Source of the DNA: Ignavibacteriota bacterium
GTDB taxonomy: Bacteria > Bacteroidota > Ignavibacteria > Palsa-1295
Direction: 5' to 3'
Assembly: GCA_963787835.1 (NCBI GenBank)
Contig: CAWBEI010000002.1
Location: 1,696,001-1,760,000 of the forward strand
Length of the DNA: 64,000 bases
In this document: positions 1-64,000 of the stretch, piece after piece
Position numbering within the stretch: position 1 is the stretch's first letter
How the letters are laid out: each line of letters starts with the position of its first letter
Made by a program: the position numbers and the translations under genes
Notes under the pieces: model-generated
What the model saw: the letters and a program-made list of their open reading frames with translations, nothing else
Database searches by the model: none
Told to the model about the DNA's origin: nothing

Positions 1-40
1 CTTCCCGGCCTAAACGCACTAATTGGTTGATCGTCGGCAT
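1..40 (-). CDS. rpsL: 30S ribosomal protein S12, 5' end only (runs off window)
   Basis: Reverse complement of 1-40 reads ATGCCGACGATCAACCAATTAGTGCGT = MPTINQLVRLGRE, the conserved S12 N-terminus; not in the ORF track. Confidence 0.9.
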   Translation of the reverse strand, partial: MPTINQLVRLGRE

Positions 41-163
41 GAATTCTTGCTATTGTGGCTAAAAAATGATGTTACCCCGCTCTGCCCGAGCATACGCGTT
101 ACCATTAGGCTTTCGCGTGAGGCGGGCTGTTAACCGGACAAGCCCCAATTCGGTTCAATTCAT

Positions 164-401
164 TTCCCCATTTCATACTTCAGAATTCATATCTCATAAT
201 TTCCCCAAGAATAGTGCCGGTTTTTTTACATATTCATTTAATGAACTCAGGTTTGCTTTATGTAAATATTCATGAATTGATTCAATACGCCTACTTTGTC
301 TATGAGCAAAACATCCTCCTACTTCTTTCTTCTTAACTCTTAGTTCTTACATATTCCCCATTTCATACTTCATAATTCATATCTCATAATTTCCCCAAGA
401 A
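164..401. repeat. 48-bp direct repeat (164-211 and 354-401) built from TTCATA-like heptamers
   Basis: ttccccatttcatacttca[g/t]aattcatatctcataatttccccaagaa occurs twice, 190 bp apart, with one mismatch. Confidence 0.9.
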
Positions 402-664
402 ACAGGTGCCATTTCTTTTTCTTGCTGAGTTCCCGATGGCCCTCGCGTCACCCTCGATTCTGAGCCAATTTCGCACATTTGTTCCAACAAGTATTCATAA
501 TGCCACTTCCTAAAGAACTCGTTCATAATGAAACCTATCGCCGACCTCTGTTTTCAATGAACTCCCTTCCTTCCATAATCCTGAAAATCCTGTAAATCGT
601 GGTCTAATTCTCCATTCTTAATTGAAAATTGATATAGGTGCCCATCATCTCACCACCTAATATA
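401..664 (-). repeat. Dispersed non-coding element, copy 1 (homologous to 35739-35980)
   Basis: Collinear blocks shared with the reverse complement of 35739-35980, e.g. aggtgccatttctttttcttgc[t/a]gagttcccga, aagaactcgttcata, ttttcaatgaac, ataggtgcccatca, ctaatata. Confidence 0.85.
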
Positions 665-687
665 ACACATTCAAAATCTAAAAGCAA
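659..687 (-). promoter_or_regulatory. sigma70-type promoter pointing through the dispersed element toward rpsL
   Basis: Minus strand TTGCTT-N17-TATATT with TG just upstream of the -10 box. Confidence 0.6.
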
Positions 688-726
688 GGATTGCAAAAAT
701 TAATTACATTTCTTTTCAGACCGACA

Positions 727-1131
727 CTATGATACAAACGGATTTCGAATCACTAAACGTGTTTGAACAACCAACCCATCCTGCATGTCTTCGGAATAGA
801 GGATTTCGGAATGCGAACGTAGCGCTGTTGCGACGATCAGACTGTCCCAATAGGAAAATCGGTAGGATTCGCGAAGCATACTTGCCGTGCGAATATCTTC
901 CCGCAAAATTTCGAGCACCGGATAATCTGCGTATAACTCCTCGATCAATTGTTGGACAAATGGCTCCGTGCCCAACTGCTTTCGAAGGATGTTGGACATC
1001 ACCTCATTGACCACTTGTGAACTCAAACAAACGTCCGGCGATACGGCAAGCTCCAATGCCCGGGTTCGTTTTGAGATATCCGCATCCATGGAATACCCAT
1101 AGAGCCAGATGTTCGAATCGAGAAAGATCAC
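727..1131 (-). CDS. vapC: PIN-domain toxin (VapC family)
   Basis: IFLDSNIW, QVVNE, SYWDSLIVATA and SEDMQ motifs; overlaps the upstream small gene by ATGA. Confidence 0.9.
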   Translation of the reverse strand: MIFLDSNIWLYGYSMDADISKRTRALELAVSPDVCLSSQVVNEVMSNILRKQLGTEPFVQQLIEELYADYPVLEILREDIRTASMLRESYRFSYWDSLIVATALRSHSEILYSEDMQDGLVVQTRLVIRNPFVS

Positions 1132-1346
1132 GATGCCCGGTTATAAATCTCTTCGCGGGAAAGAGGCTTGAACCCAGGTGCGGGAATAGGGTTCTCCCGC
1201 ATACGTTTTACAGTAAGACGCTCCTTAGGCTCTGGTGAAAGCGTAACATGCACGTGCTCGCCACGTGCGATGCCGCGTTTCAGATCATCGGGGATGCGGA
1301 TAACGCCCTCGCCTTCCACCGTAGTGTCAAATTCAATATGATCCAT
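1128..1346 (-). CDS. Probable antitoxin (AbrB/VapB-like)
   Basis: 72 aa directly upstream of the PIN toxin; GVIRIP motif and C-terminal LSREEIY. Confidence 0.75.
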   Translation of the reverse strand: MDHIEFDTTVEGEGVIRIPDDLKRGIARGEHVHVTLSPEPKERLTVKRMRENPIPAPGFKPLSREEIYNRAS

Positions 1347-1446
1347 CGTAGTATAAACACCGATTCCGGGACATTCGTTGAGATGTTTTTGAGTATTTTG
1401 AGAAGCCGAATGCAGCGACGGAAACCGTAAAATTTGATGCTCAGTA

Positions 1447-1641
1447 AGCGCGTAGGTCGAGCGTCCTCGCTCGACACTGCGGAATGGAACTACTTTGTGC
1501 TGTTACCTCACCATTTGCACGAAGGGCGCGCACTGCAATAGTTTGTGGCAAAAACCATTTCATAAAGATTGGAACATGTGAATTGTTTACGAACGCGCAC
1601 AGTTCCCTTTGTGTCGAGCGAGGACGCTCGACCTACGCGCT
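1447..1641. repeat. REPIN-like element: 31-bp perfect inverted repeats of a GTAG-type REP
   Basis: agcgcgtaggtcgagcgtcctcgctcgacac (1447-1477) is the exact reverse complement of 1611-1641; internal palindrome gtcgagcg-tcct-cgctcgac. Confidence 0.85.
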
Positions 1642-1927
1642 AACACAATCGCACCAGATGTGCGTGGAGATCATCCGCTGTATTCAGGCCCATATTCTTC
1701 TTTATTCTCAATTTCATTTCGCGGACGGCGCGAGCCTTCATGTCAAGATGGAGCGCAATGGTTTCCGTATCGGCTTCCTCTAAAATAAGCGCACATAGTT
1801 TTGTTTCTTTTTCCTTGAGATGTGGATGTGCCGACGCAAGCGACTTGAAAAAGTTTGGATGAAGATTCAGAATACGCGATTTGTAATCAATCCACGTGGG
1901 ATGATGATCGAACGTGAGAGTACTCAT
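1640..1927 (-). CDS. Stand-alone LuxR/GerE-type helix-turn-helix protein
   Basis: LHPNFFKSL..LKEKETKLCALI..IALHL..RIKKNMGL resembles the C-terminal HTH of Bacteroidota hybrid regulators; start set at ATG 1927 (track start 1960). Confidence 0.7.
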   Translation of the reverse strand: MSTLTFDHHPTWIDYKSRILNLHPNFFKSLASAHPHLKEKETKLCALILEEADTETIALHLDMKARAVREMKLRIKKNMGLNTADDLHAHLVRLC

Positions 1928-2115
1928 AACATCTGAGGCAAAAGAGTGTATGACCAGCAACTATCTATTCGGTCATAAATTTACAACCGGCCGAAGGGTA
2001 TTGTTCCGCAATAAAATGTGACATAAAAATGGGAAACGCCGGAAATTGCCGGAAACCTGTCCACTCTTGCCGAAATTTGCTGAAAAACGTATTGCGAACG
2101 TATATCCCGAACTTG

Positions 2116-2123
2116 TAAATTTG
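2116..2123 (+). promoter_or_regulatory. Bacteroidota-type TAnnTTTG promoter element
   Basis: TAAATTTG about 55 nt upstream of ATG 2178. Confidence 0.45.
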
Positions 2124-2177
2124 TACTCAACAGTCAGTCATTATTTTTTTAATCATTTTTTAACAGGAGTTTGCACC

Positions 2178-2756
2178 ATGAATCTATCAACAACCGGCTG
2201 GAATAGTTTTGTACAAGCCCAGCCACTCGACCCGCTTTCGATCATTTCAAATTGTTTGTTAGGCGCTACCGTAGGTGTCTGGACGCGAAGCACCACGTTC
2301 CTGCAATCCAGTTGGGGAACGAATAGCATTGCATACACCGGTAATAATACCACGGTGCTTTCGCTCGATACCACCGATCAGACCACAGTAGTGCAGGCAG
2401 CACAGTGGGTGGTGAAAACAAAGATGGTAAACGTCGGTGCCTCTATCAATCCGGCGGTGGAAAAGATTGCCTACTGCAAAGCAGGCCCATTTTGGCAGAA
2501 CCAGATCGAACTTGCGCTTGGTGCCACGAACTGGAGCAATGTGCAGCTCTCATTTCGAGATAATCTCGGAACCACGGGAGTGTTTGCTGGCAGCGCAAGT
2601 GGAGCGGTTCCGGTCTTTTCCTTTGGCGCAGGCCCCTTCACGGGAGCCACATCGCTTTATATGACGATAGCAAATCCGGGAACATACTCCCTCGTGCTCG
2701 TTCTGGATAATGCCGGTGTCTGGAGTACCTTCGAAATGGAAATCGTAGCACTGTAA
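2178..2756 (+). CDS. Hypothetical beta-rich protein, no signal peptide
   Basis: AGGAG at 2165-2169 before ATG 2178; first gene of a tight three-gene run; no family recognised. Confidence 0.7.
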   Translation: MNLSTTGWNSFVQAQPLDPLSIISNCLLGATVGVWTRSTTFLQSSWGTNSIAYTGNNTTVLSLDTTDQTTVVQAAQWVVKTKMVNVGASINPAVEKIAYCKAGPFWQNQIELALGATNWSNVQLSFRDNLGTTGVFAGSASGAVPVFSFGAGPFTGATSLYMTIANPGTYSLVLVLDNAGVWSTFEMEIVAL

Positions 2757-2774
2757 TTTTAACTTAAAAAAGCC

Positions 2775-5111
2775 ATGCCAACTTACGAACCAGGGCAGGG
2801 GCCTTTACCCCTGCCCCCATTACCTATATCGCCAAATCAAACTGGGAATATGCCTGTGGCACTCAACCCGCAGCTTCACACACCTATTGCACCGGGGCCT
2901 GTCGGAGCGCAATCCGCTTCTGTTGCAAATAGCGGGGTGGGGGTTTTGCCACCAGTAATGCCGCCAAACGGGCCGCCATTGACACCTATAACGGGAGCAA
3001 CTCCAACTATTCCGGGCGTAACACCGCAAGCACCTATTGTCGTGGCCCCTATTGATGATTGTATGCGAAGTGTTACGGTGACTGGAATTACACAGATTCA
3101 TTTTAAACCCATAATTCAGATATTCGTTAATGGGGTTCTACGTGGTTCCCGATTATTGGTCCCCATCCCTATTGCAGGACCAACATCTGTCGAAGTGGCA
3201 ATTAGTGGTTGTTCACTTAATGCTGGCGATCTTGTTCAGGCCAGTTCAATGATCGGTACGGTATCGAGTCCACTTAGTGATGCCGTTCGGGTCGAAAGCC
3301 ATGTGTTATATAGTTGCCTAACTCAGCATTATGATAATGCTCGAACGGGATGGTATCCCTATGAGAGGCAACTTACACCTGACGTCTTACAGCAACCAGG
3401 CGCAAACGCATTCCAACAGCAATTTCAGCTACCTGTGGATGGCAAAGCCTACGCGCAGCCACTTTATATGCACCACGTAAATTTCCCAGGCTTTGGGGCC
3501 AGAAACGTCGTTTACATTGCAACGGAAAATAATTCCGTCTTTGCTTATGATGCGGATGACCCAGGTAGCATACTCCTCTGGCAGCGGTCTTTAGTTCCGG
3601 CAGGACAGAGAACCCCAACGTCGGGCGACTCAGGGAACGTTGATATTCCTTGTGGCGATATTCAGCCCACCGTTGGCGTTAGCAGCACTCCAGTTATTAG
3701 CTGTGGATGTGTTAACGCGTGCGGTGGATCGGGATGCGGGTGTTCAAATCAATGTGGAGATACTAACAGCTGTTGCGCTCCAACGATGTATGTTACTTCT
3801 AAAACGATAGGGATAAACGATGGGACTGCCGGAATGAATAATAATGGCTCTTTTCATTGGTATCTCCATGCACTCGATGTTATTACCGGGCTCGAACGAC
3901 CGGGGAGCCCTGTTGAGATATGCGGGAAAGTAAATGGTAGGGCTTTAATAAACGATGGTCAAGGGCATGTGCTTTTTAATCCTGAAAGACAAAATAACCG
4001 ATGCAGCTTACTCTTACTTAATGGATGCGTTTATATTGCCTTTGCATCGCATTGTGATAATGAGCCGTATCAAGGATGGGTATTTGCTTACGATGCTGTA
4101 ACACTTAAACAAAAGGCCATTTTTTGCACCTGCCCTAATTTCGTAAATGGGGGTGAATCAGGTATTTGGCAAGGGGGGTTCGGCTTAGCTACCGATGGTG
4201 ATGCGATTTATTGCACTACGGGTAATGGACCGCCCGGTGCTGATATTACTAAAGGGACTGGCAAGGCAAATGGTGGAGACAGCTATTACAATTCCGTTCT
4301 GAAGCTATCGCAGAATCTTCAGGTGCTCTCATGGTTCACTCCTGCGGATCAACTTGTTCTTAGCAATAACGATGTCGATCTTGGTTCGGGGGGTGTCATG
4401 GTTATTCCTGGCATGCAGCTCGGGTTTCACCCCAATCAAGTAGTTACATGTGGAAAGGATGGGAACATAATGCTTCTCGATCGTGATAACTTAGGCGGGT
4501 TTGGCGGACCCTCCGAACCGTGGAACCAACAGACGGCTGCAACGTTTGCTCAATATCCTGGTTTTAATAACAATGCCATTTCCACGACACTTCTTCAGCC
4601 GACGGCACCTTTAAGCAATCAAAATGCACCAAATAGTTTTTCTCCAAATCAGCCTGGCGTTTGGGGTGGACCAGCTTATTTTAATGGTGTTAACGGACAG
4701 TTCATTTTTTATGCGGGGAATGATACAGGGAATGCAGGACACCTTACTTCTTTCGCGCTTAGAGGTGGCTCAATGAATTTGCTTTGCCAGTCTAAAGAGT
4801 CTTTTGGAGGGCTTGGATCAACACCCGTTGTTTCCTCAGGAAGCTTTACCACAAGCAATGGTATTCTTTGGGCAGTGAAACGTGATGGTGCTGGAGGGAA
4901 CGTGAATCTATGTGCCTATGATTTGGATCAATTTACATCTACTCCCACTGCTACTTCTATTATTGGGCCCTCGACAAGTGGTCTCCCTATAGGTATTTGG
5001 AACGATACCAGGCCGTTTATTGAACCCACCATCGTGAACGGTAAGGTTTATGTAGCTGCCGAAGATCATATCGGTGTATTTTTCTGCGCGAACGAAATAA
5101 AAGTGCCGTGA
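2775..5111 (+). CDS. PQQ-like beta-propeller protein with Pro-rich N-terminus and Cys-rich insert
   Basis: TQHYDNARTG, YAQPLY, ATENNSVFAYDA, GIWQGG, DLGSGG, GKDG and PTIVNGKVYV motifs. Confidence 0.75.
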   Translation: MPTYEPGQGPLPLPPLPISPNQTGNMPVALNPQLHTPIAPGPVGAQSASVANSGVGVLPPVMPPNGPPLTPITGATPTIPGVTPQAPIVVAPIDDCMRSVTVTGITQIHFKPIIQIFVNGVLRGSRLLVPIPIAGPTSVEVAISGCSLNAGDLVQASSMIGTVSSPLSDAVRVESHVLYSCLTQHYDNARTGWYPYERQLTPDVLQQPGANAFQQQFQLPVDGKAYAQPLYMHHVNFPGFGARNVVYIATENNSVFAYDADDPGSILLWQRSLVPAGQRTPTSGDSGNVDIPCGDIQPTVGVSSTPVISCGCVNACGGSGCGCSNQCGDTNSCCAPTMYVTSKTIGINDGTAGMNNNGSFHWYLHALDVITGLERPGSPVEICGKVNGRALINDGQGHVLFNPERQNNRCSLLLLNGCVYIAFASHCDNEPYQGWVFAYDAVTLKQKAIFCTCPNFVNGGESGIWQGGFGLATDGDAIYCTTGNGPPGADITKGTGKANGGDSYYNSVLKLSQNLQVLSWFTPADQLVLSNNDVDLGSGGVMVIPGMQLGFHPNQVVTCGKDGNIMLLDRDNLGGFGGPSEPWNQQTAATFAQYPGFNNNAISTTLLQPTAPLSNQNAPNSFSPNQPGVWGGPAYFNGVNGQFIFYAGNDTGNAGHLTSFALRGGSMNLLCQSKESFGGLGSTPVVSSGSFTTSNGILWAVKRDGAGGNVNLCAYDLDQFTSTPTATSIIGPSTSGLPIGIWNDTRPFIEPTIVNGKVYVAAEDHIGVFFCANEIKVP

Positions 5112-5118
5112 ATTTTTT

Positions 5119-6387
5119 ATGAAAAAACGGTTAACTTTATTTTTATTTCTTGTTTTGATCTTCTGTAGCGTTTCTACAACTGTATCTTCTCAATGGTTTC
5201 ATTCTTCGGAGGGGTTGGAGGGCTCGGTCTATTGTCTCGCTCCGTGGGGTAGCCGATTGCTCGCAGGCGCAGGGGCGACTGTTCTTTTGTCCTCAGACAA
5301 TGGAGAGAGTTGGACGCCGCTTGATTCGGGCGCTATAATTATTCATAGTTTAAATAGCCAAAATGCTGTGACTTCCGTGGTAGCCCTGGGAACGATTATT
5401 TATGCGATCGCAGAATCAGATCCCTTCGAAAGTGGATTAATAACTGCAACATTATGGTCATCCAGTGATTCTGGCTTAAATTGGGTAGAACTTAATGCTA
5501 ACTTTCAAGACGTTAGTACGGGAATTACTTCAACGGGGGAGGTACTTTTCGCAACTACAAAAGAAGGAGTTTTTCGCTCGGTTGATAGTGCAAAAACGTG
5601 GAAAGAGGTCGACACTTTTTCTTATGCAACATTGGGGGGCTACCGAGCCAAACTTTTTGCTGGAAATAGTAGAGGGCTATTTGTATCCACCGATCAAGGT
5701 AACAGCTGGAATCCAGTTCAAACCCTGATGATATGGCCAATTCAAATTGTTTCCAGCGGCTCTAATATGGCAGCACTGGATTATAACCCTATAACGTATT
5801 TAAGTCGAGTGTTTTATTCCGTTGATTCGGGGAGTACGTGGAACCCGACATCCAACGACTCTGCCGGTTCTGTTGCCAACCTTACAAACATTGCGATATC
5901 CGGTAGTACTCTCTTTGTTGGTTCCAGCTCTGATCCGGGTGCTGATTTTTATTCTACCGACTGGGGTGCATCGTGGCATGACTTATGTGTAGATGGGAAC
6001 TGTGGTGATCCTGGCCGGGAAACTGCCTTGGTGGTAAGCGGTCCCAATCTTGTTCTTACCTCACATACCACTGGAATTTATTATTATCCTCTTGGGGGGC
6101 TTGCATCGGTTACTCAAACGGAGTCTCCTCAATTAAGATATTCAAGCTCTCCCAATCCCATCAACTCACTAACCACCATCTCCTTCACCCTTCCCTCCGC
6201 CAGCGCAGCCCATCTCACCCTCACCGATGCCGCTGGGCGCGAAACGCCGCTCCTGCCCACGCAGTGGTTAGATGCCGGCCCACATCAGGTAACGTGGGAT
6301 GCCAGTAATTATCCAAGTGGGGTGTATCTTTGCCGTTTAGTGTCCGGCGGCGAGAGCGCAACGCAACGGTTAGTTGTGCTGCATTAA
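5119..6387 (+). CDS. BNR/Asp-box beta-propeller protein with T9SS type A C-terminal domain
   Basis: Signal peptide; repeated SxDxGxxW boxes; C-terminal SPNP...SGVYLCRL...QRLVV. Confidence 0.85.
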   Translation: MKKRLTLFLFLVLIFCSVSTTVSSQWFHSSEGLEGSVYCLAPWGSRLLAGAGATVLLSSDNGESWTPLDSGAIIIHSLNSQNAVTSVVALGTIIYAIAESDPFESGLITATLWSSSDSGLNWVELNANFQDVSTGITSTGEVLFATTKEGVFRSVDSAKTWKEVDTFSYATLGGYRAKLFAGNSRGLFVSTDQGNSWNPVQTLMIWPIQIVSSGSNMAALDYNPITYLSRVFYSVDSGSTWNPTSNDSAGSVANLTNIAISGSTLFVGSSSDPGADFYSTDWGASWHDLCVDGNCGDPGRETALVVSGPNLVLTSHTTGIYYYPLGGLASVTQTESPQLRYSSSPNPINSLTTISFTLPSASAAHLTLTDAAGRETPLLPTQWLDAGPHQVTWDASNYPSGVYLCRLVSGGESATQRLVVLH

Positions 6388-6483
6388 TGCGGCGTTTTCG
6401 CCCATTGTAAGCCCACCCCCAGTCGGAACGCCGCTTATCGGGTGCCTGTTGAAACCGTATCTATGGCCTCTCGTACTCTTTAG

Positions 6484-6525
6484 GTCAGAACCATGCGCAT
6501 CGTCGGCGATGCGCATGGTTCTGAC
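6484..6525. repeat. Perfect 19-bp-stem hairpin
   Basis: gtcagaaccatgcgcatcg-tcgg-cgatgcgcatggttctgac. Confidence 0.85.
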
Positions 6526-6691
6526 AAAGGCTTCTAACTAACCCGAAAAACCTATCGATTCCTTGTGACATCGCGAGTCACGCCCATCTCTTTTGGGCGG
6601 GGCTTTGAACTACATATTACAGCCGGCAGGCTTGTGCATGAGCGCAAGCCACGCTCTGCTACGTCCGGTTTTTGGAGTCGAATACGCATAG

Positions 6692-9600
6692 GTGAGAATT
6701 ATTTCGGGCAATTCCTGGCAAACGGAACACATCGCGTCGCGGGCGATGGGTTGTGCCGTGGCCTTGATTCTGGTTACGTCGATGCTCTCACTGGACTCCT
6801 GCCGCAAGCCGAAGGAGGTAGAAAAGAATCCCAACCAAACCAAGACCGATACGACGGCACCGGATACTTCCAAGGGTTTTATTTCCCAGCAATACGATTC
6901 GCTCTCCCATAAATTCACCGATTTTTTCAGTTCGCTGCTTCCGCGTGGGAAGGATACCACCAAGGGCTTTCCGATGGTCACCACCCCTCCGCCGGACCTG
7001 AATCCGCCCGTCGTTACGCCGGACATTCCTGCGGAGCCGGGGTTCTTAGCTTCTCCGATCAAGCGCAAGATCGAGTTCGATACCAATGGCAACGTCGTCC
7101 AGCGCGATGTATTTTTGGGCAGCGATGTCCGCTCTCCGGTCACAACATCCTTCAGCGATTATATTCATGCGCAGGAGGATCAGACGATCACATCCGGCTT
7201 CGAAGCCGCGATGCACAAGCAGATCGATACCGGAAAGACGGTCGATCAGCAAACCGGATTGCTCGGCGATTACAACACGATCCAAATTCCCATTCCGCCG
7301 AGCATCGTTCCCACCATCTTTGGCCGGCCATCGATCAATCTCAAGGTCAACGGCGATGTCGGGATCCACATGGCGTATCGCGATCAGGTAACGTATGCCA
7401 CAGCCGGCGCGAATTTCTTTGGTTCGGAACAAGGGCTTGATTTCAAACAGGAGATCAACATCTCGACCAACGGGACGATCGGCGATAAACTAAAGATCGG
7501 CGCCGACTGGGGTTCCGACCGTATGTTCCAATACGATAATCTGCTCAAGTTCAACTATCAGGGTTACCCCGATGAGATCCTGCAGGAGTTCGATGCCGGA
7601 AACGTTACCTTCAACACGCCATCGCAATATATCGCCCCGCAGCAGGATCTGTTCGGATTGAAGGCGATCATGCGCTTTGGGCCGCTGTATGTCACGGCGC
7701 TCGCAGCGCAGAAAAAAGGATCGCGTGGATCGAAATCCTTCGGCGGTGGAGCCGGCACTGCGACCGAGCACCTCATTCAGCCCTGGACCTATAGACGCAA
7801 CCGCTTTTTCTTAGATACCAGCTTCATCAAATATTACGAGCCTACGCTTTCAACGATTCCCGAGGGCGGCTCTCCGCTGGTTCAGAACGGTACAGTCGAA
7901 GTGTGGCAGACGACCACTCAGCTCACGCTGATCAATGTGCGTCCGGCGGTAGCCTATTATTCGCTGCCCGCAAGTAATGCCGGGTATTCTTCGGCTATGC
8001 GGTCAGCATCGGGGAATGGACAAACCATCATCAATGCACACTGGGTCAAAATGGATACCTCGCGGTACACCGTCGATTGGAACACCGGGGTGCTTATTCT
8101 GAGTCAGGATCCGGAAGATGTCCAAACCAGTCTTGCCGTCAGTTACCAAACGGCCAACGGTGCACAATATGGCGACAGGAGCACCGATCAAAGTGACAGT
8201 ACCCTGGTGCTAAAGTTGATAAAACCCGCTGGAACGTTTTCGAATGTCGCGTATCCCTCCTGGAATAACCTGCTCAAAAATTCCTATTATATCGGTGGCG
8301 TGGGATTCGATCCCACGAATTTCTCCGGACGTATCGACCTGACCGCTCCCGGCGGCCATCAGATAGAATATTTGAGCGTGGCGAGCGGCGGAACTCCCCA
8401 AAAGGCGATCTCGATCATGGGACTCGACCGGTATAATAATTCCTCTCCATCCAACAAAACACCGGATGGACTCATCGACTATGGCCAGCAGTTCACCAGC
8501 GACTATATTGTCGATCCCAAAACGGGAACCATCATATTCCCGTATTTGCAGCCATTCGGCTCCGTTATTTCGAACTATAATGCCGCACAGAAAAGGCGAG
8601 ACGCCAAGTATGTGGATGATACCAATTTTTATATGCCCGAAATTTACAATACCATACAAAGTACGCTGGTGCAAACGGAGACGAAACTCGTCAATCTGGA
8701 TATTAAGTACACGGGCGGCGTTTCCTCCACGCTTAATCTTGGGGCCTTTAACTTGGTAGAAGGCAGTGTGCGCGTAACCATTGGCGGTACGCAGCTTGTC
8801 GAAGGAACGGATTACCGTGTCGATTATAATTCCGGGACGGTCACCATCCTGAACTCGGACCTCATCAATACCGGGCAGATCAATGTGGAGTACGACGTGC
8901 ACGATGTATTCTCGAATGCGACGAAGAACGTGCTTGGCATGCGCGCGGAAGTGCCACTCTTCGACGATCAGGCGATTCAAAAGGGAGATATTGGCATCAC
9001 AGCTTTGAATTACTCCGCCTCGCTGCCAACCTTGAAGACGCGGCAGGGCGAAGAACCATTTTCCAATTGGATCATCGGCGCCGATGGAAGTTATAAGTTC
9101 GATGCGCCATTCCTGACAGACGCGCTGAATGCAATGCCGATCTTCAATTTGAAGGATAAATCGAGCCTTGCGGTCAAGGTGGATGCGGCGGTCTCCCTGC
9201 CGAATCCGAATACGGATGTATCGCCTATGCCTGTGGATAATGGTGCGTCGATCGCGTATCTCGATGATTTCGAGGGAGGGCTGAACGAATTCCCGCTGTA
9301 CTTGAACTATGGCCGCTGGGTTCCCGCTTCGCAGCCAATGGATAGTGCTTTCCAGGCGCGGCATCCAGCCGGCAACAATCCGGATAGCGCATATTGGACC
9401 AACCCCATTAACCAGCTTAAAGGGCGGACGGCCTGGTATCCACCGACAACGATGCCGTACCCAGGTGTGGGGTTCCCGCCGCTTTCTGGCCCGGCTGGTA
9501 TAAAACCGAACGAGCAAACGGCGACTACCGGCCAAACTGCTACTACGATGTGGTACACCTTCGACCCAACGCAGGCCGGTATCTACAATCCAAACCCCTC

Positions 9601-12600
9601 ATCGCTCGGCACGCGGGATAACTGGGGTGGGATGATGCAATATGCGCCTGGGCTGAATGTTGCGGCCACGAACACGGACGCTATTCAATTCTATATTAAG
9701 GTCGATGCTCTCGATCCATCGGATGCGGATACCGCAAAACTACGGTTCGATCTGGGAATTATTAATGACGATATTATCCCCGATAAAAAACTCGAAACCG
9801 AAGATAAAGCCCAGAACGGTCGCTATGAACCGGGTGAGGACGTTGGTCTCGATGGCCTCACCGACGCGCAGGAACAGGTCCAGTTTGGTACGAAGGTTCC
9901 CGATCCAAGCAATGACGACTATGGCACCGATTACCTGCATCTGAACGGTCAGGAAGGGAATGAGAACGATGCGTTTGCGGGCTTGACACCGGATCACGAA
10001 GATCTGGATGCGAGTGGTTCCGTTAATCTCAGCGATGCCTACTATGAATATGAGATCCCACTCAATATGGCGCTCAATAAGTATATTATTGGTGGGAATC
10101 CTTCGCAAGGGTGGTATCAGCTGCGCATTCCATTGGCAGATTATAGTCGAATTGTTGGCACGAACGATAGTTCCTTCAGCAATATCAGTTACTACAGAAT
10201 ATGGACGAAGGATGTAACGCATCCGGTGCAGTTCGAATTGTTCGAATTCATGATGGTCGGCAGCCAATGGACCCGTGGCTCCGTCGGGCTGAATCCTACG
10301 AATCCTATCGCTGATACTTCGCTGAAGATCGATTACGTTAATATCTGGGATAACAGCGGTGCACCAACCAATTATTCACCGCCTCCCGGTGCGGCAACCA
10401 CGCTTCAACCGGCTTCGACCGGTTACATTCCCGGCAACGAGCAATCGCTCTTGATGCATATTGCGTGTATTCCGGATACCGCGCGGCGCGAGGCTCAGCG
10501 TATTTTCCCGACGCCGAACGATCTCTTTAATTATCAGGCGATGGCCATCTGGGTGCATGGCGATAGCGCTACGGTTCCCACAAAGCCGCTGAACACCATC
10601 GCCGATACGGCGGGGCGCGTGTGGGTCTATTGGCGGTTCGGCTCCGATCAGTACGATTATTACGAGTATCGCCTGCCGCTCGTTGGAGGATGGCAGAACA
10701 TGCACGTGGATTTCAACACCTTGGTCAATATGAAGGTGGAACGCCCTTCCACGAATTACACGATCACCCAGACTGACCCGAACGGGGTTCCCGGCGCGAC
10801 GTATTCGGTCGTCGGCAGCCCCACATTTACGAACGCACCCTATTTTATACTCGGTGTGCAGAGCGAGACGCATCAGAGCTGCCTCACGACGGACATCTGG
10901 TGGGATGAGCTTCGCCTGCTGGACGCCAACAATAAAGTGGGCTATGCCTGGAATACGTCATCGCAGTTGAAGCTTGCGGAGTTTGGAACGATCTCCGGCT
11001 CGATCGCCGATCAAAGCGCGGATTTTCACCAGGTTGATGAACAATTTAATACCACGCGATCCGCAAACTTTAACTGGAATGTGACCGGCGTGTTCGCGAT
11101 GGATAAATTACTTCCACAATGGATGGAAGACAAAGGGTCCAAGCTTCCGCTGACGATCTCTCATGTCGAGTCCATTATCACTCCGGAGTATATCGTCAAT
11201 ACCGACATCAATCTTGCGAATGCGGTTTCGGCCATTAATACGGCGCCTGATCTTACTGCTTCGCAAAAACAATATCTTGTCGATTCGCTGACGAACAATA
11301 ATCAGACGCTTCAGGTCAAGAATTCTTTTGGCATGAACGATATAGCCCTGCGCTTTCCGGGATCGTTCTTTTTGATACCGGGATTCATCAACCGGCTTGA
11401 TTTTGGGTTTGGCTACACGGAGTCCTATCTGCGGTCGCCGCAATATCAATATGATTATACCTTCGGCTGGACGGTTTCAGGCCATTACTCGCTTCCGCCA
11501 TTGCCGGGGCTTGGTTTGGAACCGCTTAAATGGTGGGGAACCACCACGCCGATCATCGGGCCTTACTCGCAATGGAAGGTGAACCTGACGCCGAGCAATG
11601 TTTCGTTCGGAATTTCTGCCACGCGGAGCCGGAGTATCTCGCTCGAACAACTTTCCACGCTGACACTCCCGCCGGAAGGAAGCACCACGCAGGATACGCT
11701 CGACATACTGAACTCCCGTGTGCCTGTTATCAACCGCGTGTTTACGGCCACGCGTGGCATGCAGATCGACTGGCAGCCCTTTGAAGGAGGCATGCTTTCT
11801 CCAAAATTCAATTACGCGCTGGACGTAACGAGTAATCTTGCTCCACTCGAAACCACGACCTCTTGGAACCAACCCACGACCTACGACGCCAATGGGAACC
11901 CGATCTATAATTACGACAGCGTCTATTACACCCAGCGAAGTTTCCACGATATTTTGAACGATGTCTTCTTCAAGAACGGACAGCTTGCGCAGTTGGGGCA
12001 GGATTTCAGCGCCAGCCAGCGCGTTCACATGGGAACGACTCCACGGCTTCCCGGCCTCTTCGGATTCGAAAAGTGGGTCAAGCCAGTCTTCGATTATCAG
12101 GTGACGTACAAGTGGTTGAATGCACAAACCGGTTTGCAGAATGCCAAGCAGGGCGCGTGGAACAATACCATCACCACCGGGCTGGAATTTAATCTTCGTG
12201 ATCTTGGCACGATGCTTTTTGGTAAGGGATTTGCGGAGGAAGCGCCGCAGCGAGGCCGCCACGAGGAGCGCAACCGGCTTGGAACCACGCCGGAAGAACT
12301 GCAACCGCAGGGATTTGAATCGCGCCAAACCCCACTTCAGGGCCCGCAAGATCAGCCGCGCAACCAGGTGGAGCGTGGTGAAGATTTGCGTCCGCAATCT
12401 CGCCCAAATCCGTTGGGCCGCTCGACCTATATCACGGATACGATGCATAAAACAACGCTCGAAACGCCGCCGATCGATACCGTTGGTAAAATTCACAGTC
12501 ATGGGATCGGAACCGAAGGCATCAACGATAGGGAATATGTGGTCGATACCACACTATCGCCGGAAGCCCCGCCGGTTGCCGAAGGAGTAGTTCCCGAATT

Positions 12601-14008
12601 GGCGGCTCAGGAACCGGAATCCAACCTGCTGCAACAGATATTGCAGAATGCGGTGGAAAAACCGCTCTTCGATTGGAATGGAACCCGGTTCAATTTTATT
12701 CAGACCAACGCCAGCCTGAATAATGCCCTTGCAGGTAATGGCTCTGGCATTACCAATTTCCTCGCTCGCGGATTTTTTGCTCCGGAAGACGATCTGGATG
12801 GGCCTTCGCGCGCCTATCAGTTAGGGCTTATTACCGATCCCTCCGGACGCTTGCTGTTCCATTGGCAAAACCGGTTCCCATTTCTCTGGTATTCTGTTCG
12901 CCCAGGGCTTCGGGCAGACGACCCGTTCGGCGGGAACGTCGATGTGACGGACGCCTTCAATCAGACCAATAATTTTGAATTAACGACCAGCCGCCCGTTG
13001 TGGAAAGGCGCATCCATCAGTCTGAACTGGAAGCTTTCCTTTGGCTTCGACGAACGCGATGCGCTCAACATTAACAGCGAGGGCGAGCCAAGCACGCTCT
13101 ATGAAGCAAAATCCGGAGATATTTCCCGCACGTTCTTTTCTATTCCTTCCCTCCCGTTCCTTGGTAATGTGTTCCAAAGCGGCATTATTAATGTAGGAGA
13201 GAAGTACAAGCAAATGGTGATGGCCGCCGGTGCGCCGAATGAAGATACTGCCCGCTTCGTGTTGCCGACAGCACAGCACAACCTTATCGAGCAGAATGCC
13301 TTTATGGAAGGATTTGAAACCCTACCATTCTTTGAGAGTGCGCTTCGGGAATATCTGCCACGGCTAAATTATTCCTTCACCTGGTCGGGGCTGGAGAAAT
13401 TTCCGTTGTTCAGCTTTGCGGACCACGCGAGTTTCCGCGACGCGTATAATGGAACCTACCGGCGCTCGTTCCGACAGGATCCCGGCGATACGCTCGATCT
13501 TACTTCCATGCAAACGATCGTCTATGGGTTCCGTCCGCTCATCGCCTTCGATATGTCGTGGGATAAGCTATGGAATGGCAAGCTCACCACCAGCCTCAAT
13601 TACGATACACAAACGCAATGGGCTGCCGATTATGCTTCCACGCGCATTACCGAGCAGCTTTCTACTACGTTTGGCATAACCGCGAATTATTCGAGGCAGG
13701 GTCTTAATATTCCGTTCCTCAAACTGAATCTCAAGAACGAACTCACGGCAAGCTTCACGCTCAGTGAGACCATCTCATCGAGCAGTTATTATAATTTCTG
13801 GACCATCGACCAAATACCAGGCGGCATTAGCGATGGAGGACTTACCAAAATTACGATCGAGCCGCGCGTGGGCTACAGCATGAGCCAGCAGCTTACCGTC
13901 GAGATGTTCTACCATTACGAGCGCACTACGCCGGCCGCAAGTGGACTGATCAGCCCGCCAACTTTGCTTGTCGAGGCAGGGTTCGATATTAAGCTGAAGA
14001 TACAGTAA
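6692..14008 (+). CDS. sprA: Type IX secretion system translocon SprA/Sov
   Basis: 2438 aa; GTIGDKL, EILQEFDAGNV, LFGLK, GSVRVTIGG..EGTDYRVDY, AYLDDFEG, WYQLRIPL and WWDELRL motifs; exact start uncertain. Confidence 0.92.
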   Translation: MRIISGNSWQTEHIASRAMGCAVALILVTSMLSLDSCRKPKEVEKNPNQTKTDTTAPDTSKGFISQQYDSLSHKFTDFFSSLLPRGKDTTKGFPMVTTPPPDLNPPVVTPDIPAEPGFLASPIKRKIEFDTNGNVVQRDVFLGSDVRSPVTTSFSDYIHAQEDQTITSGFEAAMHKQIDTGKTVDQQTGLLGDYNTIQIPIPPSIVPTIFGRPSINLKVNGDVGIHMAYRDQVTYATAGANFFGSEQGLDFKQEINISTNGTIGDKLKIGADWGSDRMFQYDNLLKFNYQGYPDEILQEFDAGNVTFNTPSQYIAPQQDLFGLKAIMRFGPLYVTALAAQKKGSRGSKSFGGGAGTATEHLIQPWTYRRNRFFLDTSFIKYYEPTLSTIPEGGSPLVQNGTVEVWQTTTQLTLINVRPAVAYYSLPASNAGYSSAMRSASGNGQTIINAHWVKMDTSRYTVDWNTGVLILSQDPEDVQTSLAVSYQTANGAQYGDRSTDQSDSTLVLKLIKPAGTFSNVAYPSWNNLLKNSYYIGGVGFDPTNFSGRIDLTAPGGHQIEYLSVASGGTPQKAISIMGLDRYNNSSPSNKTPDGLIDYGQQFTSDYIVDPKTGTIIFPYLQPFGSVISNYNAAQKRRDAKYVDDTNFYMPEIYNTIQSTLVQTETKLVNLDIKYTGGVSSTLNLGAFNLVEGSVRVTIGGTQLVEGTDYRVDYNSGTVTILNSDLINTGQINVEYDVHDVFSNATKNVLGMRAEVPLFDDQAIQKGDIGITALNYSASLPTLKTRQGEEPFSNWIIGADGSYKFDAPFLTDALNAMPIFNLKDKSSLAVKVDAAVSLPNPNTDVSPMPVDNGASIAYLDDFEGGLNEFPLYLNYGRWVPASQPMDSAFQARHPAGNNPDSAYWTNPINQLKGRTAWYPPTTMPYPGVGFPPLSGPAGIKPNEQTATTGQTATTMWYTFDPTQAGIYNPNPSSLGTRDNWGGMMQYAPGLNVAATNTDAIQFYIKVDALDPSDADTAKLRFDLGIINDDIIPDKKLETEDKAQNGRYEPGEDVGLDGLTDAQEQVQFGTKVPDPSNDDYGTDYLHLNGQEGNENDAFAGLTPDHEDLDASGSVNLSDAYYEYEIPLNMALNKYIIGGNPSQGWYQLRIPLADYSRIVGTNDSSFSNISYYRIWTKDVTHPVQFELFEFMMVGSQWTRGSVGLNPTNPIADTSLKIDYVNIWDNSGAPTNYSPPPGAATTLQPASTGYIPGNEQSLLMHIACIPDTARREAQRIFPTPNDLFNYQAMAIWVHGDSATVPTKPLNTIADTAGRVWVYWRFGSDQYDYYEYRLPLVGGWQNMHVDFNTLVNMKVERPSTNYTITQTDPNGVPGATYSVVGSPTFTNAPYFILGVQSETHQSCLTTDIWWDELRLLDANNKVGYAWNTSSQLKLAEFGTISGSIADQSADFHQVDEQFNTTRSANFNWNVTGVFAMDKLLPQWMEDKGSKLPLTISHVESIITPEYIVNTDINLANAVSAINTAPDLTASQKQYLVDSLTNNNQTLQVKNSFGMNDIALRFPGSFFLIPGFINRLDFGFGYTESYLRSPQYQYDYTFGWTVSGHYSLPPLPGLGLEPLKWWGTTTPIIGPYSQWKVNLTPSNVSFGISATRSRSISLEQLSTLTLPPEGSTTQDTLDILNSRVPVINRVFTATRGMQIDWQPFEGGMLSPKFNYALDVTSNLAPLETTTSWNQPTTYDANGNPIYNYDSVYYTQRSFHDILNDVFFKNGQLAQLGQDFSASQRVHMGTTPRLPGLFGFEKWVKPVFDYQVTYKWLNAQTGLQNAKQGAWNNTITTGLEFNLRDLGTMLFGKGFAEEAPQRGRHEERNRLGTTPEELQPQGFESRQTPLQGPQDQPRNQVERGEDLRPQSRPNPLGRSTYITDTMHKTTLETPPIDTVGKIHSHGIGTEGINDREYVVDTTLSPEAPPVAEGVVPELAAQEPESNLLQQILQNAVEKPLFDWNGTRFNFIQTNASLNNALAGNGSGITNFLARGFFAPEDDLDGPSRAYQLGLITDPSGRLLFHWQNRFPFLWYSVRPGLRADDPFGGNVDVTDAFNQTNNFELTTSRPLWKGASISLNWKLSFGFDERDALNINSEGEPSTLYEAKSGDISRTFFSIPSLPFLGNVFQSGIINVGEKYKQMVMAAGAPNEDTARFVLPTAQHNLIEQNAFMEGFETLPFFESALREYLPRLNYSFTWSGLEKFPLFSFADHASFRDAYNGTYRRSFRQDPGDTLDLTSMQTIVYGFRPLIAFDMSWDKLWNGKLTTSLNYDTQTQWAADYASTRITEQLSTTFGITANYSRQGLNIPFLKLNLKNELTASFTLSETISSSSYYNFWTIDQIPGGISDGGLTKITIEPRVGYSMSQQLTVEMFYHYERTTPAASGLISPPTLLVEAGFDIKLKIQ

Positions 14009-14210
14009 GGGAACTGTCTCTATTGGTAAGCTTGGCTCTTGCATGGATGTCAGCCAATTGTGAAATACTTTTAATATTTTGATTTAAACCTTGCCTGCAG
14101 ATTCGGTGTCAAATCTGCATCTTTGCTTCTTTTGCTGGCTGCAAGCGTCGTTCCTGATGCTTGTGTAGCGTTCCTTTGTAGTCGTCAATACATTAAAAAT
14201 AGATCCAGTT

Positions 14211-16082
14211 ATGAAGTTTGGACGATCCATTCGTGCAACCGTGGGTTGCATTTGTTTTACCGTAGCTATATCTGGCGCTTCCTTCAGTGCGAACGCCATA
14301 CCTGTTTCCACTCGGCCTGTTGGGGTCGTGCATCAATATCCGTTAGCCGGCGCTCGTGAGGTTCCTGTTGGAACCGACATTGGCATTCGGGCGGTCGGAG
14401 CGTATGACCCGGCGCATCTTGCAACGCAAACGTTTATTGCGGTTGGGTCACGGTCGGGGGCGCATCCGATGGCAGTCCATTTAAGCCGCGATCGTACCGT
14501 GGCGATATTCCATTCCGCCACTGCCTTTGCGTATGGTGAAGCGGTACATTTTGAGATGAGGACGCAGATCGCCGGTGGCATGGCCATTGCCGACACCTTC
14601 ACGTTTCAGACGATGGTGAAGCCCGCGCCTGCTACGATTCCGGATTTCGTTCGAAATGAGGTTCCCGTTTCCCCCAACCCTTCTGGAACGTTCCATGTGG
14701 CAAGCATCGAGCAGGATTCCCTGCCGCCCATGACCGTTACCGTCGATGATAGCGCCACGCCGGGGACCATTTACTTCGACAATTTCGGTTTCACCGCCGT
14801 GCCGAACGCCTGTTTCCTCTTTAATTGCAATGAACATGGGCAGATCATCCGCGACGAAGAGCAGCCGGGGGAATCCTCTCGAGATTTTAAGCTTCAGCCT
14901 ACTGGCTTAAGAACGTATTTCGATGTGAACACCGGGGCATTTCTTGGTGTAGATTCCAATTGGAATATTGTCGATACGTTCGCCGCATTGAATTACGGGA
15001 CGGATCAACATGAACTTCGCATCTTCCCCGATGGAAGTTACGCTTTACTTGGATTATCCGTGAGCTATATCAATATGAGCCTGTTGGTGCCTGATGGATT
15101 AGATTCAGCTGAAGTCTATGGCGATGTCATCCAGCGATTCGATCCGGATGGCAACCTTGTGTTCGAATGGCGTGGGATCGATCATTACGATGTTGCAGAT
15201 TCGAAATACGAGGATCTGACCGGATCCGGGATCGATTTCGAGCATGCAAACTCGCTCGATTTCGATTCTTTGGGTAATATCATTCTCTCGAATCGGCATT
15301 TGTGCGAGATCTCGAATATCAATGGCGTTACCGGCGATTTTATCTGGCGATTGGGTGGGGCGCATAACCAGTTCACGCTCGTGGGAGACTCGATGTGGTT
15401 TTCGTTCCAACATGCCGCGCGCTGGATCCCCAACGGTCATCTGACGGCCTTCGATAACTCCAATTACGATACGATCACCGGCGGAGATGGGACGTGGATC
15501 CAAAAAAGCCGGGCTGTGGAATATGCGCTCGACACGACGGCAAAAACGGCCACATTGGTGTGGCAGTACCATCATACGCCCGAAACATGGTCGGCAGCGA
15601 TGGGCTACGTCGAGCGTTTGCCGAACGGAAATACCTTTATCGGCTGGGGCGATGACACCGATGTTTCGATGACGGAAATCCGTCCAGATAATAGCACCGC
15701 CTTTGAAATGGTGATGGGCGCGGGGAATGTATCTTACCGGGCCATTAAGTTCTTGCCCGATACCCTTGGGTCGATTCTGGACACCACCGCAAGTGTCTCT
15801 ACCGCTCTTGATGCCGGGAATTCCGATGATGCTTTGGAGATCGAGGCTGGAACCGATGGAACGATCTCGGCTAATATTTCTCTCGATCGTAGCCAGTTCG
15901 TTACGCTTACCGTTTATGATATGACGGGCAGAGCGATCCGGAATGTGCTGACCTCTGCGTGGGAAAGCTCCGGCAACCATCCCGTCGCTCTCGATCTGCA
16001 AGGGCTTTCGGATGGGTCGTACGAATGTGTGCTGACAACGGAAAACTCTACACTCATCCGCAGCTTCACTCATTTGCAATGA
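14211..16082 (+). CDS. Aryl-sulfate sulfotransferase (ASST) family protein with N-terminal Ig-like domain and T9SS CTD
   Basis: DQHE, DFEHANS, IWRLGG, FQHAAR, FDN and RLPNGNTFIGWG motifs; YDMTGR...GSYECVL CTD. Confidence 0.85.
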   Translation: MKFGRSIRATVGCICFTVAISGASFSANAIPVSTRPVGVVHQYPLAGAREVPVGTDIGIRAVGAYDPAHLATQTFIAVGSRSGAHPMAVHLSRDRTVAIFHSATAFAYGEAVHFEMRTQIAGGMAIADTFTFQTMVKPAPATIPDFVRNEVPVSPNPSGTFHVASIEQDSLPPMTVTVDDSATPGTIYFDNFGFTAVPNACFLFNCNEHGQIIRDEEQPGESSRDFKLQPTGLRTYFDVNTGAFLGVDSNWNIVDTFAALNYGTDQHELRIFPDGSYALLGLSVSYINMSLLVPDGLDSAEVYGDVIQRFDPDGNLVFEWRGIDHYDVADSKYEDLTGSGIDFEHANSLDFDSLGNIILSNRHLCEISNINGVTGDFIWRLGGAHNQFTLVGDSMWFSFQHAARWIPNGHLTAFDNSNYDTITGGDGTWIQKSRAVEYALDTTAKTATLVWQYHHTPETWSAAMGYVERLPNGNTFIGWGDDTDVSMTEIRPDNSTAFEMVMGAGNVSYRAIKFLPDTLGSILDTTASVSTALDAGNSDDALEIEAGTDGTISANISLDRSQFVTLTVYDMTGRAIRNVLTSAWESSGNHPVALDLQGLSDGSYECVLTTENSTLIRSFTHLQ

Positions 16083-16151
16083 TAACGCCGTAGGCTGGAT
16101 GCTGCCGGCGCTCCGAACGTGTTGACCGTGCTGCTCTGTTCATAGGCTCCT

Positions 16152-17078
16152 ATGGCACAGCAACGGTTTGAAGATCTTGGAATCGGCACAAAGGCGGCCG
16201 AATCGCGAGTTCGGCTGCTCAATCGGGACGGCTCGTTCAACGTTCACCGCCGTGGGCTTCCGTTTCTTTCGTGGTTCAGCGGTTATCACTACCTGATCTC
16301 GATCCCGTGGTGGAAATTCAGCGTTTTGATCTTTCTTGCATACGTATTCATCAATGCGTGCTTTGGTGGTATCTATCTCTTGATCGGCACGGATGGCCTC
16401 TCCGGGATTGATGGCCATACGCTCGCCGAGCGCTATTTAGAATCGGTCTTTTTTAGTACGCAGACATTTACCACGGTAGGGTTCGGGCGAATCGCTCCGG
16501 TCGGAATGGGTGCGAACATTGTGGCAGCATTCGAATCTCTAACCGGATTGCTTTGCTTTGCCCTTGCGACGGGATTACTCTATGGAAGATTCTCCCGTCC
16601 GGTGGCGAAAATTATTTTCAGCAAACACGCCCTGATCGCTCCGTATGAAAATATCACCGCCTTTATGTTCCGAATCGCGAACCAGCGTATCAACCAATTG
16701 ATCGATGTTAAGGCTACGGTCACGCTAAGCCGGCGTGAAACCGGTCCGGATGGAAAACTAGCTCGAAAATTCTATCCGCTCGACTTGGAACGAAAATCGG
16801 TGACATTTTTTCATTTAAGCTGGACGGTTGTTCATCCGATCACGGAGCAAAGTCCGCTATACGGAGTTAACGAGCAACAGTTGGATGAATCCGATGCGGA
16901 GTTCCTTATCTTGATGGAAGCGTTCGATGATACTTTCTCGCAAAATGTCCATACGCGAACCTCCTATAAGGATCATGAGGTGGTATTTGGCCAGAAGTTC
17001 AAAAGTATTATTCGGATCGGGTCGGACGGCGTGACCGAGATCGATCTTGACAAGATCCATGACTATGAGAAAGCGTAA
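16152..17078 (+). CDS. Inward-rectifier potassium channel (KirBac-like)
   Basis: FFSTQTFTTVGFG selectivity filter; RFSRP, FRIANQR and WTVVHPITEQSPL. Confidence 0.92.
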   Translation: MAQQRFEDLGIGTKAAESRVRLLNRDGSFNVHRRGLPFLSWFSGYHYLISIPWWKFSVLIFLAYVFINACFGGIYLLIGTDGLSGIDGHTLAERYLESVFFSTQTFTTVGFGRIAPVGMGANIVAAFESLTGLLCFALATGLLYGRFSRPVAKIIFSKHALIAPYENITAFMFRIANQRINQLIDVKATVTLSRRETGPDGKLARKFYPLDLERKSVTFFHLSWTVVHPITEQSPLYGVNEQQLDESDAEFLILMEAFDDTFSQNVHTRTSYKDHEVVFGQKFKSIIRIGSDGVTEIDLDKIHDYEKA

Positions 17079-17227
17079 TGAAACCGAGTGTACAGTAGTG
17101 TGTTATTATTTACGAGCGCACTTACTAACAATATTGATATTCGTAATGGGTCTGAGGCGCTAATTCGATAAGTATATTTTTGCGAGCAACCTCGTTTTTC
17201 CTCTTTTCTCGATTAGTCAGACCTTTG

Positions 17228-17884
17228 ATGGGTCTTAGCTGCCGTTTATTCGGGGCAACGCTTTTGGTTGTGATCTATTGCACTACTTGTTTCGCACAAT
17301 CGAAGGGGCTACCACCCGTTCCTTCTCTACAGGATATCAGTACCACCTATATTTTCGCCTCCATCGGAGCGTTTATTCCATCTTCAGAAAGCTACAGGCT
17401 CAATTTTGCGAACAGCTTCATCGGGCTACCGATCGAAGTAAGCGGGGGATTGCTTTTTCCGCTTGGCCACGATGTGTTCGTTCCTTTCACAGTTCGCTAT
17501 GACCGCCGGACGGCCAATTTTGTGACGGGAATGTCCATGGAGGTAACGTCGATCGAACCGGGGGTGCGATATTTTTTCCAAAAGGAGAATGCCCACGATC
17601 TTCGGATCTTTGGATCGGTCGAGGGACTTTTCGCTAATGCGAGCGTTGCAGGTACCTATGATGTTTCGGCGGACGGCACGGTTAGTGGTACCGCACTCGC
17701 CCAAAGGGACTATTTTAATATCGGGCTGGGTGTCAACCTTGGCCTCATGTATCCGTTAACTCCGACCACCTCACTCGAAGCGATCGTTCATTTAGCCACC
17801 TACCTGGCAAGCCCCGTTGCCAATGGTGGGCTGGGAAATATTGGCGGGGTATCGATCAGCGCATCGTATCGTTTTGGATTTTGA
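17228..17884 (+). CDS. Small outer-membrane beta-barrel protein
   Basis: Signal peptide (..CFA|Q), amphipathic strands, C-terminal SYRFGF; start set at ATG 17228. Confidence 0.65.
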   Translation: MGLSCRLFGATLLVVIYCTTCFAQSKGLPPVPSLQDISTTYIFASIGAFIPSSESYRLNFANSFIGLPIEVSGGLLFPLGHDVFVPFTVRYDRRTANFVTGMSMEVTSIEPGVRYFFQKENAHDLRIFGSVEGLFANASVAGTYDVSADGTVSGTALAQRDYFNIGLGVNLGLMYPLTPTTSLEAIVHLATYLASPVANGGLGNIGGVSISASYRFGF

Positions 17885-17886
17885 TC

Positions 17887-18324
17887 ATGCTCAGACCTCA
17901 GAACTACTCAAGACGCATTATTTTCTCGCTCGTGCTGATCGGGATGATGGGTTGCTCGACGGAGGCAGTCCAGAATGGTTCCATCCGCCTTCAATTCAGC
18001 CGGAAGCCTGCACCACAGGGCGCTCTGAAGGACTCGCTCTTTCCAGTCTCCCCAAATCCGTTCAACCGCACTGCCGGGGATACAAGCTTATTAATTGTGT
18101 TTACGCTTCAGGATACCAGTGCTGCAAATCTGCTCGTTCAGAACGCGATCGGCGATCCGATCGCGGATTATTATGACACGCTGCTTCCGCCAGGTACCTA
18201 CTCCGGCTGGTGGGAGCCTTTTGCTTCGGACGGAACTCCGCTCATGAGTGGGATTTATTTTGTTACGATACAGAATGGCGCATTTATCGATTCGCGTTTA
18301 GTCAATTTACAAGAAAATGAATAA
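17887..18324 (+). CDS. Lipoprotein consisting mainly of a T9SS-CTD/FlgD-Ig-like domain
   Basis: Lipobox MMGC; SPNPFN...GTYSGWW..SDGTPLMSGIYFVTI. Confidence 0.65.
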   Translation: MLRPQNYSRRIIFSLVLIGMMGCSTEAVQNGSIRLQFSRKPAPQGALKDSLFPVSPNPFNRTAGDTSLLIVFTLQDTSAANLLVQNAIGDPIADYYDTLLPPGTYSGWWEPFASDGTPLMSGIYFVTIQNGAFIDSRLVNLQENE

Positions 18325-19354
18325 GACTCATGAACGGATAAGGCATAGTGGAAAGTGGATGGTACATCCTGCAATACTTTTGTGCTTTTGCATAGTATTC
18401 ATGGTTTTTCAAGTTCACATAGCGCGTTCTCAAACTGCGAATGTCGGTACACTTTCCACTATTCACTCTCCACTGCCGATTGATCGTTATCTGCAGCTCG
18501 CGCATCCGATCGGAACCGTGAAGCTTGATTTTCCCGGACCAGGCGGAGGGTTCACCTTCATCCATCTTCCAACCAAAGAACGAATGGAGTGGGGAGATAC
18601 GCTTGTGAATGACCACACCTATCTTCTTGATCTGAACGTTGCTAACGATGGTCTTTATCTTGCTCCGGATACGATGGTTTCGTTTGCAAGCACGACGCCG
18701 TTCCAGTTCGTTCTGTCCAAAGCCCATATCATTCATGCTGATCTTACACCCGGGCACTCTAAGGAAGTGCTTCGGGGACTCGATTCCTCCTTCAACGGTA
18801 CGATCGGTTTCGGGCTTATCAAGCAGTTCATTACTGCATTTGATTTCAAGAGAAATCAGCTTACGTTCTACCCCCTTTATTCGAGCGATTCCATTCCGGA
18901 TGACGATACTAACGTGATCCAGCTTCCATTATTAGATGATGCAGAGGTCACGTATTGCCATTGTTTTTCGCATACGATCTGGTTGGATGTTAAGGCGCCA
19001 CCATTACCGGAGGGGCATGTAAATCTTGCATTTCACATTCCGCAATCGGAGATCTACAAACCTTCGCTCGATTCTGCAACCCGGATCAAGGTCGATCAGA
19101 ATCATTTGCAGGATTCGCTCGCGGGTGGGAACCGCCCGATCGGATTAGAACTGGGTCCCTTTCTGATACGCGATCTGTCCGGGCACGTTTATAATCTGTC
19201 CCATCGAAATCCGCATCGCCTTGTGGATCCCATGCCGCCTATCTATCATGATTTCAACATTCCCGTCATGGGTTCGCTTGGCACCGATGTGCTGCGGACG
19301 TTCAGCGGCATCATCATCGACCCCTCTCGCGGGCGGGTGATCTTTGTGAAGTAG
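18317..19354 (+). CDS. Secreted tandem retropepsin-like protein with degenerate active sites
   Basis: Two GxxGxxxL...D motifs (GTIGFGLIKQFITAFDF; GSLGTDVLRTFSGIIID) but no D-T/S-G. Confidence 0.55.
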   Translation: MNKTHERIRHSGKWMVHPAILLCFCIVFMVFQVHIARSQTANVGTLSTIHSPLPIDRYLQLAHPIGTVKLDFPGPGGGFTFIHLPTKERMEWGDTLVNDHTYLLDLNVANDGLYLAPDTMVSFASTTPFQFVLSKAHIIHADLTPGHSKEVLRGLDSSFNGTIGFGLIKQFITAFDFKRNQLTFYPLYSSDSIPDDDTNVIQLPLLDDAEVTYCHCFSHTIWLDVKAPPLPEGHVNLAFHIPQSEIYKPSLDSATRIKVDQNHLQDSLAGGNRPIGLELGPFLIRDLSGHVYNLSHRNPHRLVDPMPPIYHDFNIPVMGSLGTDVLRTFSGIIIDPSRGRVIFVK

Positions 19355-19368
19355 CGACACACATGCCT

Positions 19369-20292
19369 TCATGAGAGGGCCTTTGCAAGGCTGTCCGATA
19401 GCTTTTTCATTGGAAGCGTGAATGTGTCTCGCCATTCTTGTGCATCCTTTGGGTTATGCACGTAATTGCCGCTCTTTAGCATCAACACTTCATCGAGTGA
19501 GATCGGAAAGAACGGAAACCTTCCCAGCAGATGCGCCACTGATGAAATAACCCAGATCGGAATATGGATCGGCGGTTTTTTCGAGCCCATCGCATGAGCG
19601 ATTAGAATAACAAGTTCGCGATAGGCCATCATATCGGGGCCACCGATCTCATACGTTTTTCCAATGGTTTCGGGTTTCGCGAGCGATTGCACAATGGTTT
19701 GTGACACATCGTCAACGGATGCCGGCTGGAAAAGGAACGTGCCATCTCCGATGATCGGCACGAACGGGGCCATGCGAATAGCCTTCGCCACTTCATCGAC
19801 AAAATTATGCTGCTTGCGGGGGCGGTCATCGAAAATAAGCGAAGGGCGAAGGATCGTCCAATCGAGGTTGCTCGTCCGGACAAGTTGTTCGGCTTCCCAC
19901 TTTGTCCGATAATATCCGGTCATGGAATTTGCTCCCACGCCAAGCGCGGACATTTGGATCCAACGAGTAACACCCGCTTGCGTCGCTGCAGCCAGCAGAT
20001 TGCGAACCCCTTCGACGTGCACCGAGCGAAAGGTGATCGATTTGCCAGGAAATTCGCGCAACAAACCCGGGAGATAAATGATAGCATCTATATCCCGAGG
20101 AACAGCCGTGAGCATAGACTCTGCATTTGAAACATTACCTTTGACGATGGTTACCTCTGGATTTCTCCTTGCTATCTCGTCAGAAGAGCGATCCGAATGT
20201 ACCAGCGCGACGACATGATGATCGGCAACGAGAAGATCCTCCAGCACCCTCGAACCGACATACCCCGATGCCCCAGCGAGAAAAATGTTCAT
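19369..20292 (-). CDS. NAD(P)-binding SDR, complex I NDUFA9-like family
   Basis: GASGYVG, MSALG, YYRTKWEAE, RPSLIF and YEIGGP. Confidence 0.88.
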   Translation of the reverse strand: MNIFLAGASGYVGSRVLEDLLVADHHVVALVHSDRSSDEIARRNPEVTIVKGNVSNAESMLTAVPRDIDAIIYLPGLLREFPGKSITFRSVHVEGVRNLLAAATQAGVTRWIQMSALGVGANSMTGYYRTKWEAEQLVRTSNLDWTILRPSLIFDDRPRKQHNFVDEVAKAIRMAPFVPIIGDGTFLFQPASVDDVSQTIVQSLAKPETIGKTYEIGGPDMMAYRELVILIAHAMGSKKPPIHIPIWVISSVAHLLGRFPFFPISLDEVLMLKSGNYVHNPKDAQEWRDTFTLPMKKLSDSLAKALS

Positions 20293-20298
20293 ATTTTA

Positions 20299-20443
20299 TG
20301 AATTAAGAATTAAAAAATAAGAGTTAAGAATTAGGAATTTGGAATTGCGCTACGATCATTGATGAAACTGGAGTCCGAGGTCGGTGCTTTTGTGGATCAT
20401 ACTATTCGGACTTCTAACTATTAATTCTTAATTCTTAATTCAC
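20299..20443. repeat. Inverted pair of heptamer (AAGAATT-like) tandem tracts in a divergent intergenic region
   Basis: tgaattaagaattaaaaaataagagttaagaattaggaatt (from 20299) versus cttctaactattaattcttaattcttaattca (20411-20442). Confidence 0.75.
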
Positions 20444-20458
20444 AATTTTACCAAAATC

Positions 20459-21154
20459 ATGTTCACGGGCATCATTGAAGAACTCGGCACAATCGTTGAC
20501 CAAAATATAACAGGAACATCACTCTGTCTCAAAATTGAGGCAGGGCGAATTTTCTCAGAGATCTCTGATGGGGCAGAAAAACCTCAAAATGGGCTAAAAA
20601 TAGGGGATTCCATTGCTGTCAATGGCGTATGCCTCACGGCGACGGAAATCGGATCAAGCATGATCGGTCATGCGCTGCCCTATTTTAAGGTCACTGCAGT
20701 AGAGGAAACTCTTGAGAAAACGACGTTCGGTTCATTGATAGTTAGGAATAAGGATAAGGTCAGCACCCATGGATCGGTACCCAAAACCGGCCCGGTGGTC
20801 AACCTTGAGCGAGCAGTTATGCTCGAGACACGTTTAGGCGGGCATCTCGTCCAGGGACATGTCGATGGCGTTGCGGCTATTCGAGATATCCAGGATAAGA
20901 ACGGAAGCTGGGAATTCAGCTTCACTATTGCTCCGGAGATGACCCGGTATCTGACGTCCAAAGGCTCGATTGCCATCGATGGCGTCAGCCTGACGGTTGC
21001 ATCCATCGAACAGTCCTGCTTGACGGTTGCGATCATTCCCCACACCTACTATCATACGAACTTCCAGTTTTTGAAAATTGGCGACATGGTCAATGTGGAG
21101 TTCGACATCATTGCAAAAATGGTCGAGCGTCTCGTGAGGCCGTATCAGTCATAG
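20459..21154 (+). CDS. ribE: Riboflavin synthase
   Basis: N-terminal MFTGIIEE, GDSIAVNGVCLT, GGHLVQGHVD and KGSIAIDGVSLT. Confidence 0.95.
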   Translation: MFTGIIEELGTIVDQNITGTSLCLKIEAGRIFSEISDGAEKPQNGLKIGDSIAVNGVCLTATEIGSSMIGHALPYFKVTAVEETLEKTTFGSLIVRNKDKVSTHGSVPKTGPVVNLERAVMLETRLGGHLVQGHVDGVAAIRDIQDKNGSWEFSFTIAPEMTRYLTSKGSIAIDGVSLTVASIEQSCLTVAIIPHTYYHTNFQFLKIGDMVNVEFDIIAKMVERLVRPYQS

Positions 21155-21238
21155 AAAAAAGTAGTAAGCGAGTTATTATTAAGTATTAGATCGTGTGCCT
21201 ACATTAAGGATACATGCACCTAAATAAGGATAAGAGCA

Positions 21239-22894
21239 ATGTCTAAGGGCGGCGGAGCTGGAAAAGTTTATTTCATCTTGTACCTGGCGGTTCTGTTGGA
21301 ACTGCTCATCATTATTGTCGAGCGTGACGATGCCGAAGATGCGCTGAAGAAGGAAAAGGAAGAACTTCTTCGCAAGACCAAGCGCATTCAGCTTATTGCG
21401 GAGACGATCATTAATTCGCTTCGCGGCTCTCCAACGGCGGTGAGCGCCACTTCAGACCAGAGCATGGTCTTGGGCGATAAGACCGAAGCCAACGGCCGAA
21501 TGTTCAATGTTCGCATTCGTTTGGCAGACCCGAAACACGATACTGTTAAGGAGCTCGACCTGCATATTCTGCGAAACAATGCAGAAATGGCGACCCTCAA
21601 TCTCGCGGGGGATTCCAGCCTCTATCCACGGACGCGCGAAGGTAACGACTTTATCTTCTCCTACGCATTCAAGCCGCAGTTCGGCGCAGGGGAATACAAG
21701 CTTCATTTCGATGCGCGTACCAACCAGGTTGTTGGCGTTACCCAAACGGCTTCACCGGACGATACGGTAAAGATCGGCGCGGTGCACCTTACCGTAAAAG
21801 AATTAAAGGAAGTGAAGGATGGTATTTCCGAAAATATCGGGTTGCGTGGATATATTGATTCCCTTCTCAACGGTGGCTATGAGAATTTCTCTGCCAATAT
21901 TGGTTCTAATGAATTTACGGTTAATGTAAAACCGCCGCAGGAAGTCGATCAGCTTAAGATCTTCCCGCAGGAACAGAACTTCGCTTCGTTCCCGTCGCTG
22001 GATCTTCCGAATGCCGTGAAGATCGAGGGTGCTACGATCTCCGGACCGCAAGGCGTGAAGATCACGAAAGTCGATGGCCCCGGAGAGATCATTCAGGTTG
22101 ATTCGAACTTCTACTGGACCTGGAAACCGGACGCATCCGCGATCGGCCAGACCTATACCGTCAAGCTTGCCGGTAAAGCCAATCGTAATGGTGCACAGAA
22201 AGATCAGGCTACTACCACGTTCAGTGTGGTCGTGGATAAGATGGAGAAGGCTAATGCATCGCCCTACTTCCCAGAGAATAAGAAGACACACGAAGCATTA
22301 CCTTATACAAGTATTCCATTCAAAGCAAATGAGCAATTCGCTAATCTCAATGGTGCTTATAAAACCGAGATCGATATTAATGGAACGAAGGTGAAGGAGT
22401 CAGCAGAACCGACGATCGAATATACGCCGGAATTTTTGAAAGATGAAGGCAAGTCCATTGAGGTCAAGGCGTTCTATAAATCGGAGTTTATGAAGGATTA
22501 TGTCCAACTTGACGATCAGACGTTCAAGATTGCTTATCCTCCTTTCGTTGCTGCCTCCGAAGGAGATATTACCGCCGGGGATCAGTTCTATGTGAAGGCT
22601 GCACTTGGTCTTCCTAACTTTTATCAGGAAATTGGTGCCGATCACATTGACCTACAGTCGGATGGCTATTTGGAGCCAACTGCGAAAAAACAGCCGGGTC
22701 AGGGAATGAAAATTGAATTTGTTGCAAATACGACGACCAAAGCAAATGGCATTAAAAAGAAGGATGGGCAGACGATTGACGTTACCGCAACAGACCCAAT
22801 TACTCACCAATCGCAGACATTTTCGGTCACAATTTCTCCGAAAGTGCAAGCCAAGAAGGGCTTTGGGGGTGGTGGAGGTGGCGGGATACACTAA
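21239..22894 (+). CDS. Single-pass inner-membrane protein with long periplasmic beta/Ig region, GldM/PorM-like architecture
   Basis: Short Gly/Lys N-terminus, TM helix VYFILYLAVLLELLIIIV, coiled coil, then repeated beta-sandwich-like segments. Confidence 0.55.
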   Translation: MSKGGGAGKVYFILYLAVLLELLIIIVERDDAEDALKKEKEELLRKTKRIQLIAETIINSLRGSPTAVSATSDQSMVLGDKTEANGRMFNVRIRLADPKHDTVKELDLHILRNNAEMATLNLAGDSSLYPRTREGNDFIFSYAFKPQFGAGEYKLHFDARTNQVVGVTQTASPDDTVKIGAVHLTVKELKEVKDGISENIGLRGYIDSLLNGGYENFSANIGSNEFTVNVKPPQEVDQLKIFPQEQNFASFPSLDLPNAVKIEGATISGPQGVKITKVDGPGEIIQVDSNFYWTWKPDASAIGQTYTVKLAGKANRNGAQKDQATTTFSVVVDKMEKANASPYFPENKKTHEALPYTSIPFKANEQFANLNGAYKTEIDINGTKVKESAEPTIEYTPEFLKDEGKSIEVKAFYKSEFMKDYVQLDDQTFKIAYPPFVAASEGDITAGDQFYVKAALGLPNFYQEIGADHIDLQSDGYLEPTAKKQPGQGMKIEFVANTTTKANGIKKKDGQTIDVTATDPITHQSQTFSVTISPKVQAKKGFGGGGGGGIH

Positions 22895-22982
22895 CGTTTT
22901 TTGATGGTGGGCCTCTTCCCTGAAGTTTGGAGGAGAGGCCACGAATTTCAAACAGATTTTTATTCGCGTATTGAATTAATTT

Positions 22983-24698
22983 ATGAGACTTACGATCCCT
23001 GTTCTTCCGAAGAAGTTCTTGAGCATGTCGATGCTATTGCTTTCGATCTTTATTCCTTTTGTGGCAATCCATGCACAATCTGCCGGCCCCGTGACCGACT
23101 CACTGAAAGCGATTACGCTCCGAAATGAGAAGATGTATCGCATGCTGAGTAACATGGAAGACAAAGGCGCTGATTATGTATTCACCAACGTGACCGCATG
23201 GAAGATTACCGATCCGGATCTTCAAGCACAGATCATTAAAGCTTATACTACGAAATATGGAGAGAAGCAGCTGAAAAATTTCGACATCGCGGACGTCTAT
23301 GTTTTCTCCGCTCCTACTGGTGTGGAGCGGTATCAGCCATTTCATGTTTTGTTCATGGGTACAAGAAGAAAAGACGTCGATACATCTGGCGGGGGCAATA
23401 CCGATATTACATTTTTAGGCACACGACACAAGGCCAATACCAATGAAAAAGTACCTGTAGCATTCAAAGGTCGTGAAGTGATTCGTATGATGCAACAAAA
23501 CCCAGCACTTATGGACGACATTAACGCTGTTCAGGGAGAGATTGTCGAATTGCCCGGAGAACTTGCCCCGCGGGGTGCTCAAGTCGTAAAAAATTCCGAT
23601 GAACGGTACATTTTTCATCAGATGTTCACCGGATTTTATTCGAGAACAACGATGATCAACGAGCAGTACCGTGCCCTGAATCTGCCGACGATGGATGAAG
23701 AAGGGGCGCCAATCGATTCCAATGCTGTTCCTATCCCGACGGAAGCTGACGAATCGGGTGAGAATGGAGCAGGCTCTCCGATGCTCAGTGCTGAAGACCT
23801 CGATTCCCGCGCGTTCCGCTATCAGAAGATCGTCGATCTTTCGATCGATCATCTTACAGTCAATCTTTCACGTCAGAATCAACTCGAAGTTGCACTTGGC
23901 AATCCCGAAGTTGGCCTTCCGTTCTGGTCGAGCGGGGAAGCATCGGTGCTGCTCAATATGCGAAATCAGATCGGAACCGAAAGCGATTTTAAGATCGGCG
24001 TGGATTTCCCGAATTTCGGACTCGGAAATGTCAGCAATTCGTTGTTCGAGCCGCGTGAGCTTTCAGGCTCCTGGGGTGGGACGGTATCCGCGTATTTTGC
24101 GGGGCTCGACTTTTTTTCTGCCTTCAATCTTCCGCTTGCCTTTAATTTTTCGGTATTCCCGTCGGGCGGTTCGAACTCATCGATCATCTATAATGGGGTA
24201 GCGGGTACAGTTCCCACTCCCATATATAACGGTCCGACGACCGTTGCCGCAGGTCAGACGTTTTACCGGACAGCATTCATTGGGCAATTATACATTCCGT
24301 TTATCGTCCAGCTCGATCCGGCGAGCTTTGTGCAGTTCTCGGCAGGTATCGGTGTCGATGAGGTCAAGTTAAGCTGGATACCGGCCAATAACGATACGGC
24401 GTCAAAATATGGCTACGGTACCGGGCAGGGCGGAGATGTACAGGACTTGCTTTATAATGGCAAAAGCAATGTATCGACTCCGTTCACTCCGCACGTTGCG
24501 ATAGAATATGTCAATCACCGGTCGAACAAGTTTGGGCTGGATTTCCAATACGACCACTTATTCACGTTCGGCGGGTGGCTCGAATTAGTCCCGGATCATC
24601 TGCGGCTCGAAGCGTCCTATACCGCTCCGCTCGTACGCGACGCGCTTCCTTACGAACCGCCGTACTTCTTTGAAATCACCCCACGCATTTATTTCTAA
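22983..24698 (+). CDS. Hypothetical outer-membrane protein (N-terminal periplasmic domain + C-terminal beta-barrel)
   Basis: Signal peptide IHA|Q, amphipathic strands, C-terminal ITPRIYF; paralog of the next gene. Confidence 0.65.
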   Translation: MRLTIPVLPKKFLSMSMLLLSIFIPFVAIHAQSAGPVTDSLKAITLRNEKMYRMLSNMEDKGADYVFTNVTAWKITDPDLQAQIIKAYTTKYGEKQLKNFDIADVYVFSAPTGVERYQPFHVLFMGTRRKDVDTSGGGNTDITFLGTRHKANTNEKVPVAFKGREVIRMMQQNPALMDDINAVQGEIVELPGELAPRGAQVVKNSDERYIFHQMFTGFYSRTTMINEQYRALNLPTMDEEGAPIDSNAVPIPTEADESGENGAGSPMLSAEDLDSRAFRYQKIVDLSIDHLTVNLSRQNQLEVALGNPEVGLPFWSSGEASVLLNMRNQIGTESDFKIGVDFPNFGLGNVSNSLFEPRELSGSWGGTVSAYFAGLDFFSAFNLPLAFNFSVFPSGGSNSSIIYNGVAGTVPTPIYNGPTTVAAGQTFYRTAFIGQLYIPFIVQLDPASFVQFSAGIGVDEVKLSWIPANNDTASKYGYGTGQGGDVQDLLYNGKSNVSTPFTPHVAIEYVNHRSNKFGLDFQYDHLFTFGGWLELVPDHLRLEASYTAPLVRDALPYEPPYFFEITPRIYF

Positions 24699-24720
24699 TA
24701 TGATCAGAAGCCAACGAACA

Positions 24721-26118
24721 ATGAAAATCTCAAGGTATCAGACAATGAAGAATTTTTTGGGTCTGCTTCTGGCCATCGCGTCGATCGGAGTCCTCTCGAT
24801 GGGCTTCGTTCACGATGTGCATGCGCAACAGGGCGAACAGCAGCCGCAATCGCCACAGCTTACCGCCGGCGATTCTTTAGCTAACGCAAAAGAAGAGAAT
24901 AAGACGCTTGAAACCATTTTGCGCTCGATTAACTCAATCGATACTGCGCGGCAGAATGAATTGATTCAGTGGATCATCACTGATCGCGCTATTCGCTCGC
25001 GAGTAATCAGTGCATTACGTAAGTCCGGTGCGATCCTTCCCCCTAATTCTGTTGCGGAAATGACCGTTACGCAAGTACCTCCTAATCAATATAACGATCA
25101 GGATCAGTTGCTTCGTCTTGTCATCCAGTCGGTCGGAGTATATGGTGATGCTAATATCAAACGGGTGCTTGGTAGTGATCTCTATGATAGAATTAATTCG
25201 CGACAAAACTATGAGTTCACCCTCATTTCAACGGCTCCGGAACAGGAGAAGATCCAGTTCATTAAAATGAACGCCTCGCTGTTTGGCGGCGATATGGTGT
25301 TTAAGTCAGGATTTGGCTTTGCTATAAATGTCGGTGATGATTTCGACGGCTATCCATTTTGGCTTCCGGGTACGATCGGCACGTACGGTATTGTCAATGA
25401 TGGCCTGACGGATTTCCGTATTGGAATAGAATGGCCGCTTGGAGAATCAGGTGAGACACCATTTGTCGTTTCACAGGGTCTGCAGATACGCCAGCGTTTG
25501 CTGGTGGGTGCAGAAGCCTTCGATGTTGGTCTGAAGCAGGATCTTGGAGTACTTCAGACCCAATCAGGAAAGTTAACCATTGGTGCGGAGTTCCGCGATG
25601 CGTTCACGCCTTCGGTCACAAGTTTCCCAGGGCTTGCACTCGAACAGCAGTATGAGACGGATGGGCCAATGAACAGAAATGGTATTCATGGCGCTGCGGA
25701 CAGCCTTTACTATCTGGCGCTCTCGGCTCATGCCTATCTTTCCTACCAATTCCCGAACCAATCGCTCGCAGGAGCTTACGTTCAACTTGGAGGAGGAATA
25801 CATGCCATCCAGCCGGTGACCGTTGGTCAGCCGCCGTATCAGGATCCCACGATGCCAAACACGGATCTCTATTTCGACACACGCCAGACGTACTTCGACC
25901 CGTTCATCAAGCTTGGTTATGTGCATTCCGATGCATCGGGTGAACTCTATTCAGTCAGTGTGCAATATTCCAACACACTGTTGACAGATGCATGGGTACG
26001 GCTTTTTTCATGGCTGGAAATCGAAGCGAAGTATGCGTCCGTTATTGGCCGCAATCCTTACCCATGGGAATGGAAGGACTATGTAATGGTCTCGCCGAAG
26101 CTGATACTTAATTTCTAA
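24721..26118 (+). CDS. Hypothetical outer-membrane protein, paralog of 22983-24698
   Basis: Signal peptide VHA|Q; shared WxITD and GxPFW motifs; C-terminal VSPKLILNF; start could also be 24700 or 24745. Confidence 0.65.
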   Translation: MKISRYQTMKNFLGLLLAIASIGVLSMGFVHDVHAQQGEQQPQSPQLTAGDSLANAKEENKTLETILRSINSIDTARQNELIQWIITDRAIRSRVISALRKSGAILPPNSVAEMTVTQVPPNQYNDQDQLLRLVIQSVGVYGDANIKRVLGSDLYDRINSRQNYEFTLISTAPEQEKIQFIKMNASLFGGDMVFKSGFGFAINVGDDFDGYPFWLPGTIGTYGIVNDGLTDFRIGIEWPLGESGETPFVVSQGLQIRQRLLVGAEAFDVGLKQDLGVLQTQSGKLTIGAEFRDAFTPSVTSFPGLALEQQYETDGPMNRNGIHGAADSLYYLALSAHAYLSYQFPNQSLAGAYVQLGGGIHAIQPVTVGQPPYQDPTMPNTDLYFDTRQTYFDPFIKLGYVHSDASGELYSVSVQYSNTLLTDAWVRLFSWLEIEAKYASVIGRNPYPWEWKDYVMVSPKLILNF

Positions 26119-26152
26119 ATGGATAGATCATTTTGCCGAATGGCTAAAATTT

Positions 26153-26180
26153 ATGGGGCGATCTTTACAGATCGCCCCAT
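26153..26180. terminator. Probable bidirectional terminator between convergent genes
   Basis: atggggcgatct-ttac-agatcgccccat hairpin with A/T-rich flanks. Confidence 0.7.
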
Positions 26181-26218
26181 TCAATTTTAGGATGGTGCTC
26201 GATAAAGTTCAAATGGCT

Positions 26219-27337
26219 TTATTTTGCGATCCAGCTTGAATGCAGGATGCCATTGTTGTATTTGGTGTCGAACGTCTTGAATAAATAAGAAGTATCTGAT
26301 TTTGAAGCCTGAATGAGCGTCCGATCGTTCGTCTTTTCCCTTGCCGATTTTCCATTAGCGGCTGCCGACAAGAATTGGCGAACATCTTCGACGGCCGGCG
26401 GCGGATTCCCAGCCTCGCTTGATTTTGCCGGTGCTTGCACGATCTCTTCGGTCACAATACTTCGCAGCAGCTTTGGCCACATCGCTGCGAGCAACGTGTG
26501 TGAACTATAACGCTCTGCTCCGGTAATGACGCCGTTGAGGGCATAGACGAAGCCGACCGCGTGATCGTCATCCCGAACAAGATCCTGGAATTTCCTTTCG
26601 ATACCGTGTTTGCGATCGGCGAGCGCGGGGTTTTCCAGCGATAGCTCCAGGCTCGTGGGCGAGGCATTCCGCGTAACGCTATCCATTAATATTGCAGTGA
26701 GCTTTCTCTGCAGGGTCGAAACATCGTTCCAGACCGACTCCTGGGCTGCATCCACGACGCCGAACGGCTGCGGCATATCTTGCAGCGATTTCAACAGATT
26801 AAGTTGGTTGGTGTCGGGTGCCGTGAATCCTCCAACGTGCGGAGTCAGTAATTGTTCGGTCAGGTCATGCTGGGTAACAAGTCGTGTATGGGATAACGGC
26901 GCCATCCAATGAGAGGAACTGAATGTTTCCAGTGGTTCGGAACCACGTTTGGTAGATCGCCCTTTCTCGATACAAAAAACGTTCAGATCTTCCGACGTAT
27001 CGTGCCCAGGGACGATCATATCATTTTGAACCATCCGGTCCTGCTGCCCTCCCTTGATGAGATCCGAGGATTCCAGGAAGAGATCGGTATCCGAGCGGTT
27101 TTCGATCCATAGTTTCTGGCTGTTGTTCTCGTGAATGACCGCGCTCCCGCTTTGAAGCGCCTCCTCCAGCGTAAGGATGGGAGGGTGAACCTTGGCAGCA
27201 GGAGCAACCTCATCGATCATCCAAAACGTGAGAGGCCCAGCGGTTTTAGGCTCGCGCACGATCGTAGAATCCCCTTCGGCCAGTGCGGGGCTGGCGGCAC
27301 AACAAAGGAGTAAAAGAAATTTCGGAACCAGCTTCAT
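26219..27337 (-). CDS. Secreted ARPP-1/DUF6569-like protein
   Basis: LIKGGQQDR, VFCIEKGR, QESVW and WPKLLRS motifs; signal peptide ALA|E. Confidence 0.7.
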   Translation of the reverse strand: MKLVPKFLLLLCCAASPALAEGDSTIVREPKTAGPLTFWMIDEVAPAAKVHPPILTLEEALQSGSAVIHENNSQKLWIENRSDTDLFLESSDLIKGGQQDRMVQNDMIVPGHDTSEDLNVFCIEKGRSTKRGSEPLETFSSSHWMAPLSHTRLVTQHDLTEQLLTPHVGGFTAPDTNQLNLLKSLQDMPQPFGVVDAAQESVWNDVSTLQRKLTAILMDSVTRNASPTSLELSLENPALADRKHGIERKFQDLVRDDDHAVGFVYALNGVITGAERYSSHTLLAAMWPKLLRSIVTEEIVQAPAKSSEAGNPPPAVEDVRQFLSAAANGKSAREKTNDRTLIQASKSDTSYLFKTFDTKYNNGILHSSWIAK

Positions 27338-27432
27338 CGAAGTTTCCTACGATCCATAGCGGTAAAAAGTTTTACTGGTCTTAAAAAATTCAACGGCTTC
27401 TGAAAAGCACGTTCAGCCGATCTTAAGGAAAA

Positions 27433-28188
27433 TTACCGCACTTCGAATACTACTTTCAATTGTGCATTTTCAGAAAGAGTATTTGGTTGCTGTTTGGCAT
27501 CCTTTGATTTGGATTTGCCACCATGTTCCCGTTCTTCTTCCTCTTCACCGCCTTTCGCGGGAGCAGCAGATGCAGTTTCATCACCCGCCTCTGAAATGGA
27601 AATAATATCGCCGACGGTCTTTCCCATTTCCTTTGCGATAGAGGCTGCTTCTTTACGCGCGTTCTCTATCGCGTTATTTATGGCTTCCGTGTGCAGTGAA
27701 CGTCCCGGCGCAAGTCCGAAGCCATCGACATTGACCGCGCTTGCTCCGCTCTGTGTTGCAAGATCAATGATGCGCGGCAGATCTTTCACATTTTCAAGTT
27801 GCACCTCGAGCGGTGTATCGAGCCTGTACCCGATGATACGGGTTCCATTCTGCCCGTACTCCATATTCGGCATTAAGTGGAATGGCTGTTCGGTAATATC
27901 CTTCGCATCGACTCCTGCATTCACAAGAGCATCTTCAAGATGTTTTAGGACATCATTTTGCTTGACGAACAGCCCGGTCGCGGTTTGATCGCCGCTCGAA
28001 ACAGTTAGGCCAAGTGTAACGCGTTCTGCAACGGCGCCTGCGGATCCGCTTGCGAGCACGGTGATCGTGCGGCCCATCATCGGCATCGGTGGCTGCATCG
28101 GCTGTTGCGCGTTAGCAGCAGTGCTCAAGAACCAGCATGCTGTTGTGACTACTGCGAGGGTGGAATTCTTCTTCATCATAATGAACAT
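27433..28188 (-). CDS. SIMPL-domain (DUF541) periplasmic protein
   Basis: Signal peptide; RTITVxASG, GYR and AIENARKEAASIAKEMG..VG. Confidence 0.85.
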   Translation of the reverse strand: MFIMMKKNSTLAVVTTACWFLSTAANAQQPMQPPMPMMGRTITVLASGSAGAVAERVTLGLTVSSGDQTATGLFVKQNDVLKHLEDALVNAGVDAKDITEQPFHLMPNMEYGQNGTRIIGYRLDTPLEVQLENVKDLPRIIDLATQSGASAVNVDGFGLAPGRSLHTEAINNAIENARKEAASIAKEMGKTVGDIISISEAGDETASAAPAKGGEEEEEREHGGKSKSKDAKQQPNTLSENAQLKVVFEVR

Positions 28189-28375
28189 TGAAAAAGTTAA
28201 GACGTTGTATCGTTACAAATTTACAAAAATTGTATGATCCTGTTAAAAAAAGAACACCTCGCCCTCACAAACTATTACATACGCGGAATTGTATTCAATG
28301 GTAAAATTAATCCCCTGCGGCATTGTTCCGCCATGTATTAAAAGCTCACTCTTTCATTTTCATTCTTGTTCATAA

Positions 28376-29470
28376 ATGCCTCGACAGATCACCGTTGCTC
28401 TTCTGTATAACGACATTCCTTCCAAGCCGTCGGACGACCGGTCATCCACGTCCGATGCCCCGGTGGACCTGTCGCCGGAAGCGCTTGGCTTTACGCCGTA
28501 TTTCGATCTCGAAGATATTCCCGCCGAGGAGGAATATGCGAAGATCGAGCATGCCCTGACGAAAGCCGGATATAAAGTGGTGAGTTACAATGTGAAAGAC
28601 CGCTTCGAGCGATTGTTCAAATTTCTGGCGCGGAGAAAAATTGATGTTGTCTTCAACCTGATCGAATTTTTTCACGGACGGCCGGAGCAGGAGATGTACG
28701 TTGCCTCCTTTTTTGAATTGCTCGAAATGCCGTACACAGGCGCTCCGCCGATGACGCTCGCGCTCTGCCAGAACAAGCCGATGGCCAAGTCGGTACTTCG
28801 TTCCTTCGATCTGCCAACGCCACGCTCGATGACGGTACGAACCATGGTCGATTTTAAGACGCGGCACAATCTACACTATCCGCTCATCGTAAAACCTGCC
28901 TGCGAGGATGGTTCCGGCGGGATCGAAAACGCAAGCATCGTTCGGACGCTTAAAGATCTACGCGCGCGCGTGGAATTTGTGCTGGCCGATTTCAAGATGG
29001 ATGCATTGGTCGAGGAATATATCGAAGGCCGGGAGCTGAACGTTGCCGTGCTCGGCAATGGTGAAAAACGGCGCGCGCTGCCGATCTCCGAGATCACGTT
29101 CGAGGATATGCCGGAGCATTTGTACAAGATCGTCAGCTTTCAGGCGAAATGGGATCCTTTGCATGAAGCGTACCATACCACCATTCCCTCCTGTCCTGCG
29201 GATCTGCCGGCGGCGAAAACAGAAGAGGCAAAGCAGCTTGCGCTGCGTGCTACCGAAGCATTGGGAACCAGGGATTATGCCAGGGTCGATATGCGCATGA
29301 GTGCCGAAGGTGAACTCTTCATTCTTGAGGTGAATCCGAACCCCAATCTCTCGGAAGGAACGGGTATTGCTCGTAGTGCTCAGGCCGCCCGCATCTCATT
29401 CGAGGGCCTGCTCGAGAATATCGTCGAAAGCGCGATGGAGCGCGCTAAAGTCAGGGCAGAGGAAGAATAG
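28376..29470 (+). CDS. D-Ala-D-Ala-ligase-like ATP-grasp protein
   Basis: VFNLIE, PYTG, PLIVKPACEDGSGGI, VEEYIEGRE, YARVDMR and LEVNPNP. Confidence 0.85.
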   Translation: MPRQITVALLYNDIPSKPSDDRSSTSDAPVDLSPEALGFTPYFDLEDIPAEEEYAKIEHALTKAGYKVVSYNVKDRFERLFKFLARRKIDVVFNLIEFFHGRPEQEMYVASFFELLEMPYTGAPPMTLALCQNKPMAKSVLRSFDLPTPRSMTVRTMVDFKTRHNLHYPLIVKPACEDGSGGIENASIVRTLKDLRARVEFVLADFKMDALVEEYIEGRELNVAVLGNGEKRRALPISEITFEDMPEHLYKIVSFQAKWDPLHEAYHTTIPSCPADLPAAKTEEAKQLALRATEALGTRDYARVDMRMSAEGELFILEVNPNPNLSEGTGIARSAQAARISFEGLLENIVESAMERAKVRAEEE

Positions 29471-29499
29471 AAGACAGAGCTTGATTTCGGCTGTTTTTT

Positions 29500-30837
29500 T
29501 TACTTCAAATAGTATCTCAGAGGATTAGGCCGGATCTGGCATTCTTCAGCGATACGGATCGAGCCGGCGATTCTACCTTCGTCCCTGAGCCGATAAAGAT
29601 TTGTCACCACCCTGTCACGCAGAGCGAGCGGTGCAATGGGATTGATATAGATCGAAGTTCCCCCCTCGAATCCAGCCGCTGTATTGACCCTCCATTTAAT
29701 GAGAATGTGCCACGGCATGTGATACACGGCATCGATCGGCGAATAATACCACTCTTCGTTCGAAGAGATCTGGGAACCGCTTGCCGCGTGGCAGGCATGA
29801 ACCAGGTCGCTCATTCCGCGGATCTCCTCATTCGACTGCTGATAGGGCCTCGAAAAATTGCTTTTCGAATAAATTTCGATGGTGGGATGCCGGTGCCCAA
29901 TGCCGGCATACGCGATCGCGTGGTCGTTTTCGGCGAAGATCAGGTTTTGCATGCCCGCAAGATTCGCTCCGAGTTCATTGTAGATATTCGGGTCCTGGCG
30001 GAGCATATCCACCTGATGCCGGATGGATGCGCCCCAGTCGTCAATACCAACAAGCTGCTTATGGAGATGATCGAAGCTCGCTCCGGCGGCGAGCAACCAA
30101 TTCTGAAAGACGGAGATATACCGAATGTAACGGTTCGATGCAAAAATGTCGCTCATTGCATCGATGGTGAACCGGATATATTGAACATGTTCCTCCGGCG
30201 TCATATCCGCACAGGAAAAAAGTTCACTTGCGTCCGTCGCGTGTTGCCGGAAGTGAGGGGAAGCAATAATTAGCTCGTGGCTTCCGCCGAAAAATGCGTC
30301 CGACATCGTAAGCAGTTCCTCTTTGGGAATCCCTTTGAGGTGTTCTTCGGACACACCAGACGTGCGAAGTTTATACCGGAGCACATCCAGCACATGACGC
30401 ATGCCAACCTTATCGGAAAGATACATTTCCTTCCACGCCAGATTTTCGGGCGATAGATAATAACTATAATTCTTCTTCCAATAATCGACCGTCACGATCT
30501 CGAAGAGATTGGGGACGCGCCGGAATAGCCACGGCGCATGATTGCTCATGCCATGTTCCAACTCGCTGGGATGCAAGCGATCGATCCGCTGAAACGTCCC
30601 ATCCGGGTGACGCAGCAGCCGCGATTTTTCGGGCGGTGTCTCGAAGAGCCGGTCAGGACAAAAGGCGCAGAAGGTGGTAGCATCGCCATCCTTCAATGGG
30701 CGTGGGGTTCGGGTATGGCCGTTAGCTTCGGGCTTCCCGGCGCGGCCGGGTACGCTCCAGACTTCGTTGTCGGTAAAGGGGTTGATCTGCTTGATGGTGC
30801 CATCGGCCATCAGCGTATAGTATTTTGAGTACTGCAT
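29500..30837 (-). CDS. DUF4921 family protein (GalT/HIT-like)
   Basis: MADGTIKQINPF, CAFC, NLFEIV and FQNWLxxAGASFDHLHKQ. Confidence 0.85.
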   Translation of the reverse strand: MQYSKYYTLMADGTIKQINPFTDNEVWSVPGRAGKPEANGHTRTPRPLKDGDATTFCAFCPDRLFETPPEKSRLLRHPDGTFQRIDRLHPSELEHGMSNHAPWLFRRVPNLFEIVTVDYWKKNYSYYLSPENLAWKEMYLSDKVGMRHVLDVLRYKLRTSGVSEEHLKGIPKEELLTMSDAFFGGSHELIIASPHFRQHATDASELFSCADMTPEEHVQYIRFTIDAMSDIFASNRYIRYISVFQNWLLAAGASFDHLHKQLVGIDDWGASIRHQVDMLRQDPNIYNELGANLAGMQNLIFAENDHAIAYAGIGHRHPTIEIYSKSNFSRPYQQSNEEIRGMSDLVHACHAASGSQISSNEEWYYSPIDAVYHMPWHILIKWRVNTAAGFEGGTSIYINPIAPLALRDRVVTNLYRLRDEGRIAGSIRIAEECQIRPNPLRYYLK

Positions 30838-31032
30838 TATAACCGCATGAAATTCACTTCGGGATCGGAAGCCGCAAACTAAAGTTTGCGCTCCCTTCGT
30901 TTTTCATTCGCAACTGCGTGGGATTTTTGCCTGAAGGGCCATCTGGGATGTAAAGGCCATGTGGGGATGAGCGTAACGAAAAAATGGGACTTCCTGCTCC
31001 ACATTATTGCTATTTTTCCAAGAAAGATATTT

Positions 31033-31437
31033 ATGAGACGAAATAACGGCAGCTTTTCTAACGAAGAAGAATATTCATCACGCCGCGGCCGGCGCGGTTC
31101 TTCGAAACTGGTTCCATTTACGCTGGGCGCCATTGTCGGTGGAGTTATCGGCGCTACGATAGCCCTGCTATACGCTCCAACGGAGGGTTCCGATCTGCGG
31201 CAGGGCGTGAAGAATACGCTGGAGGATCTTACCGAAGGGGCAAAAGATATTATTCGTGGAGCAAAGTCCACTGCTGAGAAAATCATGAATGAGGTGCTCG
31301 ATTCCGAGGAGGAGGCCGAGGAAGAGCCTTCCCATGGGAAACGTACCCGCGAGCGAGTAGATGGTATCCTCGAAGATGCCGACCGCGCTATCGCCGAAGC
31401 CCGCAGGCGATCCCAATCTCGCGAGGACGAAGATTAG
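31033..31437 (+). CDS. YtxH-domain protein
   Basis: FTLGAIVGGVIGATIALLYAPTEGSDLR; start set at ATG 31033. Confidence 0.85.
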   Translation: MRRNNGSFSNEEEYSSRRGRRGSSKLVPFTLGAIVGGVIGATIALLYAPTEGSDLRQGVKNTLEDLTEGAKDIIRGAKSTAEKIMNEVLDSEEEAEEEPSHGKRTRERVDGILEDADRAIAEARRRSQSREDED

Positions 31438-31441
31438 ATTG

Positions 31442-31553
31442 CTCCCCCTCCTATGGAGCGCAGCGGAAAAGGAGGGGGCTGGGGGGTGGTCAGGTGGAGG
31501 AACCACAACCTTGCATTTCCGGAAACCGCCGCCCTCTTATCAGAGGTGGGGAG
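31442..31553. repeat. GC-rich palindromic intergenic element
   Basis: ccccctcct (31444-31452) pairs with aggaggggg (31470-31478); termini ctcccc...ggggag. Confidence 0.55.
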
Positions 31554-31600
31554 TTCTTTCCGTGTAAACGCAACCGCCCGTTCCCTCGTTTGACCTGATT

Positions 31601-32083
31601 ATGGAAGCAATACTTTACATTACGGGCGGAATTGCGCTATTGGCGCTGGCATGGTTGTTCATCTCACTGGCTCGCACGGTAAGCGGCGTTAAATCCATGC
31701 TGGAGGAAGTACAAGGCGATCTTCACACGGCCGTAACGGCCGTCGATGAGATCAAGGCGAGCATGGTTCCCATTCTTGGGAACGTAACGAATATTACGAG
31801 CAATGTCTCGACCATTACGTCGAACGTGAGCAACATAACGACAGGCGTGCAGAACCAGATGATCGGCGTACACGAGACGATCGACGATGCGCTGGACGTC
31901 ATCCGCGGCTCGCTGGACGATCTGGAGCGGCTGAAGAACAATATCGTTAACACCGTCGAAGGACCGGTCTCGCTGTTGCGCGACACCGCCGGAGGAGCGC
32001 TCGGCGTTATCTCCGCCATTGCGGGCGTGATCAGAAAGTTCTCGAAGTCAAAGCGTAAAGCTTCGGTGAACGGGCGGGGGTAA
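31601..32083 (+). CDS. DUF948 (YoxC-like) protein
   Basis: N-terminal TM helix and long heptad region; paired with a YtxH gene. Confidence 0.8.
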   Translation: MEAILYITGGIALLALAWLFISLARTVSGVKSMLEEVQGDLHTAVTAVDEIKASMVPILGNVTNITSNVSTITSNVSNITTGVQNQMIGVHETIDDALDVIRGSLDDLERLKNNIVNTVEGPVSLLRDTAGGALGVISAIAGVIRKFSKSKRKASVNGRG

Positions 32084-32096
32084 ATTCCGCCGCAGC

Positions 32097-32186
32097 GTAG
32101 GTCGGCGCTTCCAGCCCGACATTCCCAGCCCGACGAAGTCCCGTTAGGGAGCGCATATTTGTAGCCCCGGACGTAAGTTCGGGGTT
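32097..32186 (+). repeat. Cluster of GTAG-type REP-like palindromes
   Basis: GTAG-gtcggcgcttccagcccgac (32097-32120) and atatttGTAG-ccccgga-cgtaag-ttcgggg (32155-32184). Confidence 0.55.
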
Positions 32187-32255
32187 TACGGTTTTTAGCT
32201 GCAACAGTCCCTGAGCAACGACACGAAGAACTCGCAGCATACGGTAGAGAATTCG

Positions 32256-32263
32256 TATCTTTG
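32256..32263 (+). promoter_or_regulatory. TAnnTTTG promoter element
   Basis: TATCTTTG about 45 nt upstream of ATG 32308. Confidence 0.45.
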
Positions 32264-32307
32264 TATCAATATGTTACTGCTGATTCTGATAACCGGGGGT
32301 TGAAATT

Positions 32308-34551
32308 ATGCCGGACTACGACTTTCACACTTTATCATATGTTGATTTTCAAGTTCTAACTCGTGACTTGCTTCAAGAGGCGCTCGGAGTTCGGTTTCAA
32401 GCATTTAAGGCTGGTAAGGATCAGGGGATTGATTTGCTTCACGAAGTAGGACGAGGAAGGCGAATTGTTGTACAATGCAAACATTTCGGTGGCTCAACAT
32501 TCCGGTCGCTTCTTACTAGCTTAAAAAAGGAGCTTCCTGAGCTAAATCGTATCAATCCTACACGGTATATTTTATCCGTCTCGCTTCCGCTGAGCCTTAA
32601 GAATAAAGAAGCCGTCATAGAGCTTCTCAATCCCTTCATAAAATCGAGTCAGGACATCTTTGGAAGAGACGAATTAAATGGGCTGCTCGCTCAGTACCCC
32701 AAGGTTGAGGAATCGCATTTTAAATTATGGATAAGCAGCACAACAGTTCTCAATCAGATCATTCATAGTAAGACTGTTAATGTGACAAATTTCGCGTTGG
32801 AGAAAATAATTAGAAGAATTCCACTCTATGTGAGTAATAAGAGCTTTGATGAAGCACGTCTAATACTCGAGCGTTCTCACTCTTGCATAATCGCGGGAAT
32901 TCCAGGAATTGGAAAAACTACCCTTGCCGAGATTTTGATAATGCACTATCTTCGAGATGATTATCAGCTCGTTAAAGTGACATCTAATATAGATGAGGCC
33001 ATGGGAATTGGAAGGCAACACGACAAGCAGGTCTTTTATTATGACGATTTTCTCGGACAGACAAGCTTTGAAGAAAAAATTGGGAAATTAGGAAAAAACG
33101 AAGAGCAGGACTTAATTGACTTCATGGAGCATATTCAGCGGTCTCCGACGAAGAGATTCATTCTTACAACGCGTGAGTATATTTTGAACCAAGCCCGTGC
33201 TCATTATGAAAAGCTTCACCGCGATTTTGAAATCGAAAAATGCATCATTGACTTGGAAAGCTACACAAGACTGAATAGGGCACAAATTCTATACAATCAC
33301 GTCTTCTTTTCTAAACTTTCCGCAAAGTATAAGCGCGATCTCTTGAAAGAGGATCGTTATCTGTCGATCATTGACCATCCTAACTACAATCCTCGCATAA
33401 TGGAAATGATGACCATAAGATTTAAGGAGTCTTCCCTCAGGAGTCGAACATACTATAAGAGCTTTAAGATTGCTCTCGATAATCCTGAGAGTATTTGGTC
33501 GGAAGCGTTTGAACATCAAATTAGTGAGCCAGCTAAAGCACTTGTGCTTGTTTTGCTTTCGCTGGGAGGAAGCGAGTCACTCGATAGATTAGCAATGACC
33601 TTCGAAAAATATTACTTGTACCTATCAAACAAGTATAATTTCGAATCTTCATCAATGGATTTTTTAAATGCTCTAAGAGAGCTGGACGGTAGTTTCATAT
33701 CTTCCGAAAAGAATTCTGGCGATACATGGATTTCATATCAAAATCCATCTGTCCAAGATTTCGCGGAGAATTATGTGATAGCGAATCCAGACCATTTTCT
33801 GAATTTGTTTCACTCTGCTACAACTTTTGAACAGCTATACAGACTTTGGAATTTGAGAACCGAAGTGGAAGCGTCTTATCCACTTCCTCTCAAATCGGTT
33901 AGGGAAAAATACATCAAGGAACTCTTCACGCATATTCAAGATGAACACTTTCTAAATTATGAGAGCCGATTGCTGTTCCTCGGTCGAGCGGTCAAAGCTC
34001 TCTATGGAAATCTCGATAAATGGTTCCAACGCATCATGACTGAGATTGATGATTATTCAAAGCAATCTTTTGCGAATGTACCAGCACTCATTAGTTTACT
34101 AGGTCTGATTTATCGGGAAGGGCGCTTCTCTCGCTTAAGACCCAAACTTTTATCGAAGTTAAAAAGAAAAATAATTTCTAATTGCTATGGATTCAAGGAG
34201 TTTGAAGCTCTTGTTGATGCGTCATGGCTTCATCGATTTTTCTTGGATAGGGAATGGAAAGAATTAGGGTTTGGATTTGGAACATACATTGATCAAAGAT
34301 TTGATGAGGATCTTGTAGACGAAGACGATTCTGATAATCTGAAGACATTTGAAATTGATCTGGATCGCATTGCTTCAAGATTTGGCTACGATCCTTCGGC
34401 TCGAACTATTGAAATTCGCAACAAAATTGAAAAGATCGAAGAAAAGGCAAATTCCGAGTCCTCAAAATGGGAACGCGATAAACAATCGGTTGAAGAAATA
34501 GGCGAGGATGATGATATTGCTATAAAAACGCTATTCGCAACATTAGGCTAA
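32308..34551 (+). CDS. Restriction endonuclease (Mrr-like) fused to nSTAND3 NTPase; putative defence protein
   Basis: DF..L.RDLL, GKDQGIDL..VVQCKH (PD-QxK); Walker A GIPGIGKTT; Walker B YYDDFLG; FILTTREYIL; visibly AT-richer than flanks. Confidence 0.85.
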   Translation: MPDYDFHTLSYVDFQVLTRDLLQEALGVRFQAFKAGKDQGIDLLHEVGRGRRIVVQCKHFGGSTFRSLLTSLKKELPELNRINPTRYILSVSLPLSLKNKEAVIELLNPFIKSSQDIFGRDELNGLLAQYPKVEESHFKLWISSTTVLNQIIHSKTVNVTNFALEKIIRRIPLYVSNKSFDEARLILERSHSCIIAGIPGIGKTTLAEILIMHYLRDDYQLVKVTSNIDEAMGIGRQHDKQVFYYDDFLGQTSFEEKIGKLGKNEEQDLIDFMEHIQRSPTKRFILTTREYILNQARAHYEKLHRDFEIEKCIIDLESYTRLNRAQILYNHVFFSKLSAKYKRDLLKEDRYLSIIDHPNYNPRIMEMMTIRFKESSLRSRTYYKSFKIALDNPESIWSEAFEHQISEPAKALVLVLLSLGGSESLDRLAMTFEKYYLYLSNKYNFESSSMDFLNALRELDGSFISSEKNSGDTWISYQNPSVQDFAENYVIANPDHFLNLFHSATTFEQLYRLWNLRTEVEASYPLPLKSVREKYIKELFTHIQDEHFLNYESRLLFLGRAVKALYGNLDKWFQRIMTEIDDYSKQSFANVPALISLLGLIYREGRFSRLRPKLLSKLKRKIISNCYGFKEFEALVDASWLHRFFLDREWKELGFGFGTYIDQRFDEDLVDEDDSDNLKTFEIDLDRIASRFGYDPSARTIEIRNKIEKIEEKANSESSKWERDKQSVEEIGEDDDIAIKTLFATLG

Positions 34552-34712
34552 GAAGTTCAATCCTAAAACGTGTTACGTCTGTCCGCTGGCCATTCGAAAA
34601 AGGCATATTATGCGCTCTGTCGGGCCGACTACAAATATTTGGCCCGACTGGGGTTGAGAATGATTTCGGTTGAGCGGGGCGTGCAGGGCCTTTGTCATCG
34701 TATCTTTGCATA

Positions 34713-35627
34713 ATGGAAAGCATCACGGAAGTAGCTACATCGGAAGATCGCACAGCGTTGGAGGATCAGTCATCCTTCCGCACGTGCCCGGATTGCGGGT
34801 GGAGTGGGGCTGGAAACTACTGCGCGAACTGCGGTGAGGAGATGGAGCCGCGCGTAATGCGCATTCGGCACTACATTCGGGATGTGTTTCAGGAGCTGCT
34901 TTCGCTCGATTCGAAATTCCTGCATTCGATCCCGGCCTTGTTATTTCGTCCGGGATTTTTAGCTGCGGAGTTCACGGCTGGCCGCCGCAAGCGGTATCTT
35001 TCGCCGCTGCGATTGCATATTATCATCGCGATCCTGATGTTCCTTTCGCTCAGCTACATGATGCGAACGCGAATGGAAACCCAGTTAAACGATGTACACA
35101 AGCGGCAGACGATCGATAGCGTGCTTTCTGTCGCCAGACAACAAAACGCCCAGAAAGGTGACGCTAGCAAAGTCCCGACCCTTAACGAGATCAAGCAAGC
35201 GTCGGAATATGTTCAGGGCATGGTAACGGAAATAGGTCCGTATGTCCTATTGTTAAGTTCCACTCCGGTCTTTGCGCTATTTCTTGCGCTTCTCTACCGA
35301 AAGCGTAAAAAGCTGTTTGTGGAGCACCTGATGTTTTCGCTGTATTTCTTTTCCTTCGCGTATCTTATCCTGATACCACCGATCCTCTGGCTGCATAACA
35401 TTTTATTCCCTGTCAGCGGAATAGTTCTTTGTGTGTATCTCTACTTTGCCATTCGTCGGTTCTACACGGACCGAGGTTTCGCGCTGGTGCTTCGCAGCGT
35501 GGCTTGCGTGGTATCCTGCGCGTTCATCGGCATGTTTGCATTCGGGCTCAGTTATCTTATCGCCGTGGGAATAGGCGTTGCCTTTGGCAATATTCCGAAC
35601 AATTTGCAGGGGTCGATCCATATTTAG
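34713..35627 (+). CDS. DUF3667-domain membrane protein
   Basis: CPDC..YCANCGE zinc ribbon, LLFRPG, GRRKRYLSPLR and FVEHLMF. Confidence 0.88.
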   Translation: MESITEVATSEDRTALEDQSSFRTCPDCGWSGAGNYCANCGEEMEPRVMRIRHYIRDVFQELLSLDSKFLHSIPALLFRPGFLAAEFTAGRRKRYLSPLRLHIIIAILMFLSLSYMMRTRMETQLNDVHKRQTIDSVLSVARQQNAQKGDASKVPTLNEIKQASEYVQGMVTEIGPYVLLLSSTPVFALFLALLYRKRKKLFVEHLMFSLYFFSFAYLILIPPILWLHNILFPVSGIVLCVYLYFAIRRFYTDRGFALVLRSVACVVSCAFIGMFAFGLSYLIAVGIGVAFGNIPNNLQGSIHI

Positions 35628-35738
35628 GATTCATGGGTCCTGCCGAGCCTGGTCGTGCAGGAAGCGCCGACCCCCAGTCAAGCTGAGGGCAGGCTCTACG
35701 TGACAAACCGAATTTCGTGGCTACCCCAAAAATTGTCG

Positions 35739-35980
35739 TATATTAGTGATTGCTTTGATGGGCACCTATCCTGGGAAAAGATGAAATATGAAGTATGAAA
35801 GATGAAATGGGGCGCATCGTCGGCGATGCTTGGTGCTGATGTTCATTGAAAATCGAGGTCGTCGGTAGCTTTCGCTATGAACGAGTTCTTCGTGAAAAGA
35901 ATTTGTTGGGACAAATGGCGAAATCAGCCTGGAAACGAGGGTGGTCGGGAACTCTGCAAGAAAAAGAAATGGCACCTATT
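35739..35980 (+). repeat. Dispersed non-coding element, copy 2 (homologous to 401-664)
   Basis: Same collinear blocks as copy 1 in the opposite orientation; begins TATATTAG...GATGGGCACCTAT. Confidence 0.85.
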
Positions 35981-36002
35981 TTTTAGAGAAAAGTATTTTG
36001 GC

Positions 36003-36677
36003 TTATTCCAACAGATCCGGCCGGCGTTGTTCGGTGCGGCGGGTGGATTCTTCGTGACGGTAAATATCGATCTTTTTATGATCGCCGCTGAGGAGAATTT
36101 CGGGGACGTGCATTCCTTCGAATTCGGCGGGACGGGTGTAGGCCGGGGCATCGAGCAAGCCATTTTGGAAGGAATCCATGAGGGCGCTTTCGGAGTCGTG
36201 CATGGCTCCGGGGAGCAGGCGCACGATGGCATCTACGAGGACACATGCGGGAAGTTCCCCGCCGGTGAGCACGTAATCGCCAATGGAAATTTCTTTGGTG
36301 ATCCACCGCTCGCGGACACGCTCATCCACGCCTTTGTAATGACCGCAAAGAATGAGCAGGTTATTGTTCATTGAAAGCTGATTGGCCATAGGCTGCGAGA
36401 ACCGCTCGCCATCGGGCGTCATGAAGATACGCTCGTCGTAATCACGCTCGGCGGTGAGTTTATGGAACAGGGCGAACAGCGGCTCGGGTTTGAGGACCAT
36501 TCCAGCTCCGCCGCCGAAGGGTTCATCATCGATCTGATGATATTTTCCCAAGCCATATTCGCGCAGATCGTGAAGGACGATCTCGATCACGCCATTTTCG
36601 CGAGCCCGCTTTACGATGCTTTCGGAAAGGGGACTTTCGAGAATTTTAGGAACGGCGGATATAATATCGATGCGCAT
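36003..36677 (-). CDS. trmD: tRNA (guanine37-N1)-methyltransferase
   Basis: [36 protein letters not shown] and [10 protein letters not shown]. Confidence 0.97.
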
Positions 36678-36737
36678 GGGACATATTACAGAGCACTCGG
36701 CGAAATGGTTTAGCGATTCTGTTAGTTTTACGGCCTA

Positions 36738-38150
36738 ATGCGATCACACCAACGTACGGTTTCCAGCATTTCCAAGTTCGAAGGCACCGGCCTTCACACT
36801 GGAAATACCAGCAGTATTGAATTTCATCCGGCTCCGGAGAATTACGGCATTCGGTTCGTCCGCAGCGATCTGGCGGGTTCGCCGGAAGTGCCGGCGTTGG
36901 TCGATTTTGTCAGCGATATTTCTCGCGGGACGACGCTTTCGCTTAATGGCGCCAGCGTCCACACTGTGGAGCATGTTCTGGCCGCTGTCGTCGGGCTGGA
37001 GATCGATAACGTCAGAATTGAACTAACCGCCAACGAGCCGCCGATAGGGGATGGAAGTTCGAAGCCCTACGTAGAGGCGCTTCAGGCTGCCGGGGTTACC
37101 GATCAGGCAGCACCCAGGAAATATCTCGTCATTGATGAGACGGTTTCCTACCGTAACGAGGCACATGGTGTCGAGATCGTGGCTCTTCCGCTTCCAGATG
37201 ATTACCGCGTGACGGTAATGGTCGATTACAATAATGCGGCGTTGGGCAGTCAGCACACAGGTCTTTTTTCTTTAGAAAAGGAATTTGTCACCGAATTTTC
37301 GAACGCCAGGACGTTTTGCTTTTTACATGAAGTGGAGGAACTCCGCGACCGAGGGTTGATCCGAGGTGGAAATTTAGATAACGCGATCGTTATTGTAGAT
37401 CGCGAGCTATCCGCCGCCGAAATGACGGATCTTGCCGGAAAGTTGGGGATTAGCGGAAGTGTCGTCCTTGGGACAAACGGAATTCTCAATAATAGAAATT
37501 TACGGTATAAAAATGAACCGGCTCGCCATAAGCTGCTCGATTTGCTTGGTGACTTAGCGCTCGTTGGTGCGCCGATGCAGGCCCAGATCCTTGCGGCTCG
37601 GCCCGGACATGCCTCGAATGTAGAATTCGCCCGCAAGCTCCGAAAGCTGAACGAGAAGAAAGTATTCGTTCAAAAATATAATCCTTCAGCAAAACGGGAT
37701 TTCCTGTTCGACATCAATGCCATCGAGCGCATTATGCCACACCGGTATCCGATGCTGCTCGTCGATCGCATTTTGGAGATGGATCTCACGGAAGGGCAGG
37801 AGCGAATCCTGGGGCTCAAGAATGTGACGTACAACGAGCCATTTTTTATGGGTCATTTCCCGGGTAAACCTGTCATGCCAGGAGTACTCCAACTGGAAGC
37901 CATGGCTCAAACCGGCGGGATGCTTCTGCTGAACTCAATCAAAGATCCAGATAAGAAGCTGATCCTTTTCATGGCGATCGACAAAGCAAAATTTCGCAAG
38001 CCAGTCGTGCCGGGAGATCAGGTTCTCTTCGAACTTCGCATGATACGCAAGCGAGGTAAGACGTTTGTCATGGCTGGAGAAGCGAAGGTAGAAGGACAGC
38101 TCGTTGCCGAAGCGGAATTCATGGCCGCGATCGTTGATAGAGAGTCCTGA
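36738..38150 (+). CDS. lpxC-fabZ: Bifunctional LpxC deacetylase / FabZ dehydratase
   Basis: GTGLHTG, TVEHVLAA and RHKLLDLLGDL; then PHRYPMLLVD and GHFPGKPVMPGVLQLEAMAQ. Confidence 0.97.
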   Translation: MRSHQRTVSSISKFEGTGLHTGNTSSIEFHPAPENYGIRFVRSDLAGSPEVPALVDFVSDISRGTTLSLNGASVHTVEHVLAAVVGLEIDNVRIELTANEPPIGDGSSKPYVEALQAAGVTDQAAPRKYLVIDETVSYRNEAHGVEIVALPLPDDYRVTVMVDYNNAALGSQHTGLFSLEKEFVTEFSNARTFCFLHEVEELRDRGLIRGGNLDNAIVIVDRELSAAEMTDLAGKLGISGSVVLGTNGILNNRNLRYKNEPARHKLLDLLGDLALVGAPMQAQILAARPGHASNVEFARKLRKLNEKKVFVQKYNPSAKRDFLFDINAIERIMPHRYPMLLVDRILEMDLTEGQERILGLKNVTYNEPFFMGHFPGKPVMPGVLQLEAMAQTGGMLLLNSIKDPDKKLILFMAIDKAKFRKPVVPGDQVLFELRMIRKRGKTFVMAGEAKVEGQLVAEAEFMAAIVDRES

Positions 38151-38190
38151 CCGAACAAGTTTTTACATTACGCCAATAAACCTTAGTTGA

Positions 38191-39006
38191 ATGGCTATTA
38201 CAATTCATCCTACAGCGATCGTTGATCCTCGTGCCGAATTGGCCGATGGCGTCGAGATCGGACCCTACGCGATCGTCGAAGGCGACGTGCATATCGGGCA
38301 AGGCAGCCACATCCATCATCATGCCTTCATCGGTACCGGTGCACGCATCGGCGAACGATGCCAGATCCACCATGCTGCCGTTGTTTCCAACGTCCCGCAA
38401 GATCTGAAATTCAAGGGAACTGAAAAAACGTACGTGGAGCTTGGCAATGATAGCGTCATTCGCGAATTCGCTACACTCCATCGAGCGACCATTCACGATT
38501 ACGATACGAATGCCGGCACGAAAGACGGCGTGACTCGCGTCGGAGCCAATTGCCTTATCATGGCATACTCCCATGTAGCCCACGATTGTTTTATCGGCGA
38601 TGGAGTGATCCTCTCAAATGCCACGCAGCTTGCTGGCCATGTCACCGTTGATAAATGGACGACCGTTGGCGGTGGGTGCCTTGTGCATCAATTTTGTCTG
38701 ATCGGAATGCTCTGTATGGTCGGCGGTGGAGCTGAAGTTCGCAAGGACGTGCCGCCATTTGCTCTGGTCGGTGGCGGGGAGGCGAAGTTCAGTGGAATCA
38801 ACCGGATCGGGCTTCAGCGTCGTGGCAAGGATGCCTTTGTGCTTCAAGCGATCAAGTCTGTGTATTTCACGCTTTATAATTCGGGACTCAATGTATCCGA
38901 TGCTGTGAAGTCGATAGCCAATGGTCCCGATGCATCACTTCCGGAAGTACAGGAGATCCTGAAGTTTATCTCTCTCTCGAAACGCGGTATCATCGGGGCA
39001 GCTTAG
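38191..39006 (+). CDS. lpxA: UDP-N-acetylglucosamine O-acyltransferase
   Basis: IHPTAIV, PQDLKF, IREF, HVAHDC and LAGHV; hexapeptide repeats. Confidence 0.96.
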   Translation: MAITIHPTAIVDPRAELADGVEIGPYAIVEGDVHIGQGSHIHHHAFIGTGARIGERCQIHHAAVVSNVPQDLKFKGTEKTYVELGNDSVIREFATLHRATIHDYDTNAGTKDGVTRVGANCLIMAYSHVAHDCFIGDGVILSNATQLAGHVTVDKWTTVGGGCLVHQFCLIGMLCMVGGGAEVRKDVPPFALVGGGEAKFSGINRIGLQRRGKDAFVLQAIKSVYFTLYNSGLNVSDAVKSIANGPDASLPEVQEILKFISLSKRGIIGAA

Positions 39007-39060
39007 TTTTATGACACCTCTCATAAGAGCGTTAATCCATAATCTAATTTTTCCACAATA

Positions 39061-39092
39061 AAAAAGCCCTCGCTGTTTAGCGAGGGCTTTTT
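39061..39092. terminator. Bidirectional rho-independent terminator
   Basis: aaaaagccctcgct-gttt-agcgagggcttttt between convergent genes. Confidence 0.85.
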
Positions 39093-39111
39093 GCTATAAG
39101 CTTAGGAGTAA

Positions 39112-42100
39112 TTACTTACTCACCGTTACTTTGATCGTCGAGGAATTTTCACCGGCGATAAGTTTGCAGATGTAAGATCCCGAGGAAACAGCCGTTCCAC
39201 GGTCATCAGCGCCATCCCAGCGAACGGTATGGAATCCCTGACCGAGATCGCCATTGACGAGCGTCTTAACAACTTCACCAAGCTGATTATAGATCACGAG
39301 CGAACCGGAAGCATCAACGGGAACCGTGAAGCTGAATTCCGTAGATCCCAAAACAGGAGTGAACGGATTCGGATAGTTCTGCTCGAGCACGAAATCATTC
39401 GGTGCATCGATCTCAAGTTGAATCTCATTGGAGAGATGCTGCGCACCATTGACATCTGTCTGAAGCAGGCGGTAGGTGTAGGTGCCCGGCTTAACATTCT
39501 GATCGACGTAGCCGTATCCGGTTTCGGTCGAAGAGTTTGTTTCTTTGGCAGCAACATATCCGATATTCTCGAAGATATCATTAGAAGCTGCGAGCTTGCG
39601 TTGCACACTGAAACCAGTATTATTGACCTCGTTTGCAGTCGCCCACGTAAGCAGAGCCGCACCATTTTGCTGCTCGCCCTTGAGATAGAGCAATTGAACT
39701 GGCAATATGCCTTGCTCGCTCACCATGGCTCGAATCGAGGGGGTGTAGCTTCCAGCGCCGTAATAGTATGCGCCATTACCTCCGGAAGTTGTCCACGCCA
39801 AGATCGACGACCAAGGAATGCCGACATACGTATTCGTTGGCCACCAACCGATCGATGGAGTCCATTGTGCCCATCCACCGCTTCCGGCAGTAGCTTCAAC
39901 GGCCCATGCGCAACTGATATCGCCATCATTATTGGAACGGCTCCATTGTGTGCCATAGGGGTCATCATTAGCTGGCTCGATATCCGGTGAAATGTAGAAT
40001 GGATCCCATTCGCGAATGATGCCACCTCCACGAGAACAATCCGTGCCCAATGACATATTTTCCAACCCTAACTGGCTGACCGATGCCCAGTAAACGCCCT
40101 TCGAAGCACCATTGCTCGCCAACACGATAGGTTGCGGGAAAAGGTAGGATACGAATTGGTCGAAGCTGGGACCGCGTGTAGCTGCCACCGTTGCCTGAAC
40201 ACCTTCTTGCTCAAGGGTGTCGCCAGGAGTGCAGGAACCGGGTTCGCCAGAAAGTAAGCTAAGTCGGATCGCGTCTGGAGATTGATTTGCATCCCCAAAG
40301 TATGCTCGAATTCCGTAGAAGGTATCCTGAGTAGAAAGGGTAAACTTCATTGCGAAGCTGCCGCTTGTATTAACGAAGCCCACGCCTTCGCCTGTGATTT
40401 GCACGAGACCCGGCCAGTCATTACCCGAATTCAGCCCCGGATCCAGACCGGCAGCATCATAGGCAAATTCCTGTACTCCACCATTCGAGTTATTATCATC
40501 TACATTAAGAGCGAACAGAGTGTACGTTCCAGTGATGTTCGAAGGTGACGAGAAATTCGCCTGATCGAGCCATGCATCCACAGTGAAAATCGCGCTACTA
40601 CCGACGCCAGCATCCTGGGCATTCCAGTTCGGCAACTTGATGACCGTATCGGTTCCGCCATTGAGAGAATTTACCACAACAGCTTGCCAGTAAACGGTAT
40701 GACCGTTCGGATCGAGAATTTGCACTCGGATCGGAAATGCGATCTCAACATCCGTTGCCAAATTTGCGATCTTTACATAGACAGGAAGCGAGATAGCTTC
40801 TGATGCGGGAATCTTGGTGTACGGATTTACAACGCGCACCCACATGACCTCAATTTCAGGTTTGAGTGGCACGAGTACGGTCGGATTATCCACGAACCAA
40901 GGATCGTTGTCATCAGAGGGTGGTGGGATAGGAGGAGCGTCATTCTTAGACTTGAGTCTAAGTCGGAACCGGAAATCTGCAGTGAAGTAATTCGCATAAT
41001 TTTTCGCGGTTGTTGAAGATATTCCATCGATGTTTATCAGTCCTGTTTTCAAGTTCATGAAGAATTTTTTGAACTCAAAATCACGACCACCGTCGATTGC
41101 GGCAATCGGTGCCCAGGAACTGGCGGCGGGATTGCAACCGGGCTGGCTTGGTGCTTTGAAATTCGAGGAGAAGAGAATCGCCTTTCCGAAGCACGGAACC
41201 ATCGTTGACGTTAAGAACCGTCCATTCGGGTCCATACATGGAACCGGCATCCCAGGGGAATTGGAAGAAACCAAGGAATTTACCGGATCGCTGGAAGTCG
41301 AATGTCAAATTCGCAGTGGGTTTCCCCTGCAAATTGATCGGAAAGCTCACGAGGGTATCTCCGGTGTTCGAGGCACCGTAGGGAAGTCCGTTAACGTCTT
41401 CGTTGTCCAGCTGAATGACTGGAGAGACATACCCATCAGGGCCATCGCCTACACCGTCATTGTAGCGTGGTGGCGGAGGATCCCACGTGTAGGTCTCACC
41501 GTCAAGAACCGTCGCACCAAGAGAAACCCATAAGGTCTGATCGGGGATATCGGCCGTGACGGTCTTGCTATAGTTATCCGAAGGATCGAAGAATGGAACC
41601 GATGTGCGGCGAATTCCGAATACGCTGGTGCAGACGGTGTCATCGAATGGCCATTGATCTCCAATGTTGACATCGGCGGTATCGTAAGTGGTCGCAATGG
41701 CGCACGCATTAAAAGTCCCAAGCTCGCTGATAATGTTCGGATTGGTAGTGTACGGTGCAAACGTAGTATCTACGGTGGCACCAGGCAATACGCCGACGAG
41801 CGATACAACGCGGCTATACACTGCAATGCCTGTAACGGAATTGCGAATGGTGAAACGGCACTTGAACGTGTTCGTATTCACGGCATCGACGTTCTTGAAC
41901 GAAGCCTTAGGCGTAATAGACCCACCGAGGCAAATTTCATAATTCCTCGTTGGGAAGTCAACAGTCAGAGCGCGGACCTTATCAATCCACCGCTTGTACT
42001 TGATGGACCATTGCTTATCTTGGTTCCAGGACTGATTGCACGTCTTACAGGTTTTATTAACAGCTTCCCATCCACCGGCTCCGCTTGTACCCGTGCCGCC

Positions 42101-42988
42101 GGAGGGACCGTAAACAACGCCCGTACCCTGAGAGCCGTTTTCATTGACAAGCCCGATGGAGACATTGTCTCCAAAGGCCGCGTAGGCAAGCAGAGGGGGG
42201 AATCCGTTGATTCCGCCCGTGAAGCCACCGTAATTGACTTGAATGCTGGAATCCGTGTTAGAAAGAATGATTTGGAACTTCTTGCAATACAACTTATTCG
42301 CGCCCGGATTGGTCCATGCAAAACCACCCGGAAGTTGATTGACCGAATTGCTCGGGCGAAGACGGAAATTGTAATAGTTTACAATGAACGTATCCTGTGT
42401 TGCGGATGTGCGATAATACACTTTTGATGTATCCGCAGGACCGCCATGACGCAGATCCAGATCGGCCCAAAGGGCTGCAACGATCGCGTAGGGTGCGTTG
42501 CTATACTTCGACGCGAGATCTACGCGCTTCGGAGAGCAATAATTTGGGGAGTTCTGCGTAGCATACGTAAAGCCGAGGAAACCAATGAAACCATTGGAGG
42601 AAATATAAACGCTGTCATAATTCCCGCCATAGAAATTCCAATGATGACTGAGACCCATATAAATAGGACCGGCCATGCAATCGTTCAAGGTATCCATGAG
42701 CGATGGCGACGATAGATGCGTCGGATCGAAGAAATACTGACCGGCAGGAGCATTCTGCTGTGGACCAGTCCATATCCTATTCCACGAAGAAGGAAGATAG
42801 TTCGTATCGAGGAATTGGTACACTGGCCGCCAGGGTTCCGGGGCATTATCGTCCGAATCGACGATAAAATAACCCGTCGAGAGTGAACTTGGCTCACCGC
42901 GGCGATCTGAGGATTGCGCCTTGCCAATCGTCGCAAATGCGATCATGGAAAAGCACACAAGAAGCGACAGGTAGTACACACGTCTCAT
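39112..42988 (-). pseudogene. Large secreted T9SS cargo protein (~1291 aa if repaired), split by a +1 frameshift at ~41160
   Basis: ORF 41081-43069 carries the signal peptide (MRRVYY.. from 42988). ORF 39112-41274 carries LPVQL-Ig and a QNYPNPF/FlgD CTD. Removing one T from GAATTTCAAA joins LLLEF to KAPSQPGC. May be a sequencing error. Confidence 0.75.
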
Positions 42989-43271
42989 CTTTGTATTGTT
43001 GATTAAGTGATTAGTTAGAACGATGTTTGAATAAAAATGCATGATAAGGCATGCCGCATGATCGCTCATGCGCCCCGGGTATGATAACTCACGCCCGAAA
43101 TTGCCATTTCAATTGGTAGCTCCTGACATTTAATCAGAACCTAACAATCAATTTGAAACAACTTTGAAAAACAATCGAAGAAGGGAGCAACCGAAAGAAA
43201 ACCTGTCCCGAAAGGGTGGGAAGATTGATGATTCTTCATTCCCTGCCTCGAAAATTTTAATCTGATGGTTA

Positions 43272-43301
43272 CAAATATAATACATCAGAAACAGGATGCA
43301 A
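43272..43301 (-). promoter_or_regulatory. Promoter of the large T9SS cargo gene
   Basis: Minus strand TTGCAT-N16-TATATTTG, matching both sigma70 -35/-10 and TAnnTTTG. Confidence 0.55.
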
Positions 43302-43449
43302 TCGAAATGTGTCTTTACGGCACCTATCGAACTCCACCTTGCTTACAATGAAGACCAGCGAAAAGGCAAAAGGTAACAGGATATTGTAAAAAAAATGAAA
43401 AAATCCTGTATTACCTCTTTTTATCAATAATTTTAGGTTTTTAGATTGC

Positions 43450-44394
43450 TTATTGACAATCCACGGCTCCCTCATCAATCCATTTACCAATCTTTAGCAC
43501 TTCACTGGGTGAAAGAGCAGGTGCGGGGGATGGCGGCATTCGGTTATTTACATTAAATTGTGTGATTGCAGTATAGAGCCGACTTGACCGGGCGTTTCCA
43601 GGACGAGTGCTTCTTTCAGTGCCCGAAAACGTGGTACAGTCTAACCCTCCTTTTTGCGAGTTGGCATCATGGCAGCCGCTCATACCACAATTAGCGGAAA
43701 GTACAGGGAGGATATCCCTTGTGAAGCATAACATGGAGTTTGATGAGTTCAGGAGCGTTATTCTACTTTCAGCATAAACAGCGCTGTCAATAAGAGAAAC
43801 CGCACGGATCACGGTTTGAACGCCGTCATTTGAAATGCTGGAAGGCGCAGTGTAGAGTCCAGAATCACTGATTGATCCAGAGCCGCTTACTATTTCCCAC
43901 CGTAATTGTGGTATTGTGCTTTGCATCGTGATCGTGTCTATTAAAAACTGCTGGGTCGAATTCGTTAAAATCGTGTCCGATCCAGGGCTAATACTAAAGG
44001 CCGTGTCGGTCGGGCGGATAATCGAGATCAGACATGTTACCGAACGACTCGCATCTTCCTCTGATGTAACGGTTATCGTAGCTACCTGGTGTAGCGAGGT
44101 CAGGATGGGAGGGGCTTGAAAGATCGCGCTCGATCCATTTGGAGTTATGCTCCCATTGTTGCCGCCTCCATCCACTGACCAGGTTACGCTGCCTGTATTT
44201 GTAAATCCGAGAACGGATGCTGTAAGCACCATCTTAGAATTGAGAACCGCCACGGCCGAAACCGGTGAGATGTGGACTTCCGTTAGATCGACATCGGGAT
44301 TTCCATCTATGGTGTACTGACATCCAGAAAGCAAGGATGAAGTATAAAGTACAAGGAATGGAATAAACACTATCACTGCGAAGCGATGGCGCAT
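43450..44394 (-). CDS. Lipoprotein with two Ig-like domains and a C-terminal c-type cytochrome domain (CX4CH)
   Basis: Lipobox LSGC; two VTW/LRW Ig repeats; FTRDILPVL..NCGMSGCH..PGNARSSRL..RMPP..WIDEGA (Planctomycete cytochrome c-like); alternative start 44436. Confidence 0.8.
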   Translation of the reverse strand: MRHRFAVIVFIPFLVLYTSSLLSGCQYTIDGNPDVDLTEVHISPVSAVAVLNSKMVLTASVLGFTNTGSVTWSVDGGGNNGSITPNGSSAIFQAPPILTSLHQVATITVTSEEDASRSVTCLISIIRPTDTAFSISPGSDTILTNSTQQFLIDTITMQSTIPQLRWEIVSGSGSISDSGLYTAPSSISNDGVQTVIRAVSLIDSAVYAESRITLLNSSNSMLCFTRDILPVLSANCGMSGCHDANSQKGGLDCTTFSGTERSTRPGNARSSRLYTAITQFNVNNRMPPSPAPALSPSEVLKIGKWIDEGAVDCQ

Positions 44395-44441
44395 GAGAGT
44401 AATGAAATATGGCCTATTAATTTCTGGCTTCTTCATTTTCT

Positions 44442-45629
44442 TTAGTAGAAGAAATGTACTTGTGCCGTCCATTGCCCTGTGTGGGTACCCGTTCCGTAAA
44501 AGGGATTGAGATCGGTCACACGATATTCAGGCCGGATTTCAATATAAGGCAATGGGAAAAATTCTAATCCTGCGAGAAACCCGGTTGCGTAACCAAGTGA
44601 GACGCTCGGATACACTTCCGTCATACCCCAGTCGTATCTCCACTCCCAAATGAGCCAGTCGGCCAACTTGAGGTTCCCAATGATGCTGAAATTGCGGATG
44701 ATCTTGTTGGCTGCATCTTTGGAATATAGTCCCTCAAGATAAAATGTCGCTTTATCCGCTAAACCGAATCCACCAAAGCCATTTAACATTTCGAAATCGC
44801 CATTGACGAGTACAGAACCGCCAAACTCGCCATTAATACCCTCTTCTAGCAATTGGGGCCATAGCACGACTCGGCCGGAAACGGTTGGATGTGTAAAATC
44901 GAAGCTGGAAGAGACCGTCCCGATCGTGTTATCGATCTGCGCGAGATTTTTTGCATTGAAGACTCCGGCATTAACAGTCAGCCACTTAATTCCTTCGTAC
45001 GTAAGCTCACCGCCAACCTCATTATAATAAGGTGGAACGAGTGTAATGTTATTGTAGGCATCCATGGATGTGAACGAGGTGTGGTCATCCTGCAAAATGC
45101 CGATACTTGGCTCGATCATTCCAACGCGGATCGAAGGGAGCGTAATGTCCGGTTGATATTGCAGTGTGAGATCGTAATCTGTTTCTCCGGGATAAAGGCC
45201 GCTGGTGGTTCCGAATAGATCCATAAGTTTGCTTTCCTGGCTGCGGACATAAACGCTTGCCCAATTAATATCCGTATAGACTGCGACCTGGTGGTTGGGA
45301 ACGAACCCGAGCGAGGTCGAGAGCTGCATCGGAATAAGTAGCTCCTGATTTGTCTGCGAGACCCGCACTAATTGAAATCGAGCATCCCCTCCCGGATAGA
45401 TCTTGTTATTAAGAAGTCCATTCGATACGGCATTGCTATCCTGGGGACCCCATTGGAAAAGCCCAGTATAATTCATCATTTCCCATCCAAGCTCCGTGCG
45501 CAACCCGCCCCCATGTGGATTGAAATGGCAGACGGAACAGCGTGTGCCAGTAAGCAACGAGAAAAGGGGAACGGCCTGGCAGGTCTGTGCAAGAAGCAAA
45601 CAAAAAGCAATGGTCACTGGAACCTTCAT
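44442..45629 (-). CDS. Cyc2-like fused monoheme cytochrome c-porin
   Basis: Signal peptide CQA|V, then PLFSLLTGTRCSVCHFNPHGGGLR, then a multi-strand barrel ending QVHFFY. Confidence 0.7.
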   Translation of the reverse strand: MKVPVTIAFCLLLAQTCQAVPLFSLLTGTRCSVCHFNPHGGGLRTELGWEMMNYTGLFQWGPQDSNAVSNGLLNNKIYPGGDARFQLVRVSQTNQELLIPMQLSTSLGFVPNHQVAVYTDINWASVYVRSQESKLMDLFGTTSGLYPGETDYDLTLQYQPDITLPSIRVGMIEPSIGILQDDHTSFTSMDAYNNITLVPPYYNEVGGELTYEGIKWLTVNAGVFNAKNLAQIDNTIGTVSSSFDFTHPTVSGRVVLWPQLLEEGINGEFGGSVLVNGDFEMLNGFGGFGLADKATFYLEGLYSKDAANKIIRNFSIIGNLKLADWLIWEWRYDWGMTEVYPSVSLGYATGFLAGLEFFPLPYIEIRPEYRVTDLNPFYGTGTHTGQWTAQVHFFY

Positions 45630-45694
45630 ATTACTACGTAATATGATCTTAACGAAGTGCGAGCTTAAAAATAAATGCACCCGAAATATTATTA

Positions 45695-46177
45695 TTAAAT
45701 GATCTTGATATTTGCAATCCCGCCTACGGGAGGGTCTGGCAAAACTTGATAAGAGCTAAGCGGCAAGGTTGCCGGTCCCTGAACCACCGAACCATCCAGC
45801 GCAAACTGTGAATTATGACATAGGCAGACGATGTGGTCAGAAGCAGTTAGTTGGCTACTGACCGAGCAGCCCTGATGAGTGCATTTCATCGATAATGCAT
45901 GGACAAGACCATCCGGAGTAAGCGTAACAATAACGCCAAAGCTATCCGTCGGGGAAGTAAAATTTGGTACAACAACTGACGGGTTGCCCTGTGTAAGCGC
46001 CGATATATTCACAGCTAATTCACCGTTAGCGCCGAGAGGTGTGGAGGATTGTTCCGGTTCGAGAGGCACGGAGGTCGGTTCACAGCCTATAAGGAGCGGG
46101 AGGCTTACGTAACCGAGTACCGTGCCGCCAGCGATCTTTGTCAGGCCAGAAAGAAATTCTCTTCGAGTGTTTTTCAC
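45695..46177 (-). CDS. Rieske [2Fe-2S] protein, Tat-exported lipoprotein
   Basis: GTG start overlapping the upstream stop (GTGA); TRREFL twin-arginine motif, lipobox LIGC, CTHQGC and CLCHNSQF. Confidence 0.88.
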   Translation of the reverse strand: MKNTRREFLSGLTKIAGGTVLGYVSLPLLIGCEPTSVPLEPEQSSTPLGANGELAVNISALTQGNPSVVVPNFTSPTDSFGVIVTLTPDGLVHALSMKCTHQGCSVSSQLTASDHIVCLCHNSQFALDGSVVQGPATLPLSSYQVLPDPPVGGIANIKII

Positions 46178-46989
46178 GTATGTAATGACACCAAATGGAT
46201 AGCCGATAAATACAAAAAGTATGGAGGGTGAAATTCGAGAAAGCGAGTGCAGAGAGATCCTAATAAACTGTTTTTCATGGATCCCGGAGACATTAGCATC
46301 ATTATCGAACGAACGACAAAATAGAGTGCAAACACTATCATGGCAATGCCAAACCATCGAGTGATGCTTTGAACATGGACCTGAGAAAATGACTTATGCC
46401 GCCTGTGAATTGTGATCGCAAGTAAGGAAAGGTACGACCCAATACCAAGACACCCGGCCACCAGAAAAAAAAGGCGCGATGTGGTGGTAAGTTCCATTGA
46501 TATTCCTACATCTTTTAACAATCTCGCGGCGAGCAGCCACCAGGCGATCATCATAGGATTTGTGAACGCCAGAGAGAATCCAGTGAAATACGCAATCCGC
46601 CGATTTGCAAGTCGGGAAGGTTGAGACGAAATATCTCCGATCTTCGCTTCATCGTGAGAGGAATTTAAGCCCATCTTTGACTTGCTCCCGGAATTACTTT
46701 CACGAAGCATTATTATGGCAAAAACGAGGATGACCGCTGCATTTACAAGCCAAAAGATTGCTTCCACAATAGGCTGTTGCAGGATCGGCGCAAGCCCATA
46801 AAGCGCGATGGCTCCGTACATGAAATCAGAGGAGATCGACCCTAAAACCACCATCAGTGCTGCGGCCAAAAAACCACCAAGGGATCGCCGGGCTACCTCT
46901 ATTTGAGAGGCTCCGATGGGAATAGCGGCAAGAAAGCCTAAAACATAGACGCAGAGAAGGAAAAGTGCCGTACTAAATAGCGTATTCAC
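46174..46989 (-). CDS. LysE-family translocator
   Basis: GFLAAIPIGA, D-x-x-Y, GFSLAFTNP..WW; multiple TM helices. Confidence 0.8.
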   Translation of the reverse strand: MNTLFSTALFLLCVYVLGFLAAIPIGASQIEVARRSLGGFLAAALMVVLGSISSDFMYGAIALYGLAPILQQPIVEAIFWLVNAAVILVFAIIMLRESNSGSKSKMGLNSSHDEAKIGDISSQPSRLANRRIAYFTGFSLAFTNPMMIAWWLLAARLLKDVGISMELTTTSRLFFLVAGCLGIGSYLSLLAITIHRRHKSFSQVHVQSITRWFGIAMIVFALYFVVRSIMMLMSPGSMKNSLLGSLCTRFLEFHPPYFLYLSAIHLVSLHT

Positions 46990-48448
46990 GTTCAGGTTTT
47001 AGCGTGATAGTTGATTGTATCTTTACGGCCTCATTGTCGTTTAGGAGCGGGATCCATTCGCCAGAGAGCGTCTTAAAATAGGAAGAAATATAGTCCACGA
47101 TCTCATCAACGGGCAAACCGTCGAAGCACCGAACTTCTGCGCAGGATTTGCCAAATTTATTTACGCAGGTAATGTTTCTGCACGGAGCGGGCGCTGAGAA
47201 AGATTTCGATGGGGCATCCTGATTTGCAGGAGCATGGAACGGTTGTTCGGAGTCGTACCCGTACATCCGGGAGTCGGTCGCTCCGTAAATTGCGAGAATG
47301 ACCGTTTTATTTCTCAGCGGGCTTCCATCTTGACCGAGCTTACGGCAAGCCGCAATATGCAGTGGGCCGGTATCGCCTGATATAAACATATCACTTGCAT
47401 CGATAAGCGCCGTGTACGCCTCTATTGGCATGTATGGAACGATGTGAACTTTTTCAAGCGAATATTCCGGGAGCGTCGCGATGAGGGAGCCTTCGATGCC
47501 CAAGCTCGTATAGGCACGCCCGATGAGAATAGCAGATACCAGTTTCAATTCCCCGATCTCGCGAAGTAATTTCACCTGAACGTCAAACGGGATCTGGCCG
47601 AATTTCGAGGTCGCATCCGGATTAAAAAAAACGATCCTATTCCCGGAGGCTACCCCCAACCCATCTAAAAAAGCTTGTGCCGTTGCGATCGAGTCAGTGG
47701 AAAGATATACGGCATTGGTGTTAAGGTTTCCAATTTGGTCCGCATGCAGATGATCGGTCGTTCTGTGCGATTTAAACACGCCGGAATTCTCAGGCCCAAG
47801 AAATTCGGAGACGAACGCTCGCGAAAGATAGGAGATATGCCGTGTACCATTCAACTTCCATGCGCGTATCACGTAGGCAGCAAATGGAAGGTAAAGCTGA
47901 ATCATGCGAGCACTGGGACCCAGAGCTTTCTTGCCGAGGAACGGGCCTAAGTTCAAGACAACCGAAAATTGTTCCCTCTCAACGAGCAACTGAAGTCGTG
48001 CGATGTCTTCCTCTGTTGGAAATCCCCTCTCTCCGTGAATAATATTATGAACGTGAACCTCCGGAATACCGTCGATGAGTTCACCACCTGTCTTATTGCA
48101 CACATAATGAAGTTCGGCATACGGAAAAGATTTTCGAATGGCAGGTAAGCATTGAGCGGCAAGCACGGAATCACCGATGCAGACATCGACGATCAGGAGA
48201 ATTTTTTGTGGCTGGGCTGATTCAATTGCACGTCCATTTTGTGAGGCATTAAGCAATGATCGCGATGTATTCCATTGCTTTCGGTATTTTCGAAGATAGA
48301 AATTGCATATCATCCTGCTTCCGAAGAATCCAACGAACGCTCGTTGAAACACTTTCGGACCAAACGAGGGATAGGCATCGGTCGTCCGATCGAGAAGCTC
48401 CAGCCCTAATTTGGATAGTCCCTTATTTAGCATATTAGATTGCGGCAA
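46973..48448 (-). CDS. Glycosyltransferase family 9 (heptosyltransferase-like)
   Basis: IGDSV, FPYAEL, FISGDTGPLHIAA, IYGATD and a C-terminal Cys cluster; start uncertain. Confidence 0.82.
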   Translation of the reverse strand: MPQSNMLNKGLSKLGLELLDRTTDAYPSFGPKVFQRAFVGFFGSRMICNFYLRKYRKQWNTSRSLLNASQNGRAIESAQPQKILLIVDVCIGDSVLAAQCLPAIRKSFPYAELHYVCNKTGGELIDGIPEVHVHNIIHGERGFPTEEDIARLQLLVEREQFSVVLNLGPFLGKKALGPSARMIQLYLPFAAYVIRAWKLNGTRHISYLSRAFVSEFLGPENSGVFKSHRTTDHLHADQIGNLNTNAVYLSTDSIATAQAFLDGLGVASGNRIVFFNPDATSKFGQIPFDVQVKLLREIGELKLVSAILIGRAYTSLGIEGSLIATLPEYSLEKVHIVPYMPIEAYTALIDASDMFISGDTGPLHIAACRKLGQDGSPLRNKTVILAIYGATDSRMYGYDSEQPFHAPANQDAPSKSFSAPAPCRNITCVNKFGKSCAEVRCFDGLPVDEIVDYISSYFKTLSGEWIPLLNDNEAVKIQSTITLKPEREYAI

Positions 48449-48495
48449 TCACGAAACGGGATCTTCCCACGAGAAGATTGCTGCTGTGTCCGCTG

Positions 48496-49500
48496 CTATG
48501 GTCTGATATCAATTGAAATTAAAATCCCGCTAATGAATTGTCCGGATCGAACGCTCGATGCCTCGGTAAAACCGGCTTCCAAAGAGCCATTAATAGGATA
48601 GAACTCAGAAACTTGGGCGGCTATCCCAATCCGGCTAGTACTACTACTTGGGGAGAGCGTTAATGTTGCAGGATTAAGATAGATTGTGGAGGAAAATAGA
48701 TAAGCCGGCCCTAATTCCGCTCTGCAGACTAGCGGTCCAACGGAGAAATTCGCGCCAGCCAAGAGGGCTATTGCTTGATCGTTCTCATTAAACAACAGCG
48801 AGGAGGCCGCGGAATGATGAGCCTGAATATCGTGCCATTCGCGTTCTCCACTCGCGTTTGAAAAAGATAATCCGATGGACTCCCAGCCACCTTGGATTCC
48901 TATTTCTGCATTTTCTCCTAACATCCGGATGTGCGAAAAATCAGCTCCGGTGGAAAACGTTGAAAACCACTCCATGCCTGAAAGTGGAGTTTGGTAGGTT
49001 TGCAGTGGTTCCCGATAATTATCCCGCATTGAAGCATGATAGGTGAGAGCAGCATGGCCCAATTTGGGGGCAGGGGTTAAGATCGTGGTTATATCGGTGT
49101 TATCGGGAGTCTTTATGCCCGAAGACGAGACAGAGGGAAGAATATTATAATGAGCCGGTCGAGTTCGTATAGATGCATCGCGCAAATAATGATCTGCACG
49201 CATACCGTTGCCAGAACTCGTTGCAATGCTTTCTGTGTGTTCACCACCAAAAGTCGAGATGTTCCGATTCAGATCATTACTTCGAAACCCGGAAACATTG
49301 AGACTGATCGCTGTCAAGACGCCGATGGCCAGGAACTCGCCGATCAGACTTCGGATCTGGCTCCATAATGTAAAATTGGCAGTAGCATGACCAAGGACAT
49401 AGGATTTGATCGCCTCCGTCGAGAGGGGTGATCGAAGCTCGCGAAGTGGATCCAGGAGATCGGATTCGGCCGAATGATATGGTCGAAATGAAAATCTCAT
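48496..49500 (-). CDS. Hypothetical protein coupled to ECF sigma (candidate anti-sigma with C-terminal beta-strand domain)
   Basis: ATGA overlap with the sigma gene; short N-domain, TM segment, S/T/P-rich linker, amphipathic strands. Confidence 0.5.
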   Translation of the reverse strand: MRFSFRPYHSAESDLLDPLRELRSPLSTEAIKSYVLGHATANFTLWSQIRSLIGEFLAIGVLTAISLNVSGFRSNDLNRNISTFGGEHTESIATSSGNGMRADHYLRDASIRTRPAHYNILPSVSSSGIKTPDNTDITTILTPAPKLGHAALTYHASMRDNYREPLQTYQTPLSGMEWFSTFSTGADFSHIRMLGENAEIGIQGGWESIGLSFSNASGEREWHDIQAHHSAASSLLFNENDQAIALLAGANFSVGPLVCRAELGPAYLFSSTIYLNPATLTLSPSSSTSRIGIAAQVSEFYPINGSLEAGFTEASSVRSGQFISGILISIDIRP

Positions 49501-50060
49501 AGCTCTTGAAGTCGAATAGCAGATGGGTGGAAAGAATTTTTATTGATACCTCTCGAAGCCGCTAAAGATTCTTTCCAATCTGGGGAATCACTCGCAAGCA
49601 TCTGCTTCAATTTGACGCGTGCTCGGCTAATCCTTGATTTAACACCGGAGACAGTTCCACCCTGAATTTGCTGGATCTCTTTAATTGATAGATCGCTAAG
49701 TTCGAATAAGACAAGAGCTTCGCGTTCTCGGGCTGGCAAACGGTCGAGTGCGGCTACAAGCTGATCGAGGTCGTAAGAGGATTCCGCAGACATTTCATAA
49801 CTGGCCTCTGCAGCATCATCCATGGACACGAACAACCGGGAGCGCCATCGTTTGCGCCGTTGAATGCGAACGGCAATAGTGCTCAGAAACCACCGGAATG
49901 CGGCTTTATCGCGTAGAGAGGGAAAGCTTTTGTATCCTGCGAGTATGGTATCGCTCATCAGGTCATGTGCTTCATCATAGGACCGCGTAAGCGCACGGCA
50001 TAGCCGCCACGTAGCGTGCCGTTCCTTTTCTATAAGCTCCCAGAATGAACCGTCTTCCAC
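49497..50060 (-). CDS. ECF RNA polymerase sigma factor
   Basis: AHDLMSDT, FRWFLSTIA, LDRLP..REALVL and GVKSRISRAR. Confidence 0.88.
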   Translation of the reverse strand: MEDGSFWELIEKERHATWRLCRALTRSYDEAHDLMSDTILAGYKSFPSLRDKAAFRWFLSTIAVRIQRRKRWRSRLFVSMDDAAEASYEMSAESSYDLDQLVAALDRLPAREREALVLFELSDLSIKEIQQIQGGTVSGVKSRISRARVKLKQMLASDSPDWKESLAASRGINKNSFHPSAIRLQEL

Positions 50061-50299
50061 TTTGACTTAGTTATCTAAACGATTTCCGATAGAATTAAGT
50101 GACCCGAAGCGAAGAGAAGTTTCACGAAAAAAATGTGAGGCTGAAGTTGGATGAAAATTAATTTCTTCTCTTACTGGGCGATCAAAATCGACTGGGGTAA
50201 AATTTGTCCCTATCGCACGAATAGCACATTGCCGCCGTTTTACAATTCGAATGAATAATCAGCCCTAACCAAACAATTTTATTAGATAGTCATTTCAAC

Positions 50300-52666
50300 T
50301 TGGTGATTCAAAAATTTATATTCATATTTCTTTTTATACTGGGGATATCATCGGCTGAAGCCCAAATTCCCAGTGGTAGTATTTTCTGGGTTCGGGCCGA
50401 TTCAGGTGTCGAGATTTCTGCTAACAAAGTTACTGTATGGCATGACCAAAGTGGCTTAGCCAACGATGCTACTCAGCAGGACTCAACCCAACGTCCGACC
50501 CTGCTTACCAATGGAATAAATGGACTTCCATGCATTCACTTTGATGGTAGCAGTTATTTCAATGCTCCTCCCTTTTTCCCATGCAACCATGATTATTCCG
50601 TCTCAGGTGTAATACGTCTATCGGACACTACTGTTGTCAATAATGTGCTTTCAGGTAATACTCACGCGATCTGGTTCAGTGGTTCTTGCTACCTTCGAGT
50701 ACTTCATGCCGTTTTCCCACTTGTTGCAGTGGCATCGGAGCCGGTACATCCGCAAGGGTCATGCTTTACAATCATTTACAATGCAGCGTTGAGTATGGTA
50801 CGAATATACATCGATGGCCGAATGAGCGATTCTCTATGGATAACTGCAAATTCGGATTCGACAGTTTATGTCGGAGCATTTCTGGGAGGATACAACATGC
50901 ATGGTGACATATCCGAACTCTTTGTTTACAATCGCCAACTTACTCCGCCAGAAGAAGCAGCAACGGATCTCTACCTGGAGACAAAATATGGGCTCACTCA
51001 GCGGCCTCCTCCGCAGCCGCCCGATACAACCTTCACCGACATTCCAGTTCACGGCAAGTTTTTTCCTCGTAATACTCTGGATTCCGCTGACTTCTTGATC
51101 GCCGGCACCTTACGAACACCTGGGTTCGACTCTATGTTTGTAGAAACAGATCGGAATGGGATTATATTGACTCGTCACACATCTCCGCTAATTTATTTCG
51201 ATGGTGGCGCACCATTCACATTCCCGTGTTCAATCCATGCGGAACTTAGTGAGTACACTCTCCGAGTCGGGGCTGTGCGGAATGGGGTGGACTCGATTCT
51301 CGCAACGCGCGACAGCCTTGTTTGTGGGGATGCTTTTCTGGTCAGCGGCCAATCCAACGCGTTCGTTGGGTTCCAAGTACAGGACAGCCTAAACGAATTT
51401 TGCCGCACCTTCGGAGAAGATATCGATCAAAACGTCGGAGACACACAGTGGAGCCTGGCTAAATCGCTTTGGCCGGGTGATTATAATATTGTTTGCGCCT
51501 GGAGCTATCAGCTTGCCCACTGTATAAACGACTCGCTTCATCTCCCAGTTTGCATTATTGACGGCGCCTCGCCTGGTGGAACTATCGAAGAGCACTTACC
51601 CAATAATTCCAATCATCTCGATATGGGTTCGTACTACGGGAGGATGCTTTACAGAACGGAGAAAGCTGGCCTTCAACATTCAATCAGGGCGATCTTTTGG
51701 GACCAGGGTGAATGGAATACAGACACAAATTACTACAACAACTTTACCGCGCTTCGGGCCGCCTGGCTGGAAGACTATCCTTCAACCGAAAAAATCTATG
51801 TCACGCAGATCCGGCCCAATGGGTGCGGCGATTACAGCGATCAACGGCCGCTCAAAGAGTTGCAGCGGCATTTCCAGGATTTGTTTCCTAACCTTGTCTG
51901 CTATGCCAGCGCAGCATTACCTCTGCATGACGGGTGCCATCTTGGCGACTCTGGCTACCGAGTTTGGGGATCCCAAATGTACAAGCTATTCGCTCGCGAC
52001 TTATACCATGGAACCGATACTATTGATATAGCGAGTCCAAGCGTTAGTTCGGCTTTTTATACGACGCCGGCTCATGATGAAATCGAGTTGCTCTTTAGTC
52101 CTCCTGATATAGAGTTGGCGATCACGCCAGACACCGTAATATTCGGAAGTCTCAGAAAAATGATAGATTTTTTATATCTCGACGGTGCAAGTGGGTCGGT
52201 ACAATCCATTCGCACGGAAGGTAATGCTATGTTTCTATCGGTGAGCAATCCTTCTGCTCAAACTCTGACGTATTTGCCAGACAGGTATTACCCTGACAGC
52301 AGTGGAATATATGAAGGACCATGGATAGTGAACGGGCGCGGAGTGGGAGCATTTATTTGGTATGGTCTTCCAATTTCCAATCAGCCACCATCGGCAGTAA
52401 AGACCTATGAAGTTGCAATGAATGATGTGGAAATCACCCCAAATCCTACATCAGGTGAGTTTTCGATTGATGCCAGCCAATATACCGGGCCTATCGAAGC
52501 GACGCTTATATCCGAAACCGGCGTGGAAGTCTGGCACAAGTCGATACCGGCGGATCATCCCAATGTGCTCTCGTTCGATATGACCCAGGAATGTTCGGGA
52601 TGCTATCTGCTGCGTTTATCGGATGGCATCCAGAGCCACGCATGGAAATTTATTCTCCAAAAGTAA
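50300..52666 (+). CDS. LamG-like + SGNH sialate O-acetylesterase (SASA/DUF303) + T9SS CTD
   Basis: WVRAD..WHDQSG LamG start; GQSN, WDQGE and DGCH catalytic motifs; TPNP..SGCYLLRL CTD. Confidence 0.85.
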   Translation: MVIQKFIFIFLFILGISSAEAQIPSGSIFWVRADSGVEISANKVTVWHDQSGLANDATQQDSTQRPTLLTNGINGLPCIHFDGSSYFNAPPFFPCNHDYSVSGVIRLSDTTVVNNVLSGNTHAIWFSGSCYLRVLHAVFPLVAVASEPVHPQGSCFTIIYNAALSMVRIYIDGRMSDSLWITANSDSTVYVGAFLGGYNMHGDISELFVYNRQLTPPEEAATDLYLETKYGLTQRPPPQPPDTTFTDIPVHGKFFPRNTLDSADFLIAGTLRTPGFDSMFVETDRNGIILTRHTSPLIYFDGGAPFTFPCSIHAELSEYTLRVGAVRNGVDSILATRDSLVCGDAFLVSGQSNAFVGFQVQDSLNEFCRTFGEDIDQNVGDTQWSLAKSLWPGDYNIVCAWSYQLAHCINDSLHLPVCIIDGASPGGTIEEHLPNNSNHLDMGSYYGRMLYRTEKAGLQHSIRAIFWDQGEWNTDTNYYNNFTALRAAWLEDYPSTEKIYVTQIRPNGCGDYSDQRPLKELQRHFQDLFPNLVCYASAALPLHDGCHLGDSGYRVWGSQMYKLFARDLYHGTDTIDIASPSVSSAFYTTPAHDEIELLFSPPDIELAITPDTVIFGSLRKMIDFLYLDGASGSVQSIRTEGNAMFLSVSNPSAQTLTYLPDRYYPDSSGIYEGPWIVNGRGVGAFIWYGLPISNQPPSAVKTYEVAMNDVEITPNPTSGEFSIDASQYTGPIEATLISETGVEVWHKSIPADHPNVLSFDMTQECSGCYLLRLSDGIQSHAWKFILQK

Positions 52667-52685
52667 GAGCGCAATTTTTATTAGA

Positions 52686-55058
52686 ATGACATCACTAATG
52701 CGTTTAATACAACGTTTTTTTTTCGTTTTGGCTGTTGTTGCATTTGTGGCAATAATTTTTTCGCCCGTTTGTTTTGCCCAAACAGCTCCCGAAGGCCCGA
52801 TCCTCTGGCTTCAAGCAGATAAGGGTATCGTTCAGCAAAACGGACATGTCGCCGTATGGCAGGACCAGAGCGGCAAAGGCAGCGACGCACGAATGGACGA
52901 TACCGGAATGAGACCCGACCTGATAACCGATTCCGGACACCCTGCGGTCCTATTCCGAGGATCGAATTACCTACAATGTCCTCCGATATTCCCTGCCAAT
53001 GCCGATTACACGATCGCAGTTGTCGCAAAGATCAATAATGTTAACAATACCAATAACCTCGTTTCTGGGAATGTTCACGCATTATATTTTGCAAATGATT
53101 CATTCCCTCGCGTTGTGCATTCTTGGTTCCAGCATCAGGAAGTTTCTCCGATCCCGGTATGGCGGAACGGTTTTTCCGCGATCACTGCATCCTACGATCA
53201 AGATTACGAACAGGCCACGCTTTTTGTCAACGGGCAATTCGCTGATTCATCCTGGGTGCTTTCAACGTCGGATAGCATCCTCTATATTGGCTCTTATTTA
53301 AGTAGTTATTTCCTCCAAGGTGAAATTGAAGAAGTGCTACTGTACAATAGGCAGTTGAATCCCGAGGAGTTGTCATCGCTACATGCTTATCTTATGGGCC
53401 GATACGGTATCTCTCAATCGCCTCCCGCTCCAAAACCAGACAGCACTTTTACGGCTATACCAGAGGAGTTTCAGCTATTCCCGAGAGGAGATGATGATTC
53501 GGCAACGGTTCCGATCAATGGGGCGATCTATCGTCAAAACTTCGATTCAATTTATGTGCTGCAATTTAAGAACGATACTTTAATCCATAGAATGACTCAG
53601 AGCCTCACTTATGATAATGGACGAGCCAGCTTTGCATTCTTTCCGCGTATTCACGCCGAACAGAGTGAGTATCGCTTCGAAGTTCATCTTGTTACCGGGG
53701 AATTGGATTCCCTGATCGCACAACGAGATAGTATTGCTTCCGGCAACATGTTCCTAATGGATGGACAAGGCTTCGCCTATTCCGGATTTGTTGTCGATAC
53801 ATTCAGGAACCAGTACTGTCGAACGTTTGGGCAACAAGCAAGCGAAAATGTGAGCGACACGTTCTGGTCGGAGTCCAACGACGATGTTGGTGGTGCAGAT
53901 CAGCGAATTCAGCAGGATCTACTTAGTTTCTCTCGCGTGGCTTCGTGCACCGTCAATGAGGCCTTGGGAGGAACCGATATTGAGGATCATTTTCGTAACG
54001 ATTCCGATAAATACGACCTGCGTACGATTTATGTCCGCACATTGTATCGAACTACAAAATCCGGTATGCTTGGAGCAGTAAAGGTCATGTTCTGGCTGCA
54101 AGGAAATGCTAACTACGCACCAGGATATTACCAGAAGTTCCTCAAACTTTATACCAGTTGGAAAGAAGATTATCCTAATCTAAAAAAAGTTTACTTACTA
54201 CAGAACCGTCCCAATAATTGCTATTTCGGGAACATCGACATGAGGGATGTTCAGCGAGTAATGGAAGATTCCATTCCCAGCGTCGAGCCAGTTTCTGCCG
54301 CTGCAATTCCATACAATGATGGATGCCACTATTATGACGATGGGTATCGAGCCTTAGGGGATCGATTCTATCAAGAGTTTGCTCGCGATTTCTATGGCGC
54401 GACCGATACGATGAACTTGCGGAGTGCGAATGCACTTGGTGCATGGTATTCAAAACCCGATCATACCCAAATTGCAATTCTCTACTCGCCCAACGACGTT
54501 CAACTGCATGTGACTGACGATACAACGATTGATGGAGTTACAGCTACCTTGAAAGATTACCTTAGTCCAGACGATACGACAACGCATGTTCAATCGATCG
54601 CCTTTGATGATGATACAATGTTTTTAAATCTCGATAACCCTTCTGTGGCACAATCGATCGATATGCTTCCCGATCAATATGATCTTGGGAGCGATTCCGT
54701 AGTGTATCAAGGTCCTTGGGTTGTTAACAGCCGCGGCATTGCTGCACTTCTCTGGTATCATCTACCCATATCCACTGAACCTCTTTCGGTAACCAGCCAG
54801 CCTGGTTCAATTCCCAATGCCGAAGTCATTCCCAATCCTGCTTCGAACGTGATTTCGATCGATGCCTCGGAGCTTTCCGGTCCGATCGAGGCCACCCTTG
54901 TGGCTGAGACCGGCGCGATTGTTTGGCAAAAGAACGTACCTTCCGATCATTCGTCGTCCATTGAATTCGATCTCAGCGACCAGAGTTCGGGATGTTATTT
55001 CCTGCGGCTGAGCAATGGCCGTTCAACGTTGGAACGTAAATTTATCTTGCAACACTGA
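52686..55058 (+). CDS. Tandem paralog of the preceding gene with a degenerate catalytic motif
   Basis: Same architecture; GQGF replaces GQSN and WLQGN replaces WDQGE; DGCH retained; start set at ATG 52686. Confidence 0.82.
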   Translation: MTSLMRLIQRFFFVLAVVAFVAIIFSPVCFAQTAPEGPILWLQADKGIVQQNGHVAVWQDQSGKGSDARMDDTGMRPDLITDSGHPAVLFRGSNYLQCPPIFPANADYTIAVVAKINNVNNTNNLVSGNVHALYFANDSFPRVVHSWFQHQEVSPIPVWRNGFSAITASYDQDYEQATLFVNGQFADSSWVLSTSDSILYIGSYLSSYFLQGEIEEVLLYNRQLNPEELSSLHAYLMGRYGISQSPPAPKPDSTFTAIPEEFQLFPRGDDDSATVPINGAIYRQNFDSIYVLQFKNDTLIHRMTQSLTYDNGRASFAFFPRIHAEQSEYRFEVHLVTGELDSLIAQRDSIASGNMFLMDGQGFAYSGFVVDTFRNQYCRTFGQQASENVSDTFWSESNDDVGGADQRIQQDLLSFSRVASCTVNEALGGTDIEDHFRNDSDKYDLRTIYVRTLYRTTKSGMLGAVKVMFWLQGNANYAPGYYQKFLKLYTSWKEDYPNLKKVYLLQNRPNNCYFGNIDMRDVQRVMEDSIPSVEPVSAAAIPYNDGCHYYDDGYRALGDRFYQEFARDFYGATDTMNLRSANALGAWYSKPDHTQIAILYSPNDVQLHVTDDTTIDGVTATLKDYLSPDDTTTHVQSIAFDDDTMFLNLDNPSVAQSIDMLPDQYDLGSDSVVYQGPWVVNSRGIAALLWYHLPISTEPLSVTSQPGSIPNAEVIPNPASNVISIDASELSGPIEATLVAETGAIVWQKNVPSDHSSSIEFDLSDQSSGCYFLRLSNGRSTLERKFILQH

Positions 55059-55075
55059 TCTGATTCGTTCGGAAG

Positions 55076-55675
55076 TTATTGCAATCTGACGGCGTCTTCT
55101 TTGAGAAGCAATAATGGATGGTCGAAATTCGGGTGATGCACGGTGTAGAATGCACGGTGATCTGCAAAGATATTTAGTTCATCGCCAACACTAGCAGAAG
55201 CAACTACGGAATCCTGTGTGGAATCGACATATAATAAGGCAAATCGTTCGACCAAAACACGTCCAATGAGAGGTTGCGCCAGATGAAAATACTTGGTTGC
55301 CTCGCCGGGTGCTCGTTGCGTTTGAATAAAAGTGGTATCAATTCCGCTGCCGTGGACATGCAGTCGTGCACTGAGCAGTTGCCGTGCTTCTGGAATGTAA
55401 ATGCGCGCAACACCCGAATCATTAACATTGAGTTTCGAAGGCGAGTTGGTAAGGTTGCAGCTAAGACAGTCAACCGTTATTCCGGGGAGCGCTGGATGCC
55501 CGAAAGGTGAGGAGGTTTGATACACGCGGACCTTAATGGAATCACTTACCCATTCATGGGCACCGATATGATACACGTCCGGGTTCCCGCTGCTACCACA
55601 TCCGAAGAGTAACAATGTTGGTGGAAGCAGCGCATGTAAAAAAAATCCTTTAATGGACCTACTTTGTGTTCTCAC
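55076..55675 (-). CDS. Hypothetical lipoprotein
   Basis: Lipobox LFGC; CLSC motif; possible SH3b-like C-terminus; 3 bp from the upstream stop. Confidence 0.6.
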   Translation of the reverse strand: MRTQSRSIKGFFLHALLPPTLLLFGCGSSGNPDVYHIGAHEWVSDSIKVRVYQTSSPFGHPALPGITVDCLSCNLTNSPSKLNVNDSGVARIYIPEARQLLSARLHVHGSGIDTTFIQTQRAPGEATKYFHLAQPLIGRVLVERFALLYVDSTQDSVVASASVGDELNIFADHRAFYTVHHPNFDHPLLLLKEDAVRLQ

Positions 55676-55678
55676 GTT

Positions 55679-57719
55679 CTATTGCACGGGTTTTTGCAAC
55701 TCCACGAATACCGTCCGAGAGAGAAATCGTCCTTCTGGAAGCCTGTTATCGACAAGATCGAACTGACCTTCTCCCTGACTCTGGAACGAAATGGATGCCA
55801 CTGTGTCTCCAAGGGTTTGTCGCAACGCGGATTCTACTGCTTTTGCCCGCGCCTGAGATAGTTCGAGATTATGGGAGCTTTCTCCAGTGATGTCGGTGTA
55901 GCCACGAATGACGATTCGTGTTCCAGGTGTAACGGAGGAAGCGATCTCCGAAATGACACGTAGCGACCGGTCGCCGAGATCGGATCTGTCGAAACTAAAG
56001 GTGATAAGATTATAATGCTCGATGATCTTATCCTTCGTTCGCTCTTCACGTTTTTTTCGTATGGTGATGAGATTTACTTTCGTGGTATCGGATGCATCCA
56101 TTTGTCCACCGATCGAGTCGGTGAGGTGTAGCGTTGCAACGATGGATGAATCAGTACGTGGAAGATCGTCCGGCAACGGATGCCATTGTTCCATCGGGGC
56201 GGGGCCACGATAAGATGTAAGAATACGGTTCCCCTGACTTAGGGTTAGTGTATTTTCTGCCAGTGTTATCCGTGAGGATTCCGTGCTACGCATACGAATC
56301 GTCGGAGGATTCATCGTCCGGTCGACAGTTTCGATGGAAAGCGGATCTAATAAACTCGGGTCGCTCGAAGTGATCTCGACACGGCGATTCTCTTCCGAGC
56401 CATCTTTTGTTGTAACAGTGGACGGACTGGCGGGTAGCCCCTCGGATGCAACCGTGATACGAGAGGAGTCGATCTGCCATACACTTTGGAGATACTGTTG
56501 AACGCTCTTCGCTCTCTGGAGCGCAAGCGAGCTATCCTTTGCTTCCTTTGGAGATTGGGAATTTGTTCCTGTGAGTGTAATCGTAATTCCCGGATTCTCC
56601 GAGAGACGTTTTCCCACGATATTCAGCTCCTCGTGGTAGATCTCGATCGTGCTTTTCCCTGCAAGCGAATCGATTTGGAACGCTTTTCCAGCAGTGCTGG
56701 AGTCCAGGAGGTGATAACGGGAAGGGATTGTAGCGCCGCCGTCGTCAAAGAAGATATAATTTAGCGCTGGATATGCTTCGTGCCGTTCGAATTCTTCGAC
56801 GCGAATAGTCGGATCGGGTATTTCGTGCTCGATGCCAATTGAATCCGTGGTCACGCCGGAAATCCTTACACTCGCAGTCATTTCGCTTTTTGGTGCCGGC
56901 GGCGGGGGAGGCGGGGGTGGGGGTTGTACAATCTGCATCTTCGGTTCTGGAGCGACGTCGAACTTTAATTCTACTCCAAGTGCGATAGTGGTGACATGCC
57001 AATTATAATCGGTTCGAATGCTATTGATCGGGATGGAAACCATCAATTCAGGAGCAAGCACCACTTTTTGTGACAGTGGAACATCGATCGAAGCACCAAG
57101 CGTGAATGAAGCCAAAATGCTGCTGCTGTTTTGGATTAGACCTGTCGAGTTGTTGGTGCCACTGTTCAAGACTGGCTGTGATTGAGTTCCATTATTGTAA
57201 AAGGCGTTAGGTGGGTTTGTAATAACTTCGCTTAAAGTTGCATCTCGGCGCAATAGATAACTCAGAACTCGGCCCTCCCATGAGAAAGAGGCTTGGGGTC
57301 AGAGGATATTTTAAAAATAGGTCTGCGCCAAGCGAAAGAAGGGTCGAGTTTAATTTATATTCTTGCGAGACGGTAACGAGCGAACTATCGGTAGGATTAC
57401 GAGCCTGCGCTTGATCCGTTGCAGGCGTGGTAATGAGGGCGCTTAGCCCCGAAAGATGTAGTCTGGGTGTTATCCAAAATGAATGAGCAGGATCTCCGAG
57501 CGGTGTCTCGAATAACAGCGACCCACTCGGTAATACACTGGATCCACTCGTGAACACACCGCAAAGCGTATCACCCCGGTAAACGGGAAGATTTAGGCTA
57601 TGCAAGTTCAGGCCAACAGCCAGCCCACCACCAACGTAGATGGGACGTTGTTGCGCGCGAACAACCGGTTGCGCAATCATGAGAAAGAGCGCAAGTGCGC
57701 CCACGGCCTTTTTGAGCAT
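55679..57719 (-). pseudogene. OmpA-family protein (N-terminal barrel, poly-Pro hinge, two OmpA-like domains; ~679 aa if repaired), split by a +1 frameshift at ~57266
   Basis: Removing one T from CCGAGTTCTG gives MGGPSLSYLLRRD and joins ORFs 57207-57719 and 55679-57253; ENRRVEI and GYTD..NLELSQARA motifs. May be a sequencing error. Confidence 0.78.
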
Positions 57720-57794
57720 TAATAGAGTAACGCAAGTCTCAGCCGTTTTGTCCTACTCATCGTATTTATCAGATGTCGTGAGACTATCAGAGCG

Positions 57795-60700
57795 TCACCA
57801 TCTGAATGTATAAACAAGTTTGGAAAGGAATATCGGCTGCTGAGTCAAGGAGCCAACTGTAGCAATGGTTGGATTAGGGTTGTACTGAATTTCGACGAGT
57901 GCATTCCGAAACACATCACCGGATATAAAGTCGTTCAGAGGAATATCGGTAACTAAATTTAGCCCTAATTGTCCCGCTCCGTTGTTAGCGACCCCCCCCA
58001 GCTTGACAGTAACATCTCGAATCGCTGCCGTAATCTGGGCACCACCATAGTTTCCTGTACTGAACGAGGCGGATCGAATGGCCACTTGAGAGCTTGTAGA
58101 GCCAAGAAGGTTGGTAAACAAATTAGCCGCTGCTTGCCCGCCAAGGGCCGGAAGCATTTTCGTGTATGCAGATCCACTGTTTGGTCCAGTGAGGTCATTT
58201 TTAAAATAACCACCAGTGCCTAGAAAATACAGTGCGTCCTGCTGGGCTTCCTCGGGTGATTGTTCCTGTCTAACTACAAACTCTCCGCCTGCCGTAGGTT
58301 GTTGAGAGTTCGTCCATATAATGATAGGATAATTTTTTGTTCCAGTAACATGGAGCGCTATCTTGGCTTGTTCCGAAGTACCCTGATGCTGGCTGATATA
58401 TTCAGCATTTACATCCAGGGATGGATTACTGAAATCGCCAGTAAATCTGATATTCCCTCTTGGAATCGTGAAATTTTGAATAAAGGTGAAAGTCGAATTC
58501 GGAGAGAGTTCGAATTCGCCGATTGCATTTGTTTGGAGATCTTCCCCGCGGTCTATTTTCAGTGTACCCCCGCTTTTAAGTTCGCCCCTTAGTTGTGATC
58601 CTATGATGACAAGCCCGCCGAAAGGAATGGTAATGGCCGCAGTTCCCTCCGTATTTATTGTCAGGTTCATTTGGAGTTTGTCGGTGAAACTGGGCGCAAG
58701 TGCGTTAGGTTGTTGAGAGGGTGCTATGTTCGGGGTCGGAACGCCTTGCTCCATGCTCCCATCATCATTTAAATAAATGTCCTTCATCCAATTCGGGAAG
58801 AGGGTATCATTAAACCAGCCCATTTGAATCGAGGCTGCATATTCCTGCTCGGTGACTGTATGAAGGGTATCGAGCGGGGCCAGATTTTGGACAGGATCTC
58901 TTGGGAGCGTTTCGTAGATCACACCTTCGCTCGATACCGATTGCTGAGTATTGTCAGACTGCGGCATCGTCACATTGGCACTCATGATATTGATTGTACC
59001 TGCGATCTTTGGGTTATCGAAGGTATTGTAAAATTCGAAATCCTGACCACCGGTATTGATGGTCACCGGTCCATAGGCCACCGGTAACGATTCCTTGGCA
59101 GCATCGGAAAGTACCATCAGTCGATTCGACCGAAGCTTGAGATCAAAGTTTGTAATATCGAATCCATTAAAAGTAAAGGAGCCGCTTAAACTCGCTGCAC
59201 CTAACGAGTCGTCTGCTGAAATATTGCGGATGCTGTCATCCTGCAAGACAAGAGCATTGTGGGCAAAGACAAGTGGTCCGCCAAAAAGATACCACATATT
59301 CGTTGCTGCCAGTAATACCTCACCTCTCTGAATGGATGCGTTTCCAGTGTACTCGATGTTGTTCCGTGTCCCCGCGATATTGAAGTTAATATCTCCGGAG
59401 CCATCGATCTGGCGGAATGGAGGAAGAAACGGTGTGACAACATCAAGAGGGAATTGATCTGCCTTAATACTTGCAGAGAGTGGCCGTGTTACGGCACGAG
59501 CGCTATCTGCGGCAAAATTTGGCCCTCGTTTAAGTGCAAAAACTAAAGGAATACTATCGATAGTAGCTCGTAATTCACTTCCTTTAAGAGCAACGGGATT
59601 GATCGTGCTTGGCACGTTGGCAGTGACAGTAGCAACGTGAAGATCCATGATGCCTCGAAGCACCTCATCGTGATATTCTATATCGACATAGTTTGAATCG
59701 AACGTGATGGTGTTTTCCTCTTCACCCTGGTATTTGATAATATCGGCAAAGAGTTTGGCAGTGACGTCCGGTTGTTCTAATGTCCCCGACAGCGTTACTT
59801 TGAAATCGCGCACTGTGCCGGCATATTTTGTGAAATCGAATGCACCGGAATTGGGGTTGAAGGGGAGTATTCTTGTAAGTTCCTCGATCTGGATAGATGG
59901 GAAGGTTGCCCATGCATTGACGCTGTCGCCATTAAGCACTCCACCAATACTTATGTGTTGAGCTCCCTCATCTCCACGATTTTCCATATTCTTCATTGGA
60001 TGGATGATATTCAATGTATCAATCGTAATAACTCCATTTTTCGCAAAATTAATACGAGCTGGACCTTCATTCTTCCAGACAAACTGCCGCAAGCTGTTGG
60101 AAGTAGGTGTGAAATAAGGGTTATTAAAGGATAGTTTTAATGTATCAAGTTTAAAATCGAGATCCCCATTTGGGAAAATAGTGGTTCCATTCAGATCGAT
60201 CGCAATAGCGTTATTATAGATCGATTCCGTGTGAAAATTGAGAGTTTGATCTTTATAGTTTAGATGGCACTCCGGATGATAGAGCAATGCCGAGCCCAGT
60301 CGAATGACGCTGTCCGTTGTAAGATCGAGATTTGCTTGTAGCTGTCCAAGCACTGTCTTGGGATCGTTGGACAGATCCTGTAATGTGATCAAGAATGAAG
60401 TTGGCATCAGGTGGATGCGTGGTGTACCAGCGCCGAACTTTGGCAAAGCCAAAGCAGAGGTATCACGATGTGCAGAGGGATTGATTTTTGAGAACGTATC
60501 AATCTTGACTAAAGGGACAGAATCAACCGATGGTCGGTCTCTCAAAATAAATCCAAGGCTATCAGCATTCATCGCAATGGTCAGATCACCATTGGCGTTT
60601 CCATGAACAACGCCAGAGACCCGGCCATGACCCAAGAGGAAAGTATTAGGAAAAAAATCAGCGAACGAGCGCAGATCCTTGATCTGAAGGGCATAATCAA

Positions 60701-62801
60701 AGTCGATCGAATCCTTTTTTGTTTTCGAAAGAATTGGAATATGATCCTTCAGCGGAAAATCCCTGTGCTCGATCGCTGTTAGCAGTGCGTTGATGTGTTC
60801 CGGTAAAACGTGGATGAGATCCCCAGTCTTAAAACTACGATCAACGGTCAGGTCAGCGATTGAGCTGTGTAGCATTAGCTTGTTTTCACCAGGCCGAACT
60901 GTGGTTATTGTGATATCCGCGGTATCGTCAGGAAGGTCGTGTCCCTGGCATGCAAGATCGAATAGGCGAAGATGCGCGGTTCCCAATACGCTGTCGAATC
61001 CATTCGCCGCGCCGGAGATATTCGCATCGAGATCAACTCGAGCAGGGTTCAGGCTATCATCCGATAAGATCTTCGATAGAGGAAAATTATGAATAGAACC
61101 ATCAAAATGAAAGGGAAGGGTGGATGCAGTTAATTTCGCACTTGCACTGCGGATGAGTACCTCGGGGCCATCCTTGATATCTGCGTTCAAGTGATCTACG
61201 GAGATCGCTCCCATCTTTATTGCGCCTGCAAGATCCAGCGAATTGGCTTGGTATGTATCGATCATGGATGGAGCATCCGTTCGAAGCACGATCGTAGATT
61301 CCATCGTCTTCCAATTCGTTCCGCGCCCAGCGATTTGCGTTTCTGCCGTGATGGAGCTCTCATATTTGGGATCGCGGATCAAAGCAGCAAGGTTGAAGTT
61401 ACTCGTTCTCAGGCTTGCGTGATACACCATCAGTTTTTGCCGGAGGTCAAGCCGCATATCTCCCGATGCATTCCCAGCACCACTCGAACTTGCATCGAAT
61501 TTTGTATGAAAATTTTGAGGGGCACCAGTAAAAGTGAGTTCGGATATGTTGATGGTTCCAAAGCGGGTCAGATCCGGCAAATGTAAACCTGGGACATAGT
61601 CGTCCAAAGTTGAATTGGAAAGATTCTTTGAACGCAGATCCAGATCCATTGTGAGAGAATCCGCTTGGTGGAGATTATTAAGGTCCCCGGAAATAGTAAT
61701 ATTCCCTCTGCTCTTGAAATCGAGCGCAAGCTTTTTAATGTGAAGTTTACCAAATTCACCTGTCACAGTAAGATCGATTCCGGGTGAGCCGGCAAGAAAA
61801 CTAAGTGGCTTGGGAAGGAATTGCTTCAGTTCGTTGGTGCTGATGACCGGACCGTTCACGTTCGCTTCTATTAAGGAATTTTTCATCGGAGTCAGCAACC
61901 CAGTTTCGATGATCTTTGGAGGTGAGATTTTGATCGATAATCCAAGATCAGAATGTCCGGTTATGATCTTTGCATTATCGATTCGTGCCTGGTTGGAATC
62001 AAGATAGCCCGAAAATCCCAGACGTTGCACGAAAACGCCGCTATTCTTTTCTCTAAATTGTAAATGACTGACATGTACCGTTTGCGATGACGCGCCATGC
62101 AAATTGAATCGGGTTTCGAGATCGATCCCTTGCACTTGGATATCGTTCCAGTCAATTTCTCTTTTCTCATTGGCGAGGGAAGCCTGTTGCCGAGAGGGGA
62201 AATTATAATCTCGAAGATAAAAACTACCGTTCTGGATCTGCAAGTTTGCGACGTCGATGATCTGGGAAAATGGTTTTGAAGGAGTTTTCGTCGACAGAGT
62301 TTTGGATAATAGTTCGTAGTTCCAGTTTGTGTCTCCCGCGAACTTAACGACATGGATCGTGGGGTGTATTAAAATAAAACCCGAAATCTGTATTTCGCTT
62401 TTTTGCAGCAAATGCGAAAGGGAGTATTGCGAAATTACTTTGTCAATATGAATGAGGGGTATAGAATCATAAGCAGTGCCAGTCTTCAGCCGAAGGGTGA
62501 CGTCACTCATCACGAACCCACTCAGCAAATTCCCTTGAATGTCGCCAACCGTGAGCGTGCCGTTGGTTCCATTCTCAATGGCGCCCTCTAATTGATTCAC
62601 AACAAAATGCCGGAAGAATGGAAGCTGTGTTAACGACCCCAAACCAAATCCAAGCACCAGAACGATCAGCAGGAGCCATAACAACACTAAACCTGTCCGC
62701 CGCAAGAAGCTTCGCTGTTTTTTTTCCGCGCGACCATCCACCAACGCTGCTGGCGTTGGCTGTTCAGTTCCATTTGTTGAACGAGGCTCGGTCGTCTCCA
62801 T
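57795..62801 (-). CDS. tamB: Translocation and assembly module TamB/AsmA-like protein
   Basis: 1668 aa; N-terminal TM anchor, long beta-taco repeats, C-terminal FTGDFSNPSLDVNAEY..VTGT..P (DUF490-like). Confidence 0.8.
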   Translation of the reverse strand: METTEPRSTNGTEQPTPAALVDGRAEKKQRSFLRRTGLVLLWLLLIVLVLGFGLGSLTQLPFFRHFVVNQLEGAIENGTNGTLTVGDIQGNLLSGFVMSDVTLRLKTGTAYDSIPLIHIDKVISQYSLSHLLQKSEIQISGFILIHPTIHVVKFAGDTNWNYELLSKTLSTKTPSKPFSQIIDVANLQIQNGSFYLRDYNFPSRQQASLANEKREIDWNDIQVQGIDLETRFNLHGASSQTVHVSHLQFREKNSGVFVQRLGFSGYLDSNQARIDNAKIITGHSDLGLSIKISPPKIIETGLLTPMKNSLIEANVNGPVISTNELKQFLPKPLSFLAGSPGIDLTVTGEFGKLHIKKLALDFKSRGNITISGDLNNLHQADSLTMDLDLRSKNLSNSTLDDYVPGLHLPDLTRFGTINISELTFTGAPQNFHTKFDASSSGAGNASGDMRLDLRQKLMVYHASLRTSNFNLAALIRDPKYESSITAETQIAGRGTNWKTMESTIVLRTDAPSMIDTYQANSLDLAGAIKMGAISVDHLNADIKDGPEVLIRSASAKLTASTLPFHFDGSIHNFPLSKILSDDSLNPARVDLDANISGAANGFDSVLGTAHLRLFDLACQGHDLPDDTADITITTVRPGENKLMLHSSIADLTVDRSFKTGDLIHVLPEHINALLTAIEHRDFPLKDHIPILSKTKKDSIDFDYALQIKDLRSFADFFPNTFLLGHGRVSGVVHGNANGDLTIAMNADSLGFILRDRPSVDSVPLVKIDTFSKINPSAHRDTSALALPKFGAGTPRIHLMPTSFLITLQDLSNDPKTVLGQLQANLDLTTDSVIRLGSALLYHPECHLNYKDQTLNFHTESIYNNAIAIDLNGTTIFPNGDLDFKLDTLKLSFNNPYFTPTSNSLRQFVWKNEGPARINFAKNGVITIDTLNIIHPMKNMENRGDEGAQHISIGGVLNGDSVNAWATFPSIQIEELTRILPFNPNSGAFDFTKYAGTVRDFKVTLSGTLEQPDVTAKLFADIIKYQGEEENTITFDSNYVDIEYHDEVLRGIMDLHVATVTANVPSTINPVALKGSELRATIDSIPLVFALKRGPNFAADSARAVTRPLSASIKADQFPLDVVTPFLPPFRQIDGSGDINFNIAGTRNNIEYTGNASIQRGEVLLAATNMWYLFGGPLVFAHNALVLQDDSIRNISADDSLGAASLSGSFTFNGFDITNFDLKLRSNRLMVLSDAAKESLPVAYGPVTINTGGQDFEFYNTFDNPKIAGTINIMSANVTMPQSDNTQQSVSSEGVIYETLPRDPVQNLAPLDTLHTVTEQEYAASIQMGWFNDTLFPNWMKDIYLNDDGSMEQGVPTPNIAPSQQPNALAPSFTDKLQMNLTINTEGTAAITIPFGGLVIIGSQLRGELKSGGTLKIDRGEDLQTNAIGEFELSPNSTFTFIQNFTIPRGNIRFTGDFSNPSLDVNAEYISQHQGTSEQAKIALHVTGTKNYPIIIWTNSQQPTAGGEFVVRQEQSPEEAQQDALYFLGTGGYFKNDLTGPNSGSAYTKMLPALGGQAAANLFTNLLGSTSSQVAIRSASFSTGNYGGAQITAAIRDVTVKLGGVANNGAGQLGLNLVTDIPLNDFISGDVFRNALVEIQYNPNPTIATVGSLTQQPIFLSKLVYTFRW

Positions 62802-62919
62802 GTAATAGGAATTCGGGGTCTTTGGTCTAAACCAAACAACCTGTAAGAGACTGGGCTTAGTTCGTAAACCACGCTATCTGACAAAAGATTAATTTCTTAA
62901 CCCTCCAAATGTCAAAGAA

Positions 62920-63447
62920 CTACCTATATCGCTCCAATATTTTCTCAACAATCCCGCTTGTTGAGCGACCTTCGGCCAAGGGGATCGTCTGCACACGTCC
63001 GCCATTCGCTTCGACCTCATCCGCTCCTACGATGGTTGCCCTCGAATAATCCGCACCTTTGATTAGTATGTCCGGCAAGACAAATCGTATCAATTCGAGC
63101 GGCGTTTCCTCATCAAAAATTACGACTGCATCCGTGCATCGAAGTGATGCCAAAAGCAGTGCTCGATCGCCTTCGTGCTGAATCGGCCGGTTCGGTCCCT
63201 TAATGGCTCTGACCGATGCATCGGAATTTAATCCGATAATTAGCGCTCCACCAACATTTCTTGCTTCCATCAAATATCCCGCATGACCGGCATGAAGAAT
63301 ATCAAAAACTCCATTTGTGAACACAAGAGCGGTTCCCGATTTCTTCAAATTCTCCCGCCACTCTGCCAATCGCTTCCGATCGGCGGCATCCCGAAAATAA
63401 AAAATTGGTGCGGACTGAATATTTCCCACTCGGTACTCGTTACCCAT
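62920..63447 (-). CDS. rfaE2: D-glycero-beta-D-manno-heptose 1-phosphate adenylyltransferase
   Basis: VFTNGVFDILHAGH, GLNSDASV, KGPNRPI, KGADY and RSTSGI. Confidence 0.93.
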   Translation of the reverse strand: MGNEYRVGNIQSAPIFYFRDAADRKRLAEWRENLKKSGTALVFTNGVFDILHAGHAGYLMEARNVGGALIIGLNSDASVRAIKGPNRPIQHEGDRALLLASLRCTDAVVIFDEETPLELIRFVLPDILIKGADYSRATIVGADEVEANGGRVQTIPLAEGRSTSGIVEKILERYR

Positions 63448-63459
63448 TACTCGGTACTT
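63425..63459. repeat. Five degenerate heptamer repeats spanning the rfaE1/rfaE2 junction
   Basis: cccactc-ggtactc-gttaccc-attactc-ggtactt. Confidence 0.6.
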
Positions 63460-64000
63460 GACGCTTCCAGATCTTCCAGCAACGCTGCCACTAATTGTTC
63501 CCTATAGATCGGAACGATTCCTAGTTCTTCGATCACTAACCCTGCTGCGCGGTTCGCGATCACTGCCGATTCCCGAACGCTCATTCCCGACGCCATGCAG
63601 ACGGCAAGCGTCGCGATCACCGTATCGCCGGCGCCGGAAACATCGGCGACCGTGCGTGCCATCGTTGGGATCGAAAATGGTTCGTTCGAGATCCCATCGT
63701 TTTTGATGCGTTCAAAGAGCATCATTCCTTTTTCGCCTAATGTCAGCAAAACATTTTCTGCATTGAGCCTTTCCATCAGCCGAAGTCCAGCGGCAATGTT
63801 CTCTTCTTGTGTCGAAAGACGAATCGCCAGCGCATCCTCGACTTCCTTTCTATTCGGCTTGAATACCGTGGCGCCCTGATACTCGAAAAAATTGTGCATC
63901 TTCGGATCCACCAGCAAGGGAACGTTATGTTTCTTCCCCAGCGCGATCACCCGGCGGATCAGCGACCCGGTCATCACGCCTTTGTTGTAATCCTCGAGGA
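63447..64000 (-). CDS. rfaE1: D-glycero-beta-D-manno-heptose-7-phosphate kinase, 3' part (runs off window)
   Basis: EDYNKG, VDPK, KPNRKE, TLGEKGM and DVSGAGDTV (PfkB family). Confidence 0.92.
   Translation of the reverse strand, partial: LEDYNKGVMTGSLIRRVIALGKKHNVPLLVDPKMHNFFEYQGATVFKPNRKEVEDALAIRLSTQEENIAAGLRLMERLNAENVLLTLGEKGMMLFERIKNDGISNEPFSIPTMARTVADVSGAGDTVIATLAVCMASGMSVRESAVIANRAAGLVIEELGIVPIYREQLVAALLEDLEASSTE

Follow-up and report, generated by a model that had tools for sequence, protein, structure and literature searches.

The locus described here raises the question of whether a membrane protein with the topology of GldM, encoded together with two predicted outer-membrane barrels and not far from sprA, is part of an undescribed trans-envelope motor, and whether such a motor energises its lineage's type IX secretion system (T9SS). 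The window analysed is a stretch of 64,000 nucleotides from an Ignavibacteriota bacterium, and coordinates refer to it unless a contig is named. Three open reading frames (genes 1, 2 and 3) lie on one strand at 21239..26118, in the following setting:

6692..14008, + strand: sprA, encoding the T9SS translocon (TIGR04189, 757 bits)
20459..21154, + strand: lumazine-binding (riboflavin synthase-type) gene, an upstream neighbour kept in close relatives only
21239..22894, + strand: gene 1 (M), 551 aa, single-pass inner-membrane protein and predicted motor shaft
21266..21319, + strand: gene 1 membrane helix, residues 10-27, in which Tyr11, Phe12, Tyr15 and Glu21 are conserved
21299-21301, + strand: codon of gene 1 Glu21
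22906..22941, + strand: hairpin between genes 1 and 2 (z -2.1; equally good folds in 8/200 shuffles)
22983..24698, + strand: gene 2 (barrel A), 571 aa, with signal peptide, periplasmic N-terminal part and, by paralogy, a C-terminal barrel
24721..26118, + strand: gene 3 (barrel B), 465 aa from the ATG at 24721 or 482 aa from the TTG at 24670, with signal peptide, alpha/beta domain (49-168) and predicted 14-stranded outer-membrane barrel
26153..26180, no strand assigned: 12-bp perfect hairpin that closes the run, between convergent genes

The gene run and all the motifs quoted in the original prediction are present in the sequence. The terminator placed after the run corresponds to the perfect hairpin at 26153..26180, which is likely a terminator; the count of terminator-like sites in the region (9 vs 5.6 +/- 2.6 in shuffles) is by itself unremarkable. 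The end of sprA, said to lie about 7 kb upstream, was measured at 7,231 bp from gene 1. A promoter scan of the region was at chance level, and the intergenic hairpin might weakly favour the gene 1 product over the barrel product. The lumazine-binding gene is outside the module. Searches of the three proteins against Pfam and NCBIfam returned zero matches.

Gene 1 was expected to have the topology of GldM, and hydropathy analysis and structure prediction agree with this. There is one hydropathy peak (best 19-residue window from residue 10, mean 2.55) after a short cytoplasmic tail. The structure model (pLDDT 90.3, pTM 0.60) consists of a single helix (8-62), comprising the membrane helix and a coiled-coil-like continuation, followed by four Ig-like beta-sandwich domains in the periplasm, which by a rule-of-thumb estimate from the model would form a rod of ~200 A. 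Glu21, the membrane residue singled out in the original prediction, is conserved in 222/222 main-family homologues having an N-terminal match, Lys9 is found in 195 of these 222, and Arg29-Asp30 just after the membrane helix are also conserved. The Glu is lost in some other operon copies, where gene-1-type proteins have Gln, Ser, Asn or Ala at this position; Glu was retained in 2 of 12 such copies picked by hand. In many Ignavibacteria-type genomes M is split in two, and the second half matched GldM at 49% in a profile comparison. The profile of gene 1 matched GldM residues 245-327 at 16% and residues 335-405 at 9%, with Tyr15 aligned to GldM Y17 at 1% probability only, and the GldM/PorM models (TIGR03517 and Pfam GldM) did not match gene 1. 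Three fold searches with the whole 551-residue model gave generic tandem-Ig matches among those shown, with GldM/PorM absent among the matches listed, and the nearest Atlas clusters were generic Ig clusters (< 0.82).

Genes 2 and 3 had been described as paralogous barrels. Their paralogy was detected by BLASTP (E 6e-5) and by profile-profile comparison (99.0%, E 3.4e-18, 241 columns). The model of gene 3 (pLDDT 83.1) has an N-terminal helix, the alpha/beta domain and 14 strands running up to the C-terminal Phe, predicting a 14-stranded outer-membrane barrel, and the C-terminal part of gene 2 is presumed from paralogy to be a barrel as well. Structural matches of the gene 3 model were outer-membrane barrels (Z 12.4-13.3, rmsd 3.5-5.2 A, 204-235 residues, 5-11% identity). 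The best neighbours, OmpG, TodX, FadL and CymA, have tied scores from which function is not inferable, and chain F in structure 6h3i of the translocon, which we take to be PorV, is tied with OmpG, TodX and FadL (Z 12.4). The PorV family model NF033709 matched neither gene 2 nor gene 3 in sequence; the Atlas placed the gene 3 barrel in unnamed clusters at 0.94-0.95, a lead only. The conserved motifs of gene 3 sit on the long-loop side of the model. Two barrels follow M in 67/67 loci with enough DNA, and four fully mapped carriers (L040-L043), as well as L056, have two tandem barrel pairs. Barrels were found at strong E-values in 38/39 M-positive vs 0/41 M-negative genomes of the class, using a profile built from 19 of the 39 genomes in which it was counted. 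The one M-positive genome without barrels (G397) also carries Gln in place of Glu21. The tree of the barrels was a quick one, its deep nodes too weak for assigning A and B orthologues across lineages, and its iterated profile contains its own targets, which inflates its E-values.

An orphan GldL-like partner had been foreseen, and a candidate, L, was found at G000:C2:1515138-1516142, 201 kb from gene 1. This GldL-like two-helix membrane protein is single-copy in the studied genome (E 1.4e-14; 2e-26 with a better profile). L was detected in 39/39 M-positive vs 0/41 M-negative class genomes, 8 of the 39 being the source of its profile, and it tracks M also inside the mixed families f3 (6/8), f5 (6/17) and f12 (2/6). 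L, M and the barrels are thus present or absent together. In all 15 carriers outside the Kapabacteria type (f3, f5, f12, f17) L lies immediately upstream of M, and gene maps of relatives give the operon order L-M-(M')-A-B, where A and B are the barrels. L is present as two or three paralogues in several genomes, which also encode multiple L-M pairs. Tyr210, Gly212, Ala213, Arg223 and Glu243 are invariant in 40/40 L sequences, and a helical tail on the cytoplasmic side comes after them. In the alignment with GldL, the Tyr, Gly-Ala-Ala and Glu correspond to Y13, G16-A17-A18 and E49, Glu243 occupying the position of E49.

Compared with GldL, an L profile of 9 sequences reached a probability of 26% (P 1.3e-4) and one of 39 sequences 6.8% (P 1.5e-3); among 60 block-shuffled decoys, 2 did equally well. 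L matched neither the GldL models (TIGR03513, Pfam) nor the MotA/ExbB family PF01618, whose single member in the studied genome is unlinked, on contig C5. The GldL and GldM family models did not match any of 23 partner and homologue proteins, and when the profiles of M, L and the barrels were run against PDB sequences, all matches were at chance level. A complex prediction with four L membrane segments and two M N-termini, run without control complexes, gave scores of 0.20 and 0.12 (mark: 0.32), which weigh neither for nor against a complex. The original prediction had the Glu of gene 1 take over the role of the GldL Glu, as in MotB/ExbD. Since L keeps its own Glu throughout and the Glu of M is variable, such a replacement is not supported.

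We tentatively propose that genes 1-3 and the unlinked L form a proton-driven motor of the GldLM type, which pulls or moves surface proteins as an accessory machine. That the L-M-A-B system is an ion-driven motor at all is probable, and the four proteins are likely an undescribed motor doing mechanical work at the Kapabacteria-type cell surface. A predicted L ring would make a predicted pair of gene 1 rods turn or bend, with Glu243 as the putative proton path and a putative L5:M2 stoichiometry, both by analogy with GldL and its E49. The rods would hand force on to the two predicted outer-membrane barrels, possibly by contact of the rod tip with their periplasmic domains. The most likely single output would be that surface-exposed proteins on the conserved outer loops of the barrels are pulled or moved, giving a gliding-like surface motility. 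The case for motility is weakened in that neither the track proteins GldK and GldN nor PorP/SprF carriers were found in the studied genome and that no adhesin gene was seen in the mapped operons. No published account of motility in carrier organisms was found. Homology of L and M to GldL and GldM is weak by profile, and we consider it somewhat doubtful, if possible, that the module represents an ancient second lineage of the GldLM rotary motor, one that directly drives a barrel hetero-pair without the GldK/N ring and powers gliding or the handling of surface proteins, in a form not yet described, in Kapabacteria and part of Ignavibacteria.

The original prediction went further and made the module the energiser of this lineage's T9SS. 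The studied genome (97.9% complete) has SprA, four PorV-family genes above the cut-off and at least 150 secretion tails, yet no family match to GldK, GldL, GldM or GldN, in line with the absence of adjacent gldK, gldL and gldN; the GldN model had no match in any control genome either, and the same holds for the PorP/SprF model. SprA is found in each of the 40 carriers, canonical GldM in none of them. These observations, and a gene 3 barrel of the same 14-stranded class as 6h3i chain F, would suit a motor that replaces GldKLMN, in which the barrel pair would either serve as carriers or take the place of the GldK/N hub. We nevertheless regard this as unlikely. SprA is present in 98/98 sampled class relatives and the module in 39; 59 of the 98 have SprA with neither motor, and the five module-negative genomes tested still carry secretion tails (32, 144 and three with at least 150). 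In family f30, SprA occurs in 61/61 genomes and an M-like gene in none, and the matches to GldM amount to 2 that are weak and partial. The proximity of sprA to M is not conserved (0/87 other loci, including 0/56 with more than 8 kb upstream) and is rejected as a clue to function. The module is probably not a general type IX energiser, and an accessory function would suit its scattered occurrence among genomes that all have SprA. Replacement of flagella by the module is not supported: flagellin-family genes showed no pattern (24/39 genomes with the module vs 22/41 without), and no flagellin match was found in the studied genome.

M could instead be a static or tension-bearing tether that links the inner membrane to the barrels, with L as a clamp and a VWA-OmpA protein as a wall tie, and no ion flow. 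M does fold like generic tandem-Ig spacers, and a VWA-OmpA gene comes after the barrels in 49/67 loci and occurs in 24/24 Kapabacteria-type carriers, with one unlinked copy in the studied genome. However, the query used did not find it in the 15 other carriers (0/15), and as a gene confined to the Kapabacteria-type subgroup it is ruled out as a core part. The buried, invariant Glu, Arg and Tyr of L are unexpected in a passive clamp, and the multiplication of L and of L-M pairs in several genomes also speaks against a tether, which we consider quite unlikely. An importer or exporter similar to TonB-ExbBD, in which the motor gates or unplugs both barrels for dedicated cargo, appears very unlikely. 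It would agree with the small-molecule channels among the structural neighbours of gene 3, with acidic residues on both L and M in the main family and with the tandem barrel pairs, as cargo diversification would give. Against it, those structural matches are tied and silent on function, for folded cargo a barrel of 14 strands is narrow, and no binding-protein, ABC or catabolic gene was a recurring neighbour in the mapped loci, as viewed without a systematic count.

To our knowledge, there are few 5:2 motors driven by ions, and every description of GldLM includes the GldK/N ring. No description of the module was found in a literature search that covered mostly openly accessible papers. If the proposed accessory motor is real, a sister motor working on two barrels would bear on the origin of the T9SS/gliding motor and would offer an alternative torque route to the outer membrane, and, given that many relatives with SprA lack the module, type IX export would be possible without any GldLM-like motor. 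The survey poses this question directly, as 59 of 98 relatives, and with them an entire further family, retain SprA along with many secreted proteins although no motor of either type is detectable in them. Glu243 of L and Glu21 of M are clear residues to test.

In the available text of the sources cited, GldL and GldM form the GldL5-GldM2 motor of type IX secretion and gliding (bioRxiv 2020.05.11.089193, 2022.01.28.478170, PMC8986121), in which GldL E49 is essential (PMC8986121) and GldM crosses the membrane once and extends as a rod of four periplasmic domains (bioRxiv 2020.05.11.089193). L resembles GldL in the Tyr and Gly-Ala-Ala of helix 1, the invariant Glu of helix 2 and the cytoplasmic tail, with weak statistical support, and M resembles GldM in its single membrane pass and four periplasmic domains and, tentatively, in its conserved Tyr. 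The gene order L then M, the phylum and the consistently SprA-positive genomes are also shared. In contrast, L and M match no family model, and their profile values lie at 6-26% in the case of L and do not exceed 16% in that of M. M has no equivalent of GldM Arg9, the partner of E49, at the same register and no helical first periplasmic domain, whereas it has the extra Glu21 in its main family and is halved in many Ignavibacteria-type genomes. At its N-terminus L carries two additional helices, and its gene is unlinked in the studied genome; the operon has two barrels where the canonical T9SS core would have GldK/GldN. The barrels share strand number and topology with OmpG, FadL/TodX, CymA, 6h3i chain F and 9n2d chain B (presumably BamG), but have an extra periplasmic alpha/beta domain, lack a PorV-family match and are always encoded as an A+B pair. 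The acidic residue in the M helix of the main family and the OmpA-type wall anchor of Kapabacteria-type genomes recall MotAB, ExbBD, TolQR and AglRQS, described as 5:2 motors in the accessible part of PMC9389320. Unlike MotAB, ExbBD and TolQR, the system has an L with no MotA/ExbB match, and its universal Glu is that of L rather than M. In Myxococcus gliding, a hetero-oligomeric barrel platform of GltA, GltB and GltH holds the adhesin, and CglB is a VWA adhesin (PMC9946355, available text). The VWA protein of our module is fused to an OmpA-type domain, is likely periplasmic and occurs in one subgroup only. Nevertheless, the Agl-Glt machinery is similar, by analogy only, in combining an inner-membrane motor with an outer-membrane barrel hetero-oligomer and an associated VWA protein.

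Re-reading the sequence recovered the three open reading frames and the motifs quoted in the original prediction, as well as the hairpin at the end of the run and sprA, encoding the T9SS translocon, 7.2 kb upstream. The run and its unlinked partner, described below, are:

window 21239-22894, + strand: gene 1, encoding M
window 22983-24698, + strand: gene 2, barrel A
window 24721-26118, + strand: gene 3, barrel B
G000:C2:1515138-1516142 (G000 being the genome that holds the window): L, a GldL-like two-helix protein

Pfam and NCBIfam searches gave no match for gene 1, gene 2 or gene 3. Named homologues of the three genes belong to Candidatus Kapabacteria, Ignavibacteria and unclassified Bacteroidota assemblies, in which their locus tags are consecutive. 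The gene 1 profile had 218 matches at E <=0.001 among 1.84 billion representatives. Scanning species genomes confirmed 384 stretches, of which the best 80 were mostly labelled Kapabacteria, Ignavibacteria or Bacteroidota, some otherwise (labels as given). Other genes in the window were:

window 2046-2756: 236-aa ORF ahead of the next, no significant Pfam match
window 2775-5111: ORF of 778 aa, Pro-rich at its start and with an insert rich in Cys, no significant Pfam match and no NCBIfam match
window 14211-17078: protein resembling arylsulfotransferases and weakly matching a secretion tail, and after it a potassium channel of the inward-rectifier type
window 17180-19354: three ORFs in a row that overlap and look exported, of 234 aa (weak DUF3575 match), 147 aa and 345 aa (no family match)
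window 26219-28188, opposite strand, convergent on the terminator: ARPP-1 domain protein and SIMPL (DUF541) protein

The predicted structure of M (pLDDT 90.3, pTM 0.60, 134 sequences) is a single continuous helix (residues 8-62), within which the membrane segment spans approximately residues 10-27, and then four Ig-like domains. The matches listed in fold searches with this model were all generic tandem-Ig proteins (top Z 9.4-9.5, high rmsd). Domains 2-4 of GldM are Ig-like. Glu21 and Arg29-Asp30 were found in 222/222 homologues with an N-terminal profile match (265 examined), a count biased upward since the search profile itself includes the Glu. The proposed conservation of the membrane Glu was borne out in the main family but not in other, hand-picked copies, where the position is Ser, Asn, Ala or Gln. 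Kapabacteria-type genomes also carry a second, adjacent L-M pair whose M has no membrane Glu (L173:1851-4000, L174:1806-4756, L176:1749-4000, L178:1-2116), often with a third, unlinked L; neither this pair nor a third L is present in G000.

Searching the phylum with the gene 1 profile yielded, in some class relatives, short matches confined to the membrane helix; the product of the gene directly upstream of these is a protein with two helices and a helical tail. A profile built from five such proteins had exactly one match in G000, on the same contig and 201 kb from gene 1, which supplies the orphan GldL-like partner that had been sought. L of G000 has two additional hydrophobic segments at its N-terminus. 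Tyr210, Gly212, Ala213, Leu216, Gly221, Arg223 and Glu243 are invariant across 40 L sequences. When L was compared with 49 canonical GldL from GldM loci (one wrongly picked ORF excluded), its Tyr, Gly-Ala-Ala and Glu lay opposite Y13, G16-A18 and E49, with weak support: the profile probability was 26% with 9 sequences and 6.8% with 39, and the score was equalled by 2/60 decoys. Because the Glu is constant in every L examined and is replaced in some M copies, the better guess is that the essential acid is placed as in GldL, rather than on M in the MotB/ExbD style originally envisaged; Glu21 of M may be a relay on the periplasmic side. GldM Arg9 pairs with GldL E49 (bioRxiv 2022.01.28.478170; bioRxiv 2020.05.11.089193). 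M has no counterpart of this Arg at the same register, and Lys9, present in 195/222 homologues, might fill its role.

In the gene 3 model (pLDDT 83.1), a signal helix leads into an alpha/beta domain and then 14 strands. The folds closest to it belong to outer-membrane barrels with tied scores (Z 12.4-13.3), and include two PDB chains that we take to be PorV and BamG. In the model, loops of 13, 26, 34, 20 and 11 residues all lie on one side, with short turns opposite. The long-loop side, which we take to be the cell outside, also bears the conserved motifs G-Y-P-F-W and R..W-E. Sequence and profile comparison agreed with the predicted paralogy of genes 2 and 3, and by profile gene 2 is predicted to share the barrel.

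The phylum sample comprised 401 genomes, 99 of them in the class (including G000). SprA was found in 99/99 class genomes and canonical GldM in 0/99; the M-type N-terminus occurred in 40/99 and in none of the sampled genomes outside the class. L was detected in 39/39 M-positive relatives compared to 0/41 M-negative ones (41 of 59), and barrels in 38/39 (always at least two) compared to 0/41 at the strong level, with one weak N-terminal match; in these counts the groups were set by M, kin are non-independent, and 8 of the 39 contributed to the L profile and 19 to the barrel profile. The split also holds within the three families mixed for M (f3, f5 and f12). L lies immediately upstream of M in 15/15 carriers from these families and f17. 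Complete L-M-A-B operons occur in f3. In f5, f12 and f17, a short M (~205 aa) precedes a secreted beta protein whose similarity to the central part of gene 1 is moderate (49%, P 1.8e-4); on sequence this looks like a split M. Several Ignavibacteria-type genomes have tandem barrel pairs A-B-A'-B' after the split M (L040-L043, L056). A variant operon in G397 (L057:6949-10753) encodes a long-tailed L, a Gln-for-Glu M, a secreted second half and an unrelated 302-aa gene, which stands where the barrel pair would be. Of the Kapabacteria-type loci with >6.5 kb downstream, 67/67 have two barrels after M, and L is present in 0/87 loci of this type (at least two of them included twice). A VWA-OmpA gene follows the barrels in 49/67 and is limited to this subgroup (24/24 compared to 0/15 other carriers). 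The G000 VWA-OmpA gene is unlinked (G000:C2:696418-697761) and is 36-42% identical over its length to the relatives' post-barrel copies.

The original prediction proposed that the module possibly energises the T9SS of this lineage. In G000, which has SprA, four PorV-family genes above the cut-off and no fewer than 150 secretion tails, family searches for GldK, GldL, GldM and GldN gave no match; substrate release in Flavobacterium requires its motor (PMC10994853), and the idea therefore stays alive. Against it, 59/98 relatives have SprA but neither canonical GldM nor the module, and five motor-negative genomes tested (G014, G041, G097, G109, G229) hold 32, 144 and, in three cases, at least 150 tails. 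Family f30 has SprA in 61/61 genomes and M in none, with only two weak and partial GldM matches, and sprA is near M in 0/87 loci. We consider this role unlikely, although a still more divergent motor may exist in the SprA-bearing, motor-negative genomes. The available part of PMC11285876 describes T9SSs only as possibly present in Ignavibacteriota and related groups.

The module is probably a motor. That it serves surface motility or surface-protein movement is plausible at somewhat under even chances. A static tether is a less probable reading than T9SS energising, and an energised transport system is less probable again. Flagellin genes were uninformative (24/39 M-positive, 22/41 M-negative). 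Most likely, protons passing Glu243 of L would set two paired M rods in motion within an L ring; the rods would reach across the periplasm to a pair of A and B barrels and act on their periplasmic domains, and the barrels' conserved outer loops would hold a surface protein. Each of these steps is inferred from architecture and conservation, and from analogies to GldLM (PMC8986121, PMC9389320) and the Myxococcus barrel platform (PMC9946355). None of the papers listed by our literature searches describes the module, and the portion of PMC7031533 available contains nothing bearing on it. Together, these results suggest a module that would work like GldLM but fails the GldLM family tests.

Follow-up and report, generated by a model that had tools for sequence, protein, structure and literature searches.

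Cyc2 serves as the standard marker of microbial iron oxidation in genomes and combines a haem plug with an OprO/OprP-like barrel of 16 strands (PMC8406198). The published criteria for a Cyc2 protein are a length of at least 365 aa and the motifs AXPXFAR[Q/K][T/Y] upstream and PXL downstream of CXXCH. FoxE is a His/Met Fe(II)-oxidising cytochrome (PMC10654088). An earlier note on the DNA analysed here, a stretch of 64,000 nucleotides (the window), had read three of its genes as a Cyc2-like cytochrome-porin flanked by a Rieske and a cytochrome lipoprotein. The host is an uncultured Kapabacteria-type soil bacterium.

Results

Organization of the locus

The three genes are tightly packed on the minus strand, as the earlier note had described, with intergenic spacings of 65 and 5 bases. 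The features discussed are the following:

45695..46177, minus strand: P0001, Tat-exported Rieske [2Fe-2S] lipoprotein, 160 aa; its GTG start overlaps the stop of the upstream LysE gene
44442..45629, minus strand: P0002, monohaem cytochrome-porin fusion by predicted fold, 395 aa, no Pfam/NCBIfam family; signal peptide 1-19, haem plug about 20-55, predicted 16-strand OprP-like barrel about 77-395
45525..45539, minus strand: CSVCH haem-attachment motif of P0002, with AVPLFSLLTGTR upstream and FNPHGGGLR downstream
45081..45089, minus strand: DDH motif (D181-D182-H183) of P0002, in the long loop after strand 5
43450..44436, minus strand: P0003, lipoprotein of 328 aa (start possibly Met15) with two Ig-like domains and a C-terminal PSCyt1 domain
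43669..43689, minus strand: CGMSGCH (C-x4-CH), atypical haem motif of P0003

Short-read contigs of a single study (three DNA runs) cover the trio partially and show zero letter differences where aligned; one of them spans the haem motif of the barrel and is identical. The lack of a neighbouring cytochrome b gene, already remarked on, was borne out among the flanking ORFs, and the sole cytochrome b of the genome lies on contig C7 with its own adjacent Rieske gene. Promoter and terminator scans gave counts at about the shuffle level (17 versus 12.1+/-3.3 and 5 versus 7.8+/-3.2, respectively), and the GC content (47.9%, with 50.1% in the genome) gives no sign of recent transfer. The upstream LysE, glycosyltransferase and ECF sigma genes are linked to the trio in only 8-11 close loci and were treated as context, not as members of the module.

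The predicted haem-porin and its relation to Cyc2

The signal peptide of P0002 was called by eye and hydropathy, without a dedicated predictor; the mature N-terminus after it reads VPLFSLLTGTRCSVCH and the protein ends in FY. No match to P0002 was found in Pfam or NCBIfam, the LIC11213 family was discarded with a score far under its cut-off, and a sequence search of solved structures returned nothing significant. The AlphaFold model (pLDDT 82.8, pTM 0.82) has 16 strands, counted from the listed elements, and its top fold match is OprP (Z 24.6, rmsd 2.6 A, 283 residues). Residues C31, C34 and H35 are invariant in 108 of 108 aligned relatives, and CxxCH is present in 103 of 121 close homologues, the other 18 being N-terminally short. 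The barrel with an N-terminal haem motif proposed previously is thus predicted here with 16 strands and a fully conserved CxxCH.

The DDH motif is conserved among barrel relatives (D182 in 108/108, H183 in 98/108, D181 in 95/108), and in canonical-motif Cyc2 sets DHT is found in 2/50 and 1/21 sequences. The residues specific to the barrel family are M101, DDH and H392. The long loop of 16-strand porins folds into the pore, and by this rule the DDH loop would lie there; from its conservation it is a candidate metal or haem ligand site specific to the P0002 family. No fusion of the barrel with a partner, which would have supported the physical wire of the earlier reading, came to light: no second cofactor motif was found in 265 barrel relatives (0/265), and a weak search for relatives of 801-2285 aa found none, the range of 693-800 aa being covered by the best 150 only. 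Full-length relatives of P0002 occur in 64 of 99 genomes of the same class, with matches counted at E<1e-30.

P0002 shares with Cyc2 a signal peptide, a single N-terminal CXXCH, a predicted 16-strand OprO/OprP-like barrel and, with 395 aa, the length. The upstream motif reads AVPLFSLLT instead of AXPXFAR[Q/K][T/Y], which was present in 0/103 close and 0/121 representative barrel relatives and in 39/50 sequences of a positive control set built on the genome's own canonical-motif Cyc2. The downstream PXL was likewise found in 0/103 and 0/121 relatives; the family has xxPxGGGxR in its place. P0002 is therefore not a Cyc2 member by the published definition, as judged from these motifs; the Cyc2-like architecture of the earlier reading stands. 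The caution voiced there, that iron oxidation is not established, was right.

The spacing A-x-P-x-F-x4-G-x-x-CxxCH is common to P0002 and Cyc2, the haem plug aligns by profile with canonical-motif Cyc2 plugs (E 3e-9 to 3e-8), and an intermediate motif PxF[AS]xR is found in 15/18 distant barrels. The whole-length profile match of the P0002 family with canonical-motif Cyc2 reached 98.6% (E 7e-16, 321 columns). This hhalign match was rejected as proof of Cyc2 membership, the haem-less control being equally high: the barrel part alone matched a haem-less porin family with 98.1% (E 9e-14) and four canonical-motif Cyc2 sets with 95.0, 75.5, 1.9 and 3.5%. Since the barrel matches haem-less porins at least as well as Cyc2, fold likeness says little about function. 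In a quick tree of 64 rows, in which the Cyc2 references are motif-defined genome hits and no characterised Cyc2 is included, the P0002 family forms its own branch (SH-aLRT 100); a tree uniting it with FARKY-type Cyc2 was not rejected (AU p 0.72).

The two lipoproteins

P0001 carries the twin-arginine motif TRREFL, the lipobox LIG-C32 and the Rieske boxes C99-T-H101..C104 and C118-L-C120-H121 (PF00355, E 7e-13), in agreement with its earlier description as a Tat-exported Rieske lipoprotein. The boxes are of the disulfide type, the second one keeping Ser and having Phe where Tyr is expected, and R5, R6, C32, C99, H101, C104, C118, C120 and H121 are invariant in 60 aligned relatives. Among 88 Rieske neighbours of barrels, 84 have the twin-arginine motif, 72 a lipobox (by regex) and 77 the disulfide cysteines. 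The top solved matches of the Rieske profile are b6f/bc1-type Rieske proteins, the best being 5cxm (E 6e-20), which we take to be PetC3. P0001 scores far under the PetC, PetA-type and QcrA cut-offs, and its assignment as a cytochrome b complex subunit, which would be encoded next to cytochrome b and held by an uncleaved helix, was rejected: the lipobox cysteine is invariant and the sole cytochrome b has its own Rieske protein elsewhere.

P0003 has the lipobox LSG-C39, two beta-sandwich domains and a PSCyt1 domain above the cut-off (PF07635, 29.9 bits, cut-off 22), so that the lipoprotein with two Ig spacers and a cytochrome c domain was recovered as proposed. Among 68 PSCyt1 domains neighbouring barrels, the haem motif at the same position is C-x4-CH in 60, CxxCH in 7 and C-x3-CH in 1, and the CxxCH variants (7/68) support a covalently bound haem on the C-x4-CH of P0003. 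The C, C, H and M are invariant in 26 aligned domains, and Met300 in RMPP is likely the distal ligand. The best solved relative of the haem domain is FoxE 5mab (E 1.7e-8, end-to-end including the RMPP methionine); PSCyt1 is a wide family and this likeness is thus not specific.

Linkage across relatives

In 59 of 61 well-flanked loci the barrel has a Rieske gene within 2.5 kb, against an expectation of about 0.01 from the genome's six Rieske ORFs; a PSCyt1 cytochrome adjoins the barrel in 44. With the PSCyt1 domains at L086, L102 and L115 counted as His-type, the Met-ligand orthologue is present in 18 loci, a short His-type PSCyt1 lipoprotein in 26 and none in 17. The genes of the trio co-occur, but the trio is not a fixed unit. 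A small membrane protein with two helices (48/61) and YceI (23/61) are also found near the barrel, and the module is wider than the trio, these two usually joining it; the host genome encodes both elsewhere, outside the window. At least five gene orders were found, with the partners shuffled, and the module is also present in MAGs titled Myxococcota (L095, L099, L106, L109, L114). The outcomes that the earlier note had named as fatal to its reading (no barrel, an unconserved CxxCH, no co-occurrence of the genes) all failed to materialise.

One to three PSCyt1 genes lie immediately downstream of 18/20 distant barrels, which indicates that the barrel-cytochrome pairing is older. Near distant barrels no Rieske gene (0/20 and 0/13) and no YceI (0/20) was found; a Rieske-like regex match next to one of them, L023, was dismissed since it overlaps the frame of the barrel itself. 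A CxxCH gene is adjacent to 8/13 distant barrels, and the two tested are T9SS-tailed. Among the 45 commonest neighbour clusters, of which 19 representatives were scanned, there was no oxidase or quinol-oxidising gene, and the neighbour representatives scanned included no TonB receptor, permease, imelysin or cytochrome b561. FoxY and FoxZ were not among the scanned neighbours of the barrel. Sequence distances of barrel and partners correlate (rho 0.63-0.82), a correlation not counted as evidence since shared descent yields the same. In Flavobacteria, Rieske, YceI and cytochrome genes are known to cluster with a DUF5777 barrel gene; the DUF5777 profile had no match in the host genome nor in the controls, and a metagenome scan with YceI gave 2 loci.

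Redox inventory of the host genome

The host genome encodes cytochrome c assembly genes, ACIII, and caa3 and cbb3 oxidases, together with a separate canonical-motif Cyc2 (C4:167131-168411) ahead of two cytochromes and a cbb3 oxidase, and further stand-alone Rieske and PSCyt1 lipoproteins. None of its ORFs has more than five CxxCH motifs, which argues against a multihaem outward conduit. A parallel locus (C2:705-709 kb) comprises Fur, a DHOR cytochrome, a Tat Rieske lipoprotein and a haem-less barrel, whose family is the best profile match to the P0002 family; the eight closest relatives of this barrel have a Rieske neighbour in 8/8 and a DHOR gene in 7/8 cases. RuBisCO, the carbon fixation route covered by the search, was not found in this 97.9% complete genome, imelysin was absent from it, and the window had no match to a Fur box of the enterobacterial-type consensus, a weak test in this phylum.

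Discussion

Proposed function

The reading that we favour, with a confidence somewhat short of even, is that the predicted outer-membrane haem-porin and the two redox lipoproteins work together as an inward chain of electron uptake, fed by a soluble donor from outside the cell. This donor, a small reductant and most likely chelated Fe(II) or a humic-type quinone in reduced form, would pass into the pore of 16 strands, where the haem plug would oxidise it, possibly at the conserved DDH loop. The envelope-anchored Rieske lipoprotein, outside any cytochrome b complex, would accept the electron, as suggested by its linkage and by its cluster, which is of the disulfide type and probably of fairly high potential; the His/Met cytochrome, on a stalk of two Ig domains, could then ferry the electron over the periplasm to the caa3 or cbb3 oxidase. 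YceI, a probable isoprenoid-quinone carrier, and the two-helix protein may couple the module to the inner membrane, and the whole would supplement the respiration of a heterotroph rather than drive autotrophy. The inward chain is favoured because every linked partner (Rieske, PSCyt1, two-helix protein, YceI) is redox- or quinone-related, and because of the Cyc2-like build, the FoxE-homologous cytochrome, the oxidases present and the lack of a multihaem conduit. It is weakened by the absence (17/61) or other subtype (26/61) of the cytochrome and by the missing Rieske gene near distant barrels. The barrel's match to haem-less porins, the lack of both Cyc2 signature motifs, the breadth of the PSCyt1 family and the absence of oxidase or quinol-oxidising genes from the commonest neighbour clusters, as far as scanned, likewise tell against it.

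The spread over 64/99 genomes also counts against the inward chain, since it is as compatible with envelope housekeeping as with an energy pathway. In a housekeeping role the module would maintain a reduced or detoxified state of the outer membrane and periplasm: YceI would bring quinol, the Rieske protein and cytochrome would relay electrons and the haem-porin would act as the end site for radicals or peroxides. We regard this as unlikely, though it is the alternative given most weight: YceI proteins bind isoprenoid quinones and pair with cytochrome b561 in a model of lipid-peroxyl defence (PMC9113575), and PetC3, a periplasmic Rieske lipoprotein, has been tied to cell-envelope homeostasis (PMC12341915), but YceI adjoins the barrel in a minority of loci and in no distant one, and cytochrome b561 is absent among the scanned neighbour representatives. 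A dedicated Fe(II) oxidase equivalent in function to Cyc2, its motif drifted from FARQT and the Rieske protein and cytochrome standing in for rusticyanin or Cyc1, appears a little less probable again. The equal motif spacing, the whole-length profile match, the unrejected union with FARKY-type Cyc2, the FoxE-like partner and the conserved acidic/His loop (acidic pore residues are reported as Fe sites in A. ferrooxidans Cyc2, PMC13741234) are in its favour; it is opposed by the absence of both signature motifs from all relatives, by the separate branch, by the canonical-motif Cyc2 already present before two cytochromes and a cbb3 oxidase, and by the failure to find RuBisCO.

Redox-coupled metal uptake, in which iron or another metal enters through the pore while haem, Rieske protein and cytochrome shift the metal's redox state for import, deserves the same low credence as the Fe(II) oxidase. 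It would suit the DDH loop and the parallel Fur/DHOR locus with the barrel family closest by profile, but the scanned neighbours include no TonB receptor, permease or imelysin, imelysin is missing from the genome, and the Fur box search, weak in this phylum, gave no match in the window. Electron transfer in the outward direction, with Fe(III), Mn(IV) or humic matter as acceptor, recalls the Cyc2-like genes reported for relatives of Fe(III) reducers including Ignavibacteriaceae (PMC6344600). The CxxCH genes beside distant barrels and the two T9SS tails would also agree with it, but the host has no multihaem cytochromes beyond ACIII. Disulfide-type Rieske clusters sit at positive potentials, and as a rule so do systems of a single haem, such a Rieske cluster and a His/Met cytochrome, so that this direction is very improbable. 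That the genes are neighbours by descent only, with no joint function, has the slimmest chance of all; the loci are kin, the partners vary and the genome has other stand-alone lipoproteins of both types, but the linkage persists through gene-order shuffling and in Myxococcota-titled MAGs, and that of barrel and cytochrome reaches distant barrels.

Beyond the inward chain itself, a wider proposal is put forward as doubtful. The P0002 family would be a second class-wide haem-porin lineage, a sister group of Cyc2 that the Cyc2 motif overlooks; in Kapabacteria and in part of the Myxococcota it would form a new type of trans-envelope chain, with a Rieske lipoprotein docking on the outer-membrane haem and YceI-borne quinone with the small anchor coupling to the inner membrane, and common soil and freshwater heterotrophs would thereby draw electrons from reduced iron or humic matter. 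The family has the Cyc2 build, fails its signature, lacks a Pfam/NCBIfam model and is represented by full-length proteins in some two thirds of the class genomes sampled. Either extracellular electron uptake is far commoner in ordinary heterotrophs than surveys suggest, or there is a second job for haem-porins that has nothing to do with iron, in which case Cyc2-like genes should be equated with iron oxidases only with caution. The trio lends itself to a direct test, its proteins being small and expressible, and the canonical-motif Cyc2 of the same genome offers a side-by-side control.

Comparison with known systems

MtrAB, PioAB and MtoAB also join an outer-membrane barrel to periplasmic redox partners, among them the Fe-S protein PioC, but they consist of a 26-strand barrel and a separate decahaem cytochrome, whereas P0002 has one haem fused to a predicted 16-strand barrel. 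A conduit of that type was rejected on the strand number and on the lack of host ORFs with more than five CxxCH motifs. YceI lipocalins of the BcnA/LcoA type (PMC9113575) are likewise linked to envelope redox proteins; their partner is cytochrome b561, which was not seen here, where the redox partner is predicted in the outer membrane. The stand-alone PetC3-type Rieske lipoproteins of cyanobacteria (PMC12341915) are similarly exported and lie outside a cytochrome b complex, but the P0001 gene, unlike them, is tied to a haem-porin; no precedent for a Rieske protein serving an outer-membrane cytochrome was found in the literature searched. In Rhodobacter ferrooxidans SW2, FoxE belongs to the foxEYZ operon and has two haems, whereas P0003 is a lipoprotein with a single haem motif, C-x4-CH, carried on two Ig domains.

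The closest comparison is with Cyc2 (A. ferrooxidans Cyc2, Mariprofundus Cyc2PV-1, Leptospirillum Cyt572; PMC8406198, PMC13741234), which like P0002 has about 400 aa and AxPxF at equal spacing. P0002 has FSLLT where Cyc2 has FAR[Q/K][T/Y] and xxPxGGGxR where Cyc2 has PxL, and whereas Cyc2 is accompanied by c4 cytochromes, rusticyanin and an oxidase, the partners of P0002 are the Rieske protein, PSCyt1, YceI and the two-helix protein.

The three genes and their predicted products

Three closely packed minus-strand genes, separated by 65 and 5 bases, were confirmed as the earlier note had them, encoding a Rieske lipoprotein, a CxxCH barrel and a cytochrome lipoprotein:

46177-45695, minus strand: Rieske twin-arginine lipoprotein, 160 aa (PF00355, E 7e-13)
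45629-44442, minus strand: signal-peptide protein (the barrel), 395 aa, which after the signal peptide reads VPLFSLLTGTRCSVCH
44436-43450, minus strand: PSCyt1 lipoprotein, 328 aa (PSCyt1 above cut-off, CGMSGCH motif, Met300)

Short-read contigs cover the trio partially and are identical to it letter for letter where present. The data sets listed as carrying this DNA are soil metagenomes from a single study, none of them RNA. The 395-aa protein matched no family in Pfam or NCBIfam, and its proposed barrel nature was borne out by an AlphaFold model (63 sequences, pLDDT 82.8) in which we counted 16 strands. The closest fold to this model was OprP (Z 24.6, rmsd 2.6 A, 283 residues), also the porin named for Cyc2 in a passage of PMC8406198. 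The model of the PSCyt1 lipoprotein (pLDDT 70, pTM 0.37) contained two beta-sandwich domains resembling tandem Ig/cadherin folds, and the best solved relative of its haem domain was FoxE (profile from 26 such domains, E 1.7e-8).

Other features of the window are the following:

6692-14008: SprA-type secretion translocon
32308-34551: nSTAND3 NTPase, possible defence gene
39112-43069: two overlapping ORFs, by appearance a single large type IX-secreted protein interrupted by a frameshift
50300-55058: two tandem paralogous secreted esterase/lectin-domain proteins

The frameshift in 39112-43069 is likely an assembly error, since one short-read contig (depth 2.9) lacks the base at 41158.

Conservation and range of the barrel family

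The expected conservation of CxxCH held: the motif was found in 103/121 close homologues and 121/150 representatives, the sequences without it being N-terminally short. Source names of the close homologues indicate Candidatus Kapabacteria. In 108 full-length relatives C31, C34, H35, R84 and D182 never vary, and M101 (105), H392 (103) and H183 (98) seldom do. At E<=1e-30 the representative library gave 149 clusters, a number that rose to 1,381 at E<=0.001. In 400 sampled genomes of the phylum, full-length matches (E<1e-30) were present in 64/99 of the same class and 1/301 of other classes. A protein atlas returned similar unnamed clusters, most commonly from Bacteroidota, Bdellovibrionota and Myxococcota, which is a lead only. 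Excluded from this range were L092, L113, L060, L062 and L081, with record titles Enterobacteriaceae, Klebsiella, Didemnitutus, Hyphomicrobiales and Chitinophagaceae, because these titles clash with the gene neighbourhoods and, for L092, L060 and L062, also with the tree; they are probably mislabelled MAGs.

Gene neighbourhood of the barrel

Neighbours of the barrel in the best 80 of 151 confirmed loci in genome contigs (all 80; the 61 flanked on each side by 2.5 kb or more)
Rieske gene, same strand, intact motif, within 2.5 kb: 70; 59
PSCyt1 gene: 56; 44
Rieske and PSCyt1 together: 51; 43
Met-ligand cytochrome like that of the window: 25; 18
Short His-type PSCyt1 lipoprotein: 31; 26
Small protein (~100 aa, two hydrophobic helices, DELFG hairpin): 62; 48
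YceI protein: 31; 23

The Rieske linkage compares with a chance expectation of about 0.01 per locus, in loci that are kin and thus non-independent. Of the co-occurrence that the earlier note anticipated, the Rieske near the barrel stood (59/61), but the exact trio with intact Rieske was found in only 17/61. No Pfam family covers the small protein, and an atlas search gave only unnamed clusters. A 340-aa lipoprotein flanks the barrel in 31 of these 80 loci and has a stand-alone paralogue at C6:7229-8266 in the window's genome. Gene orders vary, including Rieske-barrel-cytochrome, Rieske-cytochrome-barrel, cytochrome-lipoprotein-barrel-small-Rieske, barrel-small-YceI-Rieske and Rieske-barrel-YceI-small. 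This last order comes from MAGs with Myxococcota or Deltaproteobacteria in the title and a GC of 0.64-0.70; in the tree their barrels make up a single branch within the family. A detached half of the module is present in the window's genome:

G000:C4:342214-343438 (L167:8215-9438): YceI and small DELFG protein pair, adjoining a dihaem cytochrome c

From about 35 matches with E between 1e-75 and 1e-35, twenty distant barrels were picked. In 18/20 the barrel is directly followed by one to three PSCyt1 genes; Rieske, YceI and the small protein are all absent within about 4 kb of the 20. Because distant barrels keep PSCyt1 without a Rieske, barrel and cytochrome look like the older pairing, and within the Kapabacteria branch the Rieske looks like the constant partner; the window's trio looks like the overlap of both pairings. 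Thirteen other distant barrels had neither Rieske nor PSCyt1 within 1.5 kb, and 8/13 had an adjacent CxxCH gene.

Bacterial proteins with a CxxCH-bearing Temptin C-terminal domain and a type IX secretion tail (L141:2619-3392, L136:793-1461, L166:2410-3939), two of them encoded immediately before distant barrels of the family, resemble in their haem region the haem plug (the barrel's N-terminal CxxCH region) and are possibly secreted cytochromes. In several genomes of the same family a distant barrel paralogue with the motif PRFAL.RGEANCxxCH (L026, L027, L028, L029, L030) has ribF on one side and a biotin-carrier gene on the other; no Rieske gene lies nearer than 1.5 kb.

Rieske protein and redox loci of the genome

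An orphaned complex III subunit was ruled out for the window's Rieske, because cytochrome b in this genome is accompanied by a Rieske gene of its own and all 60 aligned relatives keep the lipobox cysteine. The disulfide cysteine pair is kept in 77/88 Rieske neighbours, and the window's protein has the Ser and Phe in place of Tyr, which, by rules we take to apply, suggests a positive, not maximal, potential. Stand-alone paralogues are a dihaem Ig-PSCyt1 lipoprotein (C4:203354-204589), a short His-type PSCyt1 lipoprotein (C5:300515-300910) and another Tat Rieske lipoprotein (C3:498967-499473).

Another locus, G000:C2:705034-709969 (L035:4034-8969), encodes Fur, a WD40 protein, a DHOR cytochrome that a probable frameshift splits into two ORFs, a second Tat Rieske lipoprotein and a haem-less barrel; a Rieske adjoins this barrel and 8/8 of its closest barrels in other genomes. 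Neither imelysin nor RuBisCO was found in the window's genome. The genome also carries a protein with the published Cyc2 signature:

C4:167131-168411: canonical-motif Cyc2, AVPVFARKY..CFTCH..PPLL

Behind it come genes for a dihaem and a monohaem cytochrome c and a complete cbb3 oxidase cluster (G000:C4:167131-177677; L031:7132-17677), an arrangement classic for iron oxidation, here in a genome of the Kapabacteria type.

Possible function

Electron flow inward through the trio to oxygen would be the most economical reading, because of the His/Met cytochrome, the single barrel haem and the predicted positive Rieske potential, and because an ORF scan of the genome found no multihaem cytochromes beyond ACIII and the oxidases caa3 and cbb3 are both present. 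The class-wide spread of the barrel family and the separate canonical-motif Cyc2 in the same genome speak against the reading that the trio is simply an iron oxidase. A role in envelope maintenance is kept alive by passages in PMC9113575 and PMC8981238 on YceI proteins, which bind isoprenoid quinones and are connected with the defence of the envelope against peroxide, and in PMC12341915 on cyanobacterial PetC3, a Rieske lipoprotein associated with homeostasis of the envelope. Metal uptake is likewise kept alive, because the parallel locus combines Fur, DHOR, Tat-Rieske and a haem-less barrel.

Relation to Cyc2

Keffer et al. (PMC8406198 section 12) use two motifs around CXXCH to define Cyc2: AXPXFAR[Q/K][T/Y] before it and PXL after it. 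Neither motif was found in 103 close or 121 representative barrel relatives, the signature being that of the definition text, and the cluster motif logos (PMC8406198 Fig. S8) may show wider variation. Intermediate motifs, PxF[AS]xR, occur in 15/18 distant members. The family profile did not detect the canonical-motif Cyc2 on C4 in a search of the window's genome. A profile of 50 homologues of that protein matched the family over 321 columns (98.6%, E 7e-16), a result that loses most of its force because, with the barrel only, 30 haem-less porins scored as high (98.1%, E 9e-14); four canonical-motif sets gave 95.0, 75.5, 3.5 and 1.9%. Haem plug alignments gave E 3e-9 to 3e-8 for family versus canonical and 2e-16 to 1e-26 for canonical versus canonical; by sequence, the two plugs are homologous but apart. 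In a quick tree of 64 rows all 31 family members fell on one branch (SH-aLRT 100), an AU test did not reject their union with FARKY-type proteins (Cyc2 whose upstream motif reads FARKY; p 0.72) and support for the canonical set was only 44, the Cyc2 references in tree and profiles being motif-defined genome hits, with characterised Cyc2 proteins not among them.

L153, L162 and L163 belong to genomes of a different class of the phylum, probably Chlorobiaceae by an inferred label; there, Rieske and cytochrome b genes are immediately preceded by one or two Cyc2 genes of the FARKY type. A passage of PMC6344600 reports, in general terms, Cyc2-like genes in MAGs of Bacteroidetes and Ignavibacteriaceae. 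A full-text literature search, covering few subscription papers, found no description of a Cyc2-like porin with a Rieske lipoprotein.

The barrel is predicted to work like a Cyc2-type cytochrome-porin and is not a member of Cyc2 by the published definition. By sequence comparison the trio belongs to a genuine redox module of the envelope, one that is conserved and has at its core a haem-porin family without a name, related to Cyc2 yet distinct from it.
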